Origin: an uncultured Gammaproteobacteria bacterium | GTDB lineage: Bacteria > Patescibacteriota > Patescibacteriia > Veblenbacterales > UBA10138 | Assembly (NCBI GenBank): GCA_964348825.1 | Contig: CAYGDX010000003.1 | Location: 22,184-86,183, forward strand | DNA: 64,000 bases | Direction: 5' to 3' | Shown here: piece by piece, positions 1 to 64,000 of the stretch | Layout of the letters: every line of letters begins with the position of its first letter | How positions within the stretch are numbered: position 1 is the first letter of the stretch | The notes under the pieces: generated by a model | What the model was told of the DNA's origin: nothing | Databases searched by the model: none | What the model saw: the letters and a program-made list of their open reading frames with translations, nothing else | Position numbers and translations under genes: made by a program

Positions 1-463
1 CCAGCGTACCCAAAGTAAAATACCATCCGATGGTACGATGATATTGAAATAAATAAATACTTACTTCCAGTAAAAATTCAATTCCAAAAAATACCGATAC
101 TACTCCAGAAACACGAAACATGGCTTTTTGCCAAGTAGTTAACCGACGCTTTCGCAAATAAAGTGCGACTATTAAAAAAATTATAAATAAAGGAAAACTT
201 ATATAACTATGAAGTAGTACGGCTTTAAAAGCGTATTGTTCTATCGGACAACTATCACCGGCTGACAAAAGAAACTGGGCGGTATTGGTATTACAAACTC
301 GCCAGTGATTATTATAATAACGATTTAAATCTATTAACCCACGTTGACCCAAGCTAATTAAACTTAAAACCAATAAAAAAGATAGGAATACACTGGTTGC
401 AGTGAGCCGTTCTTTAGGTGGCGCGCTATGAGCTACTTGGGGAGAATGAAGTGAGTTGGACAT
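1..463 (-). CDS. Polytopic membrane protein, truncated by the window edge (start codon at 463)
   Basis: Reverse-strand ORF beginning ATG (rc of cat at 461-463) runs off the 5' end of the window. My translation, MSNSLHSPQVAHSAPPKERLTATSVFLSFLLVLSLISLGQRG..., is hydrophobic with several predicted TM segments. It is not in the ORF track because it is open-ended. Confidence 0.35.
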   Translation of the reverse strand, partial: MSNSLHSPQVAHSAPPKERLTATSVFLSFLLVLSLISLGQRGLIDLNRYYNNHWRVCNTNTAQFLLSAGDSCPIEQYAFKAVLLHSYISFPLFIIFLIVALYLRKRRLTTWQKAMFRVSGVVSVFFGIEFLLEVSIYLFQYHRTIGWYFTLGTL

Positions 464-587
464 AAATTGATGAGCAAAAGTTAAATCTATATATTATTAT
501 ACAACGATACTATAAAAAATGTAAGGACATAAGCTAAAAATTCTAAATCCGAATATCTAAATCCGAAATAAATCCAAATTTCCAAAA

Positions 588-756
588 GTCGTGCCGCCCT
601 GTCGTAGGGTTTGTGCAGAGCGGAAGTCAAACGAGCGTCCGGCTTGGGCGTGTCTGTGGTCGCTTCGCATAGCCCGAACCAGCTCATTTGACGAGCACTG
701 TTCAAACCCGAAGACGAAGGCGGCGACTCTTGCACTACTTCTCTAGAGAAGTAGTA
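588..756 (-). ncRNA. Copy 1 (minus orientation) of a four-copy ~170-nt GC-rich structured repeat. Terminal hairpin ctacttctc-ta-gagaagtag at 735-754.
   Basis: Shares the conserved core gtcttcgggtttgaacagtgctcgtcaaatgagctggttcgggctatgc...gacgctcgtttga...ctctgcacaaaccctacgacagggcggca with the copies at 55758, 58182 and 61263. GC-rich island in AT-rich DNA. ORF 487..735 drawn through it is not conserved as coding. Confidence 0.6.
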
Positions 757-761
757 AAAAA

Positions 762-1274
762 CTAATTACTATCATAAAACATTTGGTAAAAATTGTCTTC
801 CTGCAAACTAGCTAAAAATTCTTCCGGATGCACACTTAATTCTCGTTTTAAATCAACTGGTGAAAACCATTTTACTTCAGCCACTTCTTTGGGCTCAAAT
901 TTTATATCTTTAATATCTGTGTCTAAATTAACAATATAAAATTGTGTAAAATGATTCCATTTGGTTTTAACATGAATTTTAGGTCCAATTTTTAAATCAG
1001 ACAATTTCAAATCCAACCCCAACTCTTCCTTGGTTTCTTTAATTATATTTGATTCATAAGTTTCCCCTTCTTCTACTGTACCAGCCACGGCCGGCCCCCA
1101 CTGCCCCGGATTATGTGATTTATTGTAAGCGCGCCGCGCGAGTAAAAATTCGCCTTTACTATTCGTCAACCACAAAGCCGCTACGCGATAAATAATTTTT
1201 AAATCTTTATCATCGCGCTCTTTTACTCCAATTGGATTATCATTTTCATCTACAATTATAATTTTTGATTTCAT
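762..1274 (-). CDS. NUDIX hydrolase, isopentenyl-diphosphate isomerase-like subgroup
   Basis: Nudix box GTVEEGETYESNIIKETKEELGL. The region RVAALWLTNSKGEFLLARRAYNKSHNPGQWGPAVAG resembles Idi type 1. Confidence 0.7.
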   Translation of the reverse strand: MKSKIIIVDENDNPIGVKERDDKDLKIIYRVAALWLTNSKGEFLLARRAYNKSHNPGQWGPAVAGTVEEGETYESNIIKETKEELGLDLKLSDLKIGPKIHVKTKWNHFTQFYIVNLDTDIKDIKFEPKEVAEVKWFSPVDLKRELSVHPEEFLASLQEDNFYQMFYDSN

Positions 1275-1281
1275 ATTTTTA

Positions 1282-1863
1282 TCACAAACTAATTCCCACT
1301 TGCTTAGCTAAATCTTTCACTAACTCCCAAGGTAGCCCGCGCGCACTATCTTCGCCACCTTCCACTTTTAAATAAAATGGTTTAAGCGATGATTCATCTA
1401 ATTCAAAACCTCCAGCATGACTAAAACATTTGCCTGAGGCAACATAATTATCAATCACTTCGTTTGTTACTGGTCGCCAATACACCTTGGCCACGGCCGA
1501 TCCAACCGCTTGTTCGCCAGAACTTAAATTTGTTACTGCCACGCCATTAATATGCACGGTAGGTTCGTCGCCATAACTTTGTAAAAATCTTTTAGCTTCC
1601 GCTTGGTCAACTGGCTTTTCTCTTAACTCACCTTTATAAAGCACTACTTGATCAGCTGTGATAAGTATAGCTGGTTCGTTGCATTTGATTTTAGATACCA
1701 ACGCATCGGCCTTAGCTTTGGCCAGCGCCATAGTTAATTTTATTGGATCGTCGTCGCGAATAGCTTTTTCATCAATATCAGCTGGCCTAACTTCATAAGT
1801 TAAACCTAATTTATCTAATACTGACTGACGTGATTTAGAAACTGAACCTAAAATAATTTTCAT
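1282..1863 (-). CDS. maf: Maf-like nucleoside triphosphate pyrophosphatase
   Basis: N-terminal ILGS-S-R motif, 193 aa, the typical Maf/YhdE length, with matching conserved layout. Confidence 0.8.
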   Translation of the reverse strand: MKIILGSVSKSRQSVLDKLGLTYEVRPADIDEKAIRDDDPIKLTMALAKAKADALVSKIKCNEPAILITADQVVLYKGELREKPVDQAEAKRFLQSYGDEPTVHINGVAVTNLSSGEQAVGSAVAKVYWRPVTNEVIDNYVASGKCFSHAGGFELDESSLKPFYLKVEGGEDSARGLPWELVKDLAKQVGISL

Positions 1864-1946
1864 AGGATATTAATTTATATTTCAAAATATCGACATTTTT
1901 AAATATCGAAATTTCGATATTTTGATATGTCGAAATATTAAAATTG

Positions 1947-2390
1947 TTATTTGTTTAAAATCTGTTTTAAATATTCATCAAATTCCTGATCTTGATTATT
2001 AACCCGCTTAAACTGTTGGCCTGAAAGCGCACTACCCTTTACTTTATCCACAAAACTCTGAATCAAACGTGACACTTCGTTAGTTAAACCCAAACCTTTA
2101 TTTAATACCGCTTCATTAATAAATCGGCGATCGAATGAAATATAAAGTTGCGCCCTCACTTCACCAGTTTCACCTTTAGCAATAAACAAAGCATCAATGA
2201 ATTCATTTTTAGTGCCCCGGTCAAAACCTTCGGCGATATTAGAAAGTGGTGATATAGCCGCCCGACGAATTTGTCGTTTTAAATCAAAATCTTTAAACTG
2301 AGCTTGGTCGGTAATATCAAAAATAAAATTTGCCAGTTCTCTAGCTCTTTGCCAACAAATCAAATCTTCAAACTTTTGAATTGTCGCCAT
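1947..2390 (-). CDS. Four-helix-bundle protein (23S rRNA intervening-sequence protein family)
   Basis: 147 aa. FEDLICWQRARELANFIF...IAEGFDRGTKNEF is the hallmark of the TIGR02436/PF05635 family. Confidence 0.65.
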   Translation of the reverse strand: MATIQKFEDLICWQRARELANFIFDITDQAQFKDFDLKRQIRRAAISPLSNIAEGFDRGTKNEFIDALFIAKGETGEVRAQLYISFDRRFINEAVLNKGLGLTNEVSRLIQSFVDKVKGSALSGQQFKRVNNQDQEFDEYLKQILNK

Positions 2391-2461
2391 AAAAAATTTC
2401 TTAATATTAATATATTAAAATTTTAAAATGTCGATATCTCGAAATTTCTAAATATTAAACC

Positions 2462-2920
2462 CTACCAACCCAACTCTTTAAGTGCGGCTTCAGCATAAAA
2501 TAAAACATTAGTGCGCAAATCCATCGTGCCCAACTCCTCTTTTGTTGCCCAACGGGCCAAACTTTTCTCGTGATCATTAACTGCACTAGAAATAACATCC
2601 GTACCAGCTTTTGCAAAATATACAAACGTAACGTGTTCATGATTTTCGTTTACCATATTTTTGCCCATATACCTTGGGGCAATGATAGAAAAAAAATTAT
2701 CATCTTTAAATGGGGGTATACTCCCACAAATTTCAATATCTAACCCCACCTCTTCCTTTACTTCACGAATAGCCGCCTCATTCGGATCTTCATCAAGCTC
2801 AATGTGTCCACCAATAGATAACCAATAACCATATTTATCATGCTTACGAAGTAGTATTTTATTTTTATACACAATAAAAACCTCCACCGTAAAATCAATT
2901 TTTTCATGAATGTGTGGCAT
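2462..2920 (-). CDS. NUDIX hydrolase
   Basis: Nudix box GGHIELDEDPNEAAIREVKEEVGLD. Confidence 0.75.
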   Translation of the reverse strand: MPHIHEKIDFTVEVFIVYKNKILLRKHDKYGYWLSIGGHIELDEDPNEAAIREVKEEVGLDIEICGSIPPFKDDNFFSIIAPRYMGKNMVNENHEHVTFVYFAKAGTDVISSAVNDHEKSLARWATKEELGTMDLRTNVLFYAEAALKELGW

Positions 2921-2932
2921 GATAATTACTAA

Positions 2933-3376
2933 TTAACTAATATAAAATTCTTTTTGCAAATAATTTTTTACCATCTTCGCGCTCGGTGGAAAAAGTGGTG
3001 CTGGTAAATTATTTAAATCAAACCACTGCCACTCCACAATTTCATCCGGCTCCATAACTTTTACCTCACCACTAAAATCATCACTAAACATACCTACAGT
3101 AATAAAATGGGCATGTTCATTTTTATCATTGTTTACACACATTACTTTAACCAACTTTAATTCCAAACCCGTTTCCTCCTTTACTTCACGCTTCGCACCT
3201 TCTTCAAACGATTCTCCAAATTCCATTTTACCACCTGGCATAGTCCAACTACCTTCGCCGTGAAGCTCGGAATCGGCTTTAAGTGGATCAGAATGCCGGC
3301 GCCCCAAAAGCACCTTGCCGTCTTTAAAAATCATCACCCCAAACCCGCCTCTAACCTTTTGATTATTGTCTGTCAT
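2933..3376 (-). CDS. NUDIX hydrolase
   Basis: Nudix box PGGKMEFGESFEEGAKREVKEETGLE. Confidence 0.75.
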   Translation of the reverse strand: MTDNNQKVRGGFGVMIFKDGKVLLGRRHSDPLKADSELHGEGSWTMPGGKMEFGESFEEGAKREVKEETGLELKLVKVMCVNNDKNEHAHFITVGMFSDDFSGEVKVMEPDEIVEWQWFDLNNLPAPLFPPSAKMVKNYLQKEFYIS

Positions 3377-3386
3377 ATAAATAAAA

Positions 3387-3803
3387 TTAATTAAGTAAAC
3401 CTCTTTTCAATAAATCGGGAATTATTTTATTTCTAATAATCGGAGAGGTTTTTGGATTAGTTATATAACTTTTATCAATCCAGTGAATATTTTTTACTTC
3501 TGTTGATGCTTTTGGCTCACCAATAATTTTGCCAACATATAATTTAATAGAAACATCTCTATCTGATTTACCAGCCGCAATATCAGTGTATTCATTAACA
3601 TAAACAAGCGAATTTAAATCAACTTCGCAATTTAATTCCTCTTTTATCTCCGCTTTTAACGTCTCAACTTCAGTTGCCTCTTGAAATTGACCGCCGGGCA
3701 TAATGTAATCTGAAGTAACATTACTAGGGTCTTTCTCGCAAACCAGAAACTTGGTTTGATCGTCATTTAAAATTAATAAAGCAATTTTATTATAGTACGC
3801 CAT
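3387..3803 (-). CDS. NUDIX hydrolase (divergent)
   Basis: PGGQFQEATEVETLKAEIKEELNCE Nudix-like box, 138 aa. Confidence 0.6.
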   Translation of the reverse strand: MAYYNKIALLILNDDQTKFLVCEKDPSNVTSDYIMPGGQFQEATEVETLKAEIKEELNCEVDLNSLVYVNEYTDIAAGKSDRDVSIKLYVGKIIGEPKASTEVKNIHWIDKSYITNPKTSPIIRNKIIPDLLKRGLLN

Positions 3804-3816
3804 ACATTAAAATTAA

Positions 3817-4275
3817 TTACTTTTTTAAATACATTTTCACACCTTCTAAAATACCAGAGGTAAAAAACTTTGCGGGCACCACCTTTTCTAATTTAACCCA
3901 CTCATAACCCTTATGCTCACGACTAATCTTAATTTTACCACTTACGTACTTAGCCTCAAAAAATACATACAAAACATGAATCTCTTTTTGCCTACTGCCG
4001 GATTTCTTTGGTAATAAATGCCTCCCCACCGCCACCGGCTTACCCTTCACTATAAATTTTATATTACCTATCTCTTCCCTCACTTCTCTTTCTATAACCT
4101 CCATCAAATCAGTTCTGAATTCATCTGTATCAATTCTACCTCCAGGTAAATCATAAAAACCAGCAAAACTACCACCTTCTACGGCTTTTAGAATCAACAC
4201 TTCGCCGTCTTTATTTTTCAAAAACAACTTTAATGAAATTTGATAAAAATCTTTAGTTTTTTTCATAAGAACCAT
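3817..4275 (-). CDS. NUDIX hydrolase
   Basis: LPGGRIDTDEFRTDLMEVIEREVREEIG Nudix box. Confidence 0.65.
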   Translation of the reverse strand: MVLMKKTKDFYQISLKLFLKNKDGEVLILKAVEGGSFAGFYDLPGGRIDTDEFRTDLMEVIEREVREEIGNIKFIVKGKPVAVGRHLLPKKSGSRQKEIHVLYVFFEAKYVSGKIKISREHKGYEWVKLEKVVPAKFFTSGILEGVKMYLKK

Positions 4276-4278
4276 ACT

Positions 4279-4731
4279 TTAGTTTGATACCACGTATGCG
4301 AGTACGTTAAATTCAGGATCAAAAAATTCTATCATCTCATACTCCGGCCTCACTATAACACGAAGATTGTTTGGACACTTATGTAAATACTCTTTTTTAA
4401 AATTTTCGTAGTTAGTTTCAAAATCATTGCAACCAACTTGTGGACGCTCGGGGTCTGGCTGTCTAATGCGTAAATGCGTGATTTTATTACTTCCAACTAT
4501 AATTGGCACATTCGACTCTGCTCGCGGACCATTATGAAAACTATAGACTTTTCCTATCTCGCCAAGAATTTTAGTTAATAATTCGTACTCTGACTCCGAA
4601 TGTGAAAAAATTGTCAACGACTTAATTGGAAAAGTTTTACCAACTAAATTTTCGGCCAACTTAGATGTTTCAGTGGCAATATAATGTACTGTCTCTAACA
4701 ACCCCTCTTTATTCTGAATTAATTTTTCCAT
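4279..4731 (-). CDS. Hypothetical protein embedded in the NUDIX operon
   Basis: 150-aa ORF with a 4-nt gap to its neighbours. I recognise no family. Confidence 0.4.
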   Translation of the reverse strand: MEKLIQNKEGLLETVHYIATETSKLAENLVGKTFPIKSLTIFSHSESEYELLTKILGEIGKVYSFHNGPRAESNVPIIVGSNKITHLRIRQPDPERPQVGCNDFETNYENFKKEYLHKCPNNLRVIVRPEYEMIEFFDPEFNVLAYVVSN

Positions 4732-4773
4732 TTTTATAAACTACTCAATATTAATCTCTTTATTTATAAAAAA

Positions 4774-5169
4774 TTATTCTATGTCCAACTCCTTAAAACC
4801 AGTAGCGGAGTCAAAAAATCTTTTATACGAGGCGTCATCAAATATTCCAATAACAACCTCTGCTGTAACTTCCACCTTACAACCATCTTTCAAATGACCG
4901 CCGATTACCTTACCATCTTTATCAGAAACAGATATGTGTATATGACAACCATCTTGTGAAATTGTTCCAGTTCCAGAAACAATCTCAAACGCCCCCTCAA
5001 ACTTCTTTACGATTTGATTTTGTGGAGTTGCGCCAGCCATTCTTAAATTAACCTCTTTAAGCGAACCAACAATTGACAATAAAACTCCAGCCTTAATATT
5101 TCTAGATCTATTCTCAATTTCTTCTTTTAAAAATTGATTTGGTTTTAACCGAAATGTTAGTTGCCTCAT
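4774..5169 (-). CDS. PPC/DUF296 domain protein (PD1-like DNA-binding fold)
   Basis: 131 aa. LSIVGSLKEV.LRMAG...FEIVSGTGTIS...HIHISVSDKDGKVIGGHL matches the DUF296 pattern. Confidence 0.5.
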   Translation of the reverse strand: MRQLTFRLKPNQFLKEEIENRSRNIKAGVLLSIVGSLKEVNLRMAGATPQNQIVKKFEGAFEIVSGTGTISQDGCHIHISVSDKDGKVIGGHLKDGCKVEVTAEVVIGIFDDASYKRFFDSATGFKELDIE

Positions 5170-5205
5170 AATATTATTAACTAATGAGATAATTATCTCA
5201 AATTA

Positions 5206-5703
5206 TTATGAATTAAATCTTTGCCACTCAGTTTTTTTACCTTGTCTTTTATTATCAACCATTGCCAATTCATCATAAATACCATCTATCAATTGATAAT
5301 TTTTAGCCTCTTCTAAACTAACCCAAGCAAACTGATCACTTTCTTCAGTTTGTAATATAATTTCACCCGCCACATAATCGGCCATGCACGATATTACCAG
5401 TGACGGACTGCCATCAGCATGAATCGTGGCTAAGCTGGTCACGTATTCAATATTTTCAATCTCAATCCCCACTTCCTCTTTCACCTCACGACGCAGGGTT
5501 TGTTCTAAAACATTGTACCAATAATGCTCTGTATCTTTTGGTAATTGCAAATAATCACTGGTTTCCATTTTACCACCCGGCACTGTCCACATTCCAGGAA
5601 AACGTTTTTTATTTGGTGATCGTCGTGTAATTAAATACTTTCCGTCTTTTACAATAATGGCAGTAATTACTACTTCGTGAAGATATTGATTGGTTGCGTT
5701 CAT
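5206..5703 (-). CDS. NUDIX hydrolase
   Basis: VPGGKMETSDY...LRREVKEEVGIEIE Nudix box. Confidence 0.75.
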   Translation of the reverse strand: MNATNQYLHEVVITAIIVKDGKYLITRRSPNKKRFPGMWTVPGGKMETSDYLQLPKDTEHYWYNVLEQTLRREVKEEVGIEIENIEYVTSLATIHADGSPSLVISCMADYVAGEIILQTEESDQFAWVSLEEAKNYQLIDGIYDELAMVDNKRQGKKTEWQRFNS

Positions 5704-5714
5704 AATTTTTTTAA

Positions 5715-6125
5715 TTACACAAAAAATTCTTTTAGTTCTTTTGTCACTTTAGATAACTCTTCATCAGTGGGATTGGATCGTTTGCCCTCCAAAAGAGATT
5801 TGGAAGTAATGTCATGATAATCGTGCATTGGAACAATGTGAATGTGTGTATGTGGAATATCAAATCCGGCAACTATTAGTCCAACTTTTTTAGGATTCAT
5901 TGCGCGCTCTACAATGCTTGCTAAATTTTTTACCACATTCATGAGGTGACTATATGTATCACTGTCTAAATTGTAAAAATCCGATTCATGTTTTTTGGGA
6001 ATTACGAGCAGATGTCCAGGATTAATCGGATGTTTATCAAGAAAAGCAATAACTTTATCGTCATCATATACAACATGTGCAATAACTTCTTTATTACTAA
6101 TTTTGCAGAAGATACATTCGTTCAT
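5715..6125 (-). CDS. HIT-family (histidine triad) nucleotide hydrolase
   Basis: CIFCKI N-terminus and histidine triad HTHIHIVP. Confidence 0.8.
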   Translation of the reverse strand: MNECIFCKISNKEVIAHVVYDDDKVIAFLDKHPINPGHLLVIPKKHESDFYNLDSDTYSHLMNVVKNLASIVERAMNPKKVGLIVAGFDIPHTHIHIVPMHDYHDITSKSLLEGKRSNPTDEELSKVTKELKEFFV

Positions 6126-6145
6126 AATTTTACTTTATCCTAATC

Positions 6146-8863
6146 CTAGGCCCCATGACACTTCTTATATTTCTTTCCACTCCCACACGGACACAAATCA
6201 TTCCGTCCGACTTTTTCCCCTGATTCGTCGCGCACCTTACTTTCCACTCCTGCGCTAGAAGAAGTGAGTACCTTAGCAAACACACTCCCTGCCTCCGCCA
6301 TAGTTTTAGCTGGGCCGGATTCTTGCATAGTAAATCGTGGCGCTGACTTTTCGCTTGCAATATTTTCTACCACACTCACTTTAAAAACATTGTAAACTAC
6401 TTGATCTTGAATTGAGCCAAGTAATTGTTTGTACATTTTATAACCCTCGCGCTTATATTCCACCAACGGATCGCGCTGACCATAACCTTGAAGTCCTATT
6501 CCGCCTCGCAAATGATCCATCGCGGTTAAATGTTGCACCCACAAAGTATCAATGCTACGCAGTAAAATAGTTTTTTCGGCCTCACGCATTACTTTTTCGG
6601 GCTCGGGTAATGATTGTTTGGTAGCATGATCCACTACTTTAGCTTCTAATTTTTTATATTCTTCTTTAGCCAAACTAACTAAATAATTAATAAAAGCATC
6701 GCGCTTAGCTGGTAGTGATAATGATTTATCATCACCACAAATTTCAGCCAATGCCTTACGCGCTGAGGATTCAAGTGGAAAAATAGAATTTATTACTTCA
6801 TAAATTTCTGGCAAATTCCATTGTGATTCATCTTCTAGCGCGGTATGAAATGCTACTACCTCGACGATTTCATCAGCTACATATTTTTCTACTAGCAATG
6901 ACAAGTGAGTAGTATCGCCTTCGGCCGATTTTAAAATTTCTCGTCGCTTATTATAAATTGATTCACGTTGTTTATTTAACACATCATCATATTCCACTAA
7001 GTGTTTGCGAATATCAAAATTATGACCTTCCACTTTTTTCTGCGCCGTTTCAATTGATTTAGAAACTAAACCATTCTCAATCGGCATATCATCGGGTACA
7101 TTCAGCCGATCCATTAGTCGCTTCACTCTGTCGCCACCAAAAATTCGCATTAAATCGTCTTCCAGTGATACATAAAATTGCGAGGCACCTGGATCACCTT
7201 GCCGGCCACCACGACCTCTGAGCTGATTATCAATTCGCCTTGATTCGTGTCGTTCAGTACCTAAAATCAATAACCCACCAGCTTGTTTAACTGCTTCGGC
7301 TTCTTCAACCACCACTGGACTACCACCTAAAATAATATCTACGCCACGGCCGGCCATATTTGTAGCAATCGTGACCGCCCCTTTTCGCCCCGCTTGCGCA
7401 ATAATGGCCGCTTCACGCTCATGGTGTTTAGCATTTAATACTTCGTGTGGTACGCCGGCTTGTTTTAATAATTCAGATAAAATTTCATTTTTTTCAATCG
7501 AAATGGTACCAACCAACACTGGCTGGCCTAATTCGTGCCGGCGTTTTACTTCCTGAACCACCGCTTTAAATTTACCAAGTTCGGTTTTAAAAACACTATC
7601 CGACAAATCTTTACGCACCATCAACCGATTCGGTGGCACCGCTATTACTTCCAAATTATAAATTTTGGCAAATTCTTCCGCTTCGGTGGTGGCTGTACCA
7701 GTCATACCTGATAATTTTTTATACAACCGGAAATAATTTTGAAATGTAATGGTGGCAAGGGTGAGTGACTCGCGCTGAATTTTAACACCTTCTTTAGCCT
7801 CAATCGCTTGGTGCAAACCTTCAGAGTACCTGCGACCAAACATTAAACGACCCGTAAATTCATCTACAATTACCACTTCACCTTCACGCACTACATAATC
7901 GCGATCAAGTTTAAATAAGGTGCGGGCTTTAAGCGCCTGCTCTAATAAATGTAAAATATCTAATCCCCCTTCGTATAAATTATTTATGCCTAAATGTTTT
8001 TCCGCTTTGGTTATAGCGCTTTCCGTAAAAGTAGCGGCGCGCATTTTTTCATCTACATTATAATCTTCGTTTTCGGCGAGGGTAGCTACGAACCGCGCGG
8101 CATCCAAATACTTTTCAGTAGCTTCTTCAGCTGGTGCGGAAATAATAAGTGGCGTACGTGCTTCATCAATCAAAATTGAATCTACTTCGTCTACAATCGT
8201 GTAATGAAGCGGGCGTTGTACCATTTCTGAAGCGCGCCACACCATATTGTCACGCAAATAATCAAAACCAAATTCATTGTTGGTGCCGTAAGTAATATCA
8301 GCTTGGTACGCCTCGCGACGACTCACAGCCCGTAAATTATTATAAGTGGCATCATCGTGTTTCACTTCTGGATCAAATAAATATCCGCGCTCGTGATTAA
8401 TACAAGCAACTGAAAGACCGAGTGCATTATAAATTTTACCCATCCAAATACAATCGCGCCGCGCCAAATAATCGTTCACTGTAACCACGTGCACACCCTT
8501 GCCTTCTAAGGCGTTCAAATACACGGGCAAGGTAGCAGTTAAAGTTTTACCTTCACCAGTTCTCATTTCCGCAATATTCCCACGATGTAAAATAATACCA
8601 CCCAAAATTTGCACATCAAAATGACGCTGAGAAATTACGCGCTTAGCAGTAGCGCGCACGACCGCAAACGCTTCAGGCAACAAATCATCCAGTGTTTCAC
8701 CCTTAACTAAACGTTCTTTAAACACCGCTGTGCGAGCTAACAATTCCGCCTCACTTAATTTCTCAAACTCTGATTCTAATTCGTTGACACGTGAAACAAG
8801 CGGCTGTAATTCTTTAATTACCCGCGCATTTGGATCACCAAATAATTTATCTAAAAAACTCAT
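6146..8863 (-). CDS. secA: Preprotein translocase ATPase SecA
   Basis: 905 aa. DEAD-like motor motifs ([17 protein letters not shown]), PPXP region, and C-terminal Zn finger [14 protein letters not shown]. Confidence 0.95.
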
Positions 8864-8897
8864 AAAGCAGAATATACTTTAACATTTTTAACTTAAC

Positions 8898-8929
8898 TTG
8901 ACAAGCGGGCTGGTTATTGTTAACATAAT
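8898..8929 (+). promoter_or_regulatory. Candidate sigma70-type promoter for the 8984-10110 operon
   Basis: TTGACA (8898-8903), 17-nt spacer, TAACAT/cataat -10; about 55 nt upstream of the ATG at 8984, which has an AAGGA Shine-Dalgarno. Confidence 0.35.
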
Positions 8930-8983
8930 CTGAAAACTACTAGAAACAAAAACAATTACTCTTTAAAAAAAGGAATAACGAAT

Positions 8984-9211
8984 ATGAAAATAGTTTTAAC
9001 TAAAGGAGATTTATCAACCAGTACTAATACTTTAATTGAGATGATAAAATCGGCTCTTAACCTTAATAAAGAAACACCTTTGGATTTTGAAACTCAAGGA
9101 ACTAGGGTAACAATCAAAATCAAAAAATTAACCAAGAAGGATAAGTATAATCTTGAATCAATTAGAGCTGCTCTAATTGAGAAAAATGTAAACTACACAC
9201 TTGATAACTAA
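8984..9211 (+). CDS. Hypothetical small protein (75 aa)
   Basis: ORF preceded by aaaaaggaataacgaatATG (Shine-Dalgarno-like). First gene of a three-gene plus-strand unit. Confidence 0.4.
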   Translation: MKIVLTKGDLSTSTNTLIEMIKSALNLNKETPLDFETQGTRVTIKIKKLTKKDKYNLESIRAALIEKNVNYTLDN

Positions 9212-9225
9212 AAATAGGAGCATAA

Positions 9226-9582
9226 ATGAAAATACTTTGCGTCGATAATAAAGATTACCACCCCATTCTAAAAGGAATTATCCCTAAAATAACTGAGCAT
9301 TTTCTTATCATGGATAATTATAAAACCGCTGAAAAAGAAATTTCAAATTTTCAACCGGATATAATTATCTGCGCGAGATCAATCGGTCCCTACAGTGGTA
9401 TAGAATGGGTAAAGGAAATTAAAAAAACACACTCCACCCCCTGCTTAATTATCACCAGCAGTTTAGGTTCGACTGAAAAAGGTGACTTTGCCCAACAAGG
9501 ATTAAATGTGATGTCGCGTTGGGATGTAAACGAAGAAACACTACCTCAAAAAATTACTGAACTCATTAACGAAAAAAATTAA
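9226..9582 (+). CDS. Receiver (REC/CheY-like) domain protein lacking the phospho-acceptor Asp (pseudo-receiver)
   Basis: Aligns to CheY by eye: KILCVDN / ...PDIIICARSIGPYSGIEWVKEIK / TPCLIITSS / RWDV. The position of D57 is Ala. Confidence 0.5.
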   Translation: MKILCVDNKDYHPILKGIIPKITEHFLIMDNYKTAEKEISNFQPDIIICARSIGPYSGIEWVKEIKKTHSTPCLIITSSLGSTEKGDFAQQGLNVMSRWDVNEETLPQKITELINEKN

Positions 9583-9591
9583 GGAAAAATT

Positions 9592-10110
9592 ATGAATATC
9601 ACCTCTCTAAATTATTTCAAAAAAATCCATTTAATTCTAGTGGGTTTAAATAAAGCTGGCTTTGACCTTTTTAAAAAAGAATTTAGTGGATCGGTAACGT
9701 TCTGCCACAATTATGTTGATGGAATAAAAGCTGTGATAGAAGCTCCTAGTCCTAAAATATTGCTCATTGAATGGGGTATTCCATATCAAAATGGTACTCC
9801 TGAGGTTAGTCCAGCGTTATCATTATTATTGGCAAATGAAGCTAAAGATTACGGATTAACAGATGTTATTATTTGTTTAACCAAGGAAAACCTTAAACGT
9901 TGGAGCCCCGTCGTAAAAAAATACAATAATAATAATTGTGGCGTATTAGACCAATACACTGTAACTTCGGTAATTTCTGAAACAGCCACCACTGAAGTAA
10001 CAATAATGGAATTACCAACCTGCACCCGCGGCGATCAAGCCCCGATGTTTCCAGAAGCTACTGATTGGAAAACGTTGTTGGAAAATTATTTAAAATATAC
10101 TAACAACTAA
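9592..10110 (+). CDS. Second receiver-like domain protein (phospho-site Asp replaced by Glu) with a C-terminal extension
   Basis: IHLILVG...PKILLIEWGIPYQNG...VIICLTKEN resembles the REC fold; 172 aa. Confidence 0.4.
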   Translation: MNITSLNYFKKIHLILVGLNKAGFDLFKKEFSGSVTFCHNYVDGIKAVIEAPSPKILLIEWGIPYQNGTPEVSPALSLLLANEAKDYGLTDVIICLTKENLKRWSPVVKKYNNNNCGVLDQYTVTSVISETATTEVTIMELPTCTRGDQAPMFPEATDWKTLLENYLKYTNN

Positions 10111-10134
10111 CGAAAAAACAATTTCTTATCTTAT

Positions 10135-10168
10135 ACGTCACGAGCTTACACTTGTGACGTTTTTTTAT
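10135..10168 (+). terminator. Rho-independent terminator after the 8984-10110 unit
   Basis: acgtcacgag-cttacact-tgtgacgt hairpin followed by T7. Confidence 0.6.
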
Positions 10169-10171
10169 TTA

Positions 10172-10212
10172 TCTAAAAATAAAAATCCGTCGCTGTTTTA
10201 CCAGCGGCGGAT
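10172..10212 (-). terminator. Rho-independent terminator for minus-strand gene 10235..10552
   Basis: atccgtcgctg-ttttacc-agcggcggat hairpin; the minus strand is followed by tttattttt. Confidence 0.5.
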
Positions 10213-10234
10213 ATGATAATATTTTTAGTTGTTT

Positions 10235-10552
10235 TTATACATTTGAGAAAATCTCTACCGCTCTATTAATCGTCCCCTTAACCAGAAAAAATGGCGCATC
10301 CATAGATTCAATTGTGAAACAAATAATACCCCACAAATCATCTATTGATGGAAACAACAATGAATTACCAAATATACCAATTTTCGTTAGATAATCATTT
10401 AAACTTTCTATTGCTCCGAATAAAATCCTATTATCTATAATGGACTCTTTGCTAAATTGCAAACCAGTTCCATCCACATAAAATATTGGTTTTTTGTTGT
10501 TAAAAATAATTAAAAATACGTGTTTAATCTTTTTGCCCTCAAACTCTACCAT
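10235..10552 (-). CDS. Hypothetical protein, possibly Roadblock/LC7-like
   Basis: 105 aa; weak resemblance only. A 49-aa ORF (about 10653..10802, minus strand) plus a short frame-shifted piece lies just upstream, so the locus may be a disrupted gene. Confidence 0.3.
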   Translation of the reverse strand: MVEFEGKKIKHVFLIIFNNKKPIFYVDGTGLQFSKESIIDNRILFGAIESLNDYLTKIGIFGNSLLFPSIDDLWGIICFTIESMDAPFFLVKGTINRAVEIFSNV

Positions 10553-10919
10553 AATTTGAACTGGTTGAATTGAACTATTTTTTAGCGGAAGATTAAACTT
10601 TTTTGATATAGAATGCGCTAGAATAAATGTTGATATGTCGCAAAGTCATTTTGGAAAAACAACTACTCCACTAAGCAAACCATGAATATCTTTAAGTTGT
10701 TGGTTATGATTATCATTAATCTTTTCTAAAAAATCGGATAAATCTTTTATCAATGCGGAATGATCTACCACCCCTACTAATACCTGTTCCATTATTAACT
10801 CCCAATTTATAATTATTGTTAGAGAACTTTTTTATTTTGATAAAATATTAACTCAAATACCCATTTATGTCAAACAAAAAAACACCACCTAAAAAAGGTA
10901 GTGGTTTTTGTAAAAAATA

Positions 10920-11786
10920 TTATTTATAATGCGCGTAGCCGATTATTTTGTAAGCCAATTTTGTCACCAAAAAATCTCCAGCCGGTTGCCCAGCGATTGG
11001 CGCGAGCTCCACCACATCGGCTCCCACAATTTTACTTTGCTTTGTAACTGCCCGAATTAATTCTACAACTTTATACCAATCCAGTCCGCCCGGTTCTGGT
11101 GTGCCAGTACCTGGTACAAAACTGGGATCAAAACCATCCACATCAACCGTAATAAAAACTTGATTAGTTAAAGTTTTAAGTATTTTATCAATTGGTACTT
11201 CGGGTGCTTGAAAAATCCTACTGCCGAGACCGGCTTTTTTGATAAAACTAATTTCTTCTTCACAAGTTGAACGAATGCCAACCGCCGTAACCGGTACACC
11301 TAAATCATACACTCGGCGCATGGCGCAGGCATGGCTCCACTTCGTACCTTGATATTCATCACGCAAATCAGTATGCGCATCAATTTGAAGCACTGATAAA
11401 TTTTTATATTTATTTTTAAAAGCCGCCACCACGCCAGGTGTAATAGAATGCTCGCCACCTAAAACTAACGGCCATTTACCTGACTTTAAAATTCCTACTA
11501 CTGTATCTTGAAGTCGCTTAACATTACTTTCGGGACCACTCATATCGGGCTCAAATTCAGGAAAAGTAAAAAATCCCAAGCGCGAAACGTCTTTATTCAA
11601 TTCACTGTCCCACAATTCCAAGTGTCTAGAGGCCTCTATAATCGCGCTAGGGCCACGCGACGTGCCTCCACCATAAGTTGTAGTGGATTCATAAGGCACA
11701 GGCAAAATAGCGACTTTGGCTTTAGCCCAAGGCACTTCTGGCAACCCGCCGAAATTAAAGGGCTCTTTGGAATGTTTTAGTTTCAT
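10920..11786 (-). CDS. speB: Agmatinase (arginase/ureohydrolase family)
   Basis: Mn-binding motifs GGEHSIT, DAHTDL, DVDGFDPSFVPGTGTPEPGG. Adjacent to an arginine decarboxylase gene. Confidence 0.75.
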   Translation of the reverse strand: MKLKHSKEPFNFGGLPEVPWAKAKVAILPVPYESTTTYGGGTSRGPSAIIEASRHLELWDSELNKDVSRLGFFTFPEFEPDMSGPESNVKRLQDTVVGILKSGKWPLVLGGEHSITPGVVAAFKNKYKNLSVLQIDAHTDLRDEYQGTKWSHACAMRRVYDLGVPVTAVGIRSTCEEEISFIKKAGLGSRIFQAPEVPIDKILKTLTNQVFITVDVDGFDPSFVPGTGTPEPGGLDWYKVVELIRAVTKQSKIVGADVVELAPIAGQPAGDFLVTKLAYKIIGYAHYK

Positions 11787-11830
11787 AAATTAGTTAGAAG
11801 TTACTAGTCAATAGTTCAAAGTTTAAATTT

Positions 11831-11908
11831 CATTAGAACATTAGATCATTAGAACAAAAAAACAAAAAATTGATAAAGTGTTCTACTGTTCTAGGGTTCT
11901 AGTGGTGT
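11831..11908. promoter_or_regulatory. Palindromic 9-mer array element (3x cattagaac-like, AT-rich centre, 3x gttcta-like) upstream of speB
   Basis: cattagaacattagatcattagaac-aaaaaaacaaaaaattgataaa-gtgttctactgttctagggttctagtg. Same architecture recurs at 16748, 34252, 36741 and 59566. Confidence 0.6.
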
Positions 11909-11910
11909 TA

Positions 11911-11958
11911 AAATTTCAGAGATTGCCATGCTCGTCTCGCGACTCGCTCGCAATGACG
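11911..11958. repeat. Gene-3'-end repeat (agagattgcc...caatgacg family), copy A
   Basis: aaatttcagagattgccatgctcgtctcgcgactcgctcgcaatgacg sits immediately 3' of minus-strand gene 11960..12274. Homologous copies at 19191 and 20793. Confidence 0.55.
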
Positions 11959-11959
11959 A

Positions 11960-12274
11960 TTATTTAATAATCATAAACTTCAATAACAAAATCACTGCCA
12001 TAAACCCCACCAGAAAACCTAGCGTCATAAATAACAATTTTATACTTTCTTTTTTCTGCCCATCAATGTACCACATCACTGGCCGACCAAAAATCAAACT
12101 GCCCACCATCGCCACTGAAACAACTAGCAAAGTTAAAAATGTAATCGGCGCCCACAATGTTTTTTCATTACCAACCAAATTCTCAGCCTGCATCATAAAC
12201 CAACTAACTAGCGCCACATAAACCAAAACCCCAAGGGCCTGTAAAAAGCTATAACGAATTAATTTTTTATCCAT
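11960..12274 (-). CDS. Small membrane protein (104 aa, about 3 TM helices)
   Basis: Hydrophobic ORF between speB and speA on the same strand. Confidence 0.45.
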   Translation of the reverse strand: MDKKLIRYSFLQALGVLVYVALVSWFMMQAENLVGNEKTLWAPITFLTLLVVSVAMVGSLIFGRPVMWYIDGQKKESIKLLFMTLGFLVGFMAVILLLKFMIIK

Positions 12275-12336
12275 AAAATTATAATTAATTTAAAATTTAC
12301 AATCTTTAATTTCTTAACTAACTTATCTTAAATATA

Positions 12337-13704
12337 TTACCAACCAAATTGCTTACCCACTTCTTCTGCCGTCTCTCGCTTACGTGCCACGGTAATAATA
12401 CCATTTTGCACAATAATTTTAGTCGGCGAAGATAACATACAATGGTATGAAGATAACGCATCTTGATAAGCACCCGTATCAAAAATAGCTAAATATTGTT
12501 GCTGACCAACTTCTAAATCCTCTAATCTGGGTAATAAAATATAACTTCCACCATTAGTATATTTATCATCTGAATCACAAGAAAGCCCAGCCAACCACAC
12601 CCGTGATAATTTTTTAGCGTCTAAATTATTCACTGGCACAATATGCCATTTTTGATGAATCGCCCATGTATCTTTTAAATCATTCATAAAACTACCATCT
12701 ACCACATACCATTTTTTCACCATCGCTCCATTATTAATTTCTTTTTCTGAAAGTACGCGATAAATAGTTACTTGTGCCGGCGCCACCAAATAACTTCCCC
12801 ATTCCACTAAGATATCAGGGTGCGGAATATTAGCCCGATCACAAGCCTTCTGAATATTTTTTAAAATACTTTTTATCACACCTTCAGTTGAAAACAATGG
12901 CTTCTTTTCAAATGGCACTGGCATACCACCGCCAATATCAATCATATCCAAACTCGGATGCATCTTTTTAAGCTTAATATAAAGATCCATGGCTTTTTTA
13001 AGTGGCGCTGTAATATCCTCTTGATATTCTAGTTGTTTAGAAGTGTGATAATGTAAAAGTTTTAAATTACGAATCCGGCCAAAAGATAAAATTTCCTCAG
13101 CCGTTAAACCAAAGCGATTAAATTTTTTATCCCAATGACCATGCACTTTTACTTGTGTATCTAAACGAATACCAACATCGCCCCTGTAAGTTGAAAGCGC
13201 GGCCAATTCAAATTTATCTTCAATAATTGGAGTAATGGCCAAACCCTTGTCACGCAATTCAAAAATCAAAGCTAAATACTGGTTAGTTTTTGGACCATTA
13301 CAAATTACCCGTATTTTACTAGAAAATTGTTCTTGTTCCCACAATTTTTTTACAATCCATAATTCATTGGCACTCGTTACCTCTAAATTTCCTCCTTCGG
13401 AAATAATTGGTAAAATAAATTCCTTATTTTGACTAGCTTTCATCGGGTAATGATAAAAAAACTTGCCACGATAGCGGTAAGCTCTTATCCATTTATTAAA
13501 CAGTTGGATCAAATCACTTAAACGCTGCTCCACTACAAAAGGCAAGGCCACTTCCAAAGAACTGCCGAATTTTTTTACTAAATCAAATAAATTATATTGG
13601 TAATTACCCTCCCGCACCACGAGTTCACCATCGCGATTAATATCAAAAAAATCCGTATTAACATCGGCTCGACCTAATTTCCAAAACTGATAATATTTTT
13701 TCAT
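12337..13704 (-). CDS. speA: PLP-dependent arginine decarboxylase-like enzyme (Orn/DAP/Arg decarboxylase fold III)
   Basis: YHYPMKASQN (Lys-binding region), DIGGGMPVPF, and the C-terminal GLSCDSDDK motif characteristic of SpeA-type enzymes. Next to agmatinase. Confidence 0.6.
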   Translation of the reverse strand: MKKYYQFWKLGRADVNTDFFDINRDGELVVREGNYQYNLFDLVKKFGSSLEVALPFVVEQRLSDLIQLFNKWIRAYRYRGKFFYHYPMKASQNKEFILPIISEGGNLEVTSANELWIVKKLWEQEQFSSKIRVICNGPKTNQYLALIFELRDKGLAITPIIEDKFELAALSTYRGDVGIRLDTQVKVHGHWDKKFNRFGLTAEEILSFGRIRNLKLLHYHTSKQLEYQEDITAPLKKAMDLYIKLKKMHPSLDMIDIGGGMPVPFEKKPLFSTEGVIKSILKNIQKACDRANIPHPDILVEWGSYLVAPAQVTIYRVLSEKEINNGAMVKKWYVVDGSFMNDLKDTWAIHQKWHIVPVNNLDAKKLSRVWLAGLSCDSDDKYTNGGSYILLPRLEDLEVGQQQYLAIFDTGAYQDALSSYHCMLSSPTKIIVQNGIITVARKRETAEEVGKQFGW

Positions 13705-13709
13705 TGCTT

Positions 13710-14117
13710 TTATTCCAAAGGATTATTATCAGATAAATCAACTGTTGTATCTTTATCTTTTCTAAATTTACGCGCCTTACTTTCAATTTTACCTTTCACT
13801 CGCGCGATTAAGCGTTCTAATTTTGGTACCAGCAAATCAATTGCGGCGTGCATATCGTGGGCGCTAACCTCAACACTAATATCTGGCCCCGGCACTTCAA
13901 GCTTTGCTTCCACGCCGTAAATCTCGCCTGACTTTTGATTTTTTTGAACACCAAGTTCCACTCGAGCCCGAATAATTTTTTTCCAAAATTTTCCAAGCCT
14001 CCCCACCTTTTCTTCTACATACGTTTTAAGTGAAGGCGTGAGTTTAAAATTTTTTCCACTGATGATGATGTCCATAAAAATTTTGTAAGAATAATAGTTT
14101 AGAGCTGTGCCCCGCAC
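13710..14117 (-). CDS. hpf: Ribosome hibernation promoting factor (HPF/RaiA, S30EA family). The true start is probably the internal Met near 14075.
   Basis: MDIIISGKNFKLTPSLKTYVEEKVGRLGKF...EVSAHDMHAAIDLLVPKLERLI is typical HPF. Confidence 0.7.
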   Translation of the reverse strand: MRGTALNYYSYKIFMDIIISGKNFKLTPSLKTYVEEKVGRLGKFWKKIIRARVELGVQKNQKSGEIYGVEAKLEVPGPDISVEVSAHDMHAAIDLLVPKLERLIARVKGKIESKARKFRKDKDTTVDLSDNNPLE

Positions 14118-14147
14118 TGTTCCCGCCTAAGCGAAATCTAGTGCGTG

Positions 14148-14279
14148 GGTAAGAGTTGCTCGCCCCGCGTAGCTCTCGCCGTCGCGTAGCCGCTATGGCG
14201 GAGCACGGTTAGCGAAGTGGGGTCATTCCCGCGGCTTGTCCTGCCGTAGTCTTAACGAAGGAGGAAGGCGGGAATCCAG
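14148..14279. repeat. GC-rich ~130-nt element shared with 56021-56106 (reverse complement). Contains a gtcattcccgc...gcgggaatccag hairpin of the GGATTC/GAATGAC family.
   Basis: gtaagagttgctcgccccgcgtagc...gcgaagtggggtcattcccgc..gcgggaatccag matches rc(56021-56106) gtaagaattgctcgccccacgtagc..gcgaagtggggtcattcccgc..gcgggaatccag. Confidence 0.55.
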
Positions 14280-14456
14280 AAAATAATAATCCGAAAATTT
14301 AAAGTATAGTAAAGTATAAGACGATTTTAACTATAAGGAATATTCATCCAAAACGCAAGCCCTGTGGAAAACTTGACTAAGGTAAGTTCAAAGTAGTAAG
14401 GTAGAAGCAGAAAAAACCTAAAACAACATAGTATTTTTAACAAAAAGGATAATACA

Positions 14457-15500
14457 ATGCTTAAATTATTCAGTGGAAGATCTAACCCAACATTTGCTGC
14501 TAATATGGCTCTTCATCTGCAAACTAATTACAGTCAAGATTATAAAGGGGCACTTGATATTCAAAATTTTTCCGACGGAGAAATATTTCCCTCTTTTCCC
14601 GAAAGTGTTCGTGGTAATATAGTTGCTATATTACAATCAACACATTCCAAATACAGCGGAGCCAACAATATATTAGAATTGTTACTAGCTGTCGATGCCG
14701 CTAAACGATCATCAGCCCAAAAAATATTTTGTGTTATGCCATATTTTGGTTACGCACGGCAAGACAGAAGAGATAAACCCGGTGTACCTATTAGCGCAAA
14801 GTTAATAGCTAATTTATTAACAAAGGCTGGTGCGGATCGCATTATCACATTGGATTTACACTCACCGCAAATTCAAGGATTTTTTGATATACCGTGCGAT
14901 GTTCTTTATGCTTCATATATAATGCTCCCATTTCTCCGGAAACAATCTTTTCCCAATCTAACAATTTGGGCGCCAGATAAGGGTGCGGAAAAAATGGCAC
15001 GTTTTTGGGCTAAAAAACTCGGTGCTATTGTTAAAAAAAGTCATCAAAATGATCCAGTTGAAGAAAAAAACTTCTTTGTTACTGCCGAAAAACGCCGCCC
15101 CAAACCTGATGTGGTTGAGATTGTTAAAGTTGATGGCGATGAGAATGGGAGCAATCCATTAATTAATGGTCGCACAGTGCTTATAGTAGATGATGTTGCT
15201 AGCACATTTGGCACTATTAAAGCATCAGTAAATGCGGCTTATGATCGCGGCGCCTCAGCAGTTTATGGTTGCTGTATTCATCCATTACTTGACGGGCCTG
15301 CACCAGATATACTTGGTAATTCAAAAATCGTCAAACTATATACTACAAATACTATTCCTCTGGACACAAAGCAAACAAAAATGATGCAAAAAATAGAGGA
15401 AGTTGACGTATCGGGACTTTTAGCCGAAGCCACTATACGTGCCGCTAACAATCAATCAATAAGCGCGCTTTATGAAGACAGAGAAGAATTAGTAAGATAA
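14457..15500 (+). CDS. prs: Ribose-phosphate pyrophosphokinase (PRPP synthetase)
   Basis: KLFSGRSNPTFAANMA, FSDGE, YFGYARQDRR and DLHSPQIQGFFDIP motifs. Shine-Dalgarno AAAGGA upstream. Confidence 0.9.
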   Translation: MLKLFSGRSNPTFAANMALHLQTNYSQDYKGALDIQNFSDGEIFPSFPESVRGNIVAILQSTHSKYSGANNILELLLAVDAAKRSSAQKIFCVMPYFGYARQDRRDKPGVPISAKLIANLLTKAGADRIITLDLHSPQIQGFFDIPCDVLYASYIMLPFLRKQSFPNLTIWAPDKGAEKMARFWAKKLGAIVKKSHQNDPVEEKNFFVTAEKRRPKPDVVEIVKVDGDENGSNPLINGRTVLIVDDVASTFGTIKASVNAAYDRGASAVYGCCIHPLLDGPAPDILGNSKIVKLYTTNTIPLDTKQTKMMQKIEEVDVSGLLAEATIRAANNQSISALYEDREELVR

Positions 15501-15521
15501 ACAACAAAATAATTAAAATCC

Positions 15522-15560
15522 AAGGAACGTGTCAATATGAACGTTCCTTTTTTATTTTTC
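15522..15560 (+). terminator. Rho-independent terminator of prs
   Basis: aaggaacgt-gtcaatatga-acgttcctt followed by ttttatttttcc. Confidence 0.7.
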
Positions 15561-15657
15561 CAAAATACTATTACACATACACAGTTTATGATTCTGAACG
15601 AAACGAAGTGTAGTGAAGAATCTCTAAGATTCTTCGCTCTTTTGTGATTTTTAGTTA

Positions 15658-15693
15658 TTATCTAATTATGTCCACCCGGACATAATTAGATAA
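15658..15693. terminator. 16-bp perfect hairpin (ttatctaattatgtcc-accc-ggacataattagataa) between convergent prs and murB; candidate bidirectional terminator
   Basis: Perfect inverted repeat sharing the core tgtccNNNcggaca with the hairpins at 18788 and 39886. Lies between convergent genes. Confidence 0.4.
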
Positions 15694-15740
15694 TAGATTA
15701 ATTTAACATTCCACCTTATTTCACTTGGCATGACACCCAA

Positions 15741-16712
15741 CTAGAACCCAATATACCTCACCTCGTCTTGCAACTGTATCCCAAATTGATCCCGCACTTG
15801 TTGTTTAATAAAAGAAATCAGCATCACTACATCCTCGGCTTTAGCTCCACCAACATTTACAATGTAATTAGCATGCTTATCGGAAACTTGCGCTCCGCCA
15901 ATGGTTTTGCCTTTCAGCCCCGCCCGATCAATCAACCAACTGCTTGGTAATTGTCCTTTTTGTATAAACTCCTCAATTTTTTCCTCACCGGCGAATTTAG
16001 TTCGCACTTCATCGGCATTGGTAATTGCTGAATTCATAAAAATACAACCTGAAGATGGCACGTTGTACGGTTGATTACGCCGCGCGTCAATATATTTTTT
16101 CATTAATTCTTTACTCACGCCCGACTCATCTTTTTTTAATTCAAAAACCACTTGTAAAATAACGTCATGATTTCTCTTAAAAATTGATTGGCGATAACCA
16201 AACTCGCATTCAGCTTTACTTAATTTAACCACCTTATCATCACGACACACCACTACTTCTTTTATAAAGTCACCAATAAAACCATTTTTAATTTGTGGAA
16301 TACCAGCATTACCGTAAACTGCACCTCCCACCGTACCCGGTACAGCTACTAGCGGTTCAAGCCCAGTGAGGCCAGCCGCAATAACTTTTTGCACTAAAAA
16401 TCCTAAATTCACACCGGCGTCAGAATTAACTTGCTCACCTTCAACTGACCACTGATTATTACGCGCTTCAATTACCAAACCATCAAAGCCCTTATCCGAT
16501 ACTAAAACATTGGAACCACCACCTAAAATCAAAAACGGTAATTTTAATTCATCAGCCACTTGAATAGCGCGCGTGAGTTCGTTGGTACTGCGCGCCACAA
16601 AAAAATATTTGGCTGGCCCACCAATTTTAAAATTAGTATGAGCTGATAGTGGCTCAGCCATTTTAACCAAGTCGCCGAGGTTTGTTTTAAGTTCAGAGAA
16701 TATGTCAGACAT
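15741..16712 (-). CDS. murB: UDP-N-acetylenolpyruvoylglucosamine reductase MurB
   Basis: FAD-binding N-terminus FKIGGPAKYFFVARSTNEL...LGGGSNVLV, 323 aa. Confidence 0.9.
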   Translation of the reverse strand: MSDIFSELKTNLGDLVKMAEPLSAHTNFKIGGPAKYFFVARSTNELTRAIQVADELKLPFLILGGGSNVLVSDKGFDGLVIEARNNQWSVEGEQVNSDAGVNLGFLVQKVIAAGLTGLEPLVAVPGTVGGAVYGNAGIPQIKNGFIGDFIKEVVVCRDDKVVKLSKAECEFGYRQSIFKRNHDVILQVVFELKKDESGVSKELMKKYIDARRNQPYNVPSSGCIFMNSAITNADEVRTKFAGEEKIEEFIQKGQLPSSWLIDRAGLKGKTIGGAQVSDKHANYIVNVGGAKAEDVVMLISFIKQQVRDQFGIQLQDEVRYIGF

Positions 16713-16747
16713 TGGTTAGTAAGAGTAAGGGGATCAATTATTTATCA

Positions 16748-16846
16748 CTTGAACATTAGATCACTAGAGCATTAGAACAATAGAAAAACTTTGGTGTATA
16801 ATAATGTTCTAATGCTTAAGTGTTCTAGTGATAAAGTGAACGATAA
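16748..16846. promoter_or_regulatory. Palindromic 9-mer array element upstream of murB (cattaga-c repeats, AT-rich centre with tggtgtataat, then gttctaatg.. repeats)
   Basis: cattagatcactagagcattagaac-aatagaaaaactttggtgtataataat-gttctaatgcttaagtgttctagtg. Lies 35 nt upstream of the murB start. Confidence 0.6.
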
Positions 16847-17085
16847 ATCTACTTATTCCAGCTTACCATCCCCCTTAATTCTGGTAAATCCGTTAAATTA
16901 TCTAAAAATCCTTTAAATCTTATATTTTTACCAAAATAAGTCAATTATAAATAATTAATTTATGCTAATATTAGCCAAAATATTATATTTATTGTTCCAC
17001 AATCATTGACAAAATCTACTATCCGCGCTATCATAGAGTGTTAACAATTTAAAACCAATTTTCGTTCCTAATGCTTGGGGCGCGG

Positions 17086-17210
17086 AAAAGGGTGTTTATA
17101 GTGAGTTAGATTAATTTCAAGCATGCCTTTTTAGGCAAAACGGATGCCGCAGTTGAATATACGGATGACGAATGCTGAATCTGACACACTATAAACACCT
17201 TTTTTAAATA
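17086..17210 (+). ncRNA. Candidate small RNA: ~17-bp closing stem enclosing a ~80-nt GC-rich interior, ending in a U-tract
   Basis: aaaagggtgtttatagtg (17086-17103) pairs with cactataaacacctttt (17186-17202), followed by ttttttaaat. The interior is GC-rich and protein-free. No family recognised. Confidence 0.35.
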
Positions 17211-17239
17211 AAAAAATCAATAACATAAACAAAAAAAAT

Positions 17240-17338
17240 ATGGAAAATTTACTTATCGCAATGGCAATCAGCTTGTTTTTTACAGCTGTTGCTCAGCTCG
17301 ACAAATTGAATCGAGAAATAAAATACCGACATTTATAA
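17240..17338 (+). CDS. Possible 32-aa hydrophobic micro-protein
   Basis: ATG..TAA ORF translating as MENLLIAMAISLFFTAVAQLDKLNREIKYRHL. Below the ORF-track length cut-off; no Shine-Dalgarno. Confidence 0.2.
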   Translation: MENLLIAMAISLFFTAVAQLDKLNREIKYRHL

Positions 17339-17702
17339 ATGCACCCCTCATCCCGGCAAACATGACCGGGCGATCAAAAACCAAAAAATAAAACAATGAA
17401 CAGAACCCGAGCCGCTCCCTAACTAAGGGATATAACCCACCAAAACAAAAATAGTACTACGGGGATAAAACCCCTATTAATAGGAACGCTAGTTCCAATC
17501 AATTTGTATGAACTTAGTATAGTAGAGATAAGAAAAAATCTGATTTATCAGAACTTCCCTCAAAATAATAAATTCATACACTACAAGATTAATGGTCAAG
17601 GGGGAGCCGACAACAACAGTGAACGACCCCCTTCTCTCCCCAGCCGATGATAAAAATCGTCGTTTGAGAAGAGGAAATAAAAATGTCATTCCAAAAATAG
17701 TT

Positions 17703-17780
17703 GTCATTCCCGCGCAGGCGGGAATCCATAAAAACTAAACTACAAATTTCTGGATCCCGGATTCTTGTCCGGGATGACAA
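17703..17780. repeat. Two tandem GGATTC..stem..GAATGAC-family hairpins (gtcattcccgcgcaggcgggaatcc and ggatcccggattcttgtccgggatgaca)
   Basis: Perfect short hairpins flanked by the ggattc / gaatgac motif. Related copies at 14222, 18725, 19063, 19099 and 56021. Confidence 0.55.
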
Positions 17781-18031
17781 TAAACTGTCACTTTAACAAA
17801 CATTTATCTTTACCAACCTGGGAGGAGTAAAACGAATCTAACGAAACATTTTACAACGCGGGGCAGATTTGGGTCGCGACTGGTGTAAACTGGTTTCTAC
17901 CTATTATCTGTACGCTTGGTAGGATGGCTTTCGAGCCAAAATCCTACCCGCCAGGTTAGTAAAGATAAATAATATTTATAAACAAATAACGCCCGCTACC
18001 GAGGATTTATATCGGAGAGGATAAAAACAAA

Positions 18032-18547
18032 ATGAATAAAATTTTTTCATTCGCAGGTAATATAATAATGGCTGTCATCGCGGCAATTATTATTTCATTG
18101 TCTTATGATTTAGAAACTGACCTGACCATAATAAACGCTTGCATAGCCTTATTTGCTATAGCAAAAATTAATATGGCATTCTACTTCACACAAGGTCATG
18201 GTGTTGGATTAAAACACTCATCAAAAAATTTCTTAAGAATGCCGGTTATTCTAATTGTCTTCTTTGTAATAGCATTAGGTCTTTCCACTGCGCTATTTGC
18301 GACTGCCTTATTATCAAATAATGAGCTTTCGACAACAACTATGAATAACATAGCAGCAATTGGGTTAACAATGCTATTAACCATAGTGCTTGCAATGTTA
18401 CGATGGTATTTATCTGCCTACCGAGAAATGTATCTTGGGAGTGAATATGAAGCTCGGCTGGAGTTCAAAGGAAAAAATTATACCATTGAGCAGGCTGATC
18501 TAAAAATTCAACAACTGAGGGACCATGGCGTTCTTCCAATAAAATAA
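18032..18547 (+). CDS. Membrane protein, about 4 TM helices, unknown function
   Basis: 171-aa ORF with GGAGAGG Shine-Dalgarno 11 nt upstream. Lies inside the island interrupting the dcw cluster. Confidence 0.5.
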   Translation: MNKIFSFAGNIIMAVIAAIIISLSYDLETDLTIINACIALFAIAKINMAFYFTQGHGVGLKHSSKNFLRMPVILIVFFVIALGLSTALFATALLSNNELSTTTMNNIAAIGLTMLLTIVLAMLRWYLSAYREMYLGSEYEARLEFKGKNYTIEQADLKIQQLRDHGVLPIK

Positions 18548-18670
18548 TATTTAATCATTGATTTATTCAAAACTAAAAGGTATTAATATGAAACGTAGGT
18601 GACAAATAAAGCGGGTCGTCGACCACCTCGGCAAACAGAAGTCGACCGCAACTAAAGGCGAATTTTAGAT

Positions 18671-18707
18671 AAGGACAGAACAAGATTTATCTGTCCTTAA
18701 TTTTTTT
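18671..18707 (+). terminator. Rho-independent terminator
   Basis: aaggacag-aacaagatttat-ctgtcctt followed by aattttttt. Confidence 0.55.
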
Positions 18708-18787
18708 AAGATTATAATTATTTCTGGATTCTTGCCTGTGCAGGAATGACAAACGTGTTATAACTTAAAAAAGTTAAACTAACTACC

Positions 18788-18823
18788 GTCTCTACAAATG
18801 TCCGGGCGGACATTTGTAGAGAC
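18788..18823. repeat. 17-bp perfect hairpin gtctctacaaatgtccg-ggc-ggacatttgtagagac (tgtccNNNcggaca family)
   Basis: Perfect inverted repeat. ORF 18798..18998 as drawn starts inside it, so the true start is more likely 18849. Confidence 0.5.
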
Positions 18824-18848
18824 GCACAAAAAAAAGAAAGAAAAAATA

Positions 18849-18998
18849 ATGGAAAAGAAAAATAAAAAAAGATTCATCGCTATAATATTGACGGTGATAT
18901 TAGTATTTACCGCCAATTTAATTATTGGCACGTTTGATTGTCACGGACCACGTGATGGTCGAGTAATTGAATCACCAACTGACTCACCTAAACCATAA
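18849..18998 (+). CDS. Small secreted/membrane protein (49 aa, one TM helix)
   Basis: MEKKNKKRFIAIILTVILVFTANLIIGTF..., followed by a strong terminator. Confidence 0.35.
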   Translation: MEKKNKKRFIAIILTVILVFTANLIIGTFDCHGPRDGRVIESPTDSPKP

Positions 18999-19054
18999 AA
19001 GCCGACTTTGTATGCAACATATAATATGCAACACCAAGTCGGCTTATTTTTTTA
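18999..19054 (+). terminator. Rho-independent terminator
   Basis: aagccgac...gtcggctt stem followed by T7. Confidence 0.6.
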
Positions 19055-19062
19055 TCTATTTC

Positions 19063-19124
19063 TGGATTCCCCTTTTCAGGGGAATGACATATTGCCAAGA
19101 TTCTTCACTGTGATTCAGAATGAC
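19063..19124. repeat. Two GGATTC..GAATGAC-family hairpins (ggattcccc-tttt-caggggaatgaca; gattcttcactgtgattcagaatgac)
   Basis: Same flanking motif as 17703, 18725 and 56021. Confidence 0.45.
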
Positions 19125-19190
19125 GTTTTGGGATTTGGTCCGCCAGCTGGCGGATTGGAGATTTTTAGAAATTAGAAATTAGATATTAGT

Positions 19191-19241
19191 AATTTTGAGA
19201 GATTGCCATGTCGTTCGCCTTACTCACTCCTCGCAATGACG
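19191..19241. repeat. Gene-3'-end repeat, copy B, immediately after the murC stop
   Basis: aattttgagagattgccatgtcgttcgccttactcactcctcgcaatgacg, preceded by ttagaaattagaaattagatattagt, as in copy C. Confidence 0.55.
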
Positions 19242-19246
19242 AAATG

Positions 19247-20650
19247 TTATACCTCTTCAACTTTTCCAATTTGTGTAATCATCTTCTCCCCCACTTGCCA
19301 CACATCGCCCGCGCCCATAGTGACGACTAAATCACTTCGGCCGGCAGTAGAAATTAAATATTCTAAAGCATTGTCAATTTTTCCTTGATACTCCACATTC
19401 TTGTGGTGCTTTTTTATTTCAACAACAACATCCTCACTAGAAATTCCACCTTGCTCTTCGCGCGCTGAACCATAAATATCCATTATCACCACTTCATCGG
19501 CATCGGCAAAGGCTATAGCAAAATCAGGTAACAATGCTTTAGTACGCGTAAAAGTGTGGGGTTGAAAAACACACCGAATTTTTTTATATGGATAGAATGC
19601 CTTGAGAGCTTTAAGCGAGGCCTTAATTTCTGACGGATGATGTGCGTAATCATCTATCACATAAACACCATTATTTAATTTAGCTTTTTTTTCTAAACGC
19701 CGCGCCGTGCCTTCAAAGCTAGCCAGTGCTTGGCGAATAATTTCTATATCTACCCCGAGTTTTGTGGCGCAAGCGAGCGCCGCCATAGCATTGGCCACAT
19801 TATGCGAACCAATTAAACGCAACCAAAAATCACCTACAAATTCCTCGCCATGGGCCACTGAAAAATGCCATTTACCTTCATCGAGCCAAGTACGTACCAA
19901 ACTCCACTCGCCCTCGCGCAAGCCATAACTAATAATTTGTTCGGGCTGTAATCCCGCCTCAGCCACAACTTTTTTTACTATTGGTGAATCAAAACACGGA
20001 ACGATAAATCCATCTGATGGTATTTTTTTTAAAAAATTAACAAAAGCGGCTTCGTAATCATTTGGGGTAGGGAAAAAATCTGGATGATCCCAGTCAACAC
20101 TGGTTAAAATTATGCCACGGGGCGAAAAATATTGAAATTTATTTTGATACTCATCGGCCTCATACACAAAAATGTCACCGGAGCCAATAAGCGCATTACC
20201 ACCAAATTGTGGGACGACTGAGCCAACAATGGCACGAGGATTTAGATTGGCGTGTTTTAAAATATGTGCGAGCATAGCCGAAATAGTAGTTTTGCCATGC
20301 GAACCTGCTACAGCTACACCTGTGTAACCCGCAGTTAATTCGCCTAATGCTTCAGGATAAGTAAAAATCGGAATTTTTTTTGATTCGGCTGTTTGTACTT
20401 CAATATTATTTTCACCATAGGCGGTAGAACGAATTACTAAATCAATCTGACCATTTATGTGCTCAGCTGAAAAATTGTCATAAATTTTAAGGCCTAATTT
20501 TTTAAGCACTGGAGTAGTAACAAAATCTTCCGCTACATCACTCCCCCACACTTCTTTGTTTTGAGCGAGTAAATGCTGAGCGAGAGCAGTCATGCCAACG
20601 CCCTTGACCCCTATTAAATAAATTCGGTTAGAGTTGTTTAAGATTGACAT
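19247..20650 (-). CDS. murC: UDP-N-acetylmuramate--L-alanine ligase MurC
   Basis: IYLIGVKGVGMTALAQHL...GSD N-terminus and Mur ligase central/C-terminal domains; 467 aa. Confidence 0.9.
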   Translation of the reverse strand: MSILNNSNRIYLIGVKGVGMTALAQHLLAQNKEVWGSDVAEDFVTTPVLKKLGLKIYDNFSAEHINGQIDLVIRSTAYGENNIEVQTAESKKIPIFTYPEALGELTAGYTGVAVAGSHGKTTISAMLAHILKHANLNPRAIVGSVVPQFGGNALIGSGDIFVYEADEYQNKFQYFSPRGIILTSVDWDHPDFFPTPNDYEAAFVNFLKKIPSDGFIVPCFDSPIVKKVVAEAGLQPEQIISYGLREGEWSLVRTWLDEGKWHFSVAHGEEFVGDFWLRLIGSHNVANAMAALACATKLGVDIEIIRQALASFEGTARRLEKKAKLNNGVYVIDDYAHHPSEIKASLKALKAFYPYKKIRCVFQPHTFTRTKALLPDFAIAFADADEVVIMDIYGSAREEQGGISSEDVVVEIKKHHKNVEYQGKIDNALEYLISTAGRSDLVVTMGAGDVWQVGEKMITQIGKVEEV

Positions 20651-20789
20651 AATATGATTTAAAATAATTTGTAGAAAATCCGAAATCCTAAACCCTAAAT
20701 CCCAAATAAATCATAAAATTTAAAATCCTAATATATAAACCTTTTTGATTTCAAGTATTGGGATTTATTTAGGATTTAGATATTAGGAA

Positions 20790-21938
20790 TTAGAATTTTT
20801 GAGAGATTACTTCGTCATTCCGCTTCACTTCATTCCTCACAATGACGTCCTTTAATAATCGTAAAACCTCACTAACCACCCTCTCCGCTCCATCTTTCGG
20901 AAACAATTTAGTCAAATTTTCCGCGTACTTTTCCCGGCGATCTGTATCGTTCCAAAGCTCGTTTACAGTAGCAACCAATTGCTCACTCGTCAATCCTAAC
21001 TGATGTACATATACCCCAGCTTGTTTCTTGGCTATTAACTCCGCATTGGCTTCTTGATGTTTACTAGGCAAAGGTATCACGATAATTGATTTACCAAGTA
21101 CACCAAGCTCTGTTAAAAAGGCCATACCCGCTCGTGTAATCACTACATCAGCCACTTGAAGTGCTTTAAAAATAGTTTCTGCTTGAGCTACAAATTCAAG
21201 TGGAAGATAGTGCGAATGTTTAAAAGTATTTTTTAAATTACCTTGTCCCGTAATATGAAGTACTTGAAAATTCTTAACTAGCTCTGGTACAGCTTGCTCG
21301 ACTATGCGATTAAGAGAAACAGCGCCCGTGCCTCCACCAATTACCACTAGAATTGGCAAATGTACATTCAAACCTAATTCATTTTTTAATGTATCGGCCG
21401 GCCGAAGATTTAAAAATTCCGAACGCACTGGATTGCCCACTACCCTACAAACGTTATTTGGAAAATCTTTAATTGATTCCGGAAATGTTACCGTAACTAA
21501 ATTCGCCACTCGCCCTAATATTTTATTAGTTAAAACTACTTTAACATCTTGTTGGTGTACCACTAGTGGTACGCTCATTACCTTAGCAACTAAACCAACC
21601 GGTAGTGCCACGAAACTGCCAGCGGTGAGCACGATATCAACCTGATTTCTTGTAAACCAAATTAAACATTTAATAAAACTAAAAAGGATGAGTACTAAAT
21701 CGGTAATATTTTTTATACTAAAGTAACGTCGCCACTTAGCTGCTGGTAGTTGAATATATTTTTCTACTACATTTTGTACCACCTCTTTTTCTGGACCATG
21801 AGTCGTACCAAACCAAACCACGCGTACCTTACACGCCGGCAATTGTTTTTTTAATTCCGCAAGTACTGAAAGTAGGGGCGTAACCGAACCAAGCGTACCA
21901 CCGCCCGCACAAACAATGGTTAATTCTTTTCGTTCCAT
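20790..21938 (-). CDS. murG: MurG, UDP-GlcNAc:undecaprenyl-PP-MurNAc-pentapeptide GlcNAc transferase. The C-terminal ~17 aa are probably read through a repeat.
   Basis: GT28 fold with glycine-rich N-terminus IVCAGGGTLGSVTPLL, 382 aa; sits between ftsW and murC. Confidence 0.85.
   Translation of the reverse strand: MERKELTIVCAGGGTLGSVTPLLSVLAELKKQLPACKVRVVWFGTTHGPEKEVVQNVVEKYIQLPAAKWRRYFSIKNITDLVLILFSFIKCLIWFTRNQVDIVLTAGSFVALPVGLVAKVMSVPLVVHQQDVKVVLTNKILGRVANLVTVTFPESIKDFPNNVCRVVGNPVRSEFLNLRPADTLKNELGLNVHLPILVVIGGGTGAVSLNRIVEQAVPELVKNFQVLHITGQGNLKNTFKHSHYLPLEFVAQAETIFKALQVADVVITRAGMAFLTELGVLGKSIIVIPLPSKHQEANAELIAKKQAGVYVHQLGLTSEQLVATVNELWNDTDRREKYAENLTKLFPKDGAERVVSEVLRLLKDVIVRNEVKRNDEVISQKF
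20793..20847. repeat. Gene-3'-end repeat, copy C, overlapping the annotated 3' end of murG
   Basis: gaatttttgagagattacttcgtcattccgcttcacttcattcctcacaatgacg. The last 17 codons of the murG ORF (..IVRNEVKRNDEVISQKF) are translated from this repeat. Confidence 0.55.
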
Positions 21939-23044
21939 TTTATATGTCGAGAAATATTAACAACTATACCACAAGCGGCCAGCGCAGTAAGTAAGGCGCT
22001 ACCACCAGCCGAAACAAATGGTAATGGCACGCCCGTCAGTGGCATAATATTTATCATAGAAGCTACATTTATACAAATTTGCCACCCAAACCACACCATA
22101 ATACCGGAAGCGAGATATGTACCAAAAGCATCAGGCGCGCGTAAGGCAATCCTTAGCCCGCGAAATAAAAAAGTAAAAATTATTAACAAAAATACCACAC
22201 TTAAAATAAACCCTAATTCCTCAGCCATAATTGCAAAAATTGAATCGCCGGTAACTTCAGGTAGATATTGATATTTTTGACGCGAGTAGCCAAGTCCTAA
22301 ACCAAATAAACCGCCTGATCCAACGGCGAGCAGTGCTTGATTAATATGATAACCAATACCTTGCGGATCAAGCTCAGGATTTAAAAACACTGTTAAACGT
22401 TTCACGCTGTGTGGAAAAATTTTAATAATCGACCAAAGTGCAGTGATTCCACCCGCAGCCAATACCCCCAAATGCGAAAACTTGGCACCGGCCACCAAAT
22501 AAATTGCAATCGCCGCCACACCAACTACTGAAGTTGTACCTAAATCTGGTTGTAAAACAATTAAACTTAAAGTAACTACTAAAATTATAACAAAAGGCAA
22601 AAAACCTTTAACCAAACTTTTCACATTTTCACCCGCCGCTTCAAACCAAGCCGCCAAATAAATTACCAAGGTTAATTTAATTAATTCGCTGGGTTGAAAT
22701 ACGAATGGCCCAAGTGCTAACCAGCGCCGTGCTCCACCCAAATTCAACCCCAAGCCTGGTACAAAAATAAGCCCCAGCAAAATTAAAGAAATAATAAAAA
22801 ACCAAAGTGCAAATTTTTTTAATTTATGATAATCAAACCGACTAAAAAAAATAAATAAAAGCAACCCTGGTAAAAGACCAGCCAGTACTTGATGTTTTAA
22901 GTAATAATAAGTATCGCCAAATCTTTGAAAACCAACTGATACTGAAGCTGAAGTAAGAAATACTAAACCAATTATCACTATCAAACTTAAGGTGGTGATA
23001 AAAAAATAATCTGGCTTGCCACTTGAAGTAGTAAATTTTTCCAT
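21920..23044 (-). CDS. ftsW: SEDS-family peptidoglycan polymerase FtsW/RodA
   Basis: 10-TM protein; its position between murD and murG follows dcw order. Confidence 0.85.
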   Translation of the reverse strand: MEKFTTSSGKPDYFFITTLSLIVIIGLVFLTSASVSVGFQRFGDTYYYLKHQVLAGLLPGLLLFIFFSRFDYHKLKKFALWFFIISLILLGLIFVPGLGLNLGGARRWLALGPFVFQPSELIKLTLVIYLAAWFEAAGENVKSLVKGFLPFVIILVVTLSLIVLQPDLGTTSVVGVAAIAIYLVAGAKFSHLGVLAAGGITALWSIIKIFPHSVKRLTVFLNPELDPQGIGYHINQALLAVGSGGLFGLGLGYSRQKYQYLPEVTGDSIFAIMAEELGFILSVVFLLIIFTFLFRGLRIALRAPDAFGTYLASGIMVWFGWQICINVASMINIMPLTGVPLPFVSAGGSALLTALAACGIVVNISRHIKWNEKN

Positions 23045-23101
23045 AAAATCTTCAGATTTTATCCCGAGCTTGTCGAGGGGTTGTCAATAAATCCAATCTA
23101 A

Positions 23102-24484
23102 TTATTTCTTTAATTTAAAAACAACTTTCTTAAATTGTTCACCGCGGTCAAATTCATGTTTAAATAAATTAAAACTAGCCGCGCCAGGTGAAAGTAAAAT
23201 AATATCGCCCACTCTTGCTAATTTTTTAGCGAGTGTAACGGCCTGAAGCATGCTACTTACAGTTTTAAATTTATACACTCCACCCAACGACTGTTTAATT
23301 TTATCACTCGCTGTGCCAGGTAATAAAATTAATTGTTTAACTCGTTTTTTAATAACTTCCGCTAATTCTTTGTAATTTAAATTTTTATCTACTCCGCCAG
23401 CAATCAAAATAATTGGCCGAGCTGACAAAGCATTAAGTGCTGCTATTACCGCCTCCGGTGATGTGGCTGAAGTATCATTGTAATATGATACTTTTTTTAT
23501 TTCTGCGATTAGTTCTAAACGATCGTGTAAGCCCACAAAATTTTTAATACCTAATTTAATATAATCAATTGGCACGCCAATTACCCGAGCTAAGGTTACT
23601 GCCGACAAAACATTAGCTAAATTATGTTCACCTAATAATTTTATATCCGATAAATTAAATAAACTAACTACTTTGGATTTATTTTTAAAATAAACTGTAT
23701 TATTTTTTACAAAACAACCCCGACTAACTTTATTTTTAATTGACCACCACCAAACTTTAGCTATCGCCTTTTTACCAAACTGACGAGTATACTTATTATC
23801 ATAATTCAAAACCAAATTATCATTTCTCTTTTGCCATTTAAAAATTTGTTCCTTGGCCGATCGGTAAGCGGCAAATGATTTATATCTATTTAAATGTTCA
23901 GGATATATATTAGTTATTAAAGCGCTGAGTACACGTATTTTATGTTCACCCATAACTTCCAAGTGCCAACTAGATAATTCTAAAACTACAGGCGTGTGTT
24001 TTTTTATTTTAGGCAAAACATCAAACATTAATTGATCGCGAATATTGCCGGCGACTTGCGTATCTTTTTGCCACAATTTTAATATTGACCCAAGTATTGT
24101 GCTAGTAGTTGATTTCCCGCGACTACCTGTAACACCAATAATTAAATTGCTAGGGCATAATTTAAAAAATAAACTAGCTTCATTCTCAATTGGAATTTTC
24201 TGCTGTCGAGCTTGATTAAGCAGCGACAAATCAGCTGGCACGCCCGGATTCTGAATAATTAAATCACAATCTCCAAGCAGCGATTCGGGATGCTCACCCA
24301 AAACATATTTAATTGATAAATTTTTTAATTTATCTAAACTCAGTGCTAGTTCTGATTTATTTTTTTTATCACTCACTGTTACTTGAGCGCCTTGACGAGC
24401 TAAAAAACGCGCTACAGCCACACCTCCACCATGCAGCCCGAGCCCTAGCACTAAAACGCGCTGATTTTTAAAACTTTTAACCAT
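23102..24484 (-). CDS. murD: UDP-N-acetylmuramoylalanine--D-glutamate ligase MurD
   Basis: VLVLGLGLHGGGVAVARFLARQGAQVTVSD N-terminus and Mur ligase domains. Confidence 0.9.
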   Translation of the reverse strand: MVKSFKNQRVLVLGLGLHGGGVAVARFLARQGAQVTVSDKKNKSELALSLDKLKNLSIKYVLGEHPESLLGDCDLIIQNPGVPADLSLLNQARQQKIPIENEASLFFKLCPSNLIIGVTGSRGKSTTSTILGSILKLWQKDTQVAGNIRDQLMFDVLPKIKKHTPVVLELSSWHLEVMGEHKIRVLSALITNIYPEHLNRYKSFAAYRSAKEQIFKWQKRNDNLVLNYDNKYTRQFGKKAIAKVWWWSIKNKVSRGCFVKNNTVYFKNKSKVVSLFNLSDIKLLGEHNLANVLSAVTLARVIGVPIDYIKLGIKNFVGLHDRLELIAEIKKVSYYNDTSATSPEAVIAALNALSARPIILIAGGVDKNLNYKELAEVIKKRVKQLILLPGTASDKIKQSLGGVYKFKTVSSMLQAVTLAKKLARVGDIILLSPGAASFNLFKHEFDRGEQFKKVVFKLKK

Positions 24485-24486
24485 AA

Positions 24487-25521
24487 TTACAACCCCTTAT
24501 CAAGTAATACTGCTGCAAGCCCAGCCGCGGCGGCCACACCCGAAATAAGCCACAACCTCATTACCACTTTGGGCTCGGGCCAACCAATCGCTTCCAAATG
24601 ATGGTGGAGTGGTGCTGATAAAAAAACTTTTTTGCCCCGTAATTTTTTAGAAGCGACTTGAATAATAACCGAGGCTGATTCAAGCATAAAAACAAAACCA
24701 ATAATAGGTAAAAATAAAACGGTATTGGTGAGCATGGCTACTACGCCTAAAGTAACACCAAGCGACATTGCACCAGTATCGCCCATAAAAAATCGAGCCG
24801 GATTAATATTAAACCACAAGAATGAAATAAGTGCTCCCACAATTACAGCGCAAAAAATAGCTAAATCAAATTTACCCTGCCAAAAAGCAATCACTGAATA
24901 TGCGCCAAAAGCGGTAGTTAAAATTCCACCAGCTAACCCGTCTAAACCATCGGCTTCGTTGACTGAAAAAGAAGTCGCCACAATTACAAAAATAAAAATT
25001 GGGATATACCATAAACCAACTGGCATATTACCCCAAAATGGAATATGTAAAATATCCCAATCTAATTTATAATAAAACCACCAAGCGCCGAAAGCCGCAA
25101 TCGCAGTGTAAATTAATAAACGATGTCGCACACGAAGCCCACCACCTGACGGGCCAATTTTTTTTATATTAAGCCAGTCATCAATTAGCCCCACTACAGC
25201 TGAGGCCACCAAAACACCAAGCGGTAACCAAGTTTCACTGCGGCTTAAAAAATTTAATTTTATTAAGCCAATTTTATCAAAATAATAAAAAAGTAAAGCC
25301 AAAAATAAAGTTGTACCCCAAATAAGCACCCCACCCATAGTGGGAGTGCCTGATTTATCAGCGTGAAGCGCTGACATAATTGGCGCAGAACCAGAATCTC
25401 TAATTTGTTTACCAAGTTTATGTCGATATAAAAATTTAGTAAAAAACGGCGTAATTAAAAACGATACCACAAATGATAAAGTGGCCAGCAAAAGAATTCT
25501 TAAAATTAAGAAATTTTCCAT
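24487..25521 (-). CDS. mraY: Phospho-N-acetylmuramoyl-pentapeptide transferase MraY
   Basis: Polytopic protein with MGDTGAMSLG and DGLDGLAGG motifs. Confidence 0.9.
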   Translation of the reverse strand: MENFLILRILLLATLSFVVSFLITPFFTKFLYRHKLGKQIRDSGSAPIMSALHADKSGTPTMGGVLIWGTTLFLALLFYYFDKIGLIKLNFLSRSETWLPLGVLVASAVVGLIDDWLNIKKIGPSGGGLRVRHRLLIYTAIAAFGAWWFYYKLDWDILHIPFWGNMPVGLWYIPIFIFVIVATSFSVNEADGLDGLAGGILTTAFGAYSVIAFWQGKFDLAIFCAVIVGALISFLWFNINPARFFMGDTGAMSLGVTLGVVAMLTNTVLFLPIIGFVFMLESASVIIQVASKKLRGKKVFLSAPLHHHLEAIGWPEPKVVMRLWLISGVAAAAGLAAVLLDKGL

Positions 25522-25545
25522 AATTAAACTATTGCTTAATAGAAT

Positions 25546-25920
25546 TTATACATTGTACCAAATCAACAATAAAGACAACCAAAGTATAGCTGAACTAACC
25601 ACTACTCCACCCCACAAAGTTAGGGTTTTCAAAATTAAAGAACCGCGACTAACCTTGTAAGCTAACCAAAAATTTAAAATATTAAAAATTAAGTTCACGC
25701 TTGGCAGTAATAGCAGGTATTCTTTTTTATCTAACCAACTGCCCCCAAAATAAACTGAATAACGTAAGGTAATTATTTCCGTTAAACCCGACCAAAATGT
25801 TAAAACTACCAACCAATTGGCAAATACAAAAACTAAAATAATTACTACCGGTACAACCAGTAATGGGTGTCGCCAAAATGACGACCACAATTCTTTTCGC
25901 CAAATAGGTAATTTAATCAT
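25546..25920 (-). CDS. Small membrane protein
   Basis: 124-aa hydrophobic ORF upstream of mraY. Confidence 0.4.
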   Translation of the reverse strand: MIKLPIWRKELWSSFWRHPLLVVPVVIILVFVFANWLVVLTFWSGLTEIITLRYSVYFGGSWLDKKEYLLLLPSVNLIFNILNFWLAYKVSRGSLILKTLTLWGGVVVSSAILWLSLLLIWYNV

Positions 25921-26157
25921 AACAATGGTATTTTAGCGGAAAAAAACATATCCGACAAGTAGCTATACTTATCGCTAAAATATCCAAGGATAAAAGTATT
26001 TGAATATAGAAATATGAATTGTTTTAATAACTAATCTCTAATATCTAATTTCTAAAAAACCAAAAATCCTAATAACCAACTTAAAAAATAGGAATTAGTC
26101 ATTAGACATTAACAATTACCCTCTACCCTATTTTTCCGTCATCTGATATATTTAATT

Positions 26158-27057
26158 ATGATGATAAAATACAATGAATATATTGGCGTAGATTTAAGCG
26201 GCGGGCAATTGATGGCTAGCCAAATTTTATTTAATAAGCGCGTCACAGAAATTAAAAATTTTTTTACTTCAACCAAACTTGAACTAAATAAAATACCATC
26301 CTCTACTCAACTAAAAACTTTGACTGATAAAATTTTTACTGGAAATAATCATCAATCAAAAATTTTAGTTGCTCTTCCCAACCAATCGGTTGTTATGCGC
26401 ACCATTGAAGTGTCCAGTAAAATTAAACAACCAGAAAAATATATAGCGGCTGAAATAAAAAGCCTGCTCGGTACTAGCGAATCAAATTTCACCACTAGTT
26501 GGCAATGGTTAAAAACAACTAAAAATTCGCCAATCAAAACCGCTCTACTAGTCGCAGCCGAACAAAAAATAATTAATGAATATATTAAAAATTTACAAGA
26601 CAACAATTTAACCCCACTTAGCCTAGAGCCGGCTGGAGTAGCCCTGGTGAGAGCAGTAGCTTATTTAACCAACCATCTGCCTGCTTTACAAATTGCTATT
26701 TACACTCGAACAAGTGATACAACAGTAGTAATTTTTGATCAAGAATCAATCTACACTTCAGTTATAATCAACACTAGTTTAAGTGATGTCAAAAAAAATA
26801 AAAATACTTTAAGTGTTACTCATGCCGCCTTAGCTCAATATGAGGAATTTTTTGGATACTTCCCCAAAATAAACTATGCTTGGTACGCCGGTGAAAATAT
26901 ATCAGTCGCTAATTTTAAAACTACCGCGTCCAAACAATTAAAAATAAAATTTATGCCCCTCCCCACTACTAAATTAAAGTTTGGCCAAACGGTGAATAAA
27001 AAAAACTTTTTTAACGAAGGTTTAATTGCCTTTGGCACAGCTTTAAAATTTACTTAA
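26158..27057 (+). CDS. pilM: Type IV pilus assembly protein PilM-like (actin-like ATPase fold)
   Basis: YIGVDLSGGQL N-terminus and LEPAGVALVRAV segment. Followed by a PilN-like gene. Confidence 0.5.
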   Translation: MMIKYNEYIGVDLSGGQLMASQILFNKRVTEIKNFFTSTKLELNKIPSSTQLKTLTDKIFTGNNHQSKILVALPNQSVVMRTIEVSSKIKQPEKYIAAEIKSLLGTSESNFTTSWQWLKTTKNSPIKTALLVAAEQKIINEYIKNLQDNNLTPLSLEPAGVALVRAVAYLTNHLPALQIAIYTRTSDTTVVIFDQESIYTSVIINTSLSDVKKNKNTLSVTHAALAQYEEFFGYFPKINYAWYAGENISVANFKTTASKQLKIKFMPLPTTKLKFGQTVNKKNFFNEGLIAFGTALKFT

Positions 27058-27558
27058 ATGAAACATTTATCCGAAATAAATTTAATACCTGAACCATTGT
27101 TTAATAAAATAATTAATCAGCGGTTAATTCGTTACTCACAAATTACCGGCCAAGTAATTATTATTTGTTTGCTAGTTTGGGCTACTTTACTACTCGCGGT
27201 CGCAAGTGTTTTAAGTAGGCCTAATATTATTTACAACACCGAACAAACTAAATTAATTAACGAAGTTGAAAGTTTTAATAAACAAATAAACACTATAGCA
27301 ACTATTCAAACTAACGCCACTGCTATTACCCCAATTTTACACCAAATACTAAAATCAATGCCCAAGGAGATAAATATTTCACAATTAATTTGGAGTAAAA
27401 ATAATAATGAATTAATTGTAGTTGGTACTTCAAAAAATTTAATAATCCTTAAAAATTTTGAACAAACTGCTAAAAATAATTTCGGATTAGATGAGCTAAC
27501 CAGCACTATGTTAACTCCGGAACGAATTGTTTGGCAGGCGATTTTCAAAATTAATTAA
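27058..27558 (+). CDS. pilN: PilN-like pilus assembly protein
   Basis: INLIPEPLF..IINQRL N-terminus (PilN INLLP signature) then a single TM segment. Confidence 0.5.
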   Translation: MKHLSEINLIPEPLFNKIINQRLIRYSQITGQVIIICLLVWATLLLAVASVLSRPNIIYNTEQTKLINEVESFNKQINTIATIQTNATAITPILHQILKSMPKEINISQLIWSKNNNELIVVGTSKNLIILKNFEQTAKNNFGLDELTSTMLTPERIVWQAIFKIN

Positions 27559-27579
27559 CCAAAATTATGATAAAAAATG

Positions 27580-27718
27580 AAGCTCCGCGCAACAAGTTGC
27601 GTGGTATCAAAGCGAAATTCTTCCGGAGCCAACCCTCCTTCGCTCTGCGAGCTACGGAAGGGTTCTCCCCGCCTTCAGCCTCGCAGTTTACTGCGAGCAT
27701 GAAGGCGAAGGAGAATAA
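27580..27718 (+). other. GC-rich nested-hairpin island inside the pil operon, overlapping the pilO-like start region
   Basis: ctccttcgc..ctgcgag..ggaaggg..ccttc..ctcgcag..gcgaaggag nested inverted repeats, plus cgcgcaac-aa-gttgcgtg. The sequence reads as structured rather than coding. Confidence 0.4.
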
Positions 27719-28208
27719 TAACTGGTTACTTATTACTCTATTAGCCATAACTTTAATTATTCTAGGTGTAATTATGCCGACTATTTTTTGGTTGAGTCAA
27801 AATTTTAATTTTACAAAAAAATTACACACTACTATAACAAATTATTATGCCACCGAACAAACCTACGCTAAAATTTTAACTGACTATAAAAATCATTCAA
27901 CCAGTCAGCAATCTTTAAACAAAATGCTGGCCACCGAACAAACCTTATTGGAACTAGATAAACAACTTAATATACTGGCTAAAAAAAACCAGCTCGACCT
28001 ACAATATAACTGGGGTGAAATAAAAACAGCTACCCTGTCTTATAAAAATTTAAAAATAAGCACCTCTGGCAATGCCGGCGATATTTTAAATTTTGTAAAT
28101 GCCTTAGAAAATTTACCGACTTATATTTCAATCCAAAACTTAGAAATGCAAACTGATTATCCCCTAACTTCCGGTTTTATTTTAACTGAAGTTTATTTAA
28201 AAATATGA
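27699..28208 (+). CDS. pilO: PilO-like membrane protein (start chosen at the internal Met MKAKENNNWLL; the track ORF starts at 27567)
   Basis: Short cytoplasmic N-terminus, one TM segment, coiled-coil-like periplasmic region; position after pilN. Confidence 0.4.
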   Translation: MKAKENNNWLLITLLAITLIILGVIMPTIFWLSQNFNFTKKLHTTITNYYATEQTYAKILTDYKNHSTSQQSLNKMLATEQTLLELDKQLNILAKKNQLDLQYNWGEIKTATLSYKNLKISTSGNAGDILNFVNALENLPTYISIQNLEMQTDYPLTSGFILTEVYLKI

Positions 28209-28525
28209 AACGACTTAACTATCATCATGTAAAATCCGCTACCAAAAATTTTAATCTGGTACTACTGGTCGCAATTATAATAACCGGCGTAATTATTACT
28301 TGGTTAGTATTTTTAATACCCACTCAAATTTACAATCAAAAAATAATTCAAAAATTAACTACTGTAATTATGCCGATAAAAATACCAGCCGAAAAATTAA
28401 GCACTATTTTGATAAAATCCGAAAACAAAAAGCAAGCGATTTATGATTTCCGCTCGCTTAATGATAAATTTATAAATTTACGCACTTCGGTTAAATTACA
28501 AGATTTAGATAAGGGAAATCGCTAA
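28205..28525 (+). CDS. Small bitopic membrane protein (PilP-like position)
   Basis: 106 aa, one TM segment, overlaps the previous stop by 4 nt. Confidence 0.35.
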   Translation: MKRLNYHHVKSATKNFNLVLLVAIIITGVIITWLVFLIPTQIYNQKIIQKLTTVIMPIKIPAEKLSTILIKSENKKQAIYDFRSLNDKFINLRTSVKLQDLDKGNR

Positions 28526-28530
28526 CTTAT

Positions 28531-28782
28531 TTATTCTATCGCTTCTACTTCTTTCACTTCAGGAAATTTGGCCTGAAGTTTTTTTAATAATCCAAAACGT
28601 AAAGTAATTGGTGATAAGGCACAGTGTGCGCAAGATCCTTTAAGACGTACACCCACCACACCAGTTTTTAAATCAAAACCAACAAATTCTAACTCTCCCC
28701 CATGCCCCGCCACATAAGGCGATAATTTTTTAATCAACACCTTAATTTTTTTATTGATTTCTGATTTCAAATTTTTGATCAT
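28531..28782 (-). CDS. NifU-like (Nfu) Fe-S cluster scaffold domain protein
   Basis: HGGELEFVGFD..GVVGVRLKGSCAHCALSPITL matches the Nfu CxxC motif. Confidence 0.75.
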   Translation of the reverse strand: MIKNLKSEINKKIKVLIKKLSPYVAGHGGELEFVGFDLKTGVVGVRLKGSCAHCALSPITLRFGLLKKLQAKFPEVKEVEAIE

Positions 28783-28794
28783 AATTTAATGCGT

Positions 28795-28831
28795 CACAAA
28801 AGTTCGCGGTCGCGCGGTATTTGTGACGGGT
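28795..28831. repeat. Nested palindrome cgtcacaaa..gcggtcgcgcgg..tttgtgacg (family of 3)
   Basis: Outer stem TCACAAA/TTTGTGA with inner GC palindrome. Homologous copies at 30307 and 55203, all at junctions between minus-strand genes. Confidence 0.5.
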
Positions 28832-28832
28832 G

Positions 28833-30275
28833 TTAATTAAGTCCAGAGGTTGAAATTACAAATAATGCACCATCGGCCGCTACTATTATATAATTTTGCC
28901 GAGCTTTACCTAATCGTCCCAACAAAACTTGGTGAATAGCGCCACAAGGTTGATTATCTGCCACAAAAAATTGTCGTGGATAACCAACTAAATTTTTACC
29001 ACCAGCTTCCACCGCGCTCAAACGACAACCTACACTATTAAATACTATATCTAACTCCTTATCGCCATTTATATCACCCACCACAGGTTGCTTAGCCCAA
29101 GATGTATCAGGATAACCATCAATTGCGGGATAACCTTCGAGCAAAGTGCCATCTATTTGCCAAGCATATACTTTTCCTACTTTACTATTTACAATAATTT
29201 CTAATTTTTTATCATCATTTAAATCAGCCAACACCGGCACAGAATCATACAACCTTTGGTTACCGGTTAACTTCGGCCAACCTGAAAATTCCACCCAATC
29301 TTTATCATAAATATGAACCTTGCCTGAATCTGGTTGTTGCACTGAAGTACCAACTACAATCTCCTTTTCACCATCGCCATCTAAATCTACTACTTGCGGT
29401 GGAACAGAAATTCTTTCATACATTAATAAAAATGGTGAATTAAAATCAGAGCCATCAGCTTTTTTAATATATATTTTACTATTAAAAATACTATGGAAAA
29501 CAGTTATCACTTCCGGACTACCATCGGAATCAATATCACTCACTGTAGGCTTTATCATTTGTGGCCAACCAGTTGGACCATTCACCTTCCATAATAATTC
29601 TTTATTAGCTTTGTAAACACGAAGCTCAAGTGGATTACCAGAACCACTCGCCGGCCAATAACCAACTACTATCTCAAGTGCTTTGTCGTTATTTAAATCC
29701 ACTAAAGTCGGGCCAGTGAACTTTACTATTTCAGCTATAATCGGCCAACCAGTTTTTAATTGCCCATTACTTTCATATGCCAATAGCGCCGCATTGTTTT
29801 GCCCAAGCCCAATACGACTACTACTTACTACTATATCCAGTGATTTATCGCCATCAATATCGCCCACGGCTAAAACACCTTTGCCCGGTTCTAGTTCGTA
29901 CGGCGCAAATTGACTGCGCCATAATAATTTACCATTACCTAAATAGGCCTCCACATAAAATCCTACCGGCACAAAATTTTGTTCACGGGCGATAATTAAT
30001 TCATTTACACCGTCATTATTAATATCGGCTAGAGCTAGGCCTGCCACCGTGCCATTATTAAATATTTTTGTCCAACTGCTTGGCACTGATGGTTGTAGAC
30101 GATTCTTAGTTATTTCATCATAATTCGCACTTTTAGCCCAAGCTGAATTTGTAGTCACAACCTTATCGCCTAATGATGAAGCATAACCAATCATCAAGCC
30201 ATTTAAAAATAATACCAACATTAAAAAACCGGCGATTGGGGCGCGATAATATCTGGTGATTGGTTTTGATAACAT
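28833..30275 (-). CDS. Secreted/membrane-anchored FG-GAP (VCBS) repeat beta-propeller protein
   Basis: N-terminal signal anchor. Repeated DxDxDG-like calcium-binding motifs: DINNDGVNEL, GDIDGDKSLDIVV, DLNNDKALEIVVG, DLDGDGEKEIVVG, GDINGDKELDIVF. Confidence 0.7.
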   Translation of the reverse strand: MLSKPITRYYRAPIAGFLMLVLFLNGLMIGYASSLGDKVVTTNSAWAKSANYDEITKNRLQPSVPSSWTKIFNNGTVAGLALADINNDGVNELIIAREQNFVPVGFYVEAYLGNGKLLWRSQFAPYELEPGKGVLAVGDIDGDKSLDIVVSSSRIGLGQNNAALLAYESNGQLKTGWPIIAEIVKFTGPTLVDLNNDKALEIVVGYWPASGSGNPLELRVYKANKELLWKVNGPTGWPQMIKPTVSDIDSDGSPEVITVFHSIFNSKIYIKKADGSDFNSPFLLMYERISVPPQVVDLDGDGEKEIVVGTSVQQPDSGKVHIYDKDWVEFSGWPKLTGNQRLYDSVPVLADLNDDKKLEIIVNSKVGKVYAWQIDGTLLEGYPAIDGYPDTSWAKQPVVGDINGDKELDIVFNSVGCRLSAVEAGGKNLVGYPRQFFVADNQPCGAIHQVLLGRLGKARQNYIIVAADGALFVISTSGLN

Positions 30276-30306
30276 AAAAATAAAATAGGTAATAAATATT
30301 TTAATG

Positions 30307-30344
30307 CATCACAAGCTTTCAGCGACCGCTGACATTTTGTGATG
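30307..30344. repeat. Nested palindrome catcacaa..cagcgaccgctg..ttgtgatg
   Basis: Same family as 28795 and 55203. Confidence 0.5.
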
Positions 30345-30347
30345 AAA

Positions 30348-31091
30348 TTATTTAAGTGGTTTGATAAGGCCGGAGATGATTATCATAACTTGTTCGCCTT
30401 TATCCACTACCCCACCATTCCAATCGTGTACTGCTTTACTTAATACTTTCTCAGTGTAACGGAAATTTTCGCCACGCTTAGTACCGGGATCATTGGTAAT
30501 AAATTCATTACCTTGGAAACCTTTTATTACTAACATATGATACAGTGGGCCAGGCCGGCGAAAATACTGATTACCTAACTTACGGCCAGCCGCAGGAATT
30601 AACACTGGTTGTTTTTTAAGTAATGCCGCGCGTAAGACACTGGCATTATATGGCACAACTTTGGCCTCTAGATTAAAATTGTCTTTTAATATTTTTACTG
30701 TTTCCGCGGCAGTAATATCCAGCGCGTAACCGTTTTTCTCTTCCCAAGTCACGAGTTTTAAAATTTCTTTTTCGGCATAATCAGCTGGCAGTTGTAATTT
30801 TTTATTTTGCTTAAAATATTCTACCACCATAACCATACTCGCCTCTTCGCAGGCCTCTTGGTGAAGCGCATCCCATTTGGCATAAGGCGCTTGGGAGGTA
30901 AAAGGAATTTTAAAAACATTGATTTTATTTAAACCTGCACTAGGATTGGTCTTTATTTCAACCGTCTTAGCTAAAACATCTGTATTGTTTAACCATTTAT
31001 TAGGTAATGTAAAATAACCAAACCAAGCCGCAAAAACAGCTACCCAGCTTAAGGAAGCTAATGATATAATCAAGTAAAGTCGCCATTTCAT
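30348..31091 (-). CDS. Peptidase C39-like (papain-fold) domain protein with N-terminal TM anchor
   Basis: QAPYAKWDALHQEACEEAS (catalytic Cys region) and YHMLVIKGF (His region), typical of Peptidase_C39_2. Confidence 0.5.
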   Translation of the reverse strand: MKWRLYLIISLASLSWVAVFAAWFGYFTLPNKWLNNTDVLAKTVEIKTNPSAGLNKINVFKIPFTSQAPYAKWDALHQEACEEASMVMVVEYFKQNKKLQLPADYAEKEILKLVTWEEKNGYALDITAAETVKILKDNFNLEAKVVPYNASVLRAALLKKQPVLIPAAGRKLGNQYFRRPGPLYHMLVIKGFQGNEFITNDPGTKRGENFRYTEKVLSKAVHDWNGGVVDKGEQVMIIISGLIKPLK

Positions 31092-31122
31092 AGTGATTTT
31101 ATACTACCTTAAACACCTGCTC

Positions 31123-31151
31123 TTGACTAGGTTAACGATATAATCTATAAT
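31123..31151 (+). promoter_or_regulatory. Sigma70-type promoter for rpmA
   Basis: TTGACT (31123-31128), 17-nt spacer, TATAAT (31146-31151); 68 nt upstream of the rpmA ATG. Confidence 0.5.
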
Positions 31152-31218
31152 AAATTCACTGTCTAAATACCAAATTTTAGGATTTCGGATTTAGAATTTA
31201 GGATTTTATAATTTTCTT

Positions 31219-31503
31219 ATGGCTCATACTAAAGCGGGCGGCTCTACCGCCCTAGGTCGCGATTCACAAAGTAAACGTTTGGGTGTTAAATTATTTGCTG
31301 GCCAATTCGCTAAGGCCGGTATGGTAATTGTTCGCCAACGTGGTACTAAATTTTATCCTGGAGTAGGCGTTAAAAAAGGTTCAGATGATACCTTATTTGC
31401 CAGCACTTCTGGTGTACTTAAATTTTATAAAAAATGGAAAAAGAGTTACGATGGCAAATTGAAACTAGCTAAGATGGTATCAGTTGTACCACAAGAAAAG
31501 TAA
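31219..31503 (+). CDS. rpmA: 50S ribosomal protein L27
   Basis: [24 protein letters not shown]...IVRQRGTKF signature, with a short C-terminal extension. Confidence 0.9.
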
Positions 31504-31518
31504 TTGAAATTTAATTTA

Positions 31519-31552
31519 AAACCATTCCGATTGCAATCGGAATGGTTTTTTA
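31519..31552 (+). terminator. Rho-independent terminator of rpmA (14-bp perfect palindrome plus T-tract)
   Basis: aaccattccgattg/caatcggaatggtt followed by tttttt. Confidence 0.7.
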
Positions 31553-31632
31553 TTCTAAAAAAGTATGAAAAAAATGACAATGTGACTATAAAACTTGTTG
31601 TAAAATTAAATTTCTTAATATTTTTTAAAAAA

Positions 31633-31872
31633 TTATTTACCTTGTTTCCAAATTTCAAACGGAATATTTTGTCCATTTTTACTAATAAATGTTTTTCTAT
31701 CTGCATCATCTTCAGATTTTATATGAACTAATCCTTCATCTTCTTGGAGCGGATAATACTTTCCATCAGAATCACTAAATCCTATAACTTTTATCTGTCC
31801 ATCTACTATTTTAGTTTTTTCTTCAAACAATTGCCATTCTGGCAAAGGTTCACCTGGCCTCTTTCTATCCAT
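31633..31872 (-). CDS. Hypothetical small protein (79 aa)
   Basis: ORF with plausible codon usage between the rpmA terminator and pyrG. No family recognised. Confidence 0.3.
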   Translation of the reverse strand: MDRKRPGEPLPEWQLFEEKTKIVDGQIKVIGFSDSDGKYYPLQEDEGLVHIKSEDDADRKTFISKNGQNIPFEIWKQGK

Positions 31873-31903
31873 AATTTTACAAATTAATAATTAATAGATC
31901 AAA

Positions 31904-33571
31904 TTATTTCTTACCACCCAAACACGCGCCTACAAAATCCCGGAAAAGAGGGTGTGGTCGAAGGGGGCGAGATTGGAATTCAGGATGAAATTGCGTACCC
32001 ACCATAAATGGATGATTTTTAATTTCCGCGATCTCCACTAAATTTTTCTCTGGATTCAATCCTGAAAAAACAAATCCAGCGGCCGCGAACTGCTCGCGGT
32101 AATCATTATTAAATTCATAGCGATGACGATGGCGTTCAGAAATTATTACTTCTGAAGCCTTGGTTTGAACTGGCACCGCACTCTCTATTTTTGAGGTATA
32201 CGCTGTATAAGCGCGTGTACCAGCGAGTAGGCGACATTCATAAGCCCCTAGGCGCATACTGGCACCCATATCTTTTTGCGCCAAATTCTTGCGCTGTTCT
32301 GGCATAATGTGAATAACGGCATTTTTGGTTTTAGTATCAAATTCTGTAGAATTAACTTCACTCGTTTTAAGTAACTCGCGGCCAAATTCAATCGACATAA
32401 TTTGCATACCCAAACAAAGTCCTAAATACGGAATTTTATTTTCTCGAGCATAGCGCGCGGCTAAAATTTTTCCTTCAATCCCCCGACCACCAAATCCACC
32501 CGGCACTAAAATACCATCCGCAGTTTTTAATCTTTTCCATTCGGGCGAATTTTTATCTTCTAATTTTTCTGAATCAATATCTATAATTTGTAATTTAGCT
32601 TGATGATAAGCCGCCGCCGATTTCAAGGCCTCGTGCACTGAAATATAAGCATCACCATGCGCGGTGTATTTTCCAACTAAAGCAATTGTCATTTTTTGAT
32701 TATCACTATTTTTTAAACGCTTAACCAACGTACGCCACGCTTTAAGATCTGGCGCTTTGCCTTTCATATCAAAATGTTTATAAATGAGCTCGGAAATTTT
32801 ATAAGAATCTAAATCAAGCGGTACCTCGTAAATAGTTTTAAGTGTGGGACAAGGTATAGCATTCGTTTTTGGTACATCGGCAAACAAGGCAATTTTCTCA
32901 AGTAAATCTTTACCGATTTTATGATCAGCGCGCGCTAAAATAACATCGGGCTGAATACCCATACGATGAAGTTCGCGTACTGCCATTTGAGTTGGTTTGG
33001 TTTTAAGTTCGCCTGATGTTTCAAGATACGGCAAGAGTGTGAGTAACATAAACATCACATTACTATTCCCTATCTCGCGGTGAAATTGCCGAGCTGCTTC
33101 TAAATACGGTTCACCTTCAATATCGCCCACTGTACCACCGATTTCTATTAACATAAAATCGGGCTTGGTGCGATCGGCTGCGGAAAGTAATCTATCTTTA
33201 ATAAAAGTAGTAATATGTGGAATGACTTGAATGGTGCGTCCTAAATACGTGCCTTGACGCTCATCAGCTAAAACTTTTTGATACACCTGCCCAGTAGTTA
33301 AATTTGATAAACGAGACAGTGGTTCATCAATAAATCTTTCATAATGCCCTAAATCCAAATCTGATTCATAACCATCATCGGTCACAAACACTTCGCCGTG
33401 CTGATATGGGCTCATAGTGCCTGGATCAATATTTAAATAAGGATCAAATTTGATAACGCTAACAGAATAACCAGCCGATTTTAATATCGCACCGATTGCC
33501 GCCATGGCCGTACCCTTGCCAAGGCCAGAACAAACTCCACCGGTCATGAAAATAAATTTGGTTTTTGACAT
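31904..33571 (-). CDS. pyrG: CTP synthase
   Basis: N-terminal synthetase domain (GGVCSGLGKG) and C-terminal glutamine amidotransferase domain (GLCLGMQ); 555 aa. Confidence 0.95.
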   Translation of the reverse strand: MSKTKFIFMTGGVCSGLGKGTAMAAIGAILKSAGYSVSVIKFDPYLNIDPGTMSPYQHGEVFVTDDGYESDLDLGHYERFIDEPLSRLSNLTTGQVYQKVLADERQGTYLGRTIQVIPHITTFIKDRLLSAADRTKPDFMLIEIGGTVGDIEGEPYLEAARQFHREIGNSNVMFMLLTLLPYLETSGELKTKPTQMAVRELHRMGIQPDVILARADHKIGKDLLEKIALFADVPKTNAIPCPTLKTIYEVPLDLDSYKISELIYKHFDMKGKAPDLKAWRTLVKRLKNSDNQKMTIALVGKYTAHGDAYISVHEALKSAAAYHQAKLQIIDIDSEKLEDKNSPEWKRLKTADGILVPGGFGGRGIEGKILAARYARENKIPYLGLCLGMQIMSIEFGRELLKTSEVNSTEFDTKTKNAVIHIMPEQRKNLAQKDMGASMRLGAYECRLLAGTRAYTAYTSKIESAVPVQTKASEVIISERHRHRYEFNNDYREQFAAAGFVFSGLNPEKNLVEIAEIKNHPFMVGTQFHPEFQSRPLRPHPLFRDFVGACLGGKK

Positions 33572-33752
33572 ATAACAAACCTTCTCTTACTAAAAATAAT
33601 TAAAATATTTTTAAAATAATGATATTTTATATCAAAATCTAAATTGCTTAAATCCCAAGTTTAAAGTTCAAAATCCCAATAAAGTTCCAAATGTTTGAAA
33701 ATTTTAAATCATTGAAAATTTATTGGGAATCGGAACTTGGTCATTGAAAATT

Positions 33753-34211
33753 CTACACTAATTTCTTCTCTCCTTCAACTACCACTACTAGCGGCGCTAC
33801 TACATCATCGTACAACTTAATCTCCACTTGATATTTACCCAAATGTTTAATCGGTTGGGTTAAAATAATTTGCTCAGCTTTTACATCAATTTTAAATTGT
33901 GATTTAATAATTGGCGCAAGATCAGCTGAAGTAACACCGGCATATAAAGTACCTGATTCATTGGCGCGTGCTTCTACTGTAATTGCTCGGCCACGCAACT
34001 GAATAGCATATTTTTCCGCTTGAATACGGACTTTTACTTGGGTTTGTTCGGCCGCTTTAGCACGCAGGGCTACCGCCGCGATTTTTTCAGGATTAGCTCG
34101 CACTGCCAAACCCTTAGGTAATAAAAAATTTAAAGCATAGCCATCGCTTACTTCACGCACTTGATCGCGGTGTGCTACACCAGCTATGTCTTGAATAAAA
34201 ATTACGCGCAT
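33753..34211 (-). CDS. rplI: 50S ribosomal protein L9
   Basis: MRVIFIQDIAGVAHRDQVREVSDGYALNFLLPKGLA is the L9 N-terminal domain; 152 aa. Confidence 0.85.
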   Translation of the reverse strand: MRVIFIQDIAGVAHRDQVREVSDGYALNFLLPKGLAVRANPEKIAAVALRAKAAEQTQVKVRIQAEKYAIQLRGRAITVEARANESGTLYAGVTSADLAPIIKSQFKIDVKAEQIILTQPIKHLGKYQVEIKLYDDVVAPLVVVVEGEKKLV

Positions 34212-34251
34212 AAGTTTAGTAAGAGTAAGAGATTTAAGTTAAGAGTCTTTG

Positions 34252-34350
34252 TCATTAGAACATTAGATCACTAGAGCATAAAAACAAAAATGTCATTTAT
34301 TATAATGTTTTAATGTTTAAGTGTTCTAGTGTTTTATATTAGCGTTCTAA
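34252..34350. promoter_or_regulatory. Palindromic 9-mer array element upstream of rplI
   Basis: cattagaacattagatcactagagcat-aaaaacaaaaatgtcatttattataat-gttttaatgtttaagtgttctagtg. The centre carries a TATAAT. Confidence 0.6.
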
Positions 34351-35619
34351 CAATTCAAGCGCTCTCTCTAACTGCGGATCACGATCGGCTTCAATATCTT
34401 CTCTGGTTCGCTTAACTTCAATATCTGGCACTAAACCATTTTTATCAATTGAACGTCCTTTGGGCGTAAACCACTTGGCAATAGTGAGCTTAACCGCGCT
34501 ACCATCAGGAAATTCTTCTAAATTTTGCACCGAACCCTTACCAAATGTTTTTTCACCCACTACTGTAGCGAGTTTGTAATCTTGCAGAGCGCCCGTAACA
34601 ATTTCCGAGGCCGAAGCTGAACCCTCGTTAACTAAAACTACAGTTGGAACTGACGCTAATTCGCCACCACCTTCACTTTCATAATCCCTAAAATCGGGTG
34701 GTGTGAATTGTTCACGTACCACTGAGCCATCTTTAATCCAATGGCTAGAAATGGCCACCGCTTGATCCAAAAAACCACCTGGGTCATTTCGTAAATCCAA
34801 AACAATTGATTTGGCACCTTGGGCCGCGAGCTTAGTCCAAGCGGCTAAAAATTCAGAATCGGTATCGCGACCAAATTGCGAAATTTTAATATAAGCCACT
34901 TTATTTTTACTACCGGGCAAAGTTTTTAACTCACCTTTCACTAATTTAATCACAATTTTATCACGCTTTAATTCCACCTCACGTGGTTCTGTTTCACCAT
35001 TTGATAAAATAGTTAATTTTACTTTGGTACCTCGTGGACCGCGAATTAAATTAACCGCTTGATCCACTGGCATACCAGTAGTATCGAACTCATTAATACC
35101 TAAAATTTTATCACCCGGTTTAAGTTTGGCACGTTCGGCTGGTGTACCTGGTAGTGGCGCCACCACTACTAATTTTTTATCTCTTATCCCAATCTCCGCG
35201 CCAATACCATCAAAAGTGCCCTGAAGTTCTTTATCAAATTGCCTAGCCATTTCCGGATCAAGATAAATTGAATATGGATCATCTAGCCCAGCTACCAGCC
35301 CTTGCAAAGCGCCATAAAATAATTTTGTATCTTTAACATCTCGTTCATAAGAATATTTGCGTACATAATCCCACACCTGCCAAAACAAATTAAAATCTAC
35401 ATCTTTGGCTAAATATTCTGGTGGCTTAGAATTAAGATTTAGTACACTGCCAGTACCCGAAAAAACCTGCTTGACCGTAGAGGTATTAATGAAGATGCCT
35501 AAACCCAAACCAACTATAAATAAAACAATGGCCAAAGTTATTGGCACTGTTCGCTTAGGTTGGTTGTGGGGTGAAAAAGGGTGAATAGAATCCATAATAT
35601 GACAATTGGATTTTAACAC
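34339..35619 (-). CDS. ctpA: Carboxyl-terminal processing protease (S41 family) with PDZ domain
   Basis: N-terminal TM anchor, PDZ segment, and S41 catalytic region (GSASASEIV.., KG). Confidence 0.8.
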   Translation of the reverse strand: MLKSNCHIMDSIHPFSPHNQPKRTVPITLAIVLFIVGLGLGIFINTSTVKQVFSGTGSVLNLNSKPPEYLAKDVDFNLFWQVWDYVRKYSYERDVKDTKLFYGALQGLVAGLDDPYSIYLDPEMARQFDKELQGTFDGIGAEIGIRDKKLVVVAPLPGTPAERAKLKPGDKILGINEFDTTGMPVDQAVNLIRGPRGTKVKLTILSNGETEPREVELKRDKIVIKLVKGELKTLPGSKNKVAYIKISQFGRDTDSEFLAAWTKLAAQGAKSIVLDLRNDPGGFLDQAVAISSHWIKDGSVVREQFTPPDFRDYESEGGGELASVPTVVLVNEGSASASEIVTGALQDYKLATVVGEKTFGKGSVQNLEEFPDGSAVKLTIAKWFTPKGRSIDKNGLVPDIEVKRTREDIEADRDPQLERALELLER

Positions 35620-35820
35620 GATAAGTGATAATTGGTCAAAATAATAAAATGATAAGTAAACTGTTGATTTTTAAGTTAAAAAAAGCTAGAGTACAAGCAG
35701 GATTTGTACAATATTTTTATTATGCGAATATTAATAACTGGTGATGTAGGGCTGTGCCCCGTACCCAATATAGAATGATTTAATCAAATAATGGTGTTTA
35801 TTTAGAATTATATTTTAATT

Positions 35821-36753
35821 ATGAAAATATTAGTTACCGGTGGTGCAGGGTTTATTGGCTCACATTTGACTGATTTCTTGGTATCTAAAAAACACCAAGT
35901 TTTAGTGCTGGATAATTTAAGTCACGGACGATTGTCTAATATTGCCACAAACTCTCAAAAATATAAATTTAAAAAAATAGATATTCGCTCACCACGCTTA
36001 TCTACTGTTTTTCGCGCCTTCCGTCCAGAAAAAGTTTTTCACTTGGCGGCACAAATTAATGTACGTGAATCATTAAAAAATCCGGCGCGTGACGCGGAAA
36101 GTAATATTATTGGCGCGCTTAATGTTTTTCAAAATGCCCAAAATGTAGGCGCTAAACAAATTATTTTTACTTCTACTGGCGGCGCACTTTACGGCGAAGC
36201 AAAAATTCGACCCACCCCCGAAAATCATCCGACTGTTCCCCTTTCGCCTTACGGCATCGCCAAGCTCGCCACTGAAAATTATTTAAAATTTTATTATCAA
36301 GTTTATAAATTACCCTCTGTAATTTTAAGATTTTCTAATGTTTACGGCCCACGGCAAAACCCTGAAGGTGAAGCTGGTGTGGTCGCAATTTTTGCAGATT
36401 GTTTATTAAAAGGTTTATCACCAACAATTAACGGCTCGGGGAATCAAACTCGTGATTTTGTTTATGTGGGCGATGTAGTTCAAGCTTTAAACAAAGCAAG
36501 TAGCCATAAAAAATTTGATATTTTTAACATTGCCACTGAACGAGAAGTTAGTATCAATGAAATTTTTAATATTCTTAAAAAAATTACTAAATTTTCTGGT
36601 GCACCAAAATATGTACCAGCAATCCTAGGCGAAATTTATCACAGCGTGTTAAGCGCAAAACACGCCAAGCAAACGTTGCGTTGGCAACCACAGGTTAAAA
36701 TTGAGGAGGGATTAAAAAAAGTGGCGGAGTATATGTTATCACTAAAACATTAG
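35821..36753 (+). CDS. NAD-dependent sugar epimerase/dehydratase (GalE-like SDR)
   Basis: MKILVTGGAGFIGSHL Rossmann motif and YGIAK catalytic Tyr-x3-Lys. Confidence 0.8.
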   Translation: MKILVTGGAGFIGSHLTDFLVSKKHQVLVLDNLSHGRLSNIATNSQKYKFKKIDIRSPRLSTVFRAFRPEKVFHLAAQINVRESLKNPARDAESNIIGALNVFQNAQNVGAKQIIFTSTGGALYGEAKIRPTPENHPTVPLSPYGIAKLATENYLKFYYQVYKLPSVILRFSNVYGPRQNPEGEAGVVAIFADCLLKGLSPTINGSGNQTRDFVYVGDVVQALNKASSHKKFDIFNIATEREVSINEIFNILKKITKFSGAPKYVPAILGEIYHSVLSAKHAKQTLRWQPQVKIEEGLKKVAEYMLSLKH

Positions 36754-36797
36754 AACACTTTATCAATTTTTGTTTTTATGTTCTAGTGGTCTAGTGT
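36741..36797. promoter_or_regulatory. Palindromic 9-mer array element straddling the epimerase stop, immediately upstream of the GT2 gene
   Basis: cactaaaacattagaacac-tttatcaatttttgtttttat-gttctagtggtctagtg. Confidence 0.5.
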
Positions 36798-36807
36798 AAA
36801 AAAATTT

Positions 36808-37872
36808 ATGTCAACTAAAAACTCTGTCTACTGCATCATCGTTTGCTACAACGGCGCCAAATTCTTGCCAGAGTTATTTGCGTCGCTTGATAAAACTATA
36901 ATGCCGAACGGCGTTGAATTTAAAACTGTAGTAGTTGACAATGCTTCAACTGACGATTCCTTGTCTTATCTAAAAACCTTAAACAATATTCATCTTATTG
37001 AAAGTAAAACCAATGCTGGTTTTGCGGAAGGAAATAATATTGGCCTGCGTTATGCCTTAGAAAACGGTGCGAATTTTGTATTTTTACTTAATCAAGATAC
37101 GGTAGTGGATCAAAACTGGCTTCAAGAAATTATGGAAACTGCTAAAAAGCATCCGGAAGCAGGAGCCATTCAATCTTTATTATTACTTCACAATCAGGAC
37201 GAAACCGCGCCAAAATTAATAAACAGTTGGGGCAATGAACTACACTTCTTGGGTTTTGGTTTTGCTGGTGGATTAAAAAAACTTTTTAAACCCGATGTTT
37301 TAACTGCCAAATCTATTACTTACGCCTCAGGTGCGGCTGTTTTATTCCGTAGTGAAGCACTTAAAAAAATAGGTTTATTTGACGCTTCATATTTTCTTTA
37401 CCATGAAGATACCGACCTTTCACTTCGTTTAAGAATTAGTGGGCACGATATTATACTATCGCCTAAATCAATTATCTACCATAAATATAAATTTGGCCCA
37501 AATCAAATCACTTATTATCATTTGGAAAAAAATCGTTTGCGAGTTTTACTAGAATATTATAAATGGCCCACTTTACTACTCATTTTACCATTTTTTATTG
37601 GCTATGAGCTCGGCATTTTACTTTTTGCTTTAAAAAGCGGATTCTTTAAAGCTAAAATAAAATCTTGGTGGTGGGTGATTAAAAATTTCCCATTAGTTAT
37701 AAAGAAAAGACAAAATATTCAATCCTTACGTACTATATCTGATTTAGAATTTACTAAAATATTACGGGGTGATATTGAATTTGTGGAAGTAAATAATCCT
37801 CTACTTCAATATATTGTTAACCCCTTAGGAAAAATTTATTGGGCCTTAATTCGTAGCTTAATTTTTTGGTAA
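36808..37872 (+). CDS. Family 2 glycosyltransferase
   Basis: CIIVCYNG...VVVDNASTDDS and the acceptor-side DTDLSLR motif. Confidence 0.75.
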   Translation: MSTKNSVYCIIVCYNGAKFLPELFASLDKTIMPNGVEFKTVVVDNASTDDSLSYLKTLNNIHLIESKTNAGFAEGNNIGLRYALENGANFVFLLNQDTVVDQNWLQEIMETAKKHPEAGAIQSLLLLHNQDETAPKLINSWGNELHFLGFGFAGGLKKLFKPDVLTAKSITYASGAAVLFRSEALKKIGLFDASYFLYHEDTDLSLRLRISGHDIILSPKSIIYHKYKFGPNQITYYHLEKNRLRVLLEYYKWPTLLLILPFFIGYELGILLFALKSGFFKAKIKSWWWVIKNFPLVIKKRQNIQSLRTISDLEFTKILRGDIEFVEVNNPLLQYIVNPLGKIYWALIRSLIFW

Positions 37873-39882
37873 ATGATTACACAATCACAAATTAGAATTT
37901 TTATTATTACCTTAGGTTTACTTTTAGGACTAAACTTATGGTTTTGGCAAACACAAATTGTTGGCAGTATTTTAGGAATAATGCTTACTATTACTATCTC
38001 TTATATTTTAGGTAATAAATTTATTAAGTCCAATAATCTAATCAATACTTTGCTTGGCTTAATTATTTTAATTAGCTATTTAAGTGTACTGGGTTCAATT
38101 TTTTATTTAATAATTGGTTTATATCTTCCAATTATTTTAATAATGTTAATTGGAGTAATTGCATTTGGATATTTTTACGCTACCAATATAGAATTGCCGT
38201 TAGTAAAAATAAAATTTGATTGGACAATTTTGGTGTACAGCACCTTAATAGCTATTTGTCTTTTTATTCTTTACCAATCAAGAACCTCCGAAGCCATTCG
38301 CTCCACTTGGGAAGTAGTGCCAATTAGTTTTTGGATAACTTTAATACTTACTACCGGATTTTTAGTTTGGCGTGAAATTAACCGCGGACATTCCTTAATT
38401 TTAGTTATCATCCATAGCTTACTTTTATTAAACGTGGCTAATATTATTTATGTACTTGGTTTTGGCTATGATCCTTTTATTCACTTAGCTACCGAAAAAT
38501 ATATTGCCATAAATGGTTTCATTACCCCTAAAAAACTTTATTATTTAGGAATGTATAGCCCAATTATATTTTGGCATCACCTAACCTTAATGCCACTAGA
38601 AATAATAAATAAATGGCTGGTACCAATTTTGGCTGGGCTTACACTACCAGCCGCAATGAGTTTATTATTATCAAAACACCAAAAAACATATTTAACTTTG
38701 GGAGTACTGGCCGTACCGTTTACAACTTTTATAATTACCACACCGCAAAATTTAGCTAATCTTTTTTTATTACTAATAGTTATTTTAATTTTAGCTCAAA
38801 CTAAACCAACGGTAATTGGGTTGCTAACTCTAGCCGCCCTAATTACTCAACCGCTAGCCGGTATTCCAGCCTTAGCTCTAGCTAGTTTTTACCAATCTAT
38901 CCAGCTTAATAATCAACCAATAAGCCGAATTTTCAAATTTTCCGGCTTTATTGTTGGCTTTATTGGAATACCAACCGCGCTTTTTTTACTTAGCATAATA
39001 TCACCTTTTCATCCCACACTAGCTTGGTCCTTGCCACCCAGTCAACTTTTTTTACCACTTATTACCTCACTTAAACTTACAACTCAACCAATACTGGATG
39101 CGATTTACCTTTACTCTAGTTTACTCTGGCCCGCAGTTTTAATAATAAGTTTATTTGGTTTTACAAAATATTGGCGCGTTGATAAAAATTTAAAAATAAT
39201 CAGCTGGTTGGTAATAACTTTATTTTTTAATGCTATTTTAATAAGTAGTTTAATAAAATTTGATTTTTTAATTGGTTACGAAAGATTAGATTTTGCCAAA
39301 AGATTTGTTGAAATGGCGCTACTAGTTTTAACACCAGTCGTTTTAATTATTTTGGCTAATTTAAAAATAACTGGCAAAATTTATCAATCAACAATAATAA
39401 TTTTATTAAGCTTAGTCCTACCTACCTCACTTTATTTATCACACCCTAGAAACGATAAACATTTTTACACCCGCGGTTTTAATATTAGCCAAGCTGACCT
39501 TGCCGCTGTGTCAAAAATTAAACAAGACGCCCAGAATAAAAAATATGTTGTACTAAGTAATCAAAATTTAGGCGCGGCTGCTTTAGTGGTTTCAGGTTTT
39601 TCTCCGCATTATTTTGCACCAGATGGCAGTGAACAATATTTTTATTCAATCCCAACCGGTGGGTACTTGTATAAATACTTTTATCAAATCGCGGAACTAA
39701 GTGGTGATGTTAAAATTAATGTTGATGAAATATTTAAAACTATACCGGTTGACTATATTTATCTAGCGATTCACAATTATTGGTTTAATAAAGAAAAAAT
39801 TATAACTTCCACTACACAATTAAACAACCAAAAAATAATCGCCACTGATAAAAATATCACAGTGATTCGATTTGAAAGATAG
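37873..39882 (+). CDS. Large polytopic membrane protein with extracytoplasmic C-terminal domain (putative GT-C-type glycosyltransferase or polymerase)
   Basis: 669 aa; more than 12 hydrophobic helices in the first ~470 aa; starts 1 nt after the GT2 stop. Confidence 0.45.
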   Translation: MITQSQIRIFIITLGLLLGLNLWFWQTQIVGSILGIMLTITISYILGNKFIKSNNLINTLLGLIILISYLSVLGSIFYLIIGLYLPIILIMLIGVIAFGYFYATNIELPLVKIKFDWTILVYSTLIAICLFILYQSRTSEAIRSTWEVVPISFWITLILTTGFLVWREINRGHSLILVIIHSLLLLNVANIIYVLGFGYDPFIHLATEKYIAINGFITPKKLYYLGMYSPIIFWHHLTLMPLEIINKWLVPILAGLTLPAAMSLLLSKHQKTYLTLGVLAVPFTTFIITTPQNLANLFLLLIVILILAQTKPTVIGLLTLAALITQPLAGIPALALASFYQSIQLNNQPISRIFKFSGFIVGFIGIPTALFLLSIISPFHPTLAWSLPPSQLFLPLITSLKLTTQPILDAIYLYSSLLWPAVLIISLFGFTKYWRVDKNLKIISWLVITLFFNAILISSLIKFDFLIGYERLDFAKRFVEMALLVLTPVVLIILANLKITGKIYQSTIIILLSLVLPTSLYLSHPRNDKHFYTRGFNISQADLAAVSKIKQDAQNKKYVVLSNQNLGAAALVVSGFSPHYFAPDGSEQYFYSIPTGGYLYKYFYQIAELSGDVKINVDEIFKTIPVDYIYLAIHNYWFNKEKIITSTTQLNNQKIIATDKNITVIRFER

Positions 39883-39885
39883 CTG

Positions 39886-39913
39886 CCAATTATATTCGGC
39901 CGGACATAATTGG
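39886..39913. terminator. Hairpin ccaattatattcgg-ccgg-acataattgg between convergent genes (tgtccNNNcggaca-like family); candidate bidirectional terminator
   Basis: Inverted repeat sharing ggacataatt with the 15658 hairpin. Located between convergent 37873..39882 (+) and 39927..41141 (-). Confidence 0.35.
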
Positions 39914-39926
39914 CTGATATGATTAT

Positions 39927-41141
39927 TTATAAATTTAATAATTTTTCTAAATAAGAATTTATATCAAGTCCTTGCACTGAGAGTACTGTATTTTTACGCA
40001 AAGCAACTAAATCATCCTTATGATACAAACAGTGTTCTAAAGTTTTTAATAAATCATCACTGCTACCGGCCTGAAAAATATAACCGTTCACACTATGCTG
40101 AACTAATTGCACTCCACCGATTTGGGCGGCGATAACTGGCACACCAAAAGATAAACTTTCACCAATAATAGTTGGTGAATTTTCATAACAAAGTGAAGGG
40201 AAAATAGTGGCATCGATATTAGTAAAAACTTCAGGTAAATCACGATGAGCCACCACCCCCCTTACCACAATCTCTTCGTAGCCAACTGAAATTCTTTTAA
40301 CTTGATTAAGAAGCGCTCCTCCACCAACGATTAATAATCTAGCGGACTTAGGGTATTTATTTAAAAAAATTTTAAATGTTTCTACTAAAAATACAATGCC
40401 TTTGTGATTTTCTAATTGACCAAGGTATAAAAAATTTAATTGCTGACTGGGCTTAAAAACAGCCGGCACTTGTGGTTTAAGTGGATTAAGTAAAACTATT
40501 TTCTTAGAATTACAAAAAAATTTACGCTCCACATAAAAATCCAATAAAAACTGAGAAGCCGATACCACCACTTGTGGTGAAGAAAAAATTAATCGATTTA
40601 AAAATTCATACAAACGTGTGAATGGCCCTTTATTTTGCCACGATTCTTCCTCACCTTTGATAATCCGACCAGTTGGAATAGATAGTTGAACATCGTGTAC
40701 TGTATGAATATGTCGGACTTTAAATTTTTTAGCATACTTTTCCGCCACTCGAATTGCCAAATAACTAACGCCTTTTAAGTTGTGAGTTAAAACTATTTGT
40801 GGTTTTTCTATATGTAAAATTTTATTTGTAACAAAATAAGCGTGGAAGTTAAACATATCAATCACGTGCCAAGGTAATCGTAAAATACTTGGTCGATAAT
40901 TAATATTTAAAAAGGAAAATAAATTTAATGGATAATAGCGATAAACTGTTAACTTACCGACGACAGTCGGTAAAATTTCTGGACGTAGCCACAGCGACTT
41001 AAATCCTTTCAGAAATCCAGCGGTAATAACAATAACCTCATGACCTTGTTTAACCAAGCCATCTACGGTATTTTCCACTGCTACATCGGCTCCACCAGTA
41101 GAGTAAGGCCTAAAAGCAGAAGCAATTAAACAAATCTTCAT
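39927..41141 (-). CDS. Family 4 (GT-B) glycosyltransferase
   Basis: C-terminal E-x7-E-like region GESLSFGVPVIA; 404 aa. Confidence 0.7.
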   Translation of the reverse strand: MKICLIASAFRPYSTGGADVAVENTVDGLVKQGHEVIVITAGFLKGFKSLWLRPEILPTVVGKLTVYRYYPLNLFSFLNINYRPSILRLPWHVIDMFNFHAYFVTNKILHIEKPQIVLTHNLKGVSYLAIRVAEKYAKKFKVRHIHTVHDVQLSIPTGRIIKGEEESWQNKGPFTRLYEFLNRLIFSSPQVVVSASQFLLDFYVERKFFCNSKKIVLLNPLKPQVPAVFKPSQQLNFLYLGQLENHKGIVFLVETFKIFLNKYPKSARLLIVGGGALLNQVKRISVGYEEIVVRGVVAHRDLPEVFTNIDATIFPSLCYENSPTIIGESLSFGVPVIAAQIGGVQLVQHSVNGYIFQAGSSDDLLKTLEHCLYHKDDLVALRKNTVLSVQGLDINSYLEKLLNL

Positions 41142-41151
41142 AAAATATAAA

Positions 41152-42294
41152 CTATAATAATGCCTCTTTGTAATATTCTACTAATTTTTGAGTTACTCTT
41201 GGCCAACTATAATTAGTTACCACTTTGATCCGCGCTGACTCACCTAAAAATTTTCTTTCATCAGGATGTTCAAATAAACGAACAATAGCTTGACTGAGTG
41301 ACACAGAATCATTAATCGGCACAACTAAACCATCTTGCCCAACTAAAGCCGCTGGTCCTGGTAAAGTAGTAGTAATAACCGGCTTGGCACAAGCCATGGC
41401 CTCTAAAACTACCACTGGAAAAGCTTCCACTGCCACCGACGGTAAAATAAATAAATCAGCTAAACGATAATAATCTGGCAACTTTTGTTGATCAATTCCA
41501 CCTGCCCATATTATATTTTTAGCTACACCTAAAACTTGGGCTTGCACTTGGTAATCTTTTTTAAGCTCACCCTCACCTACCACAATTAAAAAAATATCAT
41601 TATCTTTTTTTGATAATATACTAAGCGCGGAAAGCAATACCGGCAAGCCTTTAAAATAATGGGCCTGATCCAATCCGCCCACAAACAATAAAATTTTGTG
41701 ATCAAATATATTAAATTTCTGACGTAAATTATTAAACATCTCTCCCGGACAAAACAATTCGGTATTAACTCCATTAGGTAAGTACCTAATTTTATTTTTT
41801 ACCCTATCTGACAAATTAGCTAAATCGCTACCTGCCACATGTGCTTCAGACAAACCAAAAATAAATTTAGCATTTTTTACTAAACTAGTTAAAAAACATT
41901 TAGTATAAAATCTAAAAATAATCCGACGTACACCCGAACCAATTAAATCATTGTGGTATTGCACCACCAAAGGAATATCAAATAAATGACAAATTGTTTT
42001 AACAAACCAGGTGCTACCAATAAAATACAAATGTAAATGCACTAAATCAAAATTTCTAATTTGTGACAAAAGTTGTGGTAAAACTGCCGCATTACCAAAA
42101 GATAAAAGTGGTCGCAAAAATCTTATTTCTAAACCGCCATTAATTTCCACCCGCGCTAATTCATTGTGATAAGCTGGTGTAAAAACTGTTATCTTGTGCC
42201 CCAATTTAGTTAAATATTCAGCTTGATTTTTAGCCACCACACCCACCCCCGCTCCATACGGCGGCCACACACAACTAATTATGGCAATTTTCAT
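41152..42294 (-). CDS. Family 4 (GT-B) glycosyltransferase
   Basis: PSVAVEAFPVVVLEAMACAKPVITT is the GT4 signature. Confidence 0.75.
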   Translation of the reverse strand: MKIAIISCVWPPYGAGVGVVAKNQAEYLTKLGHKITVFTPAYHNELARVEINGGLEIRFLRPLLSFGNAAVLPQLLSQIRNFDLVHLHLYFIGSTWFVKTICHLFDIPLVVQYHNDLIGSGVRRIIFRFYTKCFLTSLVKNAKFIFGLSEAHVAGSDLANLSDRVKNKIRYLPNGVNTELFCPGEMFNNLRQKFNIFDHKILLFVGGLDQAHYFKGLPVLLSALSILSKKDNDIFLIVVGEGELKKDYQVQAQVLGVAKNIIWAGGIDQQKLPDYYRLADLFILPSVAVEAFPVVVLEAMACAKPVITTTLPGPAALVGQDGLVVPINDSVSLSQAIVRLFEHPDERKFLGESARIKVVTNYSWPRVTQKLVEYYKEALL

Positions 42295-42404
42295 AAATTA
42301 AGTTCGTAGCTGTTAATCAATAGTTCGTAGAACTAATTACTACAAAAAATCGATAAATTATAAAATTATTTTCGAATTTCGATATTCGGATTTCGAATTT
42401 TTAC

Positions 42405-43655
42405 TTATACTCGCTTAATTTTCGCACCTAAAGAAGCCAACCTTTCATCTAATTTTTCATAACCGCGATCCACATTTTCCACATCATGAATCAAAGTTTC
42501 ACCTTGAGCAATTAGCGCTGCCACAATCAAGGTGGCGCCCGCTCGCAAATCAAAAGTTCTAATCTCTCTGCCATAAAGTGGGGTTGGTCCAGTAATCACC
42601 ACCCGATGTGGATCAGCCACCACTGCACCGGCTCCCATTTTTACAAGCTCTGAAATATGATTTAAACGACCTTCATACATTGGGTCGTGAATTAAAGATG
42701 TGCCAGTGGCTTGAGTAGCGAGTACTGTAAATGGCGCTTGTAAATCAGTGGGGAACCCTGGGTATGGTAAGGCCTGCAATTTAAATGATTTCAACTGACG
42801 ACTGGCCACAACTTTTAGATAATTATTTTGAAGTTCAAAATCTACACCAATTTCTTTCAGTTTTAATAAAATAATAGATAAATGCTCCGGCACAACTGGG
42901 CCAATGGTAATTTCACCGCGGCTTACCGCACCAAGTACTGCCCAAGTACCAATTTCAATAGTATCGGGTATTAAATTATGTGAAGTGCCATGAAGCTCGC
43001 TTACACCTTCAATCACCAAAGTGTGTGTACCAATACCACTAATCTGCGCTCCCATTTTTACCAAAAAATTACATAAATCTTGCACGTGTGGTTCCGCCGC
43101 CGCCAGTTCGATAGTAGTTACTCCGGAAGCTAAAACCGCGGCCATTACAATATTTTCTGTAGCGGTAACAGAAAATTCTGGTAAAATAATTCTGGTACCA
43201 TTTAATTTTTTAGCTTTCAAACAATACGACTCGCCTTGTATTTCTACGGTGGCGCCTAATTTCCGTAAACCATCTAAATGAGCTCCGAGTGGACGATTAC
43301 CAATAATACAACCCCCTGGCTCAGGCAAACTAACTTCACCTAAACGTGCGAGGAGTGGTCCAAACATTAAAACAGACGACCTCATACCTTTTACCAATTT
43401 ACGATCTAAATTGGCTAGATTGACTTCAGCGGCGCTAATTTTTAATTCTGATCCGACCCTAGTACATTTTGCACCCACTTGCTCTAATAATTTTATCATT
43501 TTATCGACATCACTAATTTGTGGAACATTACTAATCACCACTTCATCTTTAGTTAAGAGTGAAGCGGCTAAAATTGGAGTAGCGGCATTTTTCGCCCCCG
43601 GCACATTAATTTGGCCACTTAAAGAGTTGCCACCTTCAATAATTAAGCTACTCAT
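42405..43655 (-). CDS. murA: UDP-N-acetylglucosamine 1-carboxyvinyltransferase MurA
   Basis: 416 aa; EPSP-synthase fold motifs and catalytic-loop region LPEPGGCIIGNRPL. Confidence 0.9.
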   Translation of the reverse strand: MSSLIIEGGNSLSGQINVPGAKNAATPILAASLLTKDEVVISNVPQISDVDKMIKLLEQVGAKCTRVGSELKISAAEVNLANLDRKLVKGMRSSVLMFGPLLARLGEVSLPEPGGCIIGNRPLGAHLDGLRKLGATVEIQGESYCLKAKKLNGTRIILPEFSVTATENIVMAAVLASGVTTIELAAAEPHVQDLCNFLVKMGAQISGIGTHTLVIEGVSELHGTSHNLIPDTIEIGTWAVLGAVSRGEITIGPVVPEHLSIILLKLKEIGVDFELQNNYLKVVASRQLKSFKLQALPYPGFPTDLQAPFTVLATQATGTSLIHDPMYEGRLNHISELVKMGAGAVVADPHRVVITGPTPLYGREIRTFDLRAGATLIVAALIAQGETLIHDVENVDRGYEKLDERLASLGAKIKRV

Positions 43656-43740
43656 GGTAAAATGAAAAATAGTTAATATAATACGCTAGATGAAATTATT
43701 GTAGCAGAATACTAATCATTTATCAACCTAATTACAAATT

Positions 43741-45162
43741 ATGGATTTAGCCTCTAGACGCTTAATTTACTTGGGATTTTTTCTAATTTTTATAGTGGCC
43801 GGCAGTGCTTTGATTTTTTATTTGCAAGGTTTTCGTTATAACCCTGATAAAAAAGAGGTTGAGCAAGTGGGTGCTATTAATTTAAGTACTACGCCAAATG
43901 GTGCGACAATTTTTTTAAACGGACAAAAATTTTCACACCCCACTCCAACTACTATTAATTCACTAACCGCTGGTGAATACGAAGTAACTTTAAAAAAGGA
44001 AGAATTGCAAGTGTGGCAAAAAAAATTAACTGTTAAACCCAAACAAGTTGTTAGTGCCAGTGACGTAATACTTTGGTTGCCACCACAAATTTTCACTCCA
44101 ACAAGTGACAATAAAATATCATCTGTAAAAAATAAAACTCTAGTAGAAAATAATATAGCCCTTCATAAAATTTCCCACAACAACCAAACGCTACTTTACA
44201 CTACCACTGCCACGACTAATAATTTATGGTTACTTAATTTGCGTAGCGGCGAAAGCGATTTACTCGCACCGCCTACTGGTTTTTTAATTAATGAATTTAA
44301 TTTTTCACCTTCTAGTCAAAAAATTCTATTCCTTGGACAAATCCAAAATAAACCAATGGCCTTTATTTATTACCTTACTCAACAAAAATGGGAGAAAGCT
44401 TTAGCAATGGAAGCAGATAGTTTTGATAAATTAACTTGGGGTGAAAGTGATGATTATTTACTTAAACAAAATGATGATAATTTATGGCTAATTGATTTAG
44501 GTAGTGGTGAAGCCAAACTTATTTGGGAAGGAATAGTTAAGGATTGGAAAATGAACGATAATTTAATTTATTTACTGGTACCACAAAATGACAACTTGGT
44601 TTTAAAAATTATTAACAGTCGTAATTTAAAAAATATTAATTTAGCTGAACCATTAATTTTATCTAACAACTCCTCTTTTTTAACAACCCGTGGTGATTGG
44701 CTACCCATTACTGATGAAACAAAACATCTTCTTTATTTAATACGCTCACCTTTGAAAAATTCCTCGTCTTTAAGAAAATTAACAGCCGTGACAGCTATTG
44801 ATTGGCTTAACAATAATTCAAAAATGATAGTGGCTAATAATTATGAAATTTGGGAATACGAACCATTAGCCGATAACTTAAATCTAATTTGGCGGATAAG
44901 CACACCTTTAGCCCGCGTTCGACAATATTTAAATAAGCCCTACTTACTACTGACCTCGGGGAGTAGTTTGTGGGCTTTAGAATTTGATCGTCGCGGTGAT
45001 CAACAACGTTTCTTGCTAGCTGATTATGGTTTACCAATCACTGATTTTTTTATTAATCAAGATGGCACTTTCGCCACAGTTTTAACTGATACTAAAATTT
45101 ATCAACTGCCACTTAAGCCACAAAGGACTGAGGGTTACGACTGGCCCATAAATTTGCCCTAA
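43741..45162 (+). CDS. Membrane-anchored protein with PEGA-like domain and C-terminal beta-rich region
   Basis: N-terminal TM segment, then AINLSTTPNGATIFLNGQ...LTAGEYEVTLKK (PEGA-like). Confidence 0.4.
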   Translation: MDLASRRLIYLGFFLIFIVAGSALIFYLQGFRYNPDKKEVEQVGAINLSTTPNGATIFLNGQKFSHPTPTTINSLTAGEYEVTLKKEELQVWQKKLTVKPKQVVSASDVILWLPPQIFTPTSDNKISSVKNKTLVENNIALHKISHNNQTLLYTTTATTNNLWLLNLRSGESDLLAPPTGFLINEFNFSPSSQKILFLGQIQNKPMAFIYYLTQQKWEKALAMEADSFDKLTWGESDDYLLKQNDDNLWLIDLGSGEAKLIWEGIVKDWKMNDNLIYLLVPQNDNLVLKIINSRNLKNINLAEPLILSNNSSFLTTRGDWLPITDETKHLLYLIRSPLKNSSSLRKLTAVTAIDWLNNNSKMIVANNYEIWEYEPLADNLNLIWRISTPLARVRQYLNKPYLLLTSGSSLWALEFDRRGDQQRFLLADYGLPITDFFINQDGTFATVLTDTKIYQLPLKPQRTEGYDWPINLP

Positions 45163-45835
45163 GTAGTGATTCGAAAGTACCAGCATCAATCCACTCGCCT
45201 TCCACAATATCAACCTTAAGCTCACCGCGCTCTAAATACCAATTATGTAAATCAGTAATTTCTAGTTCGCCTCTCCCACTTGGCTTCACTTTTTTAGCTA
45301 TCTCCACAATTCTATTATCATAAATATACAAACCAGTAATCGCATAATTACTTAAATATTCCTTTGGTTTTTCTTTAATCGCCACGGCTTTTCCTTCGTC
45401 ATCAAATTTAACTACACCAAAACGCTCTGGATCAGGTACTTTTTTTGCAAAAATATGCGCCCCACTCTTAAATGATTTAATAGTAGATGAAAAATCATCT
45501 GCAAAAATATTATCACCGAGAATCATCGTAACGCTATCATCACCAATAAATTCTGAACCAATAATAAAAGCTTCGGCCAGTCCCGCTGGCTTATCTTGAA
45601 TTTCATAAGTAAATTTAGCGTTAAAATCACGACCACTCCCAAGTAAATGTAAATAATCACCAGCGTGATCTGGTGCCACAATGATTAAAATATCGCGAAT
45701 ATCAGCTTGCAATAAAGTAGCCAGCGGATACATAATCATTGGTTTGTTATAAATTGGCAATAATTGTTTAGAAGTAACACGAGTAAGTGGCCGTAGCCTA
45801 GTGCCTTCACCACCTGATAAAATAATACCTTTCAT
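45113..45835 (-). CDS. rmlA: Glucose-1-phosphate thymidylyltransferase
   Basis: MKGIILSGGEGTRLRPLT...KQLLPIY signature. Confidence 0.85.
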   Translation of the reverse strand: MKGIILSGGEGTRLRPLTRVTSKQLLPIYNKPMIMYPLATLLQADIRDILIIVAPDHAGDYLHLLGSGRDFNAKFTYEIQDKPAGLAEAFIIGSEFIGDDSVTMILGDNIFADDFSSTIKSFKSGAHIFAKKVPDPERFGVVKFDDEGKAVAIKEKPKEYLSNYAITGLYIYDNRIVEIAKKVKPSGRGELEITDLHNWYLERGELKVDIVEGEWIDAGTFESLLRANLWASRNPQSFVA

Positions 45836-46218
45836 AATACCATCAGTAATACTCCACTAAAAATTACAATAAATGAACAAATAAGTAATGTAATTACACT
45901 TTTTTGTTTATATTTATTAATTAATAAAAAAATAGAGTAAGTTAAACCTAAAATACCAATAACAGAAAAAATAATAATACTAAACTCGAAAATTATAAGT
46001 CTTATCATAAAATTCGATGATCCTAATTGTTCTGATATAATTAAAATAATAAATAAAACAACAGAAACTGCTTGCACAGCTAATAAAAATAAAACATATC
46101 TTAGTGGATTATAATTTTGGGGATTTGGTAATTTAAGAACTTCAATCATTTTGTTAAAATCAAAAAATAATAAACCTTTATACATTGACTTTTTGTAAAT
46201 ACTCACGCAAGGCCTCAC
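45832..46218 (-). CDS. Small membrane protein
   Basis: 128-aa hydrophobic ORF overlapping its neighbours by 4 and 41 nt. Confidence 0.3.
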   Translation of the reverse strand: MRPCVSIYKKSMYKGLLFFDFNKMIEVLKLPNPQNYNPLRYVLFLLAVQAVSVVLFIILIISEQLGSSNFMIRLIIFEFSIIIFSVIGILGLTYSIFLLINKYKQKSVITLLICSFIVIFSGVLLMVL

Positions 46219-47041
46219 GCCACGGCCGAAGCACTGGAAACTTGGTGTTTAAAAGTATAGCTTTTTTAGGCCGACGGGCGGGTGTTAAATAATCAGCCGA
46301 AGTAATCGGCGTTAATTTAATTTTAATATTTTTTAATTTAAATAATTCGTGCGCTATCGCGTACCAACTAGCCGCCTCTTCGTTCACTAAATGATAAATA
46401 CCCGGCTGATAATCCCCTTTTATTAAATTTTTTACCGCTTGCGCTAAATCTTTGGTGTAAGTTAACTTACCAAATTGATCATTTACTACTTTAACCTCAG
46501 CTTGCTCACTGCCTAATTTTAACATAGTGTCAATAAAATTTAAACCTCTAGGCTTGCCTAACTGCAAAGCGTGACCATACAACCACGAAGTGCGAATTAA
46601 ATACCCATTATTATATTCTGTTACAAATTTTTCACCGTCTAATTTTGACTGTCCATAAATATTAATTGGACTGGGCACAGAATTTTCATCATATCCAATT
46701 TCATCCTCACCGCTAAAAACGTGTTCAGTTGAAAAATGAACAAGCTTAGCTTGAATTTTGCCCGCGGCCTGCACTAAATATCCAACCGCTTCGGCATTTA
46801 TTTTAAAAGCCATTTCCTTATTATTTTCCGCGCCATCAACATCAGTAAACCCTGTAGCATTAATAATAATATCGGGTTGAAGTGATTCAATTTTAATTTG
46901 AACTAATTTCTCGGAAGTAACATCAAGCTCTTCCTTATCCCATAAATATAATTCAGCACTGGAAGCTAAAGCATGCGCCAAATCTGTACCCAGCATACCA
47001 TGACAACCTAAAATTAATATTTTTTTATTATCCTGTATCAT
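46178..47041 (-). CDS. rmlD: dTDP-4-dehydrorhamnose reductase
   Basis: ILILGCHGMLG Rossmann motif, YGQSK catalytic motif, 287 aa. Confidence 0.8.
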   Translation of the reverse strand: MIQDNKKILILGCHGMLGTDLAHALASSAELYLWDKEELDVTSEKLVQIKIESLQPDIIINATGFTDVDGAENNKEMAFKINAEAVGYLVQAAGKIQAKLVHFSTEHVFSGEDEIGYDENSVPSPINIYGQSKLDGEKFVTEYNNGYLIRTSWLYGHALQLGKPRGLNFIDTMLKLGSEQAEVKVVNDQFGKLTYTKDLAQAVKNLIKGDYQPGIYHLVNEEAASWYAIAHELFKLKNIKIKLTPITSADYLTPARRPKKAILLNTKFPVLRPWREALREYLQKVNV

Positions 47042-47044
47042 AAA

Positions 47045-47437
47045 CTACTTGTTATTTACTTTTCTAAATTCCTCATAATCTGAAATATAGTCCTGCCTAG
47101 TTGAATCATAATCTGTTGATGATAAGGCCACCACTACCGTACCTAGCGCAAACGACTTAAAATGATGCCAAACATAAGCTCCAACATAAACCGCTTCGCC
47201 TTGATTTAAATTAACATCACGTAAACCCGAACCATCATCAATTACCATCACAGCCGAACCGCGCGCCACAAAAAAGCACTCCTCTTCAACTTTATGACAA
47301 TGCGAACCTGATGGTTTAACTCCGTCTACAATTACATAAACACGCTTAATTGTAAAACCTAAATCTTTCCCCGCTTCTATTAAAGAAAAACGATCGTCGG
47401 TATGGATTGGGAGTTTGAATTGTTTAAACTTTATCAT
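47045..47437 (-). CDS. WxcM/FdtA-like cupin sugar 3,4-ketoisomerase
   Basis: RVYVIVDGVKPSGSHCHKVEEECFFVARGSAVMVIDDG...YVGAYVWHHF matches the FdtA/WxcM C-terminal domain. Confidence 0.55.
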   Translation of the reverse strand: MIKFKQFKLPIHTDDRFSLIEAGKDLGFTIKRVYVIVDGVKPSGSHCHKVEEECFFVARGSAVMVIDDGSGLRDVNLNQGEAVYVGAYVWHHFKSFALGTVVVALSSTDYDSTRQDYISDYEEFRKVNNK

Positions 47438-47441
47438 AAAA

Positions 47442-47918
47442 TTAAAATAATTTTTCTTTACCCAAACCCACCCAATCTACTAATTCAGTAAACCTAACGT
47501 AAAAACCAAATGGATCAATTACTCTAAAATCTTTTTTACCCCAACGTTTAAGCGTTAATGGCTGAGCAATTAGATTGGGTTGTAATTTATCCTTAACCAA
47601 ACCCCAAAGTTCATCAACATTGGAGACTGGGATAGTTATTTCAACCGCATAACCGCGTGGTGTAGTCGCTGGGAAGTCACAAAAATGAGAATGCTGCGAG
47701 ACTTTCTCTTTGTCTCCATAAAAATTTATATGCGTTTCACCTAGAATATCTTCTCGTTTTAATATAAGATATCCCAAGTCACTTCCCCCACCTGATGTTG
47801 GATCGTAACTTAACTCACTAAATCCAAAAATTGAATAAAAAGAGCGTACTATAGAAAAATCTGGCACATGGAGTTCTAAAACTAAATTGTTGGGGACAAT
47901 ATTCATAACCTTAAACAT
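47442..47918 (-). CDS. VOC (glyoxalase/bleomycin-resistance) family protein
   Basis: ELHVPDFSIVRSFYSIFGF and the paired beta-alpha-beta-beta-beta module layout. Confidence 0.45.
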   Translation of the reverse strand: MFKVMNIVPNNLVLELHVPDFSIVRSFYSIFGFSELSYDPTSGGGSDLGYLILKREDILGETHINFYGDKEKVSQHSHFCDFPATTPRGYAVEITIPVSNVDELWGLVKDKLQPNLIAQPLTLKRWGKKDFRVIDPFGFYVRFTELVDWVGLGKEKLF

Positions 47919-47920
47919 TA

Positions 47921-48925
47921 TTAATTAAGATGTGGATTTAATTCTGATTTCCTTTTTTCTAATTTCTCTACCCACTCTTTATTATTTACATACCATTCTA
48001 CCGTTTCCTTAATCGCCTTAGTAAAATCATACTGCGGAACCCAACCTAATTCTTGTTTAATTTTAGTGGCATCAATCGCGTAGCGCCGGTCGTGGCCCGG
48101 GCGATCGGCTACAAAAGTAAGTAAGCTTTCGGGCTTACCCAATTCACTTAAAATAATCTTAGCAATTTCTAAATTAGATTTTTCATTATCTGCCCCAATA
48201 TTATACACTTCTCCCGCTACTCCTTTGTGGAGCATTAGGTCAATCGCCTCACAATGATCAAGCACATAAATCCAATCACGTACGTTTTTACCATCGCCAT
48301 AAAGTGGTAATGATTCACCACGCAGTGATTTAAAAATAAAAAATGGAATCAACTTTTCCGGAAATTGATACGGGCCATAATTATTAGAGCAGTGAGATAC
48401 TACCACAGGTGTGCTATAAGTTTTAAAAGCCGCCCGACACAAAAGGTCGCCACCTGCTTTAGCCGCCGCATATGGCGCATTGGGTGTAAATGGCGTATTT
48501 TCAGTAAACTGTGTATTATCTTCAAGCTCTAAACTACCATACACTTCATCGGTTGAAATCTGCACCATTTTTTTGACTTCATATTTCCGTACCGCATCAA
48601 GCAAAGTTTGCACACCTAAAGTATTGGTCAGCACAAAATCGCGATTACCACCGTGGATGCTTCTATCCACATGGGTTTCCGCCGCAAAATTAACTACCGC
48701 ATCAAAACTTTGCGCTAGCACCTCGTCAACTTTAGTTTGATCAGCAATATCACCTTGAATAAAACTATAATGCGGATTTTTTACTAAATCAGCTAAATTA
48801 TCTAAATTACCAGCGTAAGTTAGTTTATCATAATTAACAATTTGATAATCAGGATATTTTTGTAAAATATGGCGGATAAAATTGGAGCCAATAAACCCTG
48901 CACCACCGGTAACTAATATTTTCAT
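47921..48925 (-). CDS. rmlB: dTDP-glucose 4,6-dehydratase
   Basis: MKILVTGGAGFIGSNFIRH, YAAAKAGGD (YxxxK), 334 aa. Confidence 0.9.
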   Translation of the reverse strand: MKILVTGGAGFIGSNFIRHILQKYPDYQIVNYDKLTYAGNLDNLADLVKNPHYSFIQGDIADQTKVDEVLAQSFDAVVNFAAETHVDRSIHGGNRDFVLTNTLGVQTLLDAVRKYEVKKMVQISTDEVYGSLELEDNTQFTENTPFTPNAPYAAAKAGGDLLCRAAFKTYSTPVVVSHCSNNYGPYQFPEKLIPFFIFKSLRGESLPLYGDGKNVRDWIYVLDHCEAIDLMLHKGVAGEVYNIGADNEKSNLEIAKIILSELGKPESLLTFVADRPGHDRRYAIDATKIKQELGWVPQYDFTKAIKETVEWYVNNKEWVEKLEKRKSELNPHLN

Positions 48926-49034
48926 AATTAAAATATAATTCTAAATAAACATCATTATTTGATTAAATCATTTTACTACTGGGTACAGGGCGCTGCCCCG
49001 CACCACCAGTGATTAAAAGTTTAATAATAAAAAA

Positions 49035-49382
49035 TTATAACTTATTATACTTCGTATGCTTACCATAAGATTTGGCTATTGGATATTTAGCATCATCTTT
49101 AACTATCTTTTTCTGCACCGCCTTAGCTAAATCTATATTTAAACTATCACAAAACAATAATAAATATTTCAAAACATCGGCTATCTCATCACTTATATCT
49201 GCTTTAGAATTTTTAACATACTTATCAATTTCTTTTTTATTTAACCATTGAAAATGCTCTAACACCTCCCCCGCTTCTAATAATAAGGATAAGGCTAAAT
49301 CTTTTGGATTGTGAAATTGTTTCCAATTCCGCTCGTCCCGAAATTTAACAACTTGTTTGGTTAATTTTTGAATATCAGACAT
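49035..49382 (-). CDS. MazG-like nucleotide pyrophosphohydrolase
   Basis: FRDERNWKQFHNPKDLALSLLLEAGEVLEHFQW signature. Confidence 0.7.
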   Translation of the reverse strand: MSDIQKLTKQVVKFRDERNWKQFHNPKDLALSLLLEAGEVLEHFQWLNKKEIDKYVKNSKADISDEIADVLKYLLLFCDSLNIDLAKAVQKKIVKDDAKYPIAKSYGKHTKYNKL

Positions 49383-49401
49383 AAAATAAAATCTAGTTAA
49401 T

Positions 49402-49689
49402 TTATTTACTATCCTCTTGATCTAATTTTTCCCAATCAATCACTAATTCATCTACCTTTGGCGGGTTTTTACGCAACTCAACCAATTCTTTGGCACCGTT
49501 AGCCCATTTAATCAAACCATCTAAGTACAACACGTCTTCTGATTTCAACTCTTCTTTATATTTTTGTTTAACTTCTTCAGTCAACTTTAAAACTGCTTCA
49601 AAGTTATTAACCCTTAATAATCTGTCAGCTTCTAACTGCCAATTATCTAACCCTATTTCTTCAGGATTATGCCGCAATTCTTGTTTCAT
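49402..49689 (-). CDS. Hypothetical protein (95 aa)
   Basis: ORF with no recognised family. Confidence 0.3.
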   Translation of the reverse strand: MKQELRHNPEEIGLDNWQLEADRLLRVNNFEAVLKLTEEVKQKYKEELKSEDVLYLDGLIKWANGAKELVELRKNPPKVDELVIDWEKLDQEDSK

Positions 49690-50153
49690 AAAAAGTTAAT
49701 TAGTATATAAACAACTATAATTATCATCCTCCAAAATCAGAAAAAAGGCAAGAAAAAACCGCTATTTGATTAAAGCGGAAATATCAGAAAAAAATAAAGC
49801 GTCAGGTGTAAGCAAAAAGTTAGAAAGGATAAGAAAGACCTTTTTACTAAACACAACTGACGCTGTAACAAAATTTATTGAAAGAACGATTTTAAAATAA
49901 GGGGCTAGCGTTTAGGCAAGTAATTAATTGCTGTAAAAATCCGCATGAGTCGGCCTGCACAATGGGGGATTACCCTAATTAATTACTCTAAAATAAACCT
50001 AAATACTAGCCTTGCCCAAATAGACGTTTTATGCCGATAACCTACCAAGGTTCGGAGTCCATAATATATATGACCTAGTAGGGTAAAATAATCTTAGCAC
50101 CATTAAAAAAATAGTCAAGCGTTTAAAACTTGACTACTTTATTAACAAAAAAA

Positions 50154-50567
50154 TTAAATCGCCATTAAGCTTCTTATTCTTTCAGCGACTTGCTCGCGCT
50201 CGCCTGCCTTATAATCTTTCCCTTGCCACGAACCAAGACCGTCGCCAGTTTGCCGTGGCATAATGTGAACATGGGCGTGAAAGACAGTTTGCCCCGCGAC
50301 AACGCCGCAATTTACCCCGATATTAAACCCTTCTACACTAACCGCTTGAATTACAAATGGTGAAATTTTATGTACCACTGAAAATAATTTACCGACTTCA
50401 TCTTCTGACATTGCAATTAAATCAGTATAGTGTTTTTTGGGAATTACTAATACATGCCCCGGATTCACTGGCTTAATATTTAAAAATGCTAAAAATTCAT
50501 CATCTTCATAAACCTTAGACGACGGCAACTCCCCGGCTACAATTTTACAAAAAATACAATCGGACAT
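50154..50567 (-). CDS. HIT-family hydrolase (second copy)
   Basis: CIFCKI N-terminus and HAHVHIMP histidine triad. Confidence 0.8.
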   Translation of the reverse strand: MSDCIFCKIVAGELPSSKVYEDDEFLAFLNIKPVNPGHVLVIPKKHYTDLIAMSEDEVGKLFSVVHKISPFVIQAVSVEGFNIGVNCGVVAGQTVFHAHVHIMPRQTGDGLGSWQGKDYKAGEREQVAERIRSLMAI

Positions 50568-50572
50568 AAAAA

Positions 50573-51670
50573 TTATAATTTTTCTCCTAAAACTTCCCGA
50601 GTAAACAAATTAATACCTAACACTTCTTTAAATTCGTTAATATCTGTAATCATAACACCATGAGGTAGTATACCAGTTAACAATGGTTTATTTTTTATAC
50701 GCTCCATCATTTCTGCTGTTGGCTGCCAATCAAAACTCATGGCATCAAAAATAACTTTAAGTTGGTAACATTCTTGAAACATTACTTTTAATTTCAACTC
50801 CTCAAAACTTAACTGCCGAATTTCTTGATATAAAACTTCTGCCTTGTGAGACAAATCATCAATCAAATTATCAATTTCATCTAAAGACAAAATTTTACCA
50901 TCAGCTACTACGGCATACTTACGCATCCCAAGAACTGGGCTACCAGATTTAACGACTGTGTGACAACCTACAAACGAAATTTCCCAATCGACGTCCTGAT
51001 AAAAACTATAAATATAAATTTCTTTATACTGGGCAAGAAATTTATCGGGCCATAACTCTTTTGGCTGCATGTTAGGAAACCACCGAATCAATAAACTGTA
51101 TTCCATTGAATCGATGGTACTATTATAAGGCCCAAAAGCCTCCCAACCTAAATCAGTTACTAAATCATTATACAATCCATGAACCAAAGAACCAGCCGCG
51201 GTGATAAGTTGTCCTATTTTTCTTGCTTCCACTGGCGTAGTGGTAGAAAATAAAACATTAGAAGATATTTCAGCTAACTCTTCTTCGGAATTAACTTGAT
51301 TTTTACTTATCGCAAATGGATCAGACGGACATGCTTCCAACAACATTCGCCCTAGAAAATTTGCCACTAATTTAATATTGTCTAAATTTTTAATCGTCAA
51401 ACCTTTATATGCTGGCATTAACTTTTGTAAAATTGCCCGCATATTGGACGGTGGTGGGAGTAAACGACGCAATTCAGAGTATGTTTTTTGATCTAGCTTA
51501 TTGTCGCGTATCACTTGGGCAAAACGATCAAGCCAAAGATCATACCAAATTGGGAAAAAATGAAAAAAATCAATGGGCTGAAAACCTTCTATGACATTAC
51601 CAGCAAACAATTTAAATACTCCTTGTGTAAATTGATTAATCCAATTCATAAATCTCACCAGTTGAACCAT
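50573..51670 (-). CDS. Hypothetical protein, third gene of the operon built around the PEP-utilizers swivel domain
   Basis: 365 aa; overlaps the upstream gene, suggesting translational coupling. No family recognised. Confidence 0.4.
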   Translation of the reverse strand: MVQLVRFMNWINQFTQGVFKLFAGNVIEGFQPIDFFHFFPIWYDLWLDRFAQVIRDNKLDQKTYSELRRLLPPPSNMRAILQKLMPAYKGLTIKNLDNIKLVANFLGRMLLEACPSDPFAISKNQVNSEEELAEISSNVLFSTTTPVEARKIGQLITAAGSLVHGLYNDLVTDLGWEAFGPYNSTIDSMEYSLLIRWFPNMQPKELWPDKFLAQYKEIYIYSFYQDVDWEISFVGCHTVVKSGSPVLGMRKYAVVADGKILSLDEIDNLIDDLSHKAEVLYQEIRQLSFEELKLKVMFQECYQLKVIFDAMSFDWQPTAEMMERIKNKPLLTGILPHGVMITDINEFKEVLGINLFTREVLGEKL

Positions 51671-51965
51671 TAATTTTTAACTTCATACCAGATTTAATTT
51701 TTAAAGTAGCTTCTTTAGTATTTACCACACATGGAATACCCATTTCACGGCTTAAAATAGCTGGATGTGAAGTAATACCACCAATATCAGTCACAATCGC
51801 TCCCGCCCGTATCATAACTTGTACCATGGTTGGATCGGTTAAAGTGGTTACTAAAATTTCACCCTCTTTAAATAAACTAAAATCACCACCCGGTAGTATT
51901 ACGCGAGCTACACCTTCGGCCAAACCACCACTCGCGGCCATTCCTTTTAATAAAATATTACCCAT
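51636..51965 (-). CDS. Stand-alone PEP-utilising enzyme mobile (swivel, phosphohistidine) domain protein
   Basis: GGLAEGVARVI...VTDIGGITSHPAILSREMGIPCVV has the conserved phospho-His motif; 109 aa. Confidence 0.7.
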   Translation of the reverse strand: MGNILLKGMAASGGLAEGVARVILPGGDFSLFKEGEILVTTLTDPTMVQVMIRAGAIVTDIGGITSHPAILSREMGIPCVVNTKEATLKIKSGMKLKINGSTGEIYELD

Positions 51966-52941
51966 AGAAGCTTACATTACCTTTTTGATGCAAAGTTTTA
52001 TCTTTCCTCTCCTGCGTGATACCTTCAGCGATTAATTGCTTTAATACTTCATCATCAACTTTATATTCCTGCCCCCTTATTTTTACACTCACAGTTGGCT
52101 CACCCTTCTCGTTAGTAGATACTTCACTTTCCCACTCATCCAAAATTTTCAAACTACCGCCAACCTCAGCTAATTTTGTGATACGAGCGTTATCTGATTT
52201 ACGAATCAATACGCCTGAAGCTAAAAACGCTTCGGTAACAGTTTTATGAGTATTATGAAAAATATCAACTTCTGAGCCAGCGTTCAAACGCTCCGCCATT
52301 AAACCATGTCGACGACCAAATAACACTGCAAAATTAGCCGCCTGCATACGTGGTGGAAAATTTTTCGCCATTGTACTTTCTGGATTATCTATCCATTCTA
52401 GTATCACTGGCTCTTCGGCCGTTTCAGCAATTTCTTCTTGTTGATCAGGCGTTAATTTACCAAATTCAACATTAGGATATTTACCACTTTCAATACCTTG
52501 CCTTAATAACTCCTTTTTATTATCACCCCATTTTTGTTCATATTCTTTCAAAAACTCTGGGGTACCAGAAGGCGCCACCAACGCTTTATCTATTCGTACT
52601 TTTTCTCGAACCACCACATCAGGATTTGATTCAGCATAACCGCGCATTAAGGCGTCAAACGTTTCTTGAGTTCTTTCGGAAGTGCTTTTATATCCTTTAG
52701 CGCCATACTTTCCGGCCTCATAAGTTGCCCCTCTCTCTTCCGCTCGCACCGCACCACCCGGAGAGATATTAGACAAAGATATTCCGGTTTTTTCAGAATT
52801 AAAAACTTCGCCACTAGATTTTTGACTATGTCGTACATAATGATTATGTATTGTAACATTTTTACCACGATTTTCTCGCAACTCTTTCTTTTCTTTATCA
52901 GAAAGAGTTTCCAATAACGATGGTCTATTAAATTCAGACAT
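51958..52941 (-). CDS. Hypothetical protein, first gene of the swivel-domain operon
   Basis: 327 aa; its stop overlaps the swivel-gene start by 8 nt. No family recognised. Confidence 0.4.
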   Translation of the reverse strand: MSEFNRPSLLETLSDKEKKELRENRGKNVTIHNHYVRHSQKSSGEVFNSEKTGISLSNISPGGAVRAEERGATYEAGKYGAKGYKSTSERTQETFDALMRGYAESNPDVVVREKVRIDKALVAPSGTPEFLKEYEQKWGDNKKELLRQGIESGKYPNVEFGKLTPDQQEEIAETAEEPVILEWIDNPESTMAKNFPPRMQAANFAVLFGRRHGLMAERLNAGSEVDIFHNTHKTVTEAFLASGVLIRKSDNARITKLAEVGGSLKILDEWESEVSTNEKGEPTVSVKIRGQEYKVDDEVLKQLIAEGITQERKDKTLHQKGNVSFYG

Positions 52942-52968
52942 AAATTAAATAATTAATGTTTTAAAAAC

Positions 52969-53448
52969 CTAATACAACATCAAATCCTGCCTTACGCGGG
53001 CGATGAATGCTTGACCGGCTTCTTTATCTTCCTCAGCCGGCGCCCAAGTGGGAAATTTTTTATGCGTACGCGGATCCCACGGGCCTTCTACCACTTCGTA
53101 AAGCGCAGTATCGGGTGCAAGCGCTACTGTCATATGCCAAGTAGTAGGCGATACTTCCACTCCCCACGGACTTTTCCCCGCTTCCAAAACCACATGATTT
53201 GAAATACGACCATCCTCCGCAAATTCTACCAGTGCGGCTTTACCTTGCAAACAAATAAAAATTTCTACTTTATCGGGACTTTCATGCTTATGTGGACGCA
53301 AGTAAGAATCAGGCTCAATTACGCTAAACAAGCGATGAATTTTGTCATCGTTGTTATCATGAAAAGTATATAAACTACGACGACGCGTAGAATTTTGTGC
53401 CATAGTGGCGACTTCACTTAGTAATTTTTGGTCGATTAGACGTAACAT
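52969..53448 (-). CDS. Cupin-fold protein
   Basis: HKHESPDKVEIFICLQGKAALVEF...WHMTVA resembles a cupin metal-binding motif. Confidence 0.45.
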   Translation of the reverse strand: MLRLIDQKLLSEVATMAQNSTRRRSLYTFHDNNDDKIHRLFSVIEPDSYLRPHKHESPDKVEIFICLQGKAALVEFAEDGRISNHVVLEAGKSPWGVEVSPTTWHMTVALAPDTALYEVVEGPWDPRTHKKFPTWAPAEEDKEAGQAFIARVRQDLMLY

Positions 53449-53555
53449 TTTAACAAATGTAAAAATTAAAAATCAAAATGAAAAATGACAAATCAAAATT
53501 TAAAATTTTTTAAAATTATCACTTATCTTTATATTATCCTAAATTAGATAAAAAA

Positions 53556-55154
53556 TCAAGGCGTATTTACTTGTAAAAATTTATACAAACTATGCTCGAG
53601 CAAATTGTCTTTTTCTAATTTTAATTCCAAATCAGCTATTTTTAATTTATTTTGCCACTCGACTAATTGTACTTCACTAAAAGTTAGATTAAATAAATAA
53701 ACTGGAATACCGGCTTTTACTAATCTGCCCACAGCTTGATATTCACGAATACTTGCAAAAGACACAATCACCTGTCGCTCTGGCCAAAAGAATTTATCAG
53801 TACGTCCCGGCGCAACTATAACACTATCTGACGGTGTTATTCCTTGCACTACACGACTAACATTTTCAAATTGCCATAAACGTTGTTGTAAAAACACCAA
53901 CCCTTCATCTTTTCCCCATAAAACCAAATTGGCTGACAGAGTTATAAAAATAATTATTATGCTTGAAACAATTATTCGACCATATTTTTTTAACCACAAA
54001 TCAGCCAAATAAAAACTAGCTGGCCATAATCCTAAAATATATAATGGCAAAAAATATCGCACATATGAACTACCAAGAGTAACAGCAGTTGGATCGGGAT
54101 TATCACTAAACCACCAACTACCGTAAACAACCAACAACCAAGCACTAACAACTAGCGACATTAAAAATAATCCCTTGACTTCTTGGCTTAATGTTTGCCA
54201 TTTTTTAATTACGTAACCCGTGCCAACTAAAACTAAAATAAACCACCACCAACTAAACTGCACTATGTAATGCAAAAAAATTTGCCACATCACGCGCGGA
54301 TGAAAACCAAAAGGCAATATCACTTGGCTAATAAATTTAGTGATTGATTCACCACCTGCAGCGGGTAAAGTTATTCCACCACTGTAGCCCACGATAAATA
54401 ATTGTCCGTAAGTTAAATAATTTACCACTAGTACTGGTGCAATACCTAAAATTAATCCTAAAACAAGCCAAGCAATATAGCGCCAAATAATTTGCTTGTA
54501 ACAATACGCTGACCAAACACCAAAAGCCGTGGCCAGCCAAAAAACTTCTGAGCTACGAACTGAAATAGCTAATCCTAAAATTAAACCAGTTAACAAATAC
54601 CAAATTATTTTTTGTTTTTTAAGCGCTTGATACCATAACCACATTCCAACTAAAACTAAATCAAAAAATAAAGCATTGTGAAAAAAACTACGTGAATGAT
54701 AATACCAATAAGCTGGCGTTACGCTCGTCAAAATTATAATCAACCAAGCAGCACGACGATTAATTAAATCACGTCCCAACAAATAAAGCGCACCTAATCC
54801 AAAAATAGCAAAAATTGGTGTAATAAACGGTAACACTGAAACGCTAAATACCCAGCCAAAAATGGCTAATATTAGCGGAAATCCAATGAAACCTGCCAGT
54901 ACTATATCATTATCTAAAATATGAACCCAACGTGGCCGAACAATTGTTTCGCCCGCAATTTTATTAAGTGGTGCTGGCGCGCGTAAATTCTCACCGTTTG
55001 CGAGTCGCTCACTAAAAAATGAATTTACTACTTCATCGGGAGTATTAAAACGATTATGCGGCGCTAGCCAAATATAAGCTGAATATATAAAAGTAATGGC
55101 TAATATAAAAATTATCAACCATTTTTCTTTTTTAGCTATTTCTAAACTTAACAT
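53556..55154 (-). CDS. GT-C fold glycosyltransferase (ArnT/PMT-like, GT39/GT83-type)
   Basis: 532 aa, about 12 TM helices; the first-loop region is typical of polyprenyl-phosphate-sugar-dependent transferases. Confidence 0.6.
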   Translation of the reverse strand: MLSLEIAKKEKWLIIFILAITFIYSAYIWLAPHNRFNTPDEVVNSFFSERLANGENLRAPAPLNKIAGETIVRPRWVHILDNDIVLAGFIGFPLILAIFGWVFSVSVLPFITPIFAIFGLGALYLLGRDLINRRAAWLIIILTSVTPAYWYYHSRSFFHNALFFDLVLVGMWLWYQALKKQKIIWYLLTGLILGLAISVRSSEVFWLATAFGVWSAYCYKQIIWRYIAWLVLGLILGIAPVLVVNYLTYGQLFIVGYSGGITLPAAGGESITKFISQVILPFGFHPRVMWQIFLHYIVQFSWWWFILVLVGTGYVIKKWQTLSQEVKGLFLMSLVVSAWLLVVYGSWWFSDNPDPTAVTLGSSYVRYFLPLYILGLWPASFYLADLWLKKYGRIIVSSIIIIFITLSANLVLWGKDEGLVFLQQRLWQFENVSRVVQGITPSDSVIVAPGRTDKFFWPERQVIVSFASIREYQAVGRLVKAGIPVYLFNLTFSEVQLVEWQNKLKIADLELKLEKDNLLEHSLYKFLQVNTP

Positions 55155-55202
55155 ATAAACTTATAATAAATACCATATCCTAAATCAAAATAGTAAAATC
55201 TC

Positions 55203-55240
55203 CATCACAAACATTCCGCGACCGCTGACACTTTGTGATG
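55203..55240. repeat. Nested palindrome catcacaa..gcgaccgctg..ttgtgatg
   Basis: Same family as 28795 and 30307; between the GT-C start and the DoxX stop. Confidence 0.5.
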
Positions 55241-55260
55241 TGAAATATATTAGACAACTC

Positions 55261-55725
55261 TTACTCTACACTCGCATTTTTATTTAATTTTTTATCCCAC
55301 AACTTCGTTAAATATAATTCAGCGCGAAAGTTATCTAACTCTAAACTCCACAAAGTTAAAGCCGCGGTTAATAGGGCCACATTTTTCCAAACCAACGAAA
55401 AATCAAGAATAATAAAAAATATTATAAAAGCCAATACGGTGAGAAGTGCTGCAATTTCAGTAGCCAAACCTAAAATAAGCATACTACCTAAAATAATTTC
55501 ACCGATTGATTGATAAAAAACAAATAACTCTGGCTCCATTGGCAGCCAAGTGAACGACGACACTAAACTCACGGCTTCGCTGGCATTGGTGCAAACACCT
55601 AAGGCATTTGAATCGGCGCCAAATTTACTAAGCCCTGACCAAAGAAAAATAAAACCAAGGGATAAACGGAGAATGAGCGGGAGGTAAGGTTTGAGTGTTT
55701 GACGAATTTTAATTGTGCTAATCAT
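55261..55725 (-). CDS. DoxX-family membrane protein
   Basis: LILRLSLGFIFLWSGLSKF signature, 154 aa. Confidence 0.6.
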   Translation of the reverse strand: MISTIKIRQTLKPYLPLILRLSLGFIFLWSGLSKFGADSNALGVCTNASEAVSLVSSFTWLPMEPELFVFYQSIGEIILGSMLILGLATEIAALLTVLAFIIFFIILDFSLVWKNVALLTAALTLWSLELDNFRAELYLTKLWDKKLNKNASVE

Positions 55726-55757
55726 ACTAAGTGTTATGAATTAAGAATTAGTTTTAT

Positions 55758-55946
55758 TTTGTTACTTCTTTAATAGAAGTAACCATGAATCGCAGGCCAC
55801 GGTCTCCAAGTTTGAACAGTGCTCGTCAAACGAGCTGGTCAGGCCTATGCACAGCGACCACAAACACGGCCTGACCGGACGCTCGTTTGATTCCCTGCCT
55901 ACCGGCAGGCAGGCGCTCTGTACAAACTTTCCGACATGGCCGCACA
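55758..55946 (+). ncRNA. Copy 2 of the four-copy GC-rich structured repeat. Terminal hairpin gttacttc-tttaata-gaagtaac at 55760-55782.
   Basis: Core ...gtctccaagtttgaacagtgctcgtcaaacgagctggtcaggcctatgc..ggcctgaccggacgctcgtttgattccctgcctaccggcaggcaggcgctctgtacaaactttccgacatggccgcac. The last ~70 nt are identical to copy 3. Confidence 0.6.
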
Positions 55947-56020
55947 ACTTTTGGGAATTGGGATTTTTAAAAATTAGTTATTAGTTGTTAGTGATTTTCC
56001 CCGCCACAGCGGGGCAAGCT

Positions 56021-56106
56021 GGATTCCCGCCGGAGTTTACCCCGCACCAAGATGCGGGGCGGGAATGACCCCACTTCGCCAAGGCTACGTGGGGCGAGCA
56101 ATTCTT
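56021..56106. repeat. GC-rich element homologous (reverse complement) to 14148-14279; contains a ggattcccgcc...ggcgggaatgac hairpin
   Basis: See the 14148 feature. Confidence 0.55.
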
Positions 56107-56437
56107 ACTCTTTCTTGACCTCTTTAATTGCTACTTCCCGTACGACTTTAGTTAACTGCCGATCAAATTTTTCCAATCGCACAAAAATTTTAAACAATAA
56201 ATAAAAAACTAACAGAATTGACAAATAAATTATTAAATCACTCCCCCGCCCCACACCAACTACATCGGCCATATAGGAAGCAATTTTTGGTTCCAAACCA
56301 ACCACCCCAATTACTAGCCATAATAAAAGCCATTCCCAAAATTCTGAACGTTTTATTTCTTGGGCGCGCAGGCGGCTAAATAATCGCCACCAAACGATTA
56401 ACACGACTAACAAGATAATAAACTGGATTAAAGACAT
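56105..56437 (-). CDS. DUF2304-like small membrane protein
   Basis: 110 aa, 3 TM helices, directly downstream of a GT2 polyprenyl-phosphate sugar synthase, the usual DUF2304 context. Confidence 0.5.
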   Translation of the reverse strand: MSLIQFIILLVVLIVWWRLFSRLRAQEIKRSEFWEWLLLWLVIGVVGLEPKIASYMADVVGVGRGSDLIIYLSILLVFYLLFKIFVRLEKFDRQLTKVVREVAIKEVKKE

Positions 56438-56586
56438 AAAAAATTAAAATGTAAATATAAAAATGGAAAATGACAGATTAAAATTTAAAATGAATTGTAA
56501 CCTATTTAATATCTAAGGAAAAATTATTATCTAATTATTTTTTAATTTTTCATTGTCATTTTTATTTTTGATTTTTTATTTTTAAA

Positions 56587-57282
56587 TTATTTAAACATTC
56601 TCCCTACCACCAAATCTTTTACAATCTTCGCCGCTGGCCATTTGCCTTGTTTACTACCCTTCAAACTACTTTCAGTATAGCGCACTGTAACTGGTACTTC
56701 CACCCAAGTAATATTACAACGTTTTATCTCATCAATTACTTCTGAACTAAAAGCCATTAAATCCTGTCTAAAATTAAATTTTTGCCAAGCGGAACTGGTG
56801 AAGGCACGAAAACCATTGTGAGCATCGGTTAATTTAATACCTGAAAAAATCCAAGTAAAAATAATAGCTAGTTTTAAAGTTAGATAGCGAAGTTTTGGCA
56901 TATCAATCACTTTTCCCAAAAAACGCGACCCTAAAGCTACGCTTGGTACACCAAGTTGTAAAGCGCCAACTAATCGTGAAATATCATTGGCTTCAAATTG
57001 ACCATCAGCATCAAAATGAATTATGATATCGGCGCCGCGAGATACGGCATAATCTGAACCAGTAACAAGTGCCGCCCCATAACCGCGATTTACTAAATGC
57101 TGCAAAACAATCGCGCCCGCGGAAGTGGCAAGGTTAGCTGTATCATCATCTGAACCATCATCAACCACTACCACTTTATCAACTATCTTTTTCACTTTTA
57201 TAACCACGTCTGCAATATTTTTAGCTTCATTTTTAGCTGGAATAATTACCCACGTATTCATTTTCCTTGCTCCTTCCACCAT
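56587..57282 (-). CDS. GT2 polyprenyl-phosphate glycosyltransferase (DPM1/GtrB-like)
   Basis: VIIPAKNEAKNI...VVVVDDGSDDDT and catalytic D-x-D region. Confidence 0.8.
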   Translation of the reverse strand: MVEGARKMNTWVIIPAKNEAKNIADVVIKVKKIVDKVVVVDDGSDDDTANLATSAGAIVLQHLVNRGYGAALVTGSDYAVSRGADIIIHFDADGQFEANDISRLVGALQLGVPSVALGSRFLGKVIDMPKLRYLTLKLAIIFTWIFSGIKLTDAHNGFRAFTSSAWQKFNFRQDLMAFSSEVIDEIKRCNITWVEVPVTVRYTESSLKGSKQGKWPAAKIVKDLVVGRMFK

Positions 57283-58163
57283 TTAAAAGTTAAACGTAGT
57301 CCTTCTATAAGCGGCACCTGAGGCGACCAATTTAATTGAGCTTGTGCTTTATCTGAATTAAACACTGAAATTAGCGCTTCACCCGAATCAAGCGCAATGT
57401 AATTTACTTTTGGCACTTCACCTATAACTTGCCCAATAGCGAGCGCTAATTCTCGGAAACTAATACCCTCACCAGTTGATAAATTATAAACTCCTTGACC
57501 AAATTGTAAAGCTTGAAATATTCCTTGTGCCGCATCAGTTACATACAAATAATCACGCACTGATTCGCCTTGACCTGGTAGAAGTAATGGTTCTGACTCC
57601 AGTGCCGCTTTAACAAAGCGCGGCATAGTGCCAGCTAATTGACGTGGGCCAAATATGCGAGTCAAACGCGTAATAACCTGCGGCAGACCATAATTTTCCG
57701 CATAATAATTTAAATAACCCTCGGCCGTTACCCGTGATAAAGCATAAAATGAAGTTGGCTCAATATCATCATTTTCTTTAATTGGTTTGTCACTCGACTT
57801 ATAAACTGCCAAGCTTGAAACATATAAAAATTTTTTTATTTTTAAATCTTTTAAGGCCGATAGTAAATTAACTGTGCCAACCACAGCTACGCTTAAATCA
57901 TGACTTGGATTATTATTCGCAGCTGAAACAACATTCACGCCAGCTAACTGACAAACATAATGTGGTGAAATTTTTTTTATTAAGGCGGATAGTTTAGGTG
58001 AACAGATATCAAGTAAATGAAATTTAGCCGCCTTTGGTACAAATACTTTGCGTCCAAAAGATAAGTCATCTATAACATGAACTTCAAAACCAGCCCGCAA
58101 AGCTATTTCAGCTAAATGCGAACCAACAAAACCAGCGCCGCCAACAATTAGTACTTTAAACAT
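57258..58163 (-). CDS. NAD-dependent epimerase/dehydratase (SDR)
   Basis: VLIVGGAGFVGSHL Rossmann motif, YALSR (YxxxK variant). Confidence 0.7.
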   Translation of the reverse strand: MFKVLIVGGAGFVGSHLAEIALRAGFEVHVIDDLSFGRKVFVPKAAKFHLLDICSPKLSALIKKISPHYVCQLAGVNVVSAANNNPSHDLSVAVVGTVNLLSALKDLKIKKFLYVSSLAVYKSSDKPIKENDDIEPTSFYALSRVTAEGYLNYYAENYGLPQVITRLTRIFGPRQLAGTMPRFVKAALESEPLLLPGQGESVRDYLYVTDAAQGIFQALQFGQGVYNLSTGEGISFRELALAIGQVIGEVPKVNYIALDSGEALISVFNSDKAQAQLNWSPQVPLIEGLRLTFKWWKEQGK

Positions 58164-58181
58164 AGTTAATATAATACTTTT

Positions 58182-58368
58182 TTGTTACTTCTTTAATAGA
58201 AGTAACCAAGAATCGCGGCCTTCGTCTCCAAGTTTGAACAGTGCTCGTCAAACAATCTGGTCAGGCCTATGCCGAGCGACCACATACACGCCCAAGCCGG
58301 ACGCTCGTTTGATTCCCTGCCTACCGGCAGGCAGGCGCTCTGTACAAACTTTCCGACATGGCCGCACG
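58182..58368 (+). ncRNA. Copy 3 of the four-copy GC-rich structured repeat. Terminal hairpin at 58184-58206.
   Basis: ttgttacttctttaatagaagtaacca..gtctccaagtttgaacagtgctcgtcaaacaatctggtcaggcctatgc...ggcgctctgtacaaactttccgacatggccgcac. Confidence 0.6.
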
Positions 58369-58423
58369 ACTTTCTATGATTTATTTTTCTAATTTCGAAT
58401 TTAGTGCTTCGGATTTGGAATTT

Positions 58424-59563
58424 TTATTTTATATACTTCTTCAACTCTTTCACCATATCCAACTTCTCCCAAGTAAACCCCTCACCCATGCGGCCAAAAT
58501 GACCATAAGTAGCGGTGGCTTGATAAATCGGCCGACGTAATTTTAAATGTTCAATTATCTCATACGGTGTCAGTGGAAAATGATTTTCAATAATTTTTAT
58601 TATTTTGTCATCTGGTAACGCACCGGTACCAAAAGTATTTACTGCCAAACTAACAGGCACAGGTTCACCAATCGCATAAGCTAGTTGTACTTCGCACTCG
58701 CGAGCTATTCCTGCCGCTACTAAATTTTTCGTGATATAACGGGCCGCGTACGAAGCTGAACGATCAACTTTGGAAGCATCTTTACCCGAAAAACAGCCAC
58801 CACCATGATGCGCCCGACCGCCATAAGTATCTACGATTATTTTGCGACCTGTCAGGCCAGTATCGGCCTCCGGCCCGCCAATTACAAATCGACCGGTAGC
58901 ATTAATAAAAACTTTGGTTTTATTATCAAATAGTAACCCGCAAATTTTTTTTATTACTTCTTTTTCTAATTCCGCTCGCAATTTAACTAAAGATACATTT
59001 GGATCATGCTGGGCCGCTAGTACCACACTAAAAATTCTTTTTGGTTTGCCACTTTCATATTCCACCGCCACCTGACTTTTGCCATCGGGCCTGAGACCTT
59101 TCACAATCCCCTTCTTTCTTACCTCAGCTAAACGCATAGCTAACTTATGCGCCAACATAATTGGTAAAGGCATAAATTCCGGAGTTTCAAGGCAAGCATA
59201 ACCAAACATCAATCCTTGATCACCCGCACCAATATTTTTTGCTGAACGCACTACGCCACGTTTAATATCCACCGACTGTTCGTGTAGCGCCACCAGCACA
59301 CCAGCGTCAGAAGCATCAATTCCAAAATCAGGATTGGTATAACCAATCTCACTTAAAACTTGCCGCGCAATTTTTTGCACATTCACATAACCGCGCGTTG
59401 ACACTTCACCGCCCACCAACATCACACCAGAAGTAACATATGTTTCAATGCCAGCACGAGTAAAGGGATCTTGGCGTAATAATTCATCTAAAATTGCGTC
59501 GGATACTTGATCACAAATTTTATCGGGATGACCCTCGGTAACTGATTCTGAAGTATAAATCAT
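58424..59563 (-). CDS. metK: S-adenosylmethionine synthetase
   Basis: [33 protein letters not shown] and DTYGG motifs. Confidence 0.95.
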
Positions 59564-59565
59564 AT

Positions 59566-59650
59566 CATTAAAACACTAGAACATTAAAACATTAGAACAT
59601 TATTAATAAAAATCTTGTTTCTATGATCTAGCGATCTAATGTTCTAATGT
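59566..59650. promoter_or_regulatory. Palindromic 9-mer array element beginning 3 nt upstream of the metK start codon
   Basis: cattaaaacactagaacattaaaacattagaacat-tattaataaaaatcttgtttctatg-atctagcgatctaatgttctaatg. Confidence 0.55.
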
Positions 59651-59658
59651 AAATATTA

Positions 59659-60678
59659 TTAAGCCGACAACTTCGGCCCCAGCACATACTCATGGGCATT
59701 GCCATAATTAATCGTAGAGCGTAAACCATCTTCTAGCTTAGTTAAAGGAAACCAACCTAATTGCTCTTTTGCTAAAGTAATATCGGGCACACCCTGCCTT
59801 GCTAAATAAGGCAAAGCCGCGGCCTCTTCAAAAACAACCCTAGCACTAGTTAAATCAATTATCATCTGCGCAATATCTTTCATTTTGTAGGGTTCTGGCG
59901 AGCCAAGATTAAATACACCAGATGATGTATGATCCATTAATTTTAACAAGCCATCTACCATATCGCTAACATAACAATAAGTAGAAATTTCCTCGGGTGA
60001 ACCATAAATAGTAAGTGGTTGATTAGTTAAAGCATGAGCAATAAAATCAGGAATCATACGACCATCTTGTAGTTTCATACGCGGACCGAAAGTATTAAAA
60101 ATCCGAGCAATACGAAAATCGACTGAGCGATAATTACCATAATTAACTACCAAACTTTCGGCAAAACGTTTACCTTCATTATAACAACTGCGCGGTCCCA
60201 CTGGATCAATTGAACCCCAATCTGATTCTTTAAATTTTTGATTCTGAACTGGCTCACCATAAATAGAAGCGGACGAAGCGTGTAGAAATCTGGCCTTATA
60301 TTTCACGGCTAAATCCAAAAGATTACGCGTGCCCTGCGAATTAGTAAGCAATGTTTCAATTGGCAAATGATGATATTCTTTAGGACTGGTCGGACAAGCT
60401 AAATTATAAATTTGTTGCAAGCCCTGATACTTAACTTTAAATACTTCAAGTTCAGGCAGAGCTTCTAAATCAATTGGTTCAATTAAATCGTGCTTAATAA
60501 ATTTAAAATTTTGATTTTGCATTAACAAATCAATATTTTCTTCCTGACCGGTAATAAAATTGTCTATACAAATTACATTATTTTTTTCAAGCAAAGCGTC
60601 ACATAAATGCGAACCAATAAAGCCAGCTCCACCCGCTACCAGCACATTACTGCGATCTAAAATTTTTGTATAAGACAT
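59659..60678 (-). CDS. UDP-glucuronate decarboxylase (UDP-xylose synthase)-like SDR
   Basis: VLVAGGAGFIGSHLCDALL..VICIDNFITG, YNLACPTSP, YNEGKR (YxxxK). Confidence 0.7.
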   Translation of the reverse strand: MSYTKILDRSNVLVAGGAGFIGSHLCDALLEKNNVICIDNFITGQEENIDLLMQNQNFKFIKHDLIEPIDLEALPELEVFKVKYQGLQQIYNLACPTSPKEYHHLPIETLLTNSQGTRNLLDLAVKYKARFLHASSASIYGEPVQNQKFKESDWGSIDPVGPRSCYNEGKRFAESLVVNYGNYRSVDFRIARIFNTFGPRMKLQDGRMIPDFIAHALTNQPLTIYGSPEEISTYCYVSDMVDGLLKLMDHTSSGVFNLGSPEPYKMKDIAQMIIDLTSARVVFEEAAALPYLARQGVPDITLAKEQLGWFPLTKLEDGLRSTINYGNAHEYVLGPKLSA

Positions 60679-60763
60679 AATTAAAATAGATATGAATAAG
60701 CTCTTTTATTATAACAAAAAAAGGCCAAATTTGAAACCGGCCAAAATTTTCCCCCTAATTTCA

Positions 60764-61180
60764 CTATTTAGCTTCAGCACTATTAAAAACCTGACTTTTA
60801 AGCACTAAATAATAAAGTAACGCCCAAATGGCAACTGCCACGGCGCGGGCTGATAAATCATACCAAGTCAGCCAATTCATCAGCCCCCAAAAAGTAAACT
60901 GAATGCCAGCTAAATACAAAACGGAGGCGGTTAAAAACTTTAAATACTGTTTAAAAAAACTAGTTGATAATTCTGAAAAAGTAAAATAACGATGCCAATA
61001 AAAATTATTAAAATTAGCAAGTAGCGTAGCAATAAATCCTACCGCTACTAAATTATTTTGCCCGAAACTTGTAAACCTCGTTAATAAAGTGTAAATACCA
61101 AAATCAACTACCAAGCCACTAGCGCCGACTAAAATAAATTTAGTGAATTGAACAAGCGCTGGTGGAAATTTTAATGGCAT
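60764..61180 (-). CDS. GtrA-family membrane protein
   Basis: 138 aa, 4 TM helices, FTKFILVGASGLVVDFGIY N-terminus. Confidence 0.6.
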   Translation of the reverse strand: MPLKFPPALVQFTKFILVGASGLVVDFGIYTLLTRFTSFGQNNLVAVGFIATLLANFNNFYWHRYFTFSELSTSFFKQYLKFLTASVLYLAGIQFTFWGLMNWLTWYDLSARAVAVAIWALLYYLVLKSQVFNSAEAK

Positions 61181-61262
61181 AGAGTAAATATATTATCTAA
61201 CAAAACCATGAGTCGGTATAGAAAATTTAAAACAAAAATTTTAAATATCAAAATATTATTTT

Positions 61263-61432
61263 TACCACTTCTCTAGAGAAGTGGTGCAAGAGTCGCCGCC
61301 TCGGTCTCCGGGCTTGAACAGTGCTCGCCAAACGAGCTGGTCAGGCCTATGCCAAGCGACCACAACACGGCCTGACCTTAAGCTCGTTTGCCTTGCGCTC
61401 TGTACAAACCCTACGACAGGGCGGCATTCGTT
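61263..61432 (+). ncRNA. Copy 4 of the four-copy GC-rich structured repeat. Terminal hairpin ccacttctc-ta-gagaagtgg at 61265-61284; lacks the cctgcctaccggcagg sub-hairpin.
   Basis: ccacttctctagagaagtggtgcaagagtcgccgcctcggtctccgggcttgaacagtgctcgccaaacgagctggtcaggcctatgccaagcgaccacaacacggcctgacc..gctcgtttgccttgcgctctgtacaaaccctacgacagggcggca. Same subfamily as copy 1. Confidence 0.6.
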
Positions 61433-61495
61433 TCCATTTTTTGAATTTAGAATTTTAGATTTATTTAGGATTTCGAATTTCGATATTCGGATTTT

Positions 61496-63547
61496 TTACT
61501 TAAATATCGCCACATTCAAGCCGCCACGCCAATTTGTTGGCTCCATAAAAAACTGGGCTTGTGCCTTACCCTCTTTATTAAATATTCTAATCTGCGGCCC
61601 GCCGGAAGTGGCTGGCACAGTTACTACTTCCTGATTACCATTACCATCGGTATCGCCCACCGCCACTTGCACGCCACCGCGAAAACTTTTGGCAAAAGCA
61701 AAAAACTGTTTAATTAATTTTCCCTTACCATCAAAAATTTTTACTTCTGGTTCACTGCCCGCCCCGCGCGCTACAATAATTTCCGATTTAGCATCACCAG
61801 TTAAATCGCCGGCTGAAATATTAACACCACCCTTACCCATTGCCTGCCAAGCCCAAAATTCTAATTTTTTATTACCAAATTTATCAAATACTCTAATTGG
61901 TAAATTATTCTTACCCTGCGGCGCTACAATAATTTCTGGATTTTTATCACCATCAATATCACCAGTGGCTACTTGTACCCCACCTAAATAATTAAAATCA
62001 TAAGGCGCAAATTGATAAAATAATCGACCACTGCCATCAAAAATTCTAACTAAATTAGATGCCCGCGAACCTGTACCCACCACAATATCACTTTCCCCTT
62101 CGCCCGTAAAATCAGCCGATGCCACACTTAACCCACCTAAATAAAATTCTGGAAAAGCTAAAAATTCAAATTCTAATTCACCTTTTTGATTAAAAATTCT
62201 AACCTGTGGCTTACTACCCGCTCGCGGCGCTGTAATAATATCGGTTTGGCCATCATCATCAATATCGCCGGCTGTTAAATTAACACCCCCTTTAACAGTT
62301 GAATCATAGGCTGTAAATTTTTGTAGTACTTCACTACTAATATCTAAAGTGGAGATGAGTGCTGGCCCAGTTTGATAACCAACAATAATTGGATTCTTGC
62401 GTGGAAATTTAGTACTACCAGCCAAATCAACCGCCGCTTTTAAATTTAATTTACGCCCTACTTTGCCATTTGATCCTAAAATTTCATCACCCGAGGCAAT
62501 TAAAACATCCCTAAGTTGTGATGGCGAAAGTCGCGGAAAGGCCGCTTTTAAAAAAGCGAGTGAGCCACTAATAAGCGGCGTAGCGACTGAAGTGCCTGAC
62601 CATCCTCCACCATAACTTTGTTTAAATTTAGTATTACCATTTACTACTAACTGCGTACTATAAATATTTGTACCCGGAGCTGACAAATCAACGCACCCCG
62701 CGCCAAAATTAGAAAATTCGGCGCGCTGATTATTTTCACCCAAAGCCGCCACACCAATTACCCAATTGGAGCCGACAGGTCCATCACTACACACTGGATA
62801 CTGCGGTGAAAAATCCATATCAATCGCTTTGGTTTGATCATTGCCCGAGGCCGCTACTACTAAAATTCCAAGCTTAGCCGCCCGCGCAATCGCTACTTCT
62901 AAATCGGGATCTGATAAATCACCCACAAAACTTAAATTTATAATATCAGCATTTTTATCAATCGCATAGTTAACAGCTCGCGCCACCGCTGTTGTATCGC
63001 CCACACCTCTGCCGTCGAGCACCCGCAGTGGCATTAGGCGCGCCTGAAAAGCCACGCCTGCCACGCCTAAATTATTATCACCCACTGCCGCGGCTACACC
63101 AGCTACAATTGTACCGTGATTTACCGCTAGCTCATTCCAACCTGATTCAAATTTTGGTCGTGGATCAGGCGAATTCGCCACAAAATCCCAACCGTGCACA
63201 TCATCAGTAAAACCATTATTATCATTATCTAATTTATCACCCGGCACTTCCCATGGGTTAAACCAAATATTTGATTTTAAATCTGGATTATCTATATCCA
63301 CCCCTGAATCTAAAATAGCAATTACAGGGCGCAAATTACCTTTGATTTGATAATCCCACGCCGCTGGAATATTAACGCGCTCTAAATAATTTTTTTGATA
63401 TTTAAAATCTAAGTCACTTGGTTGCAAAGCTATTTTAACCAAACCACCGGCGGCATAAACAAAATTTTGACCAATAACGAAAAACCCGAGAACAATTCCC
63501 GGGAAAATTTTATAGCTAAATTTTCCACTTAACCACTGGATCATCAC
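61496..63547 (-). CDS. Secreted subtilisin-like (S8) serine protease fused to C-terminal FG-GAP/VCBS repeats
   Basis: Signal anchor; catalytic triad regions DSGVD, HGTIVAG, GTSVATP; C-terminal repeats DIDDDGQTDII, DIDGDKNPEII, GDTDGNGNQEVV. Confidence 0.75.
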   Translation of the reverse strand: MMIQWLSGKFSYKIFPGIVLGFFVIGQNFVYAAGGLVKIALQPSDLDFKYQKNYLERVNIPAAWDYQIKGNLRPVIAILDSGVDIDNPDLKSNIWFNPWEVPGDKLDNDNNGFTDDVHGWDFVANSPDPRPKFESGWNELAVNHGTIVAGVAAAVGDNNLGVAGVAFQARLMPLRVLDGRGVGDTTAVARAVNYAIDKNADIINLSFVGDLSDPDLEVAIARAAKLGILVVAASGNDQTKAIDMDFSPQYPVCSDGPVGSNWVIGVAALGENNQRAEFSNFGAGCVDLSAPGTNIYSTQLVVNGNTKFKQSYGGGWSGTSVATPLISGSLAFLKAAFPRLSPSQLRDVLIASGDEILGSNGKVGRKLNLKAAVDLAGSTKFPRKNPIIVGYQTGPALISTLDISSEVLQKFTAYDSTVKGGVNLTAGDIDDDGQTDIITAPRAGSKPQVRIFNQKGELEFEFLAFPEFYLGGLSVASADFTGEGESDIVVGTGSRASNLVRIFDGSGRLFYQFAPYDFNYLGGVQVATGDIDGDKNPEIIVAPQGKNNLPIRVFDKFGNKKLEFWAWQAMGKGGVNISAGDLTGDAKSEIIVARGAGSEPEVKIFDGKGKLIKQFFAFAKSFRGGVQVAVGDTDGNGNQEVVTVPATSGGPQIRIFNKEGKAQAQFFMEPTNWRGGLNVAIFK

Positions 63548-63565
63548 ATTTATTATAACAAAAAT

Positions 63566-63603
63566 AGGTAAAAAACAAAAGCGCCCCGCTTAGCAGGGCG
63601 CTT
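63566..63603 (-). terminator. Rho-independent terminator for a small minus-strand ORF
   Basis: agcgccc-cgcttagca-gggcgct hairpin; the minus strand is followed by tttgttttttacc. Confidence 0.5.
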
Positions 63604-63632
63604 ATAATATTTTAATAACTAAACTGATAACT

Positions 63633-63806
63633 TAAGCCATTTCTTGTTTAATAACGCCTAACTTATGTAAAGCAATTATGATTGGTTCGGCGCAAATAGC
63701 ACATAATTCATAACTATCCCATTTTTTTAACCTCGTCTCCACTCGCACAAAATTTCCACGATCAGCTATTGTCTCCCCACAATACTCACAAATATTAATC
63801 ATCATA
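63633..63806 (-). CDS. Possible 57-aa zinc-ribbon micro-protein (CxxC...CxxC)
   Basis: MMINICEYCGETIADRGNFVRVETRLKKWDSYELCAICAEP... Below the ORF-track cut-off; followed by a terminator. Confidence 0.3.
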
Positions 63807-64000
63807 AAAAAATAATTAATAATAAATTGTATGGATAATTAATTTATTAACATTTTTCTAATGGTAACAATCCGCCCTTGATTTTTTAATTGTAATCCAA
63901 ATACTACTACAGTCAACGACTTTAAATCTCTAACAAATCCACTAATCCAATCGACTTATCCACAACATACAATAAATATTTGCCGCGTCACAAACAGCGT

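Follow-up and report, generated by a model that had tools for sequence, protein, structure and literature searches.

In Coxiella burnetii the intervening sequence (IVS) is a selfish element of 428 nt that lies within helix 45 of the 23S rRNA precursor (PMC4990558). Two to three tandem GACAGAT heptamers stand directly before the ATG, and the 5' cut by RNase III falls at the first repeat (PMC4990558). ORFs of the family PF05635 (TIGR02436) are also present in rRNA insertions of CPR bacteria (PMC11270868) and between the genes of cas operons, where they were read as functionally associated (PMC3936711). The family is described as functionally uncharacterised (PMC11270868, PMC4990558, PMC10053308) and is related to Avd of the diversity-generating retroelements (PMC10053308). 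Its only solved member, 2GSC, is described as a homopentamer (PMC4990558). Homologues are numerous in the protein database.

Correia transcripts are substrates of RNase III. In integron cassettes promoter-less ORFs are bounded by imperfect palindromes (attC), of which the structure and not the sequence is conserved. Ribbon-helix-helix arrays (MetJ metboxes, omega heptads, ParG/parH) consist of 7/8-bp tandem units, direct or inverted and sometimes around promoters, and the spacing is 8 bp in the metboxes, 7 bp in the omega heptads and 8 bp in the ParG boxes. The STRR heptamers of cyanobacteria, reported by Mazel et al. in 1990, are said to be intergenic plain tandem arrays with no known function. 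No description of the present arrays was found in the literature on Patescibacteria promoters, octamer repeats and STRR, and none was found of arrays that flank PF05635 genes on both sides, lie in mRNA spacers or form miniature derivatives.

Five palindromes in the window (the whole 64-kb stretch of DNA that was analysed) are read here, with a probability of about 0.6 judged from sequence comparison, as gene-less, internally deleted miniatures of a mobile IVS-like hairpin cassette in mRNA spacers. Like the 23S rRNA IVSs of Coxiella burnetii and Leptospira, this type of element has an ORF of the same family in the loop, complementary termini with a stem of about 28 bp or more, and tandem heptamers or octamers that run into the ORF start codon. 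A copy number of these repeats that varies between strains, a sporadic occurrence suggesting horizontal transfer and ORF decay that leaves short gene-less versions are further points of likeness. Unlike the rRNA IVSs, the present elements all lie between protein-coding genes and not in helices 25/45, both of their arms are made of tandem repeats, and there are many dispersed miniatures. Several families also coexist in one genome here, at about three arrays per kb of non-coding DNA. At the level of sequence the elements have every IVS feature except the defining location in rRNA.

Octamer palindromes and other arrays of the window

Five inverted arrays around an AT-rich centre had been listed in the first-pass annotation, and all were present where it had placed them (s1 to s5, Table 1). 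A two-unit pattern, CAYTAGANCAYTAGA, searched with at most two mismatches, gave 27 matches in the window compared to 1.28 expected. None of 100 shuffles reached 27 matches, and all 27 lay within the five spacers. The repeat unit had been taken for a 9-mer, but the period by TRF is 8 and the unit is the octamer CAYTAGAN; 'cattagaac' is the octamer CATTAGAA (in RNA, CAUUAGAA) plus the first base of the following unit. Each element is laid out as an arm of CAYTAGAN units, an AT-rich centre of 11-30 nt, an inverted arm of the TCTARTG form, a gap and a start codon. Arms of two to three units, 3-45 nt from the start codon, had been noted at first; tandem arms near a start codon stood, and the figures became 2-5 units per arm in the window palindromes and 2-44 nt from the proximal arm to the start codon. 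The TATAAT-like hexamer described for the centres was present at s2 and s3, and TATAAT was found in no other site.

Co-directional genes adjoin all five palindromes, and the names given to the downstream genes were confirmed by Pfam (arginase-family, speB-like; murB; rplI; GT2; metK). The left arm of s4 overlaps the end of the upstream ORF, the stop codon of which is the TAG of a repeat unit. Site s2 faces a 1.2-kb stretch without a long ORF. No ORF is encoded by any of the five palindromes. Their predicted hairpins ranged from -14.6 to -40.9 kcal/mol, with z-scores of -3.1 to -9.2 against shuffles. The values for s1 were -20 to -26 kcal/mol (z -5 to -6.5), and s2 forms an inverted repeat with 45-nt arms that are 78% complementary (hairpin z -6.9 and -9.2). 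The palindromes are short, non-coding and multi-copy (5 copies in 64 kb), with terminal inverted repeats. They are like MITEs and the Neisseria Correia/NEMIS elements as short non-coding multi-copy inverted repeats of intergenic DNA, in their insertion polymorphism and in the apparent internal deletion of a longer gene-bearing form. They are unlike these in that the parent encodes a PF05635 protein, with no known transposase activity, and in that the arms are tandem 7/8-mers.

Table 1. Positions in the window of the octamer palindromes, the full-length cassette and the other 7/8-mer arrays.
Feature	Position	Strand	Range of CAYTAGANCAYTAGA matches	Remarks
s1, gene-less palindrome	11831..11908		11831-11904	between 104-aa ORF and speB-like agmatinase gene
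s1 arms	11831-11856 and 11880-11904			first arm CATTAGAA x3; centre ~23 nt
s2, gene-less palindrome	16746..16846		16746-16838	33 nt upstream of murB; site of the first-pass entry
s2 arms	16746-16785 and 16802-16838			5 units each
s3, gene-less palindrome	34253..34331		34253-34331	S41 peptidase gene / rplI spacer
s4, gene-less palindrome	36740..36796		36740-36796	epimerase / GT2 spacer; inverted relative to s1-s3
s5, gene-less palindrome	59566..59649		59566-59649	fills 95-nt epimerase-metK spacer
PF05635 (23S rRNA intervening-sequence protein) gene	1947..2390	-		Pfam E = 9.8e-28; PDB 2GSC homologue
3'-side arm region of full cassette	1864..1946			period-8 ATTTCGAA array, 7.2 copies
5'-side arm region of full cassette	2391..2461			TRF
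Gene-less palindrome, heptamer AAATCCN/GGATTTN family	20662..20812			upstream of murC; 66-nt arms, 74% complementary
Gene-less palindrome, AAATCCC/GGGATT family	33625..33740			upstream of pyrG
Gene-less palindrome, heptamer TAATNTC/GANATTA family	26025..26111			full-length counterpart L099 4961-5317
Single heptamer array TTTAGGA x4.4	31176..31206	+		just upstream of rpmA
Single heptamer array TTTCGAA x4.4	42370..42400			TRF
Heptamer arrays TTTTAGA / ATTTCGA	61438..61494			after S8 peptidase gene
Inverted A/T-rich heptamer arrays AAAATGT / TTATTTT	56440..56584			62% conserved vs H52-like genome

The other arrays listed in the first pass are also real, with a period of 7 (AAATCCN/GGATTTN, TAATNTC) or 8 (ATNTCGAA). 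Its view that arrays of different sequence share one architecture, intergenic and non-random, held. Tandem arrays of at least three copies were counted over 154 kb of this lineage, made up of 32.8 kb non-coding and 120.9 kb coding DNA. Period-7 arrays numbered 62 in non-coding compared to 5 in coding DNA, and period-8 arrays 33 compared to 1. An equal frequency in coding DNA, which the first-pass annotation had named as contrary to its reading, was not the pattern seen; arrays of period 7 and 8 generally characterise the non-coding DNA in this lineage. Spacers contain almost no arrays of period 6 or 9.

Any period indivisible by 3 would bring TAG/TAA in one arm, and ATG/GTG in the other, into all three frames. 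Host ORFs end in or start at array units at s4, at ftsW in locus L136 and at the gene after the cassette of locus L135. A chain of overlapping mini-ORFs (ATG-NTC-TAA/TAG) was considered as an explanation of period 8 and rejected, as it fits only the proximal arm of the consensus and misfits the 3' arm of locus L133 and all heptamer families.

PF05635 genes between inverted arrays

The window holds a full-length cassette of the ATNTCGAA family inside a NUDIX gene cluster. Its PF05635 gene lies exactly between two ATATCGAA-type arrays that the first-pass annotation had listed at 1875-1945 and 2400-2460, and the arm regions on its two sides pair at -33 to -39.5 kcal/mol. Full-length CATTAGAA cassettes with PF05635 were present in loci L099 (7329-7688) and L133 (3896-4255). 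The latter comes from sequencing run ERR3094292, which also has contigs encoding the exact MurB of the window. The cassette of these two loci reads ...CATTAGAT CACTAGAA CATTAGAA C, then ATG...stop, then TTAATG TTTAAGTG TTCTAATG... Arm duplexes of full cassettes were predicted at -29 to -40 kcal/mol, and the full cassettes match PF05635 at 2e-24 and 9.8e-28. The only gene of the parent cassette is PF05635, encoding a 120-aa four-helix-bundle protein.

The protein of the CATTAGAA cassette in the window lineage (P0122) is 88% identical to that of H52-bin160_1 (H52), the nearest GTDB genome. Its gene is located between pilB and pilT on contigs of runs ERR3094292 and ERR3094302, both of which also encode the exact MurB of the window. 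The cassette reads ...CATTAGAT CACTAGAA CATTAGAA C, then ATG...TAG, then TTAATG TTTAAGTG TTCTAATG TTTTAATG TTCAAGTG TTT, followed at once by the ATG of pilT. After pilC comes another PF05635 gene, this one with heptamer arms of AAATCC/GGATTT. In L099, 2 kb from the cassette gene, inverted TAATTTC heptamers enclose a second PF05635 gene. Each of the other array families of the first-pass list has a PF05635-bearing counterpart (window 1947-2390; L099 4961-5317; L133 6878-7246, the last belonging to the AAATCCN/GGATTTN family). Arrays abut the ORF start directly, as in ...CATTAGAAC ATG, ...CATAAAAAC ATG and ...CACATAAC ATG (L133, L099, L136, L135).

The L099/L133 cassettes were stripped in silico of their ORF, starting with the ATG and stopping about 16 nt short of the stop codon. 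What remains is colinear in alignment with the H52 miniatures and with s2, s3 and s5. Cassettes and miniatures have in common the block AACATTAGATCACTAGA and the signature unit TTTAAGTG, and the centre of the miniature is aligned to the final ~16 nt of the deleted ORF region. As the alignment is colinear once the ORF is removed, the palindromes appear to be internally deleted copies of the cassette. The proposed link between palindromes and PF05635 rests on this colinearity with cassettes at other loci of the same genome or in a sister genome.

Protein similarity, and not arrays, led to six more PF05635 genes, of which L133 has two and L135, L136, L137 and L138 have one each. Inverted 7/8-mer arrays abut the start codon and follow the stop in five of the six. 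The sixth, in L137 from a Peregrinibacteria genome, has a weaker and more distant version. The units of the five are CATGTAA/TTCCATG, CACAAGAA/TTCTAGTG, CACAAAAA/TTTTTGTG and AAATCC/GGATTT, besides CATTAGAA. The mean flank-to-flank duplex energy was -26.1 kcal/mol for PF05635 genes compared to -14.5 kcal/mol for 184 other genes of the same loci (Mann-Whitney p = 4.7e-6). Over 16 cassettes with about 10 different units, the mean pairing of an arm with its own partner was -47.7 kcal/mol compared to -28.4 kcal/mol across cassettes, and 0 of 20,000 permutations reached the own-partner mean. Arms thus pair best with their own partners although units differ, so that sequence has changed and complementarity has been maintained.

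In 15 of 16 cases both neighbours run in the same direction as the PF05635 gene. Promoter-less ORFs oriented as their neighbours, with imperfect palindromes at the boundaries, are a likeness to integron cassettes. Unlike those systems, the present loci have no integrase, attI or cassette array, and the palindrome halves stand on both sides of the ORF.

The association extends to other phyla. Among 105 listed other-phylum loci chosen for CAYTAGAN arrays, five hold an array-bracketed PF05635 gene (Chryseobacterium, Dokdonia, Marinilabiliales, Victivallales and a Gammaproteobacteria MAG). In the 8-kb loci of Chryseobacterium, Dokdonia and Marinilabiliales the only 7/8-mer arrays are the two that flank the PF05635 gene. 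The Patescibacteria protein of the CATTAGAA cassette (fh1) is 52% identical to the protein of the Gammaproteobacteria MAG, and the two share the same octamer arms. Many pure octamer microsatellites in other phyla were also among the matches listed in the CAYTAGAN scan across genomes, a scan with no chance baseline for breadth. On three plasmid loci of Nostoc punctiforme and Geminocystis, PF05635 genes lie between inverted heptamer arrays, with arms GGGTGTR/YACACCC at -62.9 kcal/mol (plasmid pNPUN01 of Nostoc punctiforme) and GGGAAAA/TTTTCCC at -68.2 kcal/mol. These intergenic tandem heptamers, bracketing PF05635 genes on cyanobacterial plasmids, are a likeness to STRR; STRR differ in having been described as plain tandem arrays.

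Dispersal, insertion and conservation of the elements

At least 12 further copies of the CAYTAGAN palindrome were present in H52. Copies oriented by the asymmetric centre align over about 85 nt with the consensus CACTAGAA CACTTAAA CATTAGAA CATTATTAATAAAAAACTTTTTGTTCTTATG ATCTAGTG ATCTAATG TTCTAGTG. The octamer units are position-specific and conserved across copies, the centre is conserved and non-repetitive, and near-identical copies were found at unrelated loci. One polarity relative to host genes is kept in 12 of the 14 copies with orientable flanks, the exceptions being s5 and a copy in locus L034 (L034a); s5 is the only window copy in which the PF05635-sense strand is the strand of the host genes. 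Most miniatures have the orientation opposite to that of full cassettes. The genes downstream of copies are unrelated (agmatinase, murB, rplI, GT2, metK, pilM, DedA-like, DsbA-like, ruvX and atpC). The first-pass remark that unrelated housekeeping genes do not form a specific regulon was borne out by these lists from the window and the other copies, and a regulon was ruled out.

Several junctions differ between related genomes. The peptidase-rplI gap that holds s3 measures 37 nt without an element in relatives L121-L126 (61% protein identity), and the epimerase-metK gap that holds s5 is 4 nt in relative L131 (MetK 72% identical). No 7/8-mer arrays were present in the 20-kb metK locus of L131, which is a compact operon throughout. 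The motif upstream of orthologues in related CPR genomes, a comparison envisaged in the first pass, was not seen at rplI and metK, where the same genes lie 4-37 nt apart with no element. Copies also occur inside operons such as atpD-atpC. Since relatives keep the gene order and lack the elements, the elements are insertions into former operons that are specific to this lineage.

The pilB-pilT junction carries the full CATTAGAA cassette in the window lineage and a gene-less palindrome of CGAATCA heptamers in the H52-like genome, with PilT in the same 90%-identity cluster. In relative L139 (56% PilT identity) the junction is 78 nt only and has no PF05635 gene. The 88%-identical fh1 genes sit at different loci in the window-lineage and H52-like genomes. 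There is presence/absence polymorphism between related genomes at pilB-pilT and at the s3 and s5 sites, which are empty in relatives. The empty orthologous spacers and the 52%-identical Gammaproteobacteria MAG protein with the same arms also agree with sporadic distribution or horizontal acquisition. No clear target-site duplication was visible by eye, the flanks only continuing the palindrome (TTATT...ATAATT).

The s3 spacer is 99.2% identical to that of the H52-like genome compared to 91-94% for the flanking CDS, and the s5 spacer 98.9% (1 mismatch in 95 nt against L129). Genes flanking s3 and s5 are 89-94% identical between the two genomes. As far as sequence identity goes, conservation of about 99% points to a constraint beyond that on a junk insertion, and to elements that are not decaying. 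The mismatched units CACTTAAA and ATCTAGTG, which stand opposite each other, are themselves conserved, so perfect pairing does not seem to be what is conserved. In s1 the TAGAA core is constant, but positions 2-3 have drifted with no compensating change. In a fold of 14 copies by RNAalifold the pairs are nearly all invariant and the covariation term is positive, which makes covariation uninformative here. Better folding on the strand antisense to host genes, with G-U replacing C-A, was seen in the five window copies and is not general. It held for 7 of 14 miniatures and, depending on flank length, for 5 or 11 of 16 full cassettes. Because this asymmetry is inconsistent, it was not retained as a sign of selection on RNA or as an argument for either strand.

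Conservation and repeated occurrence bear on whether the arrays are neutral by-products of microsatellite slippage and template switching in a repair-poor small genome, functionless and immobile. The number of units per arm varies from 2 to 7, and from the window to the H52-like genome the A/T-rich heptamer arrays show no more than 52-62% conservation, as such an origin would have it. It does not agree with the conserved non-repetitive centre and position-specific units, with near-identical copies at unrelated loci, with the specific association with one gene family across phyla, or with the 99% conservation of s3 and s5. A neutral origin is largely refuted and we give it hardly any chance.

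The first-pass annotation had proposed a general promoter/operator architecture or a bidirectional promoter-terminator module. On that view the -10 box would lie in the AT-rich centre, and the arms would serve as operators or terminate transcription in both directions. TATAAT in the s2 and s3 centres, TATTAAT-like strings in s5 and H52 copies, copies ending 2-44 nt ahead of start codons, the single polarity of 12 of 14 copies and the strong conservation of the s3 and s5 spacers are in keeping with such a module. However, no sigma-70-type -35/-10 pair (at least 9 of 12, 16-18 nt spacing) was found in the five elements on either strand. Counts of promoter-like sites, observed compared to shuffled, were 16 to 24.6, 27 to 17.5 and 26 to 17.8, with no clear excess. 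Recognisable promoters of the lineage resemble TTGACN-17-TGnTAnAAT. A G+C-rich stem with a T-run was present in none of the elements; canonical intrinsic terminators occur elsewhere in the window and none coincides with an element. Two ancestral operons, epimerase-metK and atpD-atpC, are interrupted by elements. In full cassettes the same arms stand on both sides of PF05635 genes that lack a promoter, with the array abutting the ATG, and the supposed -10 region is the centre that aligns with the end of the deleted ORF. A promoter or promoter-terminator module is improbable, and the five palindromes are most likely not promoters.

No Rfam family reached the gathering score in the window or in loci L099, L133, L137 and L138, and there was no rRNA match. 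A sub-threshold match of s2 to a plant miRNA hairpin was treated as chance. A tRNA scan found none.

Proposed action of the elements and wider meaning

The host is a small groundwater bacterium in which cassettes and miniatures occupy short spacers between co-directional genes. If the palindromes are deleted IVS-like cassettes, the Coxiella 23S rRNA IVS offers a model for their action. The arms would be transcribed together with the host operon and would pair into a long imperfect stem, which would be a substrate of RNase III. This last step is suggested by homology to the Coxiella IVS, with the same ORF family, a terminal stem, tandem heptamers abutting the ATG and a cut at the first repeat. 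Placed between two cistrons, a miniature would then be a hairpin that insulates them or at which the RNA is processed, and not a promoter or operator.

A hairpin of the REP/BIME or Correia kind could do without RNase III. It would be a domesticated selfish repeat that protects upstream mRNA from 3' exonucleases or attenuates read-through. Multi-copy imperfect palindromes strictly between co-directional genes, stable predicted hairpins and the conservation of s3 and s5 would all be expected of it. The window proteins that were scanned, however, include no RAYT (Y1 transposase), no link to a transposase was seen, and no U-tract follows the hairpins. The parent is also of the IVS type, for which RNase III cutting is a demonstrated fate (PMC4990558). 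We give this version little credence.

The 7/8-nt units could instead be sites for an oligomeric protein, in line with the binding array for an oligomeric regulator that the first-pass annotation had suggested. The protein would be either the PF05635 pentamer, with one unit per subunit on RNA or ssDNA, or a ribbon-helix-helix regulator. Miniatures would then act in trans as binding sites, regulating that protein or being mobilised by it. Unit structure is kept beyond the needs of pairing, as the constant TAGAA core and the uncompensated drift at positions 2-3 of s1 illustrate. Units that are position-specific and conserved across copies, periods of almost only 7 or 8, the same octamer in the closest cross-phylum protein pair (52% identity) and the 99% conservation of s3 and s5 also suit protein binding. 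The entry of the PF05635 homologue 2GSC contains 5 chains, and the protein is described as a homopentamer (PMC4990558). In diversity-generating retroelements the reverse transcriptase and the template RNA are accompanied by Avd, a relative of PF05635 (PMC10053308). Against this, PF05635 homologues of 55-60% identity have very different units (CATTAGAA, CATGTAA, CACAAGAA, CACAAAAA, CACTGGAT). Every 5' arm is still complementary to the 3' arm of its own cassette, and selection on pairing is a simpler account of this. In Coxiella the protein S23p is reportedly not produced (PMC4990558). Compared with known ribbon-helix-helix arrays, the present loci have no such protein linked to them, and the unit sequence is free while the arms stay complementary. 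Binding arrays are an unlikely explanation, if a better one than either a promoter module or a REP-like hairpin.

A wider proposal, which we consider doubtful, is that PF05635 genes with inverted 7/8-mer arrays form a widespread and hitherto undescribed class of mobile cassettes of which the rRNA IVSs were the first-noticed members. The pentamer would bind the units, one per subunit on RNA or ssDNA, and so control processing or mobility. Its non-autonomous relics would include the present gene-less palindromes, octamer arrays in MAGs of Bacteroidota and Actinomycetota, and at least some of the STRR heptamers of cyanobacteria. That periods are 7 and 8 and never 6 or 9 would reflect a protein footprint or a requirement, on insertion between coupled genes, for stop and start codons in all three frames.

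The mobility and origin of rRNA intervening sequences are still without explanation. If IVS-type elements colonise mRNA spacers as families of gene-bearing and miniature forms, they are more than an rRNA curiosity. The arms would then be a concrete and testable ligand or substrate for the PF05635 protein and RNase III. PF05635 genes in cas operons (PMC3936711) may simply be insertions of this kind. The plasmid examples from cyanobacteria suggest a route to the question of STRR. To our knowledge the role of these repeats is still open, and the cyanobacteria that carry plasmid PF05635 examples are genetically tractable. For the present organism, the reading of the palindromes as miniatures of an IVS-like cassette would mean that 7/8-mer arrays should not be annotated as promoters or operators, and it would account for much of the unusual intergenic DNA in this CPR lineage.

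Orientation and turnover of the arrays

The gene-less CAYTAGAN palindromes (miniatures) were compared in orientation with the full cassettes, which carry a PF05635 gene between inverted arrays. The full cassettes are co-directional with host genes. The miniatures mostly lie the opposite way: in 12 of the 14 (s1-s5 of the window and copies in the nearest genome, H52-bin160_1), the strand that matches the sense strand of PF05635 lies antisense to host genes. The A/T-rich heptamer arrays (AAAATNA type) share just 52-62% identity with the H52-like genome and their neighboring genes share ~88-90%. Turnover of these arrays is far quicker than that of the CAYTAGAN elements.

Coordinates of features in the window and in loci of other genomes
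Feature	Position	Details
NUDIX-domain paralogues	762-5703	7 in tandem
PF05635 cassette	1947-2390	within the NUDIX tandem
Stretch without long ORF	16847-18031	1.2 kb, adjoins site 2
Sigma-70-like site	17006-17034 (+)	TTGACA-17-TATCAT, best in the stretch
Inverted repeat	17086-17112 / 17178-17204	27 bp, T-run at its end
Small ORF	near 17240	~33 codons
A/T-rich heptamer arrays	53449-53555, 56438-56586	AAAATNA type
G+C-rich repeat	55739-55951, 58234-58400, 61244-61430	~160-190 nt, 3 copies, 77-85% mutual identity via L129
Distinct palindrome family	28786-28832, 30303-30347, 55203-55243; L129 107-149, 743-784	CRTCACAAA...(GC-rich loop)...TTTGTGAYG, ~40 nt
Small G+C-rich hairpin repeats	11915-11955, 19205-19246; also 14118-14290, 17708-17790, 18720-18752, 55990-56060	gagattgccatg...cgcaatgacg and ggattcccgc...gcgggaatg
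Gene-less palindromes	L009, L047, L053, L080	4, arms CATTAGAG x4; Actinomycetota MAG FK_Sedi_B_Bin.58, 53% G+C

Arrays and PF05635 cassettes in other genomes

Among the matches listed for a pattern scan (L005-L119), over 100 genomes, spread across many phyla, had pure tandem CAYTAGAN octamer arrays. The palindromes of FK_Sedi_B_Bin.58 have inward-facing arms like those of the window miniatures but differ in their centers (50-60 nt). The architecture and unit of the window miniatures are therefore also present in a very different genome. One of these four palindromes adjoins a tRNA gene. Bacteroidales MAG CAYVJA01 holds at least dozens of CAYTAGAN arrays, adjoining GCGCGAAGCGCA hairpins and other period-7/8 arrays.

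PF05635 cassettes recur in Patescibacteria type IV pilus operons (L133, L135, L138, L140 and the context of protein P0197) at differing junctions: between pilB and pilT, between pilB and pilC, downstream of pilC, and downstream of a pilin gene. This seems to reflect either separate insertion events or a bias toward such operons. In the window, the NUDIX tandem is broken up by the PF05635 cassette, by a gene with a PCC domain and by one ORF that matched nothing in Pfam.

Other spacer elements and the region beside site 2

All three copies of the G+C-rich repeat lie in AT-rich spacers of one former operon, and each is terminated by the hairpin gttacttct...agaagtaac. No Rfam match was obtained for them at E <= 0.1. 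Candidate identities for the repeat are a further mobile element and a structured RNA. The CRTCACAAA/TTTGTGAYG palindromes are located directly 3' of stop codons of co-directional genes. The small hairpin repeats are dispersed in spacers, frequently adjoining 7/8-mer arrays. The stretch beside site 2, the miniature upstream of murB, contains a sigma-70-like site, an inverted repeat and a small ORF, and matched no Rfam family.

Translation starts

A Shine-Dalgarno-like motif was found for only ~13 of the 62 genes in the whole window, where an AT-rich TTAATT-like sequence precedes most start codons. At the peptidase-rplI junction of relatives (L121-L126), TTGACT-17-TGGTTAAT ends 4 nt 5' of the rplI start codon (ATG), a spacing that points to leaderless mRNAs in this clade.

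Follow-up and report, generated by a model that had tools for sequence, protein, structure and literature searches.

A free-standing phosphohistidine swivel domain and its partner proteins as a candidate split dikinase-type phosphotransfer system in Patescibacteria

The dikinase-type enzymes closest to the locus described here differ in how many polypeptides they use. HpeHI, CreHI, and PpsAB (phenylphosphate synthase) are two-component dikinases with a working, separate ATP-grasp subunit (PMC12167813). RPH and PEP synthase/PPDK are single polypeptides built on a three-station logic that the present locus would share, namely an ATP-grasp domain, a swivel histidine, and an acceptor domain; their third domain is a rifampin-binding domain or a TIM barrel. 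Phosphohistidine carriers can also be served by a phosphatase: SixA, which belongs to the histidine-phosphatase superfamily, removes phosphate from the carriers NPr and Ndk (PMC7948535, PMC6282199, PMC12934123). The locus analysed here lies in a 64-kb stretch of DNA (the window) and consists of three genes, each overlapping the next, in the order A, B, C on the minus strand:

Gene A, 51958..52941, minus strand: 327 aa; predicted divergent histidine-phosphatase-superfamily protein with a helical insertion of ~100 aa
Gene B, 51636..51965, minus strand: 109 aa; free-standing PEP-utilizers swivel (phosphohistidine carrier) domain, PF00391
Gene C, 50573..51670, minus strand: 365 aa as the longest open reading frame; uncharacterised family, partner of the swivel
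Probable start of gene C, Met8 at 51649, minus strand: 358 aa; conserved N-terminus
Overlap of the A stop and the B start, 51958..51965, minus strand: 8 nt, ATGGGTAA
Overlap of the B stop and the Met8 start of C, 51636..51649, minus strand: 14 nt, ATGAATTGGATTAA, with GGTGAG just upstream
His38 codon of A, 52828..52830, minus strand: predicted nucleophile, RH(G) motif, in YVRHSQK
His67 codon of B, 51765..51767, minus strand: predicted phosphoryl-carrying histidine, in GGITSH

All three overlapping reading frames were found on the minus strand where an earlier sequence-only reading had placed them, and the 8 nt that it gave for the A/B overlap was confirmed from the shared letters. The 35 nt that it gave for the B/C overlap holds for the longest reading frame of C but not for the likely start, which reduces the overlap to 14 nt. 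Met8 is most likely the true translation start of C rather than the start of the longest reading frame, since Met8 and Trp10 form the conserved N-terminus and residues 1-6 of the AlphaFold2 (AF2) model have a pLDDT below 50. The same 14-nt B/C overlap occurs in six other loci. With 111 homologues of C (43-63% identity) and 57 of A, the three are real genes and not chance reading frames. The cassette was also considered as a defence system or mobile element; this was rejected on the lack of a PADLOC match, a composition like that of the surroundings, and housekeeping neighbours. Nearby dTDP-sugar and glycosyltransferase genes, together with TrmB-type regulators, weakly suggest sugars or envelope glycans as the metabolites that are phosphorylated.

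Gene B encodes a complete stand-alone PEP-utilizers swivel domain, as had been proposed. The match to PF00391 (E 2.6e-24, 85.1 bits against a cut-off of 23.1) covers model positions 1-72 of 72, and in NCBIfam the swivel segment of PEP synthase is matched best (E 1.8e-33). By direct reading, the catalytic motif GGITSH, which contains His67, fits the pattern G-G-x-T-S-H. T-S-H is kept in 28 of 29 swivel copies from related loci, the remaining copy having T-A-H.

The 327-aa product of gene A had been regarded as unrecognisable. It has no match in Pfam, NCBIfam, PHROGs, or PADLOC, and searches of these and of PDB sequences with the single sequence and with a profile gave PGM matches below threshold only. 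Its relatives, its conserved residues, and its predicted structure nevertheless point to a histidine-phosphatase fold with an intact core. While A itself does not match PF00300 at E <= 1, the family (n=57) has members carrying this domain, and 25 of 55 aligned members match it at E <= 0.01 (best 1.8e-7). R37, H38, R90, and H232 are invariant among 55 sequences. R37-H38, within YVRHSQK, follows the first beta strand (E30-37), the end of which is the usual site of the Arg-His pair in this superfamily; the Gly of RHG is replaced by Ser or Thr. R90 and H232 are assigned to the predicted phosphate pocket by their position in the fold. A Foldseek search with the AF2 model (pLDDT 91.8) returned 211 PDB matches at E <= 0.001, and nearly every one of the best 50 is a histidine phosphatase or PGM-type enzyme. 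Histidine acid phosphatases and enzymes of the PGM type are matched at E 1e-8 to 1e-6 with a Foldseek probability of 1.00, and the top E value is 1.4e-8, yet TM-scores reach just 0.45-0.59. The insertion (residues ~121-225, ~100 aa) comprises four helices, at about residues 128-218, and includes an invariant acidic helix, LTPDQQEEIAETAEEP. Sequence conservation and the model thus identify A as a divergent enzyme of the histidine-phosphatase superfamily with its catalytic core intact, and its activity is a prediction from these. The GRRHG segment to which the sequence-only reading drew attention is not conserved within the family and was discarded as a catalytic motif; the meaningful motif is R37-H38 in YVRHSQK.

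The product of gene C proved as unrecognisable as had been stated. Neither the single sequence nor a profile found a match in Pfam, NCBIfam, PHROGs, PADLOC, or PDB sequences. The AF2 model (pLDDT 93.6, pTM 0.92) has no Foldseek match in the PDB (best E 0.42) or BFVD (best E 0.08), and no RPH chain is among the best 50. There was likewise no match to the PEP/pyruvate TIM barrel (PEP-utilizers_C) or the rifampin-binding domain in Pfam, NCBIfam, or Foldseek, no nucleotide-binding or phosphate-loop motif, and no fold match to ATP- or PEP-binding domains. An ATP-grasp or TIM-barrel identity for C was excluded by its secondary structure and the absence of matches, and we agree with the earlier observation that PPDK_N and TIM-barrel signatures are missing from both A and C. 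Clustered at 50% identity, 1.84 billion proteins yield 371 representatives of the C family. Residues conserved family-wide are D117, D169, G180, Y182, W207, Y224, W315, and P317 (numbering corrected by +7), and the kinds of residue conserved include Asp, Tyr, Trp, Lys, and Glu. The conservation of C is enzyme-like, with a mean column identity of 58%.

Swivel and C form an invariant pair in ~55 loci from Patescibacteria and two Micrarchaeota. Wherever upstream DNA is available, as it is for 26 genome loci, the swivel adjoins C, and it does so in the informative metagenome loci too, an adjacency that spans several Patescibacteria lineages and two archaeal MAGs. The two are fused, with the swivel N-terminal to C, in at least 13 protein cluster representatives. 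The obligate core of the cassette is two genes, swivel and C, and not three. Paralogous swivel-C pairs, in which each copy has its own swivel, and tandem C-C fusions also exist; these, with the subfamily-specific conserved residues, fit C as a specificity module. Both Micrarchaeota loci hold just a swivel, C, and a TrmB regulator, and TrmB-type regulators are linked divergently to the cassette in eight loci. In P0245 and P0246, the swivel lies between two domains that are not ATP-grasps, N and C, so C need not be the sole substrate domain. The N-terminal parts of P0245, P0246, P0213, P0229, and P0242 were considered as A-type phosphatases, which would have made triple fusions, and were instead found to form a separate unknown family, N. 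hhalign probabilities below 1% ruled against a relation of C to N or to an RPH-like substrate domain (0.05% for the RPH-like substrate domain of L031).

Co-occurrence across genomes had been suggested as a test of the cassette, and the three genes do recur together widely. The third partner seen most often is a histidine-phosphatase-like gene, of the A1 type or from cluster 2 (~21 of 27 genome loci). The A-type gene itself is missing or swapped for another family in about half of the loci and, depending on the lineage, stands upstream of, between, or downstream of the swivel-C pair (L015, L024, L052, L060). Nearly all sampled PPDK_N operons hold one RH-motif phosphatase-fold gene, whatever the number of swivel modules. 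The cluster-2 proteins, with an RRH motif and PGM matches at E 0.1-0.8, are suggestive rather than proven histidine phosphatases.

No PPDK_N reading frame occurs anywhere in the window, and about 90% of C loci lack one within 6-8 kb. In four of the five relatives closest to the window's C whose context could be used (59-61% identity), the operon includes a stand-alone PPDK_N. The order is A-swivel-C-PPDK_N with 2-nt spacing in L001 and swivel-C-PPDK_N in L067. L068, from a closed genome, has A-swivel-C followed by a 1521-aa reading frame beginning with PPDK_N, and in L069 PPDK_N precedes a 308-aa unannotated gene in the A position, the swivel, and C. PPDK_N is also part of the cassette operon in L035. 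In P0177, PPDK_N is adjacent or fused; as a singleton on one 4.8-kb contig, it was downgraded as proof of a fusion. For L001, a fusion of C to PPDK_N by code-25 read-through was dismissed, as C stops at a TAA codon and the gene that follows is in a different frame. Stand-alone PPDK_N proteins without a swivel form a very large Patescibacteria family (64-87% identical), and their swivel must therefore come from another protein. In L032, PPDK_N is encoded away from any swivel gene.

We favour, with moderate confidence, a four-component dikinase of the PEP-synthase/RPH type whose ATP-grasp subunit acts in trans, the cassette supplying three of the four subunits; such a system would occur in Patescibacteria and some DPANN archaea. 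A stand-alone PPDK_N of ~312 aa would load His67 of B from ATP, yielding AMP, Pi, and phosphohistidine; in this genome it would be encoded outside the window. The charged swivel would then dock on C and pass its phosphate to a C-bound substrate, C standing in for the PEP/pyruvate TIM barrel or the rifampin-binding domain. That C provides the acceptor site is suggested by its position and by analogy, and there are weak hints that the substrate may be a sugar or glycan. A may strip phosphate from the carrier, much as SixA does from NPr; alternatively, it may act on the product or a later intermediate. Counting against a four-component system are the lack of PPDK_N in the window and near roughly 90% of C loci, the lack of similarity between C and known acceptor domains, and the futile cycle that would arise if the kinase and the phosphatase, sharing an operon, also shared one compound. 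The earlier proposal of a split dikinase-like phosphotransfer system thus stands in its swivel centre, and is backed by the wide co-occurrence, the fusions, and PPDK_N in the operons of relatives; neither flanking protein was confidently matched to an unrelated family without a phosphotransfer role. Its tricistronic form does not hold, the nucleotide-binding partner being a fourth gene outside the window and the invariant core two genes.

Closest to that earlier proposal is a system without an ATP-grasp, which we regard as rather unlikely: C would be a new phosphoryl-donor domain, drawing on PEP, ATP, polyphosphate, or another high-energy compound to charge His67. From B the phosphate would move to His38 of A, a protein with a fold that itself works through phosphohistidine, and thence to water or an acceptor. 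Such a system would account for swivel and C being the sole invariant pair, for the histidine-phosphatase-like third gene being far commoner than PPDK_N, which is missing near the cassette in the window and most loci, and for the Micrarchaeota loci, with no genes beyond swivel, C, and regulator; P0245 and P0246 also place the swivel between N and C without an ATP-grasp. The lack in C of any nucleotide-binding or phosphate-loop motif, or of a fold match to ATP or PEP domains, argues against a donor role, as do the PPDK_N genes inside the operons of the closest relatives and the need of the stand-alone PPDK_N family for outside swivels. Patescibacteria have gene-dense genomes in which overlaps are frequent, so tight packing of unrelated neighbours might be invoked, and the absence or replacement of the A-type gene in about half of the loci is in its favour. 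This explanation is nonetheless highly improbable and already largely refuted by the comparative data: swivel-C fusions in at least 13 clusters, invariable swivel-C adjacency across Patescibacteria lineages and two archaeal MAGs, a conserved 14-nt overlap, and an A-type gene that keeps to the pair on varied sides.

A regulatory phosphorelay, in which B would be an HPr/NPr-like carrier, A a SixA-like phosphatase, and C a sensor or effector responding to phosphorylated B, seems improbable. The action of SixA, from the same superfamily as A, on NPr and Ndk gives it a precedent, and the divergent TrmB-type regulators at eight loci and the single RH-motif gene per PPDK_N operon despite varying numbers of swivel modules are consistent with it. 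A nevertheless has a large helical cap that SixA lacks, C is strongly conserved, like an enzyme, and has several paralogues, each with a swivel of its own, and Pfam and NCBIfam reveal no DNA-binding or signalling domain in any of the three proteins. As a tentative extension, the cassette could belong to a PTS-like network of Patescibacteria and some DPANN archaea, in which one general, highly conserved ATP-grasp would charge swivel carriers, free or module-borne, that serve interchangeable modules including C, and a histidine-phosphatase-fold enzyme would act on the phospho- or pyrophosphohistidine of the carrier. If so, the reaction of this enzyme, such as the step from pyrophospho- to phosphohistidine or the reset of the carrier, would be a partial reaction not known before, and C a structurally new class and a new fold in dikinase chemistry.

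The genomes of Patescibacteria and DPANN archaea are tiny, their metabolism is poorly understood, and no function has been assigned to the majority of their conserved gene families. The four-component dikinase that we favour ties four families, an abundant stand-alone ATP-grasp, the swivel, C (371 clusters), and divergent histidine phosphatases, into one testable unit. If confirmed, it would extend dikinase architecture from one or two components to four with a diffusible phosphohistidine carrier, add a new substrate-domain fold, expose a recurrent and unexplained kinase-phosphatase pairing, and give a handle on the metabolites that these symbionts phosphorylate.

Among described systems, HpeHI, CreHI, and PpsAB resemble the cassette of the relatives in having a separate PPDK_N-type polypeptide, a swivel histidine that serves a second site, and a single operon. 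Their swivel is C-terminal on a substrate domain like the rifampin-binding domain, whereas B is free-standing at 109 aa and fused swivels are N-terminal to C, and C has no relation to that substrate domain detectable by hhalign or Foldseek. PMC12167813 describes no phosphatase-fold partner for them, and the window in turn holds no ATP-grasp gene. RPH (PMC4844700) differs from the cassette in domain order, and C matches the third domain of neither RPH nor PEP synthase/PPDK. The PTS (Enzyme I/HPr) with SixA offers a likeness of another kind, a small free phosphohistidine carrier between a general charger and specific modules with a phosphatase as drain; B, however, is a swivel of the Enzyme I type and not an HPr fold, and the cassette has no PEP-binding domain or EII. 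SixA is a minimal core of ~160 aa without a cap, whereas A, at 327 aa, is twice that size and has a helical cap. With the His_Phos_1 enzymes (PhoE, cofactor-dependent PGM, CobC, RosC, GpgP), A shares the predicted fold and the Arg-His...Arg...His core, and differs in falling below all curated models, in having RHS instead of RHG, in its ~100-aa helical insertion, and in its genetic tie to dikinase parts. The searchable literature yielded no earlier description of the cassette, which appears to be a hitherto undescribed form of the dikinase-type enzymes, split into several pieces.

The cassette consists of three overlapping minus-strand genes, A, B and C, which lie exactly where the sequence-only reading had placed them:

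51958..52941, minus strand: gene A, ORF of 327 aa
51636..51965, minus strand: gene B, the swivel gene, ORF of 109 aa
50573..51670, minus strand: gene C, 365 aa in its longest ORF

The stop of A and the start of B share ATGGGTAA, an 8-nt overlap. The 35-nt overlap claimed for B and C holds for the longest ORF of C, but is only 14 nt from the conserved start, Met8. The family alignment places the conserved N-terminus at Met8 and Trp10, residues 1-6 of the C model have pLDDT < 50, and starting at Met8 gives ATGAATTGGATTAA, with GGTGAG just before. The 14-nt overlap recurs in L003, L011, L012, L014, L020 and L021, loci of C relatives. The base composition of the cassette is that of its surroundings, and no convincing terminator was found within it. 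These are genuine genes, C having 111 homologues and A 57, 30-68% identical over nearly the full length.

PF00391 covers B end to end (E 2.6e-24), and its best alignment, with PEP synthase, falls on the swivel segment (E 1.8e-33). The motif GGITSH contains His67; T-S-H is kept in 28 of 29 swivel copies from related loci, the remaining copy having T-A-H.

Protein A itself matches no curated model in Pfam or NCBIfam. Its homologues include proteins with PF00300, named 'broad specificity phosphatase PhoE' at source, and 25 of the 55 aligned family members individually reach PF00300; R37, H38, R90 and H232 are invariant. The AF2 model (pLDDT 91.8) gave 211 Foldseek matches in the PDB at E <= 0.001, and nearly every one of the 50 listed is a histidine acid phosphatase, a PGM-type enzyme, TIGAR, RosC or a GpgP-type hydrolase from mycobacteria. 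Together, the homologues, invariant residues, model and matches predict that A has the histidine-phosphatase fold and that its catalytic core is intact, so A is not the unrecognisable protein it had seemed. A helical insertion of ~100 aa bears an invariant acidic helix (L163, D166, Q168, E173, E177). The GRRHG segment flagged earlier is not conserved in the family.

C is the real unknown of the cassette. As a single sequence or a 61-sequence profile it matched nothing in Pfam, NCBIfam, PHROGs, PADLOC or PDB sequences, and its homologues are 'hypothetical' in every source. The confident AF2 model (pLDDT 93.6, pTM 0.92) combines eight helices at the N-terminus and further helices at the C-terminus with a six- to seven-stranded sheet. 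Foldseek found nothing for C in the PDB (best E 0.42, TM < 0.25) or BFVD (best E 0.08). An exhaustive HMMER scan yielded 371 members among 1.84 billion representatives. Across 122 divergent C domains (numbered as alignment positions +7), D117, D169, G180, Y182, W207, Y224, W315 and P317 are conserved, and E290 and K293 are 80-90% conserved; H164, C236 and H237 are invariant only within the close subfamily. C has no nucleotide-binding motif, and its conserved residues are suggestive of a pocket for a ligand, equipped with a catalytic acid or base.

We examined 28 genome loci (Gracilibacteria, Uhrbacteria, Magasanikbacteria, Doudnabacteria, Daviesbacteria, other Patescibacteria and two Micrarchaeota) and 29 metagenome loci. 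Of the three genes, swivel and C adjoin or are fused in every locus with upstream DNA, and the A-type gene is adjacent in about half of the loci. Its position varies: upstream, between swivel and C (L024), or downstream (L015, L052, L060). Swivel-C fusions (~470 aa) occur in at least 13 cluster representatives, and one representative has the order reversed; swivel-C pairs are in tandem in L012, L038 and L039, and C-C tandem fusions occur in P0169, P0172 and L063. In about nine genome loci the A position upstream of the swivel is occupied by cluster 2, a ~232-aa family that has an RRH motif and resembles phosphoglycerate mutases only below threshold (a PGM-like pattern at L012 4860..5558 and relatives, alignment A3). 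By eye, its second catalytic His is apparently Asn in most members (LNFEQ, versus THFE in L019 and L002), and cluster 2 may consist of phosphatase-fold proteins that are altered or inactive. Another domain family, N (~330 aa, alignment A4), is fused before swivel-C or directly to C (N-terminal in P0245, P0246, P0213, P0229 and P0242) and is encoded alone beside a swivel gene at L061 2722..3714; it matches nothing in Pfam or NCBIfam and is unrelated to A, C and cluster 2. A TrmB-family regulator (PF01978 HTH) is divergently transcribed from the cassette in eight loci, one a Micrarchaeota MAG; examples are L016 3925..4680 (minus strand), L027 and L029, where three TrmB genes surround one PPDK_N operon.

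P0177 carries C together with a PPDK_N ATP-grasp domain (E 2e-97); being a singleton on one contig, it is scored as 'adjacent or fused' and no more. The link is confirmed by operons independent of it:

L001: A, swivel, C, PPDK_N (2643..3581), 2-nt spacing, separate frames
L067: swivel, C, PPDK_N
L068 (closed genome CP064975.1): A, swivel, C, then directly a 1521-aa ORF with a PPDK_N start and two swivel modules
L069: PPDK_N, 308-aa unannotated gene at the A position, swivel, C
L035: RH-motif protein, C, swivel, PPDK_N

At 59-61% identity to the window's C, the first four are among its five nearest relatives whose context is usable; the remaining one, L070, is a 6.5-kb contig that lacks PPDK_N. 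Beyond its 1521-aa ORF, L068 encodes an RH-motif protein and further swivel modules. Its two giant ORFs, unbroken over 1521 and 1128 aa (11077..18872), link PPDK_N and five swivel modules in series; source gene calls cover them only in part, and they may be either real megaproteins or arrays of mis-called genes. No PPDK_N ORF was found across the 64 kb of the window, and PPDK_N is absent near C from most of the more distant loci. As a query, the L001 PPDK_N gave 7,995 matches. The best 120 are all 304-333 aa (~312 aa), 64-100% identical and without a swivel or TIM barrel of their own, and all source-named entries among them are Patescibacteria. Such stand-alone proteins make up a very large family of unusual conservation (64-87% identity among top matches). 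In sampled neighbourhoods (L029-L037), PPDK_N genes usually close operons bearing one to several C-terminal-swivel proteins (341-507 aa) and, in nearly every case, a single RH-motif protein of phosphatase fold (270-330 aa). In L032 a HAD hydrolase alone accompanies PPDK_N, with no swivel gene nearby, so the ATP-grasp can be encoded away from its partners.

Around the cassette lie the following:

50154..50567, minus strand: HIT-family gene (PF01230, E 1.9e-28), starting 5 nt past C
49035..49382, minus strand: MazG-like nucleotide pyrophosphohydrolase gene, ~1.2 kb downstream of the cassette
46178..48925, 52969..55154 and 56105..57282, minus strand: envelope-glycan cluster

The HIT gene sits at the site that PPDK_N takes in the closest relatives; the sole other locus arranged like this is L026, a relative at 99% identity. 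HIT proteins are nucleotide phosphoramidases or transferases that also use a catalytic His. The MazG-like gene, with a phosphoribosyltransferase among the upstream neighbours in L013, is a possible weak tie to nucleotide salvage. The glycan cluster encodes RmlD, an FdtA/WxcM-like cupin, an RmlB-type 4,6-dehydratase, a WbuC cupin, a PMT_2 membrane glycosyltransferase, DUF2304 and GT2; in L015, a Magasanikbacteria MAG, the first three likewise have homologues immediately upstream of the cassette. All 32 two-kb bins (1..64000) show negative GC skew, and between 47 and 57 kb the minus strand carries nearly all ORFs, indicating strong strand bias throughout.

We propose that the cassette is probably part of a multi-component dikinase of the PEP-synthase/rifampin phosphotransferase (RPH) type. 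By analogy with single-chain RPH (PMC4844700) and the two-component HpeHI, CreHI and PpsAB (PMC12167813), PPDK_N and ATP would charge His67 of the free carrier B, B would dock onto C, and the phosphate would pass to a substrate that C binds. That paralogous C modules come with swivels of their own is consistent with their serving as specificity modules. A self-contained relay, in which C charges B and B passes the phosphate to A, would suit swivel-C as the sole invariant pair and most loci having no ATP-grasp nearby, but C carries no donor-binding signature and the nearest relatives do have PPDK_N, making it unlikely. A signalling relay sits poorly with the enzyme-like conservation and multiple copies of C, and we hold it quite improbable; mere gene packing, to which we give almost no credence, is ruled out by the swivel-C fusions.

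Within the proposed dikinase, A may drain phospho-B, much as SixA drains phosphate from NPr and Ndk (PMC7948535, PMC6282199, PMC12934123); in favour of this, the pattern in PPDK_N operons is a single RH-motif gene, however many swivel modules there are. Alternatively, A may remove phosphate from the product or from an intermediate further along; its cap-like insertion, and the way its sequence diverges from one operon type to another, favour this reading. A sugar-type substrate is weakly suggested by the TrmB regulators and by the dTDP-sugar, WbuC, PMT_2 and GT2 genes that surround the cassette, both here and in L015.

In the searchable literature we found no prior description of a free-standing swivel carrier, a C family of no recognisable fold, a near-obligatory histidine-phosphatase-fold partner, restriction to ultra-small symbionts, or a very large stand-alone PPDK_N family. 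His-swivel dikinases as a kind are already known, as are split two-component versions; the present system could be more novel should C or A prove to carry out an unprecedented step.

Follow-up and report, generated by a model that had tools for sequence, protein, structure and literature searches.

The analysed stretch of DNA (64 kb, referred to as the window) carries four copies of a structured intergenic repeat of ~170-220 nt, and more than 20 copies of the element were recovered altogether. We read the family, with a probability of about 0.58, as short non-coding, non-autonomous, structure-dependent mobile intergenic repeats of Patescibacteria (CPR). Spacers gain and lose copies between sister species, the copies lie in both orientations and exchange tracts, and the long rod of the element is kept up by compensatory changes around fixed loops. 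The family is previously undescribed, with no match in Rfam, among plasmids and phages or in the literature searched. The preliminary description had proposed a structured, non-coding, multi-copy element that was either mobile or active at the RNA level. Structure, lack of coding function, copy number and mobility stand; the RNA function, the MITE-type ends and the relation to omega-RNAs or ribozymes are not supported.

Copies, anatomy and relatives of the element

A covariance model search of the window finds the four copies and no fifth match, and a 27-nt core motif occurs in it exactly four times, against zero occurrences expected from 100 shuffles. The copies and their parts are as follows:

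577..761, minus strand: copy 1 (w1), full covariance-model match (cmsearch, 199.7 bits)
734..755, minus strand: 5' hairpin of copy 1, ACUACUUCUCUAGAGAAGUAGU, a perfect palindrome with a T-run before it (read from the sequence; the stem covaries among copies)
588..727, minus strand: long rod of copy 1, helices P1-P7 (RNAalifold and pair counts)
650..671, minus strand: conserved apical loop of copy 1, UAUGCGAAGCGACCACAGACAC (motif)
55755..55959, plus strand, antisense to the operon: copy 2 (w2), the locus first described, in the DUF2304/DoxX spacer (cmsearch, 188.2 bits)
55761..55783, plus strand: 5' hairpin of copy 2, GUUACUUCU-UUAAU-AGAAGUAAC
55790..55948, plus strand: rod of copy 2
55846..55867, plus strand: apical loop of copy 2, UAUGCACAGCGACCACAAACAC
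55894..55913, plus strand: optional 20-nt palindromic sub-hairpin of copy 2, CCUGCCUACCGGCAGGCAGG, on the 3' side of the rod
58178..58381, plus strand, antisense to the operon: copy 3 (w3), in the MetK/epimerase spacer (covariance model)
58184..58206, plus strand: 5' hairpin of copy 3
58268..58289, plus strand: apical loop of copy 3
58316..58335, plus strand: sub-hairpin of copy 3, missing in the orthologous copy of the sister species (L074)
61258..61441, plus strand, antisense to the operon: copy 4 (w4), in the S8 peptidase/GtrA spacer (cmsearch, 191.9 bits)
61264..61285, plus strand: 5' hairpin of copy 4, ACCACUUCUCUAGAGAAGUGGU
61348..61368, plus strand: apical loop of copy 4, UAUGCCAAGCGACCACAACAC
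61438..61501, no strand: AT-rich microrepeat spacer adjoining copy 4, outside the element (also at 536-579 and 58371-58425)

All four loci of the preliminary description are present as it gave them; they align with each other (mean column identity 77%) and are matched by the covariance model. Several of its further statements are borne out by the alignment. The copies are GC-rich (0.50-0.54, against 0.31-0.42 in 1-kb windows), copies 2 and 3 match without a difference over ~70 nt at their 3' ends, and the sub-hairpin cctgcctaccggcagg, said to be missing from copies 1 and 4, is carried only by copies 2 and 3. The element was also held to be non-coding and multi-copy, in agreement with which the ORFs running through the copies lie on differing strands relative to it.

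Each copy consists of a T-run, an AT-rich hairpin of 9-10 bp, a linker (AAGARUCGCC) and a long, imperfect, GC-rich rod. The hairpin is found in most lineages and at one end only. Its inner stem (CUUCU/AGAAG) is constant; its outer stem covaries at four positions and occurs in the compensated variants ACUAC/GUAGU, ACCAC/GUGGU, GUUAC/GUAAC, AUUAC/GUAAU and GCCGC/GCGGC, the first two of which are the changes already claimed for the terminal 9-bp hairpins. Concerning the rod (~140-180 nt), the consensus has 40 pairs in five helices with fixed internal loops, the base reads GUCGCCGCC/GGCGGCACGAC and the apex is formed by a nearly invariant 22-nt loop, UAUGCNNAGCGACCACNNCACG. The helix caaacgagc/gctcgtttg, named at the outset, is present. 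The motif TATGCNNAGCGACCAC, which the search pattern of the metagenome scan included, occurs in all retrieved copies. Conservation peaks at the apical and internal loops, not at the termini. A copy from a Veblenbacteria-like contig (L067) has no 5' hairpin, so the rod is taken as the core unit. The place of the 20-nt module CCUGCCUACCGGCAGGCAGG varies: copies 2 and 3, L026 and, with the same sequence, the distant L068 have it on the 3' side of the rod, L009 has it on the 5' side, and L056 has it on both. We rejected the idea that the sub-hairpin or the 5' hairpin is an independent mini-element: neither is ever found outside the element, and the 5' hairpin motif occurs once per copy.

A sister-species MAG and Veblenbacteria-like contigs from metagenomes add at least 18 further copies. 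The MAG, H52-bin160_1 (Patescibacteria), contains 11 copies, one of them cut by a contig end, and is the only carrier in the genome collection, which was scanned for the pattern with one genome per species; other matches there are chance matches in high-GC genomes, and one locus (L054) was dismissed on reading. The metagenome contigs give eight matches, among them two pairs that each represent the same copy, and two of the metagenome lineages have proteins in clusters that a source names Candidatus Veblenbacteria. No match to the element is found in viral contigs, plasmids or phages, and there are no additional copies in ~159 kb of related loci. Against Rfam 15, the whole window gives no match at the gathering threshold; copy 2 and seven related loci give only two matches at permissive thresholds (E up to 10 or up to 1), both spurious. 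The Rfam comparison suggested earlier thus returns no known family at gathering or permissive thresholds. In the literature searched there is no description of CPR repeat families or ncRNAs of this sort.

Filled and empty spacers, insertion ends and tract exchange

The window is core chromosomal DNA, containing mur genes, secA, ribosomal proteins, CTP synthase, a NUDIX array and an envelope-sugar operon. Based on the Pfam notes, it contains no transposase, RT, TnpB or integrase anywhere in its 64 kb, which for the window confirms that no transposase, RT or TnpB is nearby, as had been stated. Every credible gene around the copies is encoded on the minus strand. This makes copies 2-4 antisense to the operon and leaves copy 1 in sense. 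The window has a uniformly negative GC skew, and copy 1 is inverted relative to copies 2-4.

The operon (S8 peptidase, GtrA, epimerase, MetK, epimerase, GT2, DUF2304, DoxX, PMT2) is conserved in relatives. L074 represents the sister species (MetK 93% at the amino acid level; ~87% DNA identity, as taken from the MAG comparison) and comes from the same groundwater source as the MAG. L077 is a more distant relative (MetK 72% at the amino acid level) with a compact operon. The three spacers compare as follows:

MetK/epimerase spacer: copy 3 in the window; an orthologous copy in L074 (6807-6991); 6 nt and empty in L077
S8/GtrA spacer: 315 nt with copy 4 in the window; 73 nt and empty in L074; 3 nt and empty in L077
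DUF2304/DoxX spacer: 379 nt with copy 2 in the window; 46 nt and empty in L074; 1 nt and empty in L077

On these sequences, copies 2 and 4 are lineage-specific insertions and copy 3 is an old copy. The absence of copies 2 and 4 from L074, and of all three operon copies from L077, supports the non-autonomous mobile element that the preliminary description had offered as one alternative, to be examined through synteny. Copy 1 has an orthologue in the sister-species MAG (L009), in synteny behind a NUDIX gene, and two MAG copies (L041 and L043) occupy spacers whose window orthologues have no element. Also, the rod of L067 follows directly on a stop codon, at a place where three relatives (L079, L080 and L081) have an empty 13-nt spacer. 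In total there are three filled/empty orthologous pairs and two sites occupied only in the MAG. These comparisons show quick turnover between close species, as for a mobile repeat.

The filled and empty species are ~13% apart and the flanks are AT-rich and of low complexity, so the exact insertion boundaries are blurred. The junction on the hairpin side is fairly sharp (aaaatattattt followed by ttACCAC when filled, against aaaatatttattt followed by cgag when empty), and the insertion appears to start at the 5' hairpin or at most ~10 nt upstream of it. The other side fades into AT-rich microrepeats of 7-8 nt. That such microrepeats stand beside the copies, as reported at first, is correct; they are not specific to the element, and since the empty sites of L074 and window spacers free of the element contain them too, we count them as features of the host spacers. 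Spacers of this kind are possibly landing sites. In ~17 of 19 copies the hairpin has a T-run on its 5' side; this run is of low complexity and maybe partly carried by the element, and insertion may duplicate 3-4 nt of it.

No consistent target-site duplication (TSD) is found, and direct repeats flanking the copies do not exceed those of shuffles in 19 of 21 cases. Two candidates were set aside: the 12-17 nt flanking repeat of L063 and L067 is better explained as a duplicated 3' end of tRNA_edit beside an inserted 275-aa ORF, and the 13-nt repeat flanking copy 1 is microrepeat-like and missing from its orthologue L009. Outer terminal inverted repeats (TIRs) are lacking as well; the 5' hairpin has no inverted 3' counterpart, only the arms of the rod being inverted, and at the right end no copy has a hairpin like that on the left. 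In ~0.35 Mb of related loci, no parent IS with matching ends turned up. The element is small, multi-copy, transposase-free and insertion-polymorphic, but without outer TIRs or a consistent TSD it is not a canonical MITE. The suggestion of a MITE with structured ends fails on the same two points and on the position of the conservation peak, which lies at the apical loop.

The copies trade tracts through gene conversion. The upper helix of copy 3 joins a 5' arm as in copy 2 (GGUCAGGCC) to a 3' arm as in copy 1 (GCCCAAGCC), and three pairs are broken; this helix is a conversion patch. The exchange of this helix between copies noted earlier (ggtcaggcc/ggcctgacc versus ggttcgggc/gcccaagcc) is confirmed, with copy 3 as the chimera of the two. 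Between copy 1 and its orthologue L009 a whole helix is swapped and the sub-hairpin differs, and the end of the neighbouring gene is identical. In view of the copy 3 patch, the copy 1/L009 swap and the shared 3' end of copies 2 and 3, the two subfamilies of the preliminary description are mosaics. Outside the converted patch and the sub-hairpin, which copy 3 has gained relative to L074, copy 3 shows 0 differences from its L074 orthologue in ~170 nt; the adjoining coding DNA is 85-95% identical. Purifying selection on a useful element could account for the identity at this locus, and so could recent recombination. The old copy of L074 has a mutated loop, AAACGACCAC.

Covariation and strand signals

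Covariation was counted over 21 distinct sequences aligned to the covariance model. Standard pairs make up 95.6% of the pair cells at the 40 consensus pairs, and 26 of these pairs change on both sides (127 cells). None of 500 shuffles reaches the observed pairing and covariation values; controls in which the partners are slid by 1-3 columns are 27-40% paired. The earlier claim of compensatory changes, with the covariance model proposed as its check, is upheld by the same comparison, as the slid controls contain only 4-12 pairs changed on both sides. In distant copies whole helices are rewritten and the loops are fixed (e.g. GGGUUUG/CAAACCC becomes AGGUAAG/CUUACCU). Based on the covariation and on these rewritten helices with fixed loops, the structure is constrained and is not a by-product of recent duplication. 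Mismatches and bulges that stay fixed speak against simple palindrome 'perfecting' through template switching. A mutual-information scan for a pseudoknot returned only the helices and the subfamily signal, and the pseudoknot was discarded.

The covariation had been taken to indicate a function at the RNA level, and this step is not supported: both strands fold equally, and wobble and energy tests pick neither. On the strand of the first description, copy 4 has an MFE of -82.1 kcal/mol (z = -7.1 versus dinucleotide shuffles); the opposite strand gives z = -7.0. When both are held to the shared consensus structure, the strands differ by ~2.5 kcal/mol on average. G.U cells outnumber A.C cells by 37 to 16, with 27 of the G.U cells coming from two columns. 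As the wobble, energy and z-score tests disagree or tie, no strand is chosen for the element.

These signals bear on a reading as a family of structured sRNA genes, each transcribed from a -10-like box rich in A and T, just before the 5' hairpin, to a U-run after the rod, with an invariant loop that would bind or pair with a cellular target. We regard it as a tentative and rather unlikely explanation. The loops are conserved in sequence and the stems covary, 18 of 20 sequences keep a U.G pair on the strand first described, most 5' hairpins have a TAnnnT-like box and then a T-run before them, and in the window and H52 lineage the rod runs into ACNACUUUUGG; the unusual conservation of the old copy 3 would suit such genes as well. 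However, with the insertion apparently starting at the hairpin or at most ~10 nt upstream, no promoter is clearly carried by the element. The tail 3' of the rod, ACNACUUUU, is limited to the window and H52 lineage and the U-run is missing in distant lineages; no promoter or terminator is conserved across lineages, and a scan with sigma-70 promoter and intrinsic-terminator consensus patterns calls nothing at any copy. The strand in question has an excess of C (C 950, G 758), an uncommon feature in a structured RNA, and the MFE is lower on the opposite strand in 19 of 20 copies. Scattered wobbles do not favour it either (G.U 10 versus A.C 16). Moreover, copy number and position turn over fast between the sister species, and the loop of the old L074 copy is mutated (AAACGACCAC).

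Proposed mobile repeats and partner proteins, and comparison with known families

If the family consists of mobile repeats, as we prefer, the target of selection would be the folded hairpin, present as ssDNA or as read-through RNA, and a trans-acting factor with its gene elsewhere would dock at the invariant loop. This factor may be a mobilising enzyme (RAYT-like, as for REPINs) or a processing or binding protein, and the element would spread through it or through recombination via the AT-rich microrepeat flanks. Read-through of the operon would fold the rod into a duplex of ~40 consensus bp, which could be cut by RNase III or could stop exonucleases, compare ERIC and Correia elements. Any effect on mRNA would then be a side effect and not a dedicated sRNA role.

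Some observations run against the mobile-repeat reading. A mobilising enzyme, outer TIRs and a consistent TSD were not found. Conservation that peaks at the loops is the opposite of the typical MITE and is what would be expected of a functional RNA. The family persists across lineages with nearly every helix rewritten, which indicates long-term constraint, and the copy-3 locus is unusually well conserved. Because of the loop-centred conservation, the persistence despite rewritten helices and the conservation of copy 3, two other readings are kept alive, and we give them the same low standing: the functional RNA discussed above and a system with a partner protein. The latter would be a two-part, Patescibacteria-specific system in which the loops are recognised by a dedicated trans protein encoded once per genome, the repeat being either a selected, long-lived hairpin population or a class of ncRNA, and not junk in decay. 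The protein could be a domesticated mobilising enzyme (REPIN-RAYT-like) or an RNA-guided or RNA-binding partner; we consider such a system conceivable but doubtful.

Several known families resemble the element in part. In bcr1 repeats (Bacillus cereus group, ~155 bp) compensatory changes keep a structure at the RNA level and the distribution is patchy between relatives (PMC3184786). The present element is likewise short, multi-copy and intergenic, varies in distribution among close relatives and shows compensatory changes; it differs in phylum, has no sequence similarity to bcr1 and lacks consistent counterparts of the 5-bp direct repeats that flank bcr1. Read-through RNA of ERIC folds into a long hairpin and can alter mRNA decay (PMC3184786). 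ERIC/IRU elements (Enterobacteriaceae, ~127 bp) are also imperfect palindromes in operon spacers that occur in both orientations, are long-lived across genera and have insertion variants at fixed sites. In contrast to them, the element described here has no outer TIRs or target duplications of the ERIC type, which has a flanking TA, and adds an asymmetric 5' hairpin and an invariant 22-nt loop. Palindrome, orientations, compensation and patchiness fit ERIC and bcr1, but without sequence homology it is an analogue and not a member of these families.

By the current view, an enzyme present in single copy mobilises REPINs in trans, and REPINs persist vertically. Like them, the element is hairpin-forming, non-coding and intergenic and has no TSD, and by this analogy REPIN-RAYT is the best model for an invariant recognition site with covarying stems. 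REPINs differ in architecture, having two short inverted REP units each with a palindrome, whereas here there is a single rod of ~140-180 nt.

A further explanation is a relic of a guide-RNA transposon or a non-autonomous derivative of one, for example an IS200/IS605 PATE with the scaffold of a TnpB omega-RNA, or the end of an IS110 element with its bridge RNA. In such a relic the left end would correspond to the 5' hairpin, the target motif to the T-run and the guide to the 3' flank. Known PATEs include some that encode omega-RNAs and rely on TnpB supplied in trans (PMC10055086), and the element shares with them the lack of an ORF, asymmetric ends, the absence of a TSD, a structured body (here a scaffold of ~150 nt followed by a variable flank) and possibly a conserved motif in the 5' flank, where the T-run lies directly before the hairpin in ~17 of 19 copies. 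We nevertheless hold this origin to be very improbable. The left and right ends are unalike, with no left-like hairpin at the right end, and none of the ~20 copies adjoins a tnpB, tnpA, iscB or IS110 gene; lacking a matching hairpin at the right end and any TnpA or TnpB neighbour, the element is not an IS200/IS605 PATE. Rfam gives only the two spurious matches up to E = 10, L067 lacks the 5' hairpin, and the 3' flank of many copies is a shared microrepeat instead of a unique guide. The omega-RNA or ribozyme relic suggested at first likewise has no tnpB or iscB neighbour and no Rfam match to support it.

A hairpin site acting as ssDNA is less probable still. It would serve attC-like recombination or sso/ssi-like priming, the loop being read by a recombinase or by RNA polymerase/primase. 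Equal folding of both strands, wobble pairs without strand bias and the placing of copies between co-directional genes, three of them within 6 kb, agree with it; the AGCGA of the loop resembles the CS-6 TAGCGT motif of ssoA origins, which is no more than a lead. An integron attC site was rejected, since the rod base has no RYYYAAC/GTTRRRY core sites, the window contains no integrase and the flanking 'cassettes' are housekeeping genes (e.g. metK). Against an ssDNA site in general, orientation is mixed within one replichore, copy 1 being inverted under the uniformly negative GC skew.

Outside the window, neighbouring genes include tgt/queA, T2SSE/T2SSF, EF-P, FtsH, BipA, ScpA, PGI and the CCA-adding enzyme, whose functions are unrelated. 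Relative to their neighbours ~12 copies are sense and 7 antisense (three of the latter in the window), and outside the window the majority of copies run in the same direction as both neighbours, a short distance before a start codon. The mixed orientation and the unrelated neighbours rule out a gene-specific leader and an adjacent protein partner. A cis-regulatory leader (riboswitches included), attenuator or terminator cassette of the adjacent gene, to which the sense copies before start codons and the terminator-like rod and U-run of the window lineage would be suited, is just as improbable as an ssDNA site, given the 7 antisense copies with three of the four in the window among them, downstream genes of no common function, orthologous operons without the element and the lack of any called terminator.

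In these small CPR genomes, as the family shows, a hairpin element made mosaic through gene conversion actively remodels the operon spacers. Invariant loops and rewritten stems, without TIR, TSD or a nearby enzyme, make the family a tractable case of how repeats move and persist, and the element is a good phylogenetic-profiling target for a partner protein. Should it be only a selfish repeat, it would be of practical use for annotation and for marking strains. Copies of the element interrupt assemblies at contig ends and are liable to be taken for ORFs.

Repeated modules of the intergenic spacers

Many intergenic spacers of the window are occupied by AT-rich microrepeats with a period of 7-8 nt (GGATTTA/CGGATTT/AGAATTT), which form an inverted pair at 20660-20800 and are likewise contained in the sister species' empty sites (spacers without the hairpin element, orthologous to those of copies 2 and 4). 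They could act as curved DNA, as a region upstream of promoters or as an array of binding sites. Another repeated cassette in the spacers consists of inverted TTAGAACA/TGTTCTAA arrays flanking a TGnTATAAT-like -10 box and looks like a common promoter/operator module. It is also found in the sister MAG (L018 4023-4115 and L057 4233-4334), and at window 16712-16877 it lies in the spacer where that MAG (L041) has the hairpin element.

Repeated spacer modules in the window
536-579, 19157-19221, 20660-20800, 26026-26058, 31176-31213, 42365-42403, 58371-58425, 61438-61501: AT-rich microrepeats
11822-11904, 16738-16846, 34252-34336, 36742-36797, 59565-59652: second spacer cassette
55985-56100, 19063-19090, 19139-19154: further small hairpin repeats rich in GC

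Concerning the small hairpins, those adjoining copy 2 of the hairpin element are a CCCCGC..GCGGGG hairpin nested within GGATTCCCGCC..GGCGGGAATGAC and also CCCCAC..GTGGGG. The REP-like GGATTCCCCttttcaGGGGAATGAC is common to the window and L043 of the sister species; the mini-hairpin TCCGCCAGCTGGCGGA is also inserted within the microrepeats of L074 and is found in a variant form in L009. Small hairpin modules make up mosaic spacers in the window lineage.

A conserved stretch ending in a terminator

The stretch of ~110 nt at 18590-18715, which closes with a clean terminator (AAGGACAGA...TCTGTCCTT plus a T-run), is 97% identical to L043 1704-1814 of the sister species, compared with ~85% for the flanking genes. 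It had no match in Rfam and is a candidate small RNA or, alternatively, may encode a basic 18-aa peptide (MTNKAGRRPPRQTEVDRN).

Paralogues and an insertion in a related lineage

The segment 762-5703 carries an array of some six small hydrolase genes of the NUDIX family in succession, interspersed with Maf, HIT and one 23S_rRNA_IVP-family gene, a paralogue density unusually high for a small genome. A 97-nt inverted repeat (35771-35867 vs 48879-48975, 96% identity) covers the 5' end of each of two epimerase/dehydratase paralogues, one at 35821..36753 (plus) and the other at 47921..48925 (minus), and suggests recent gene conversion between them.

In the Veblenbacteria-like contig L067, the tRNA_edit (YbaK-like) gene and scpA are separated by an inserted ORF of 275 aa without Pfam matches (1270-2097), after which ~60 nt from the 3' end of tRNA_edit are present as a duplicate. 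The distance between tRNA_edit and scpA is 13 nt in the relatives L079-L081.
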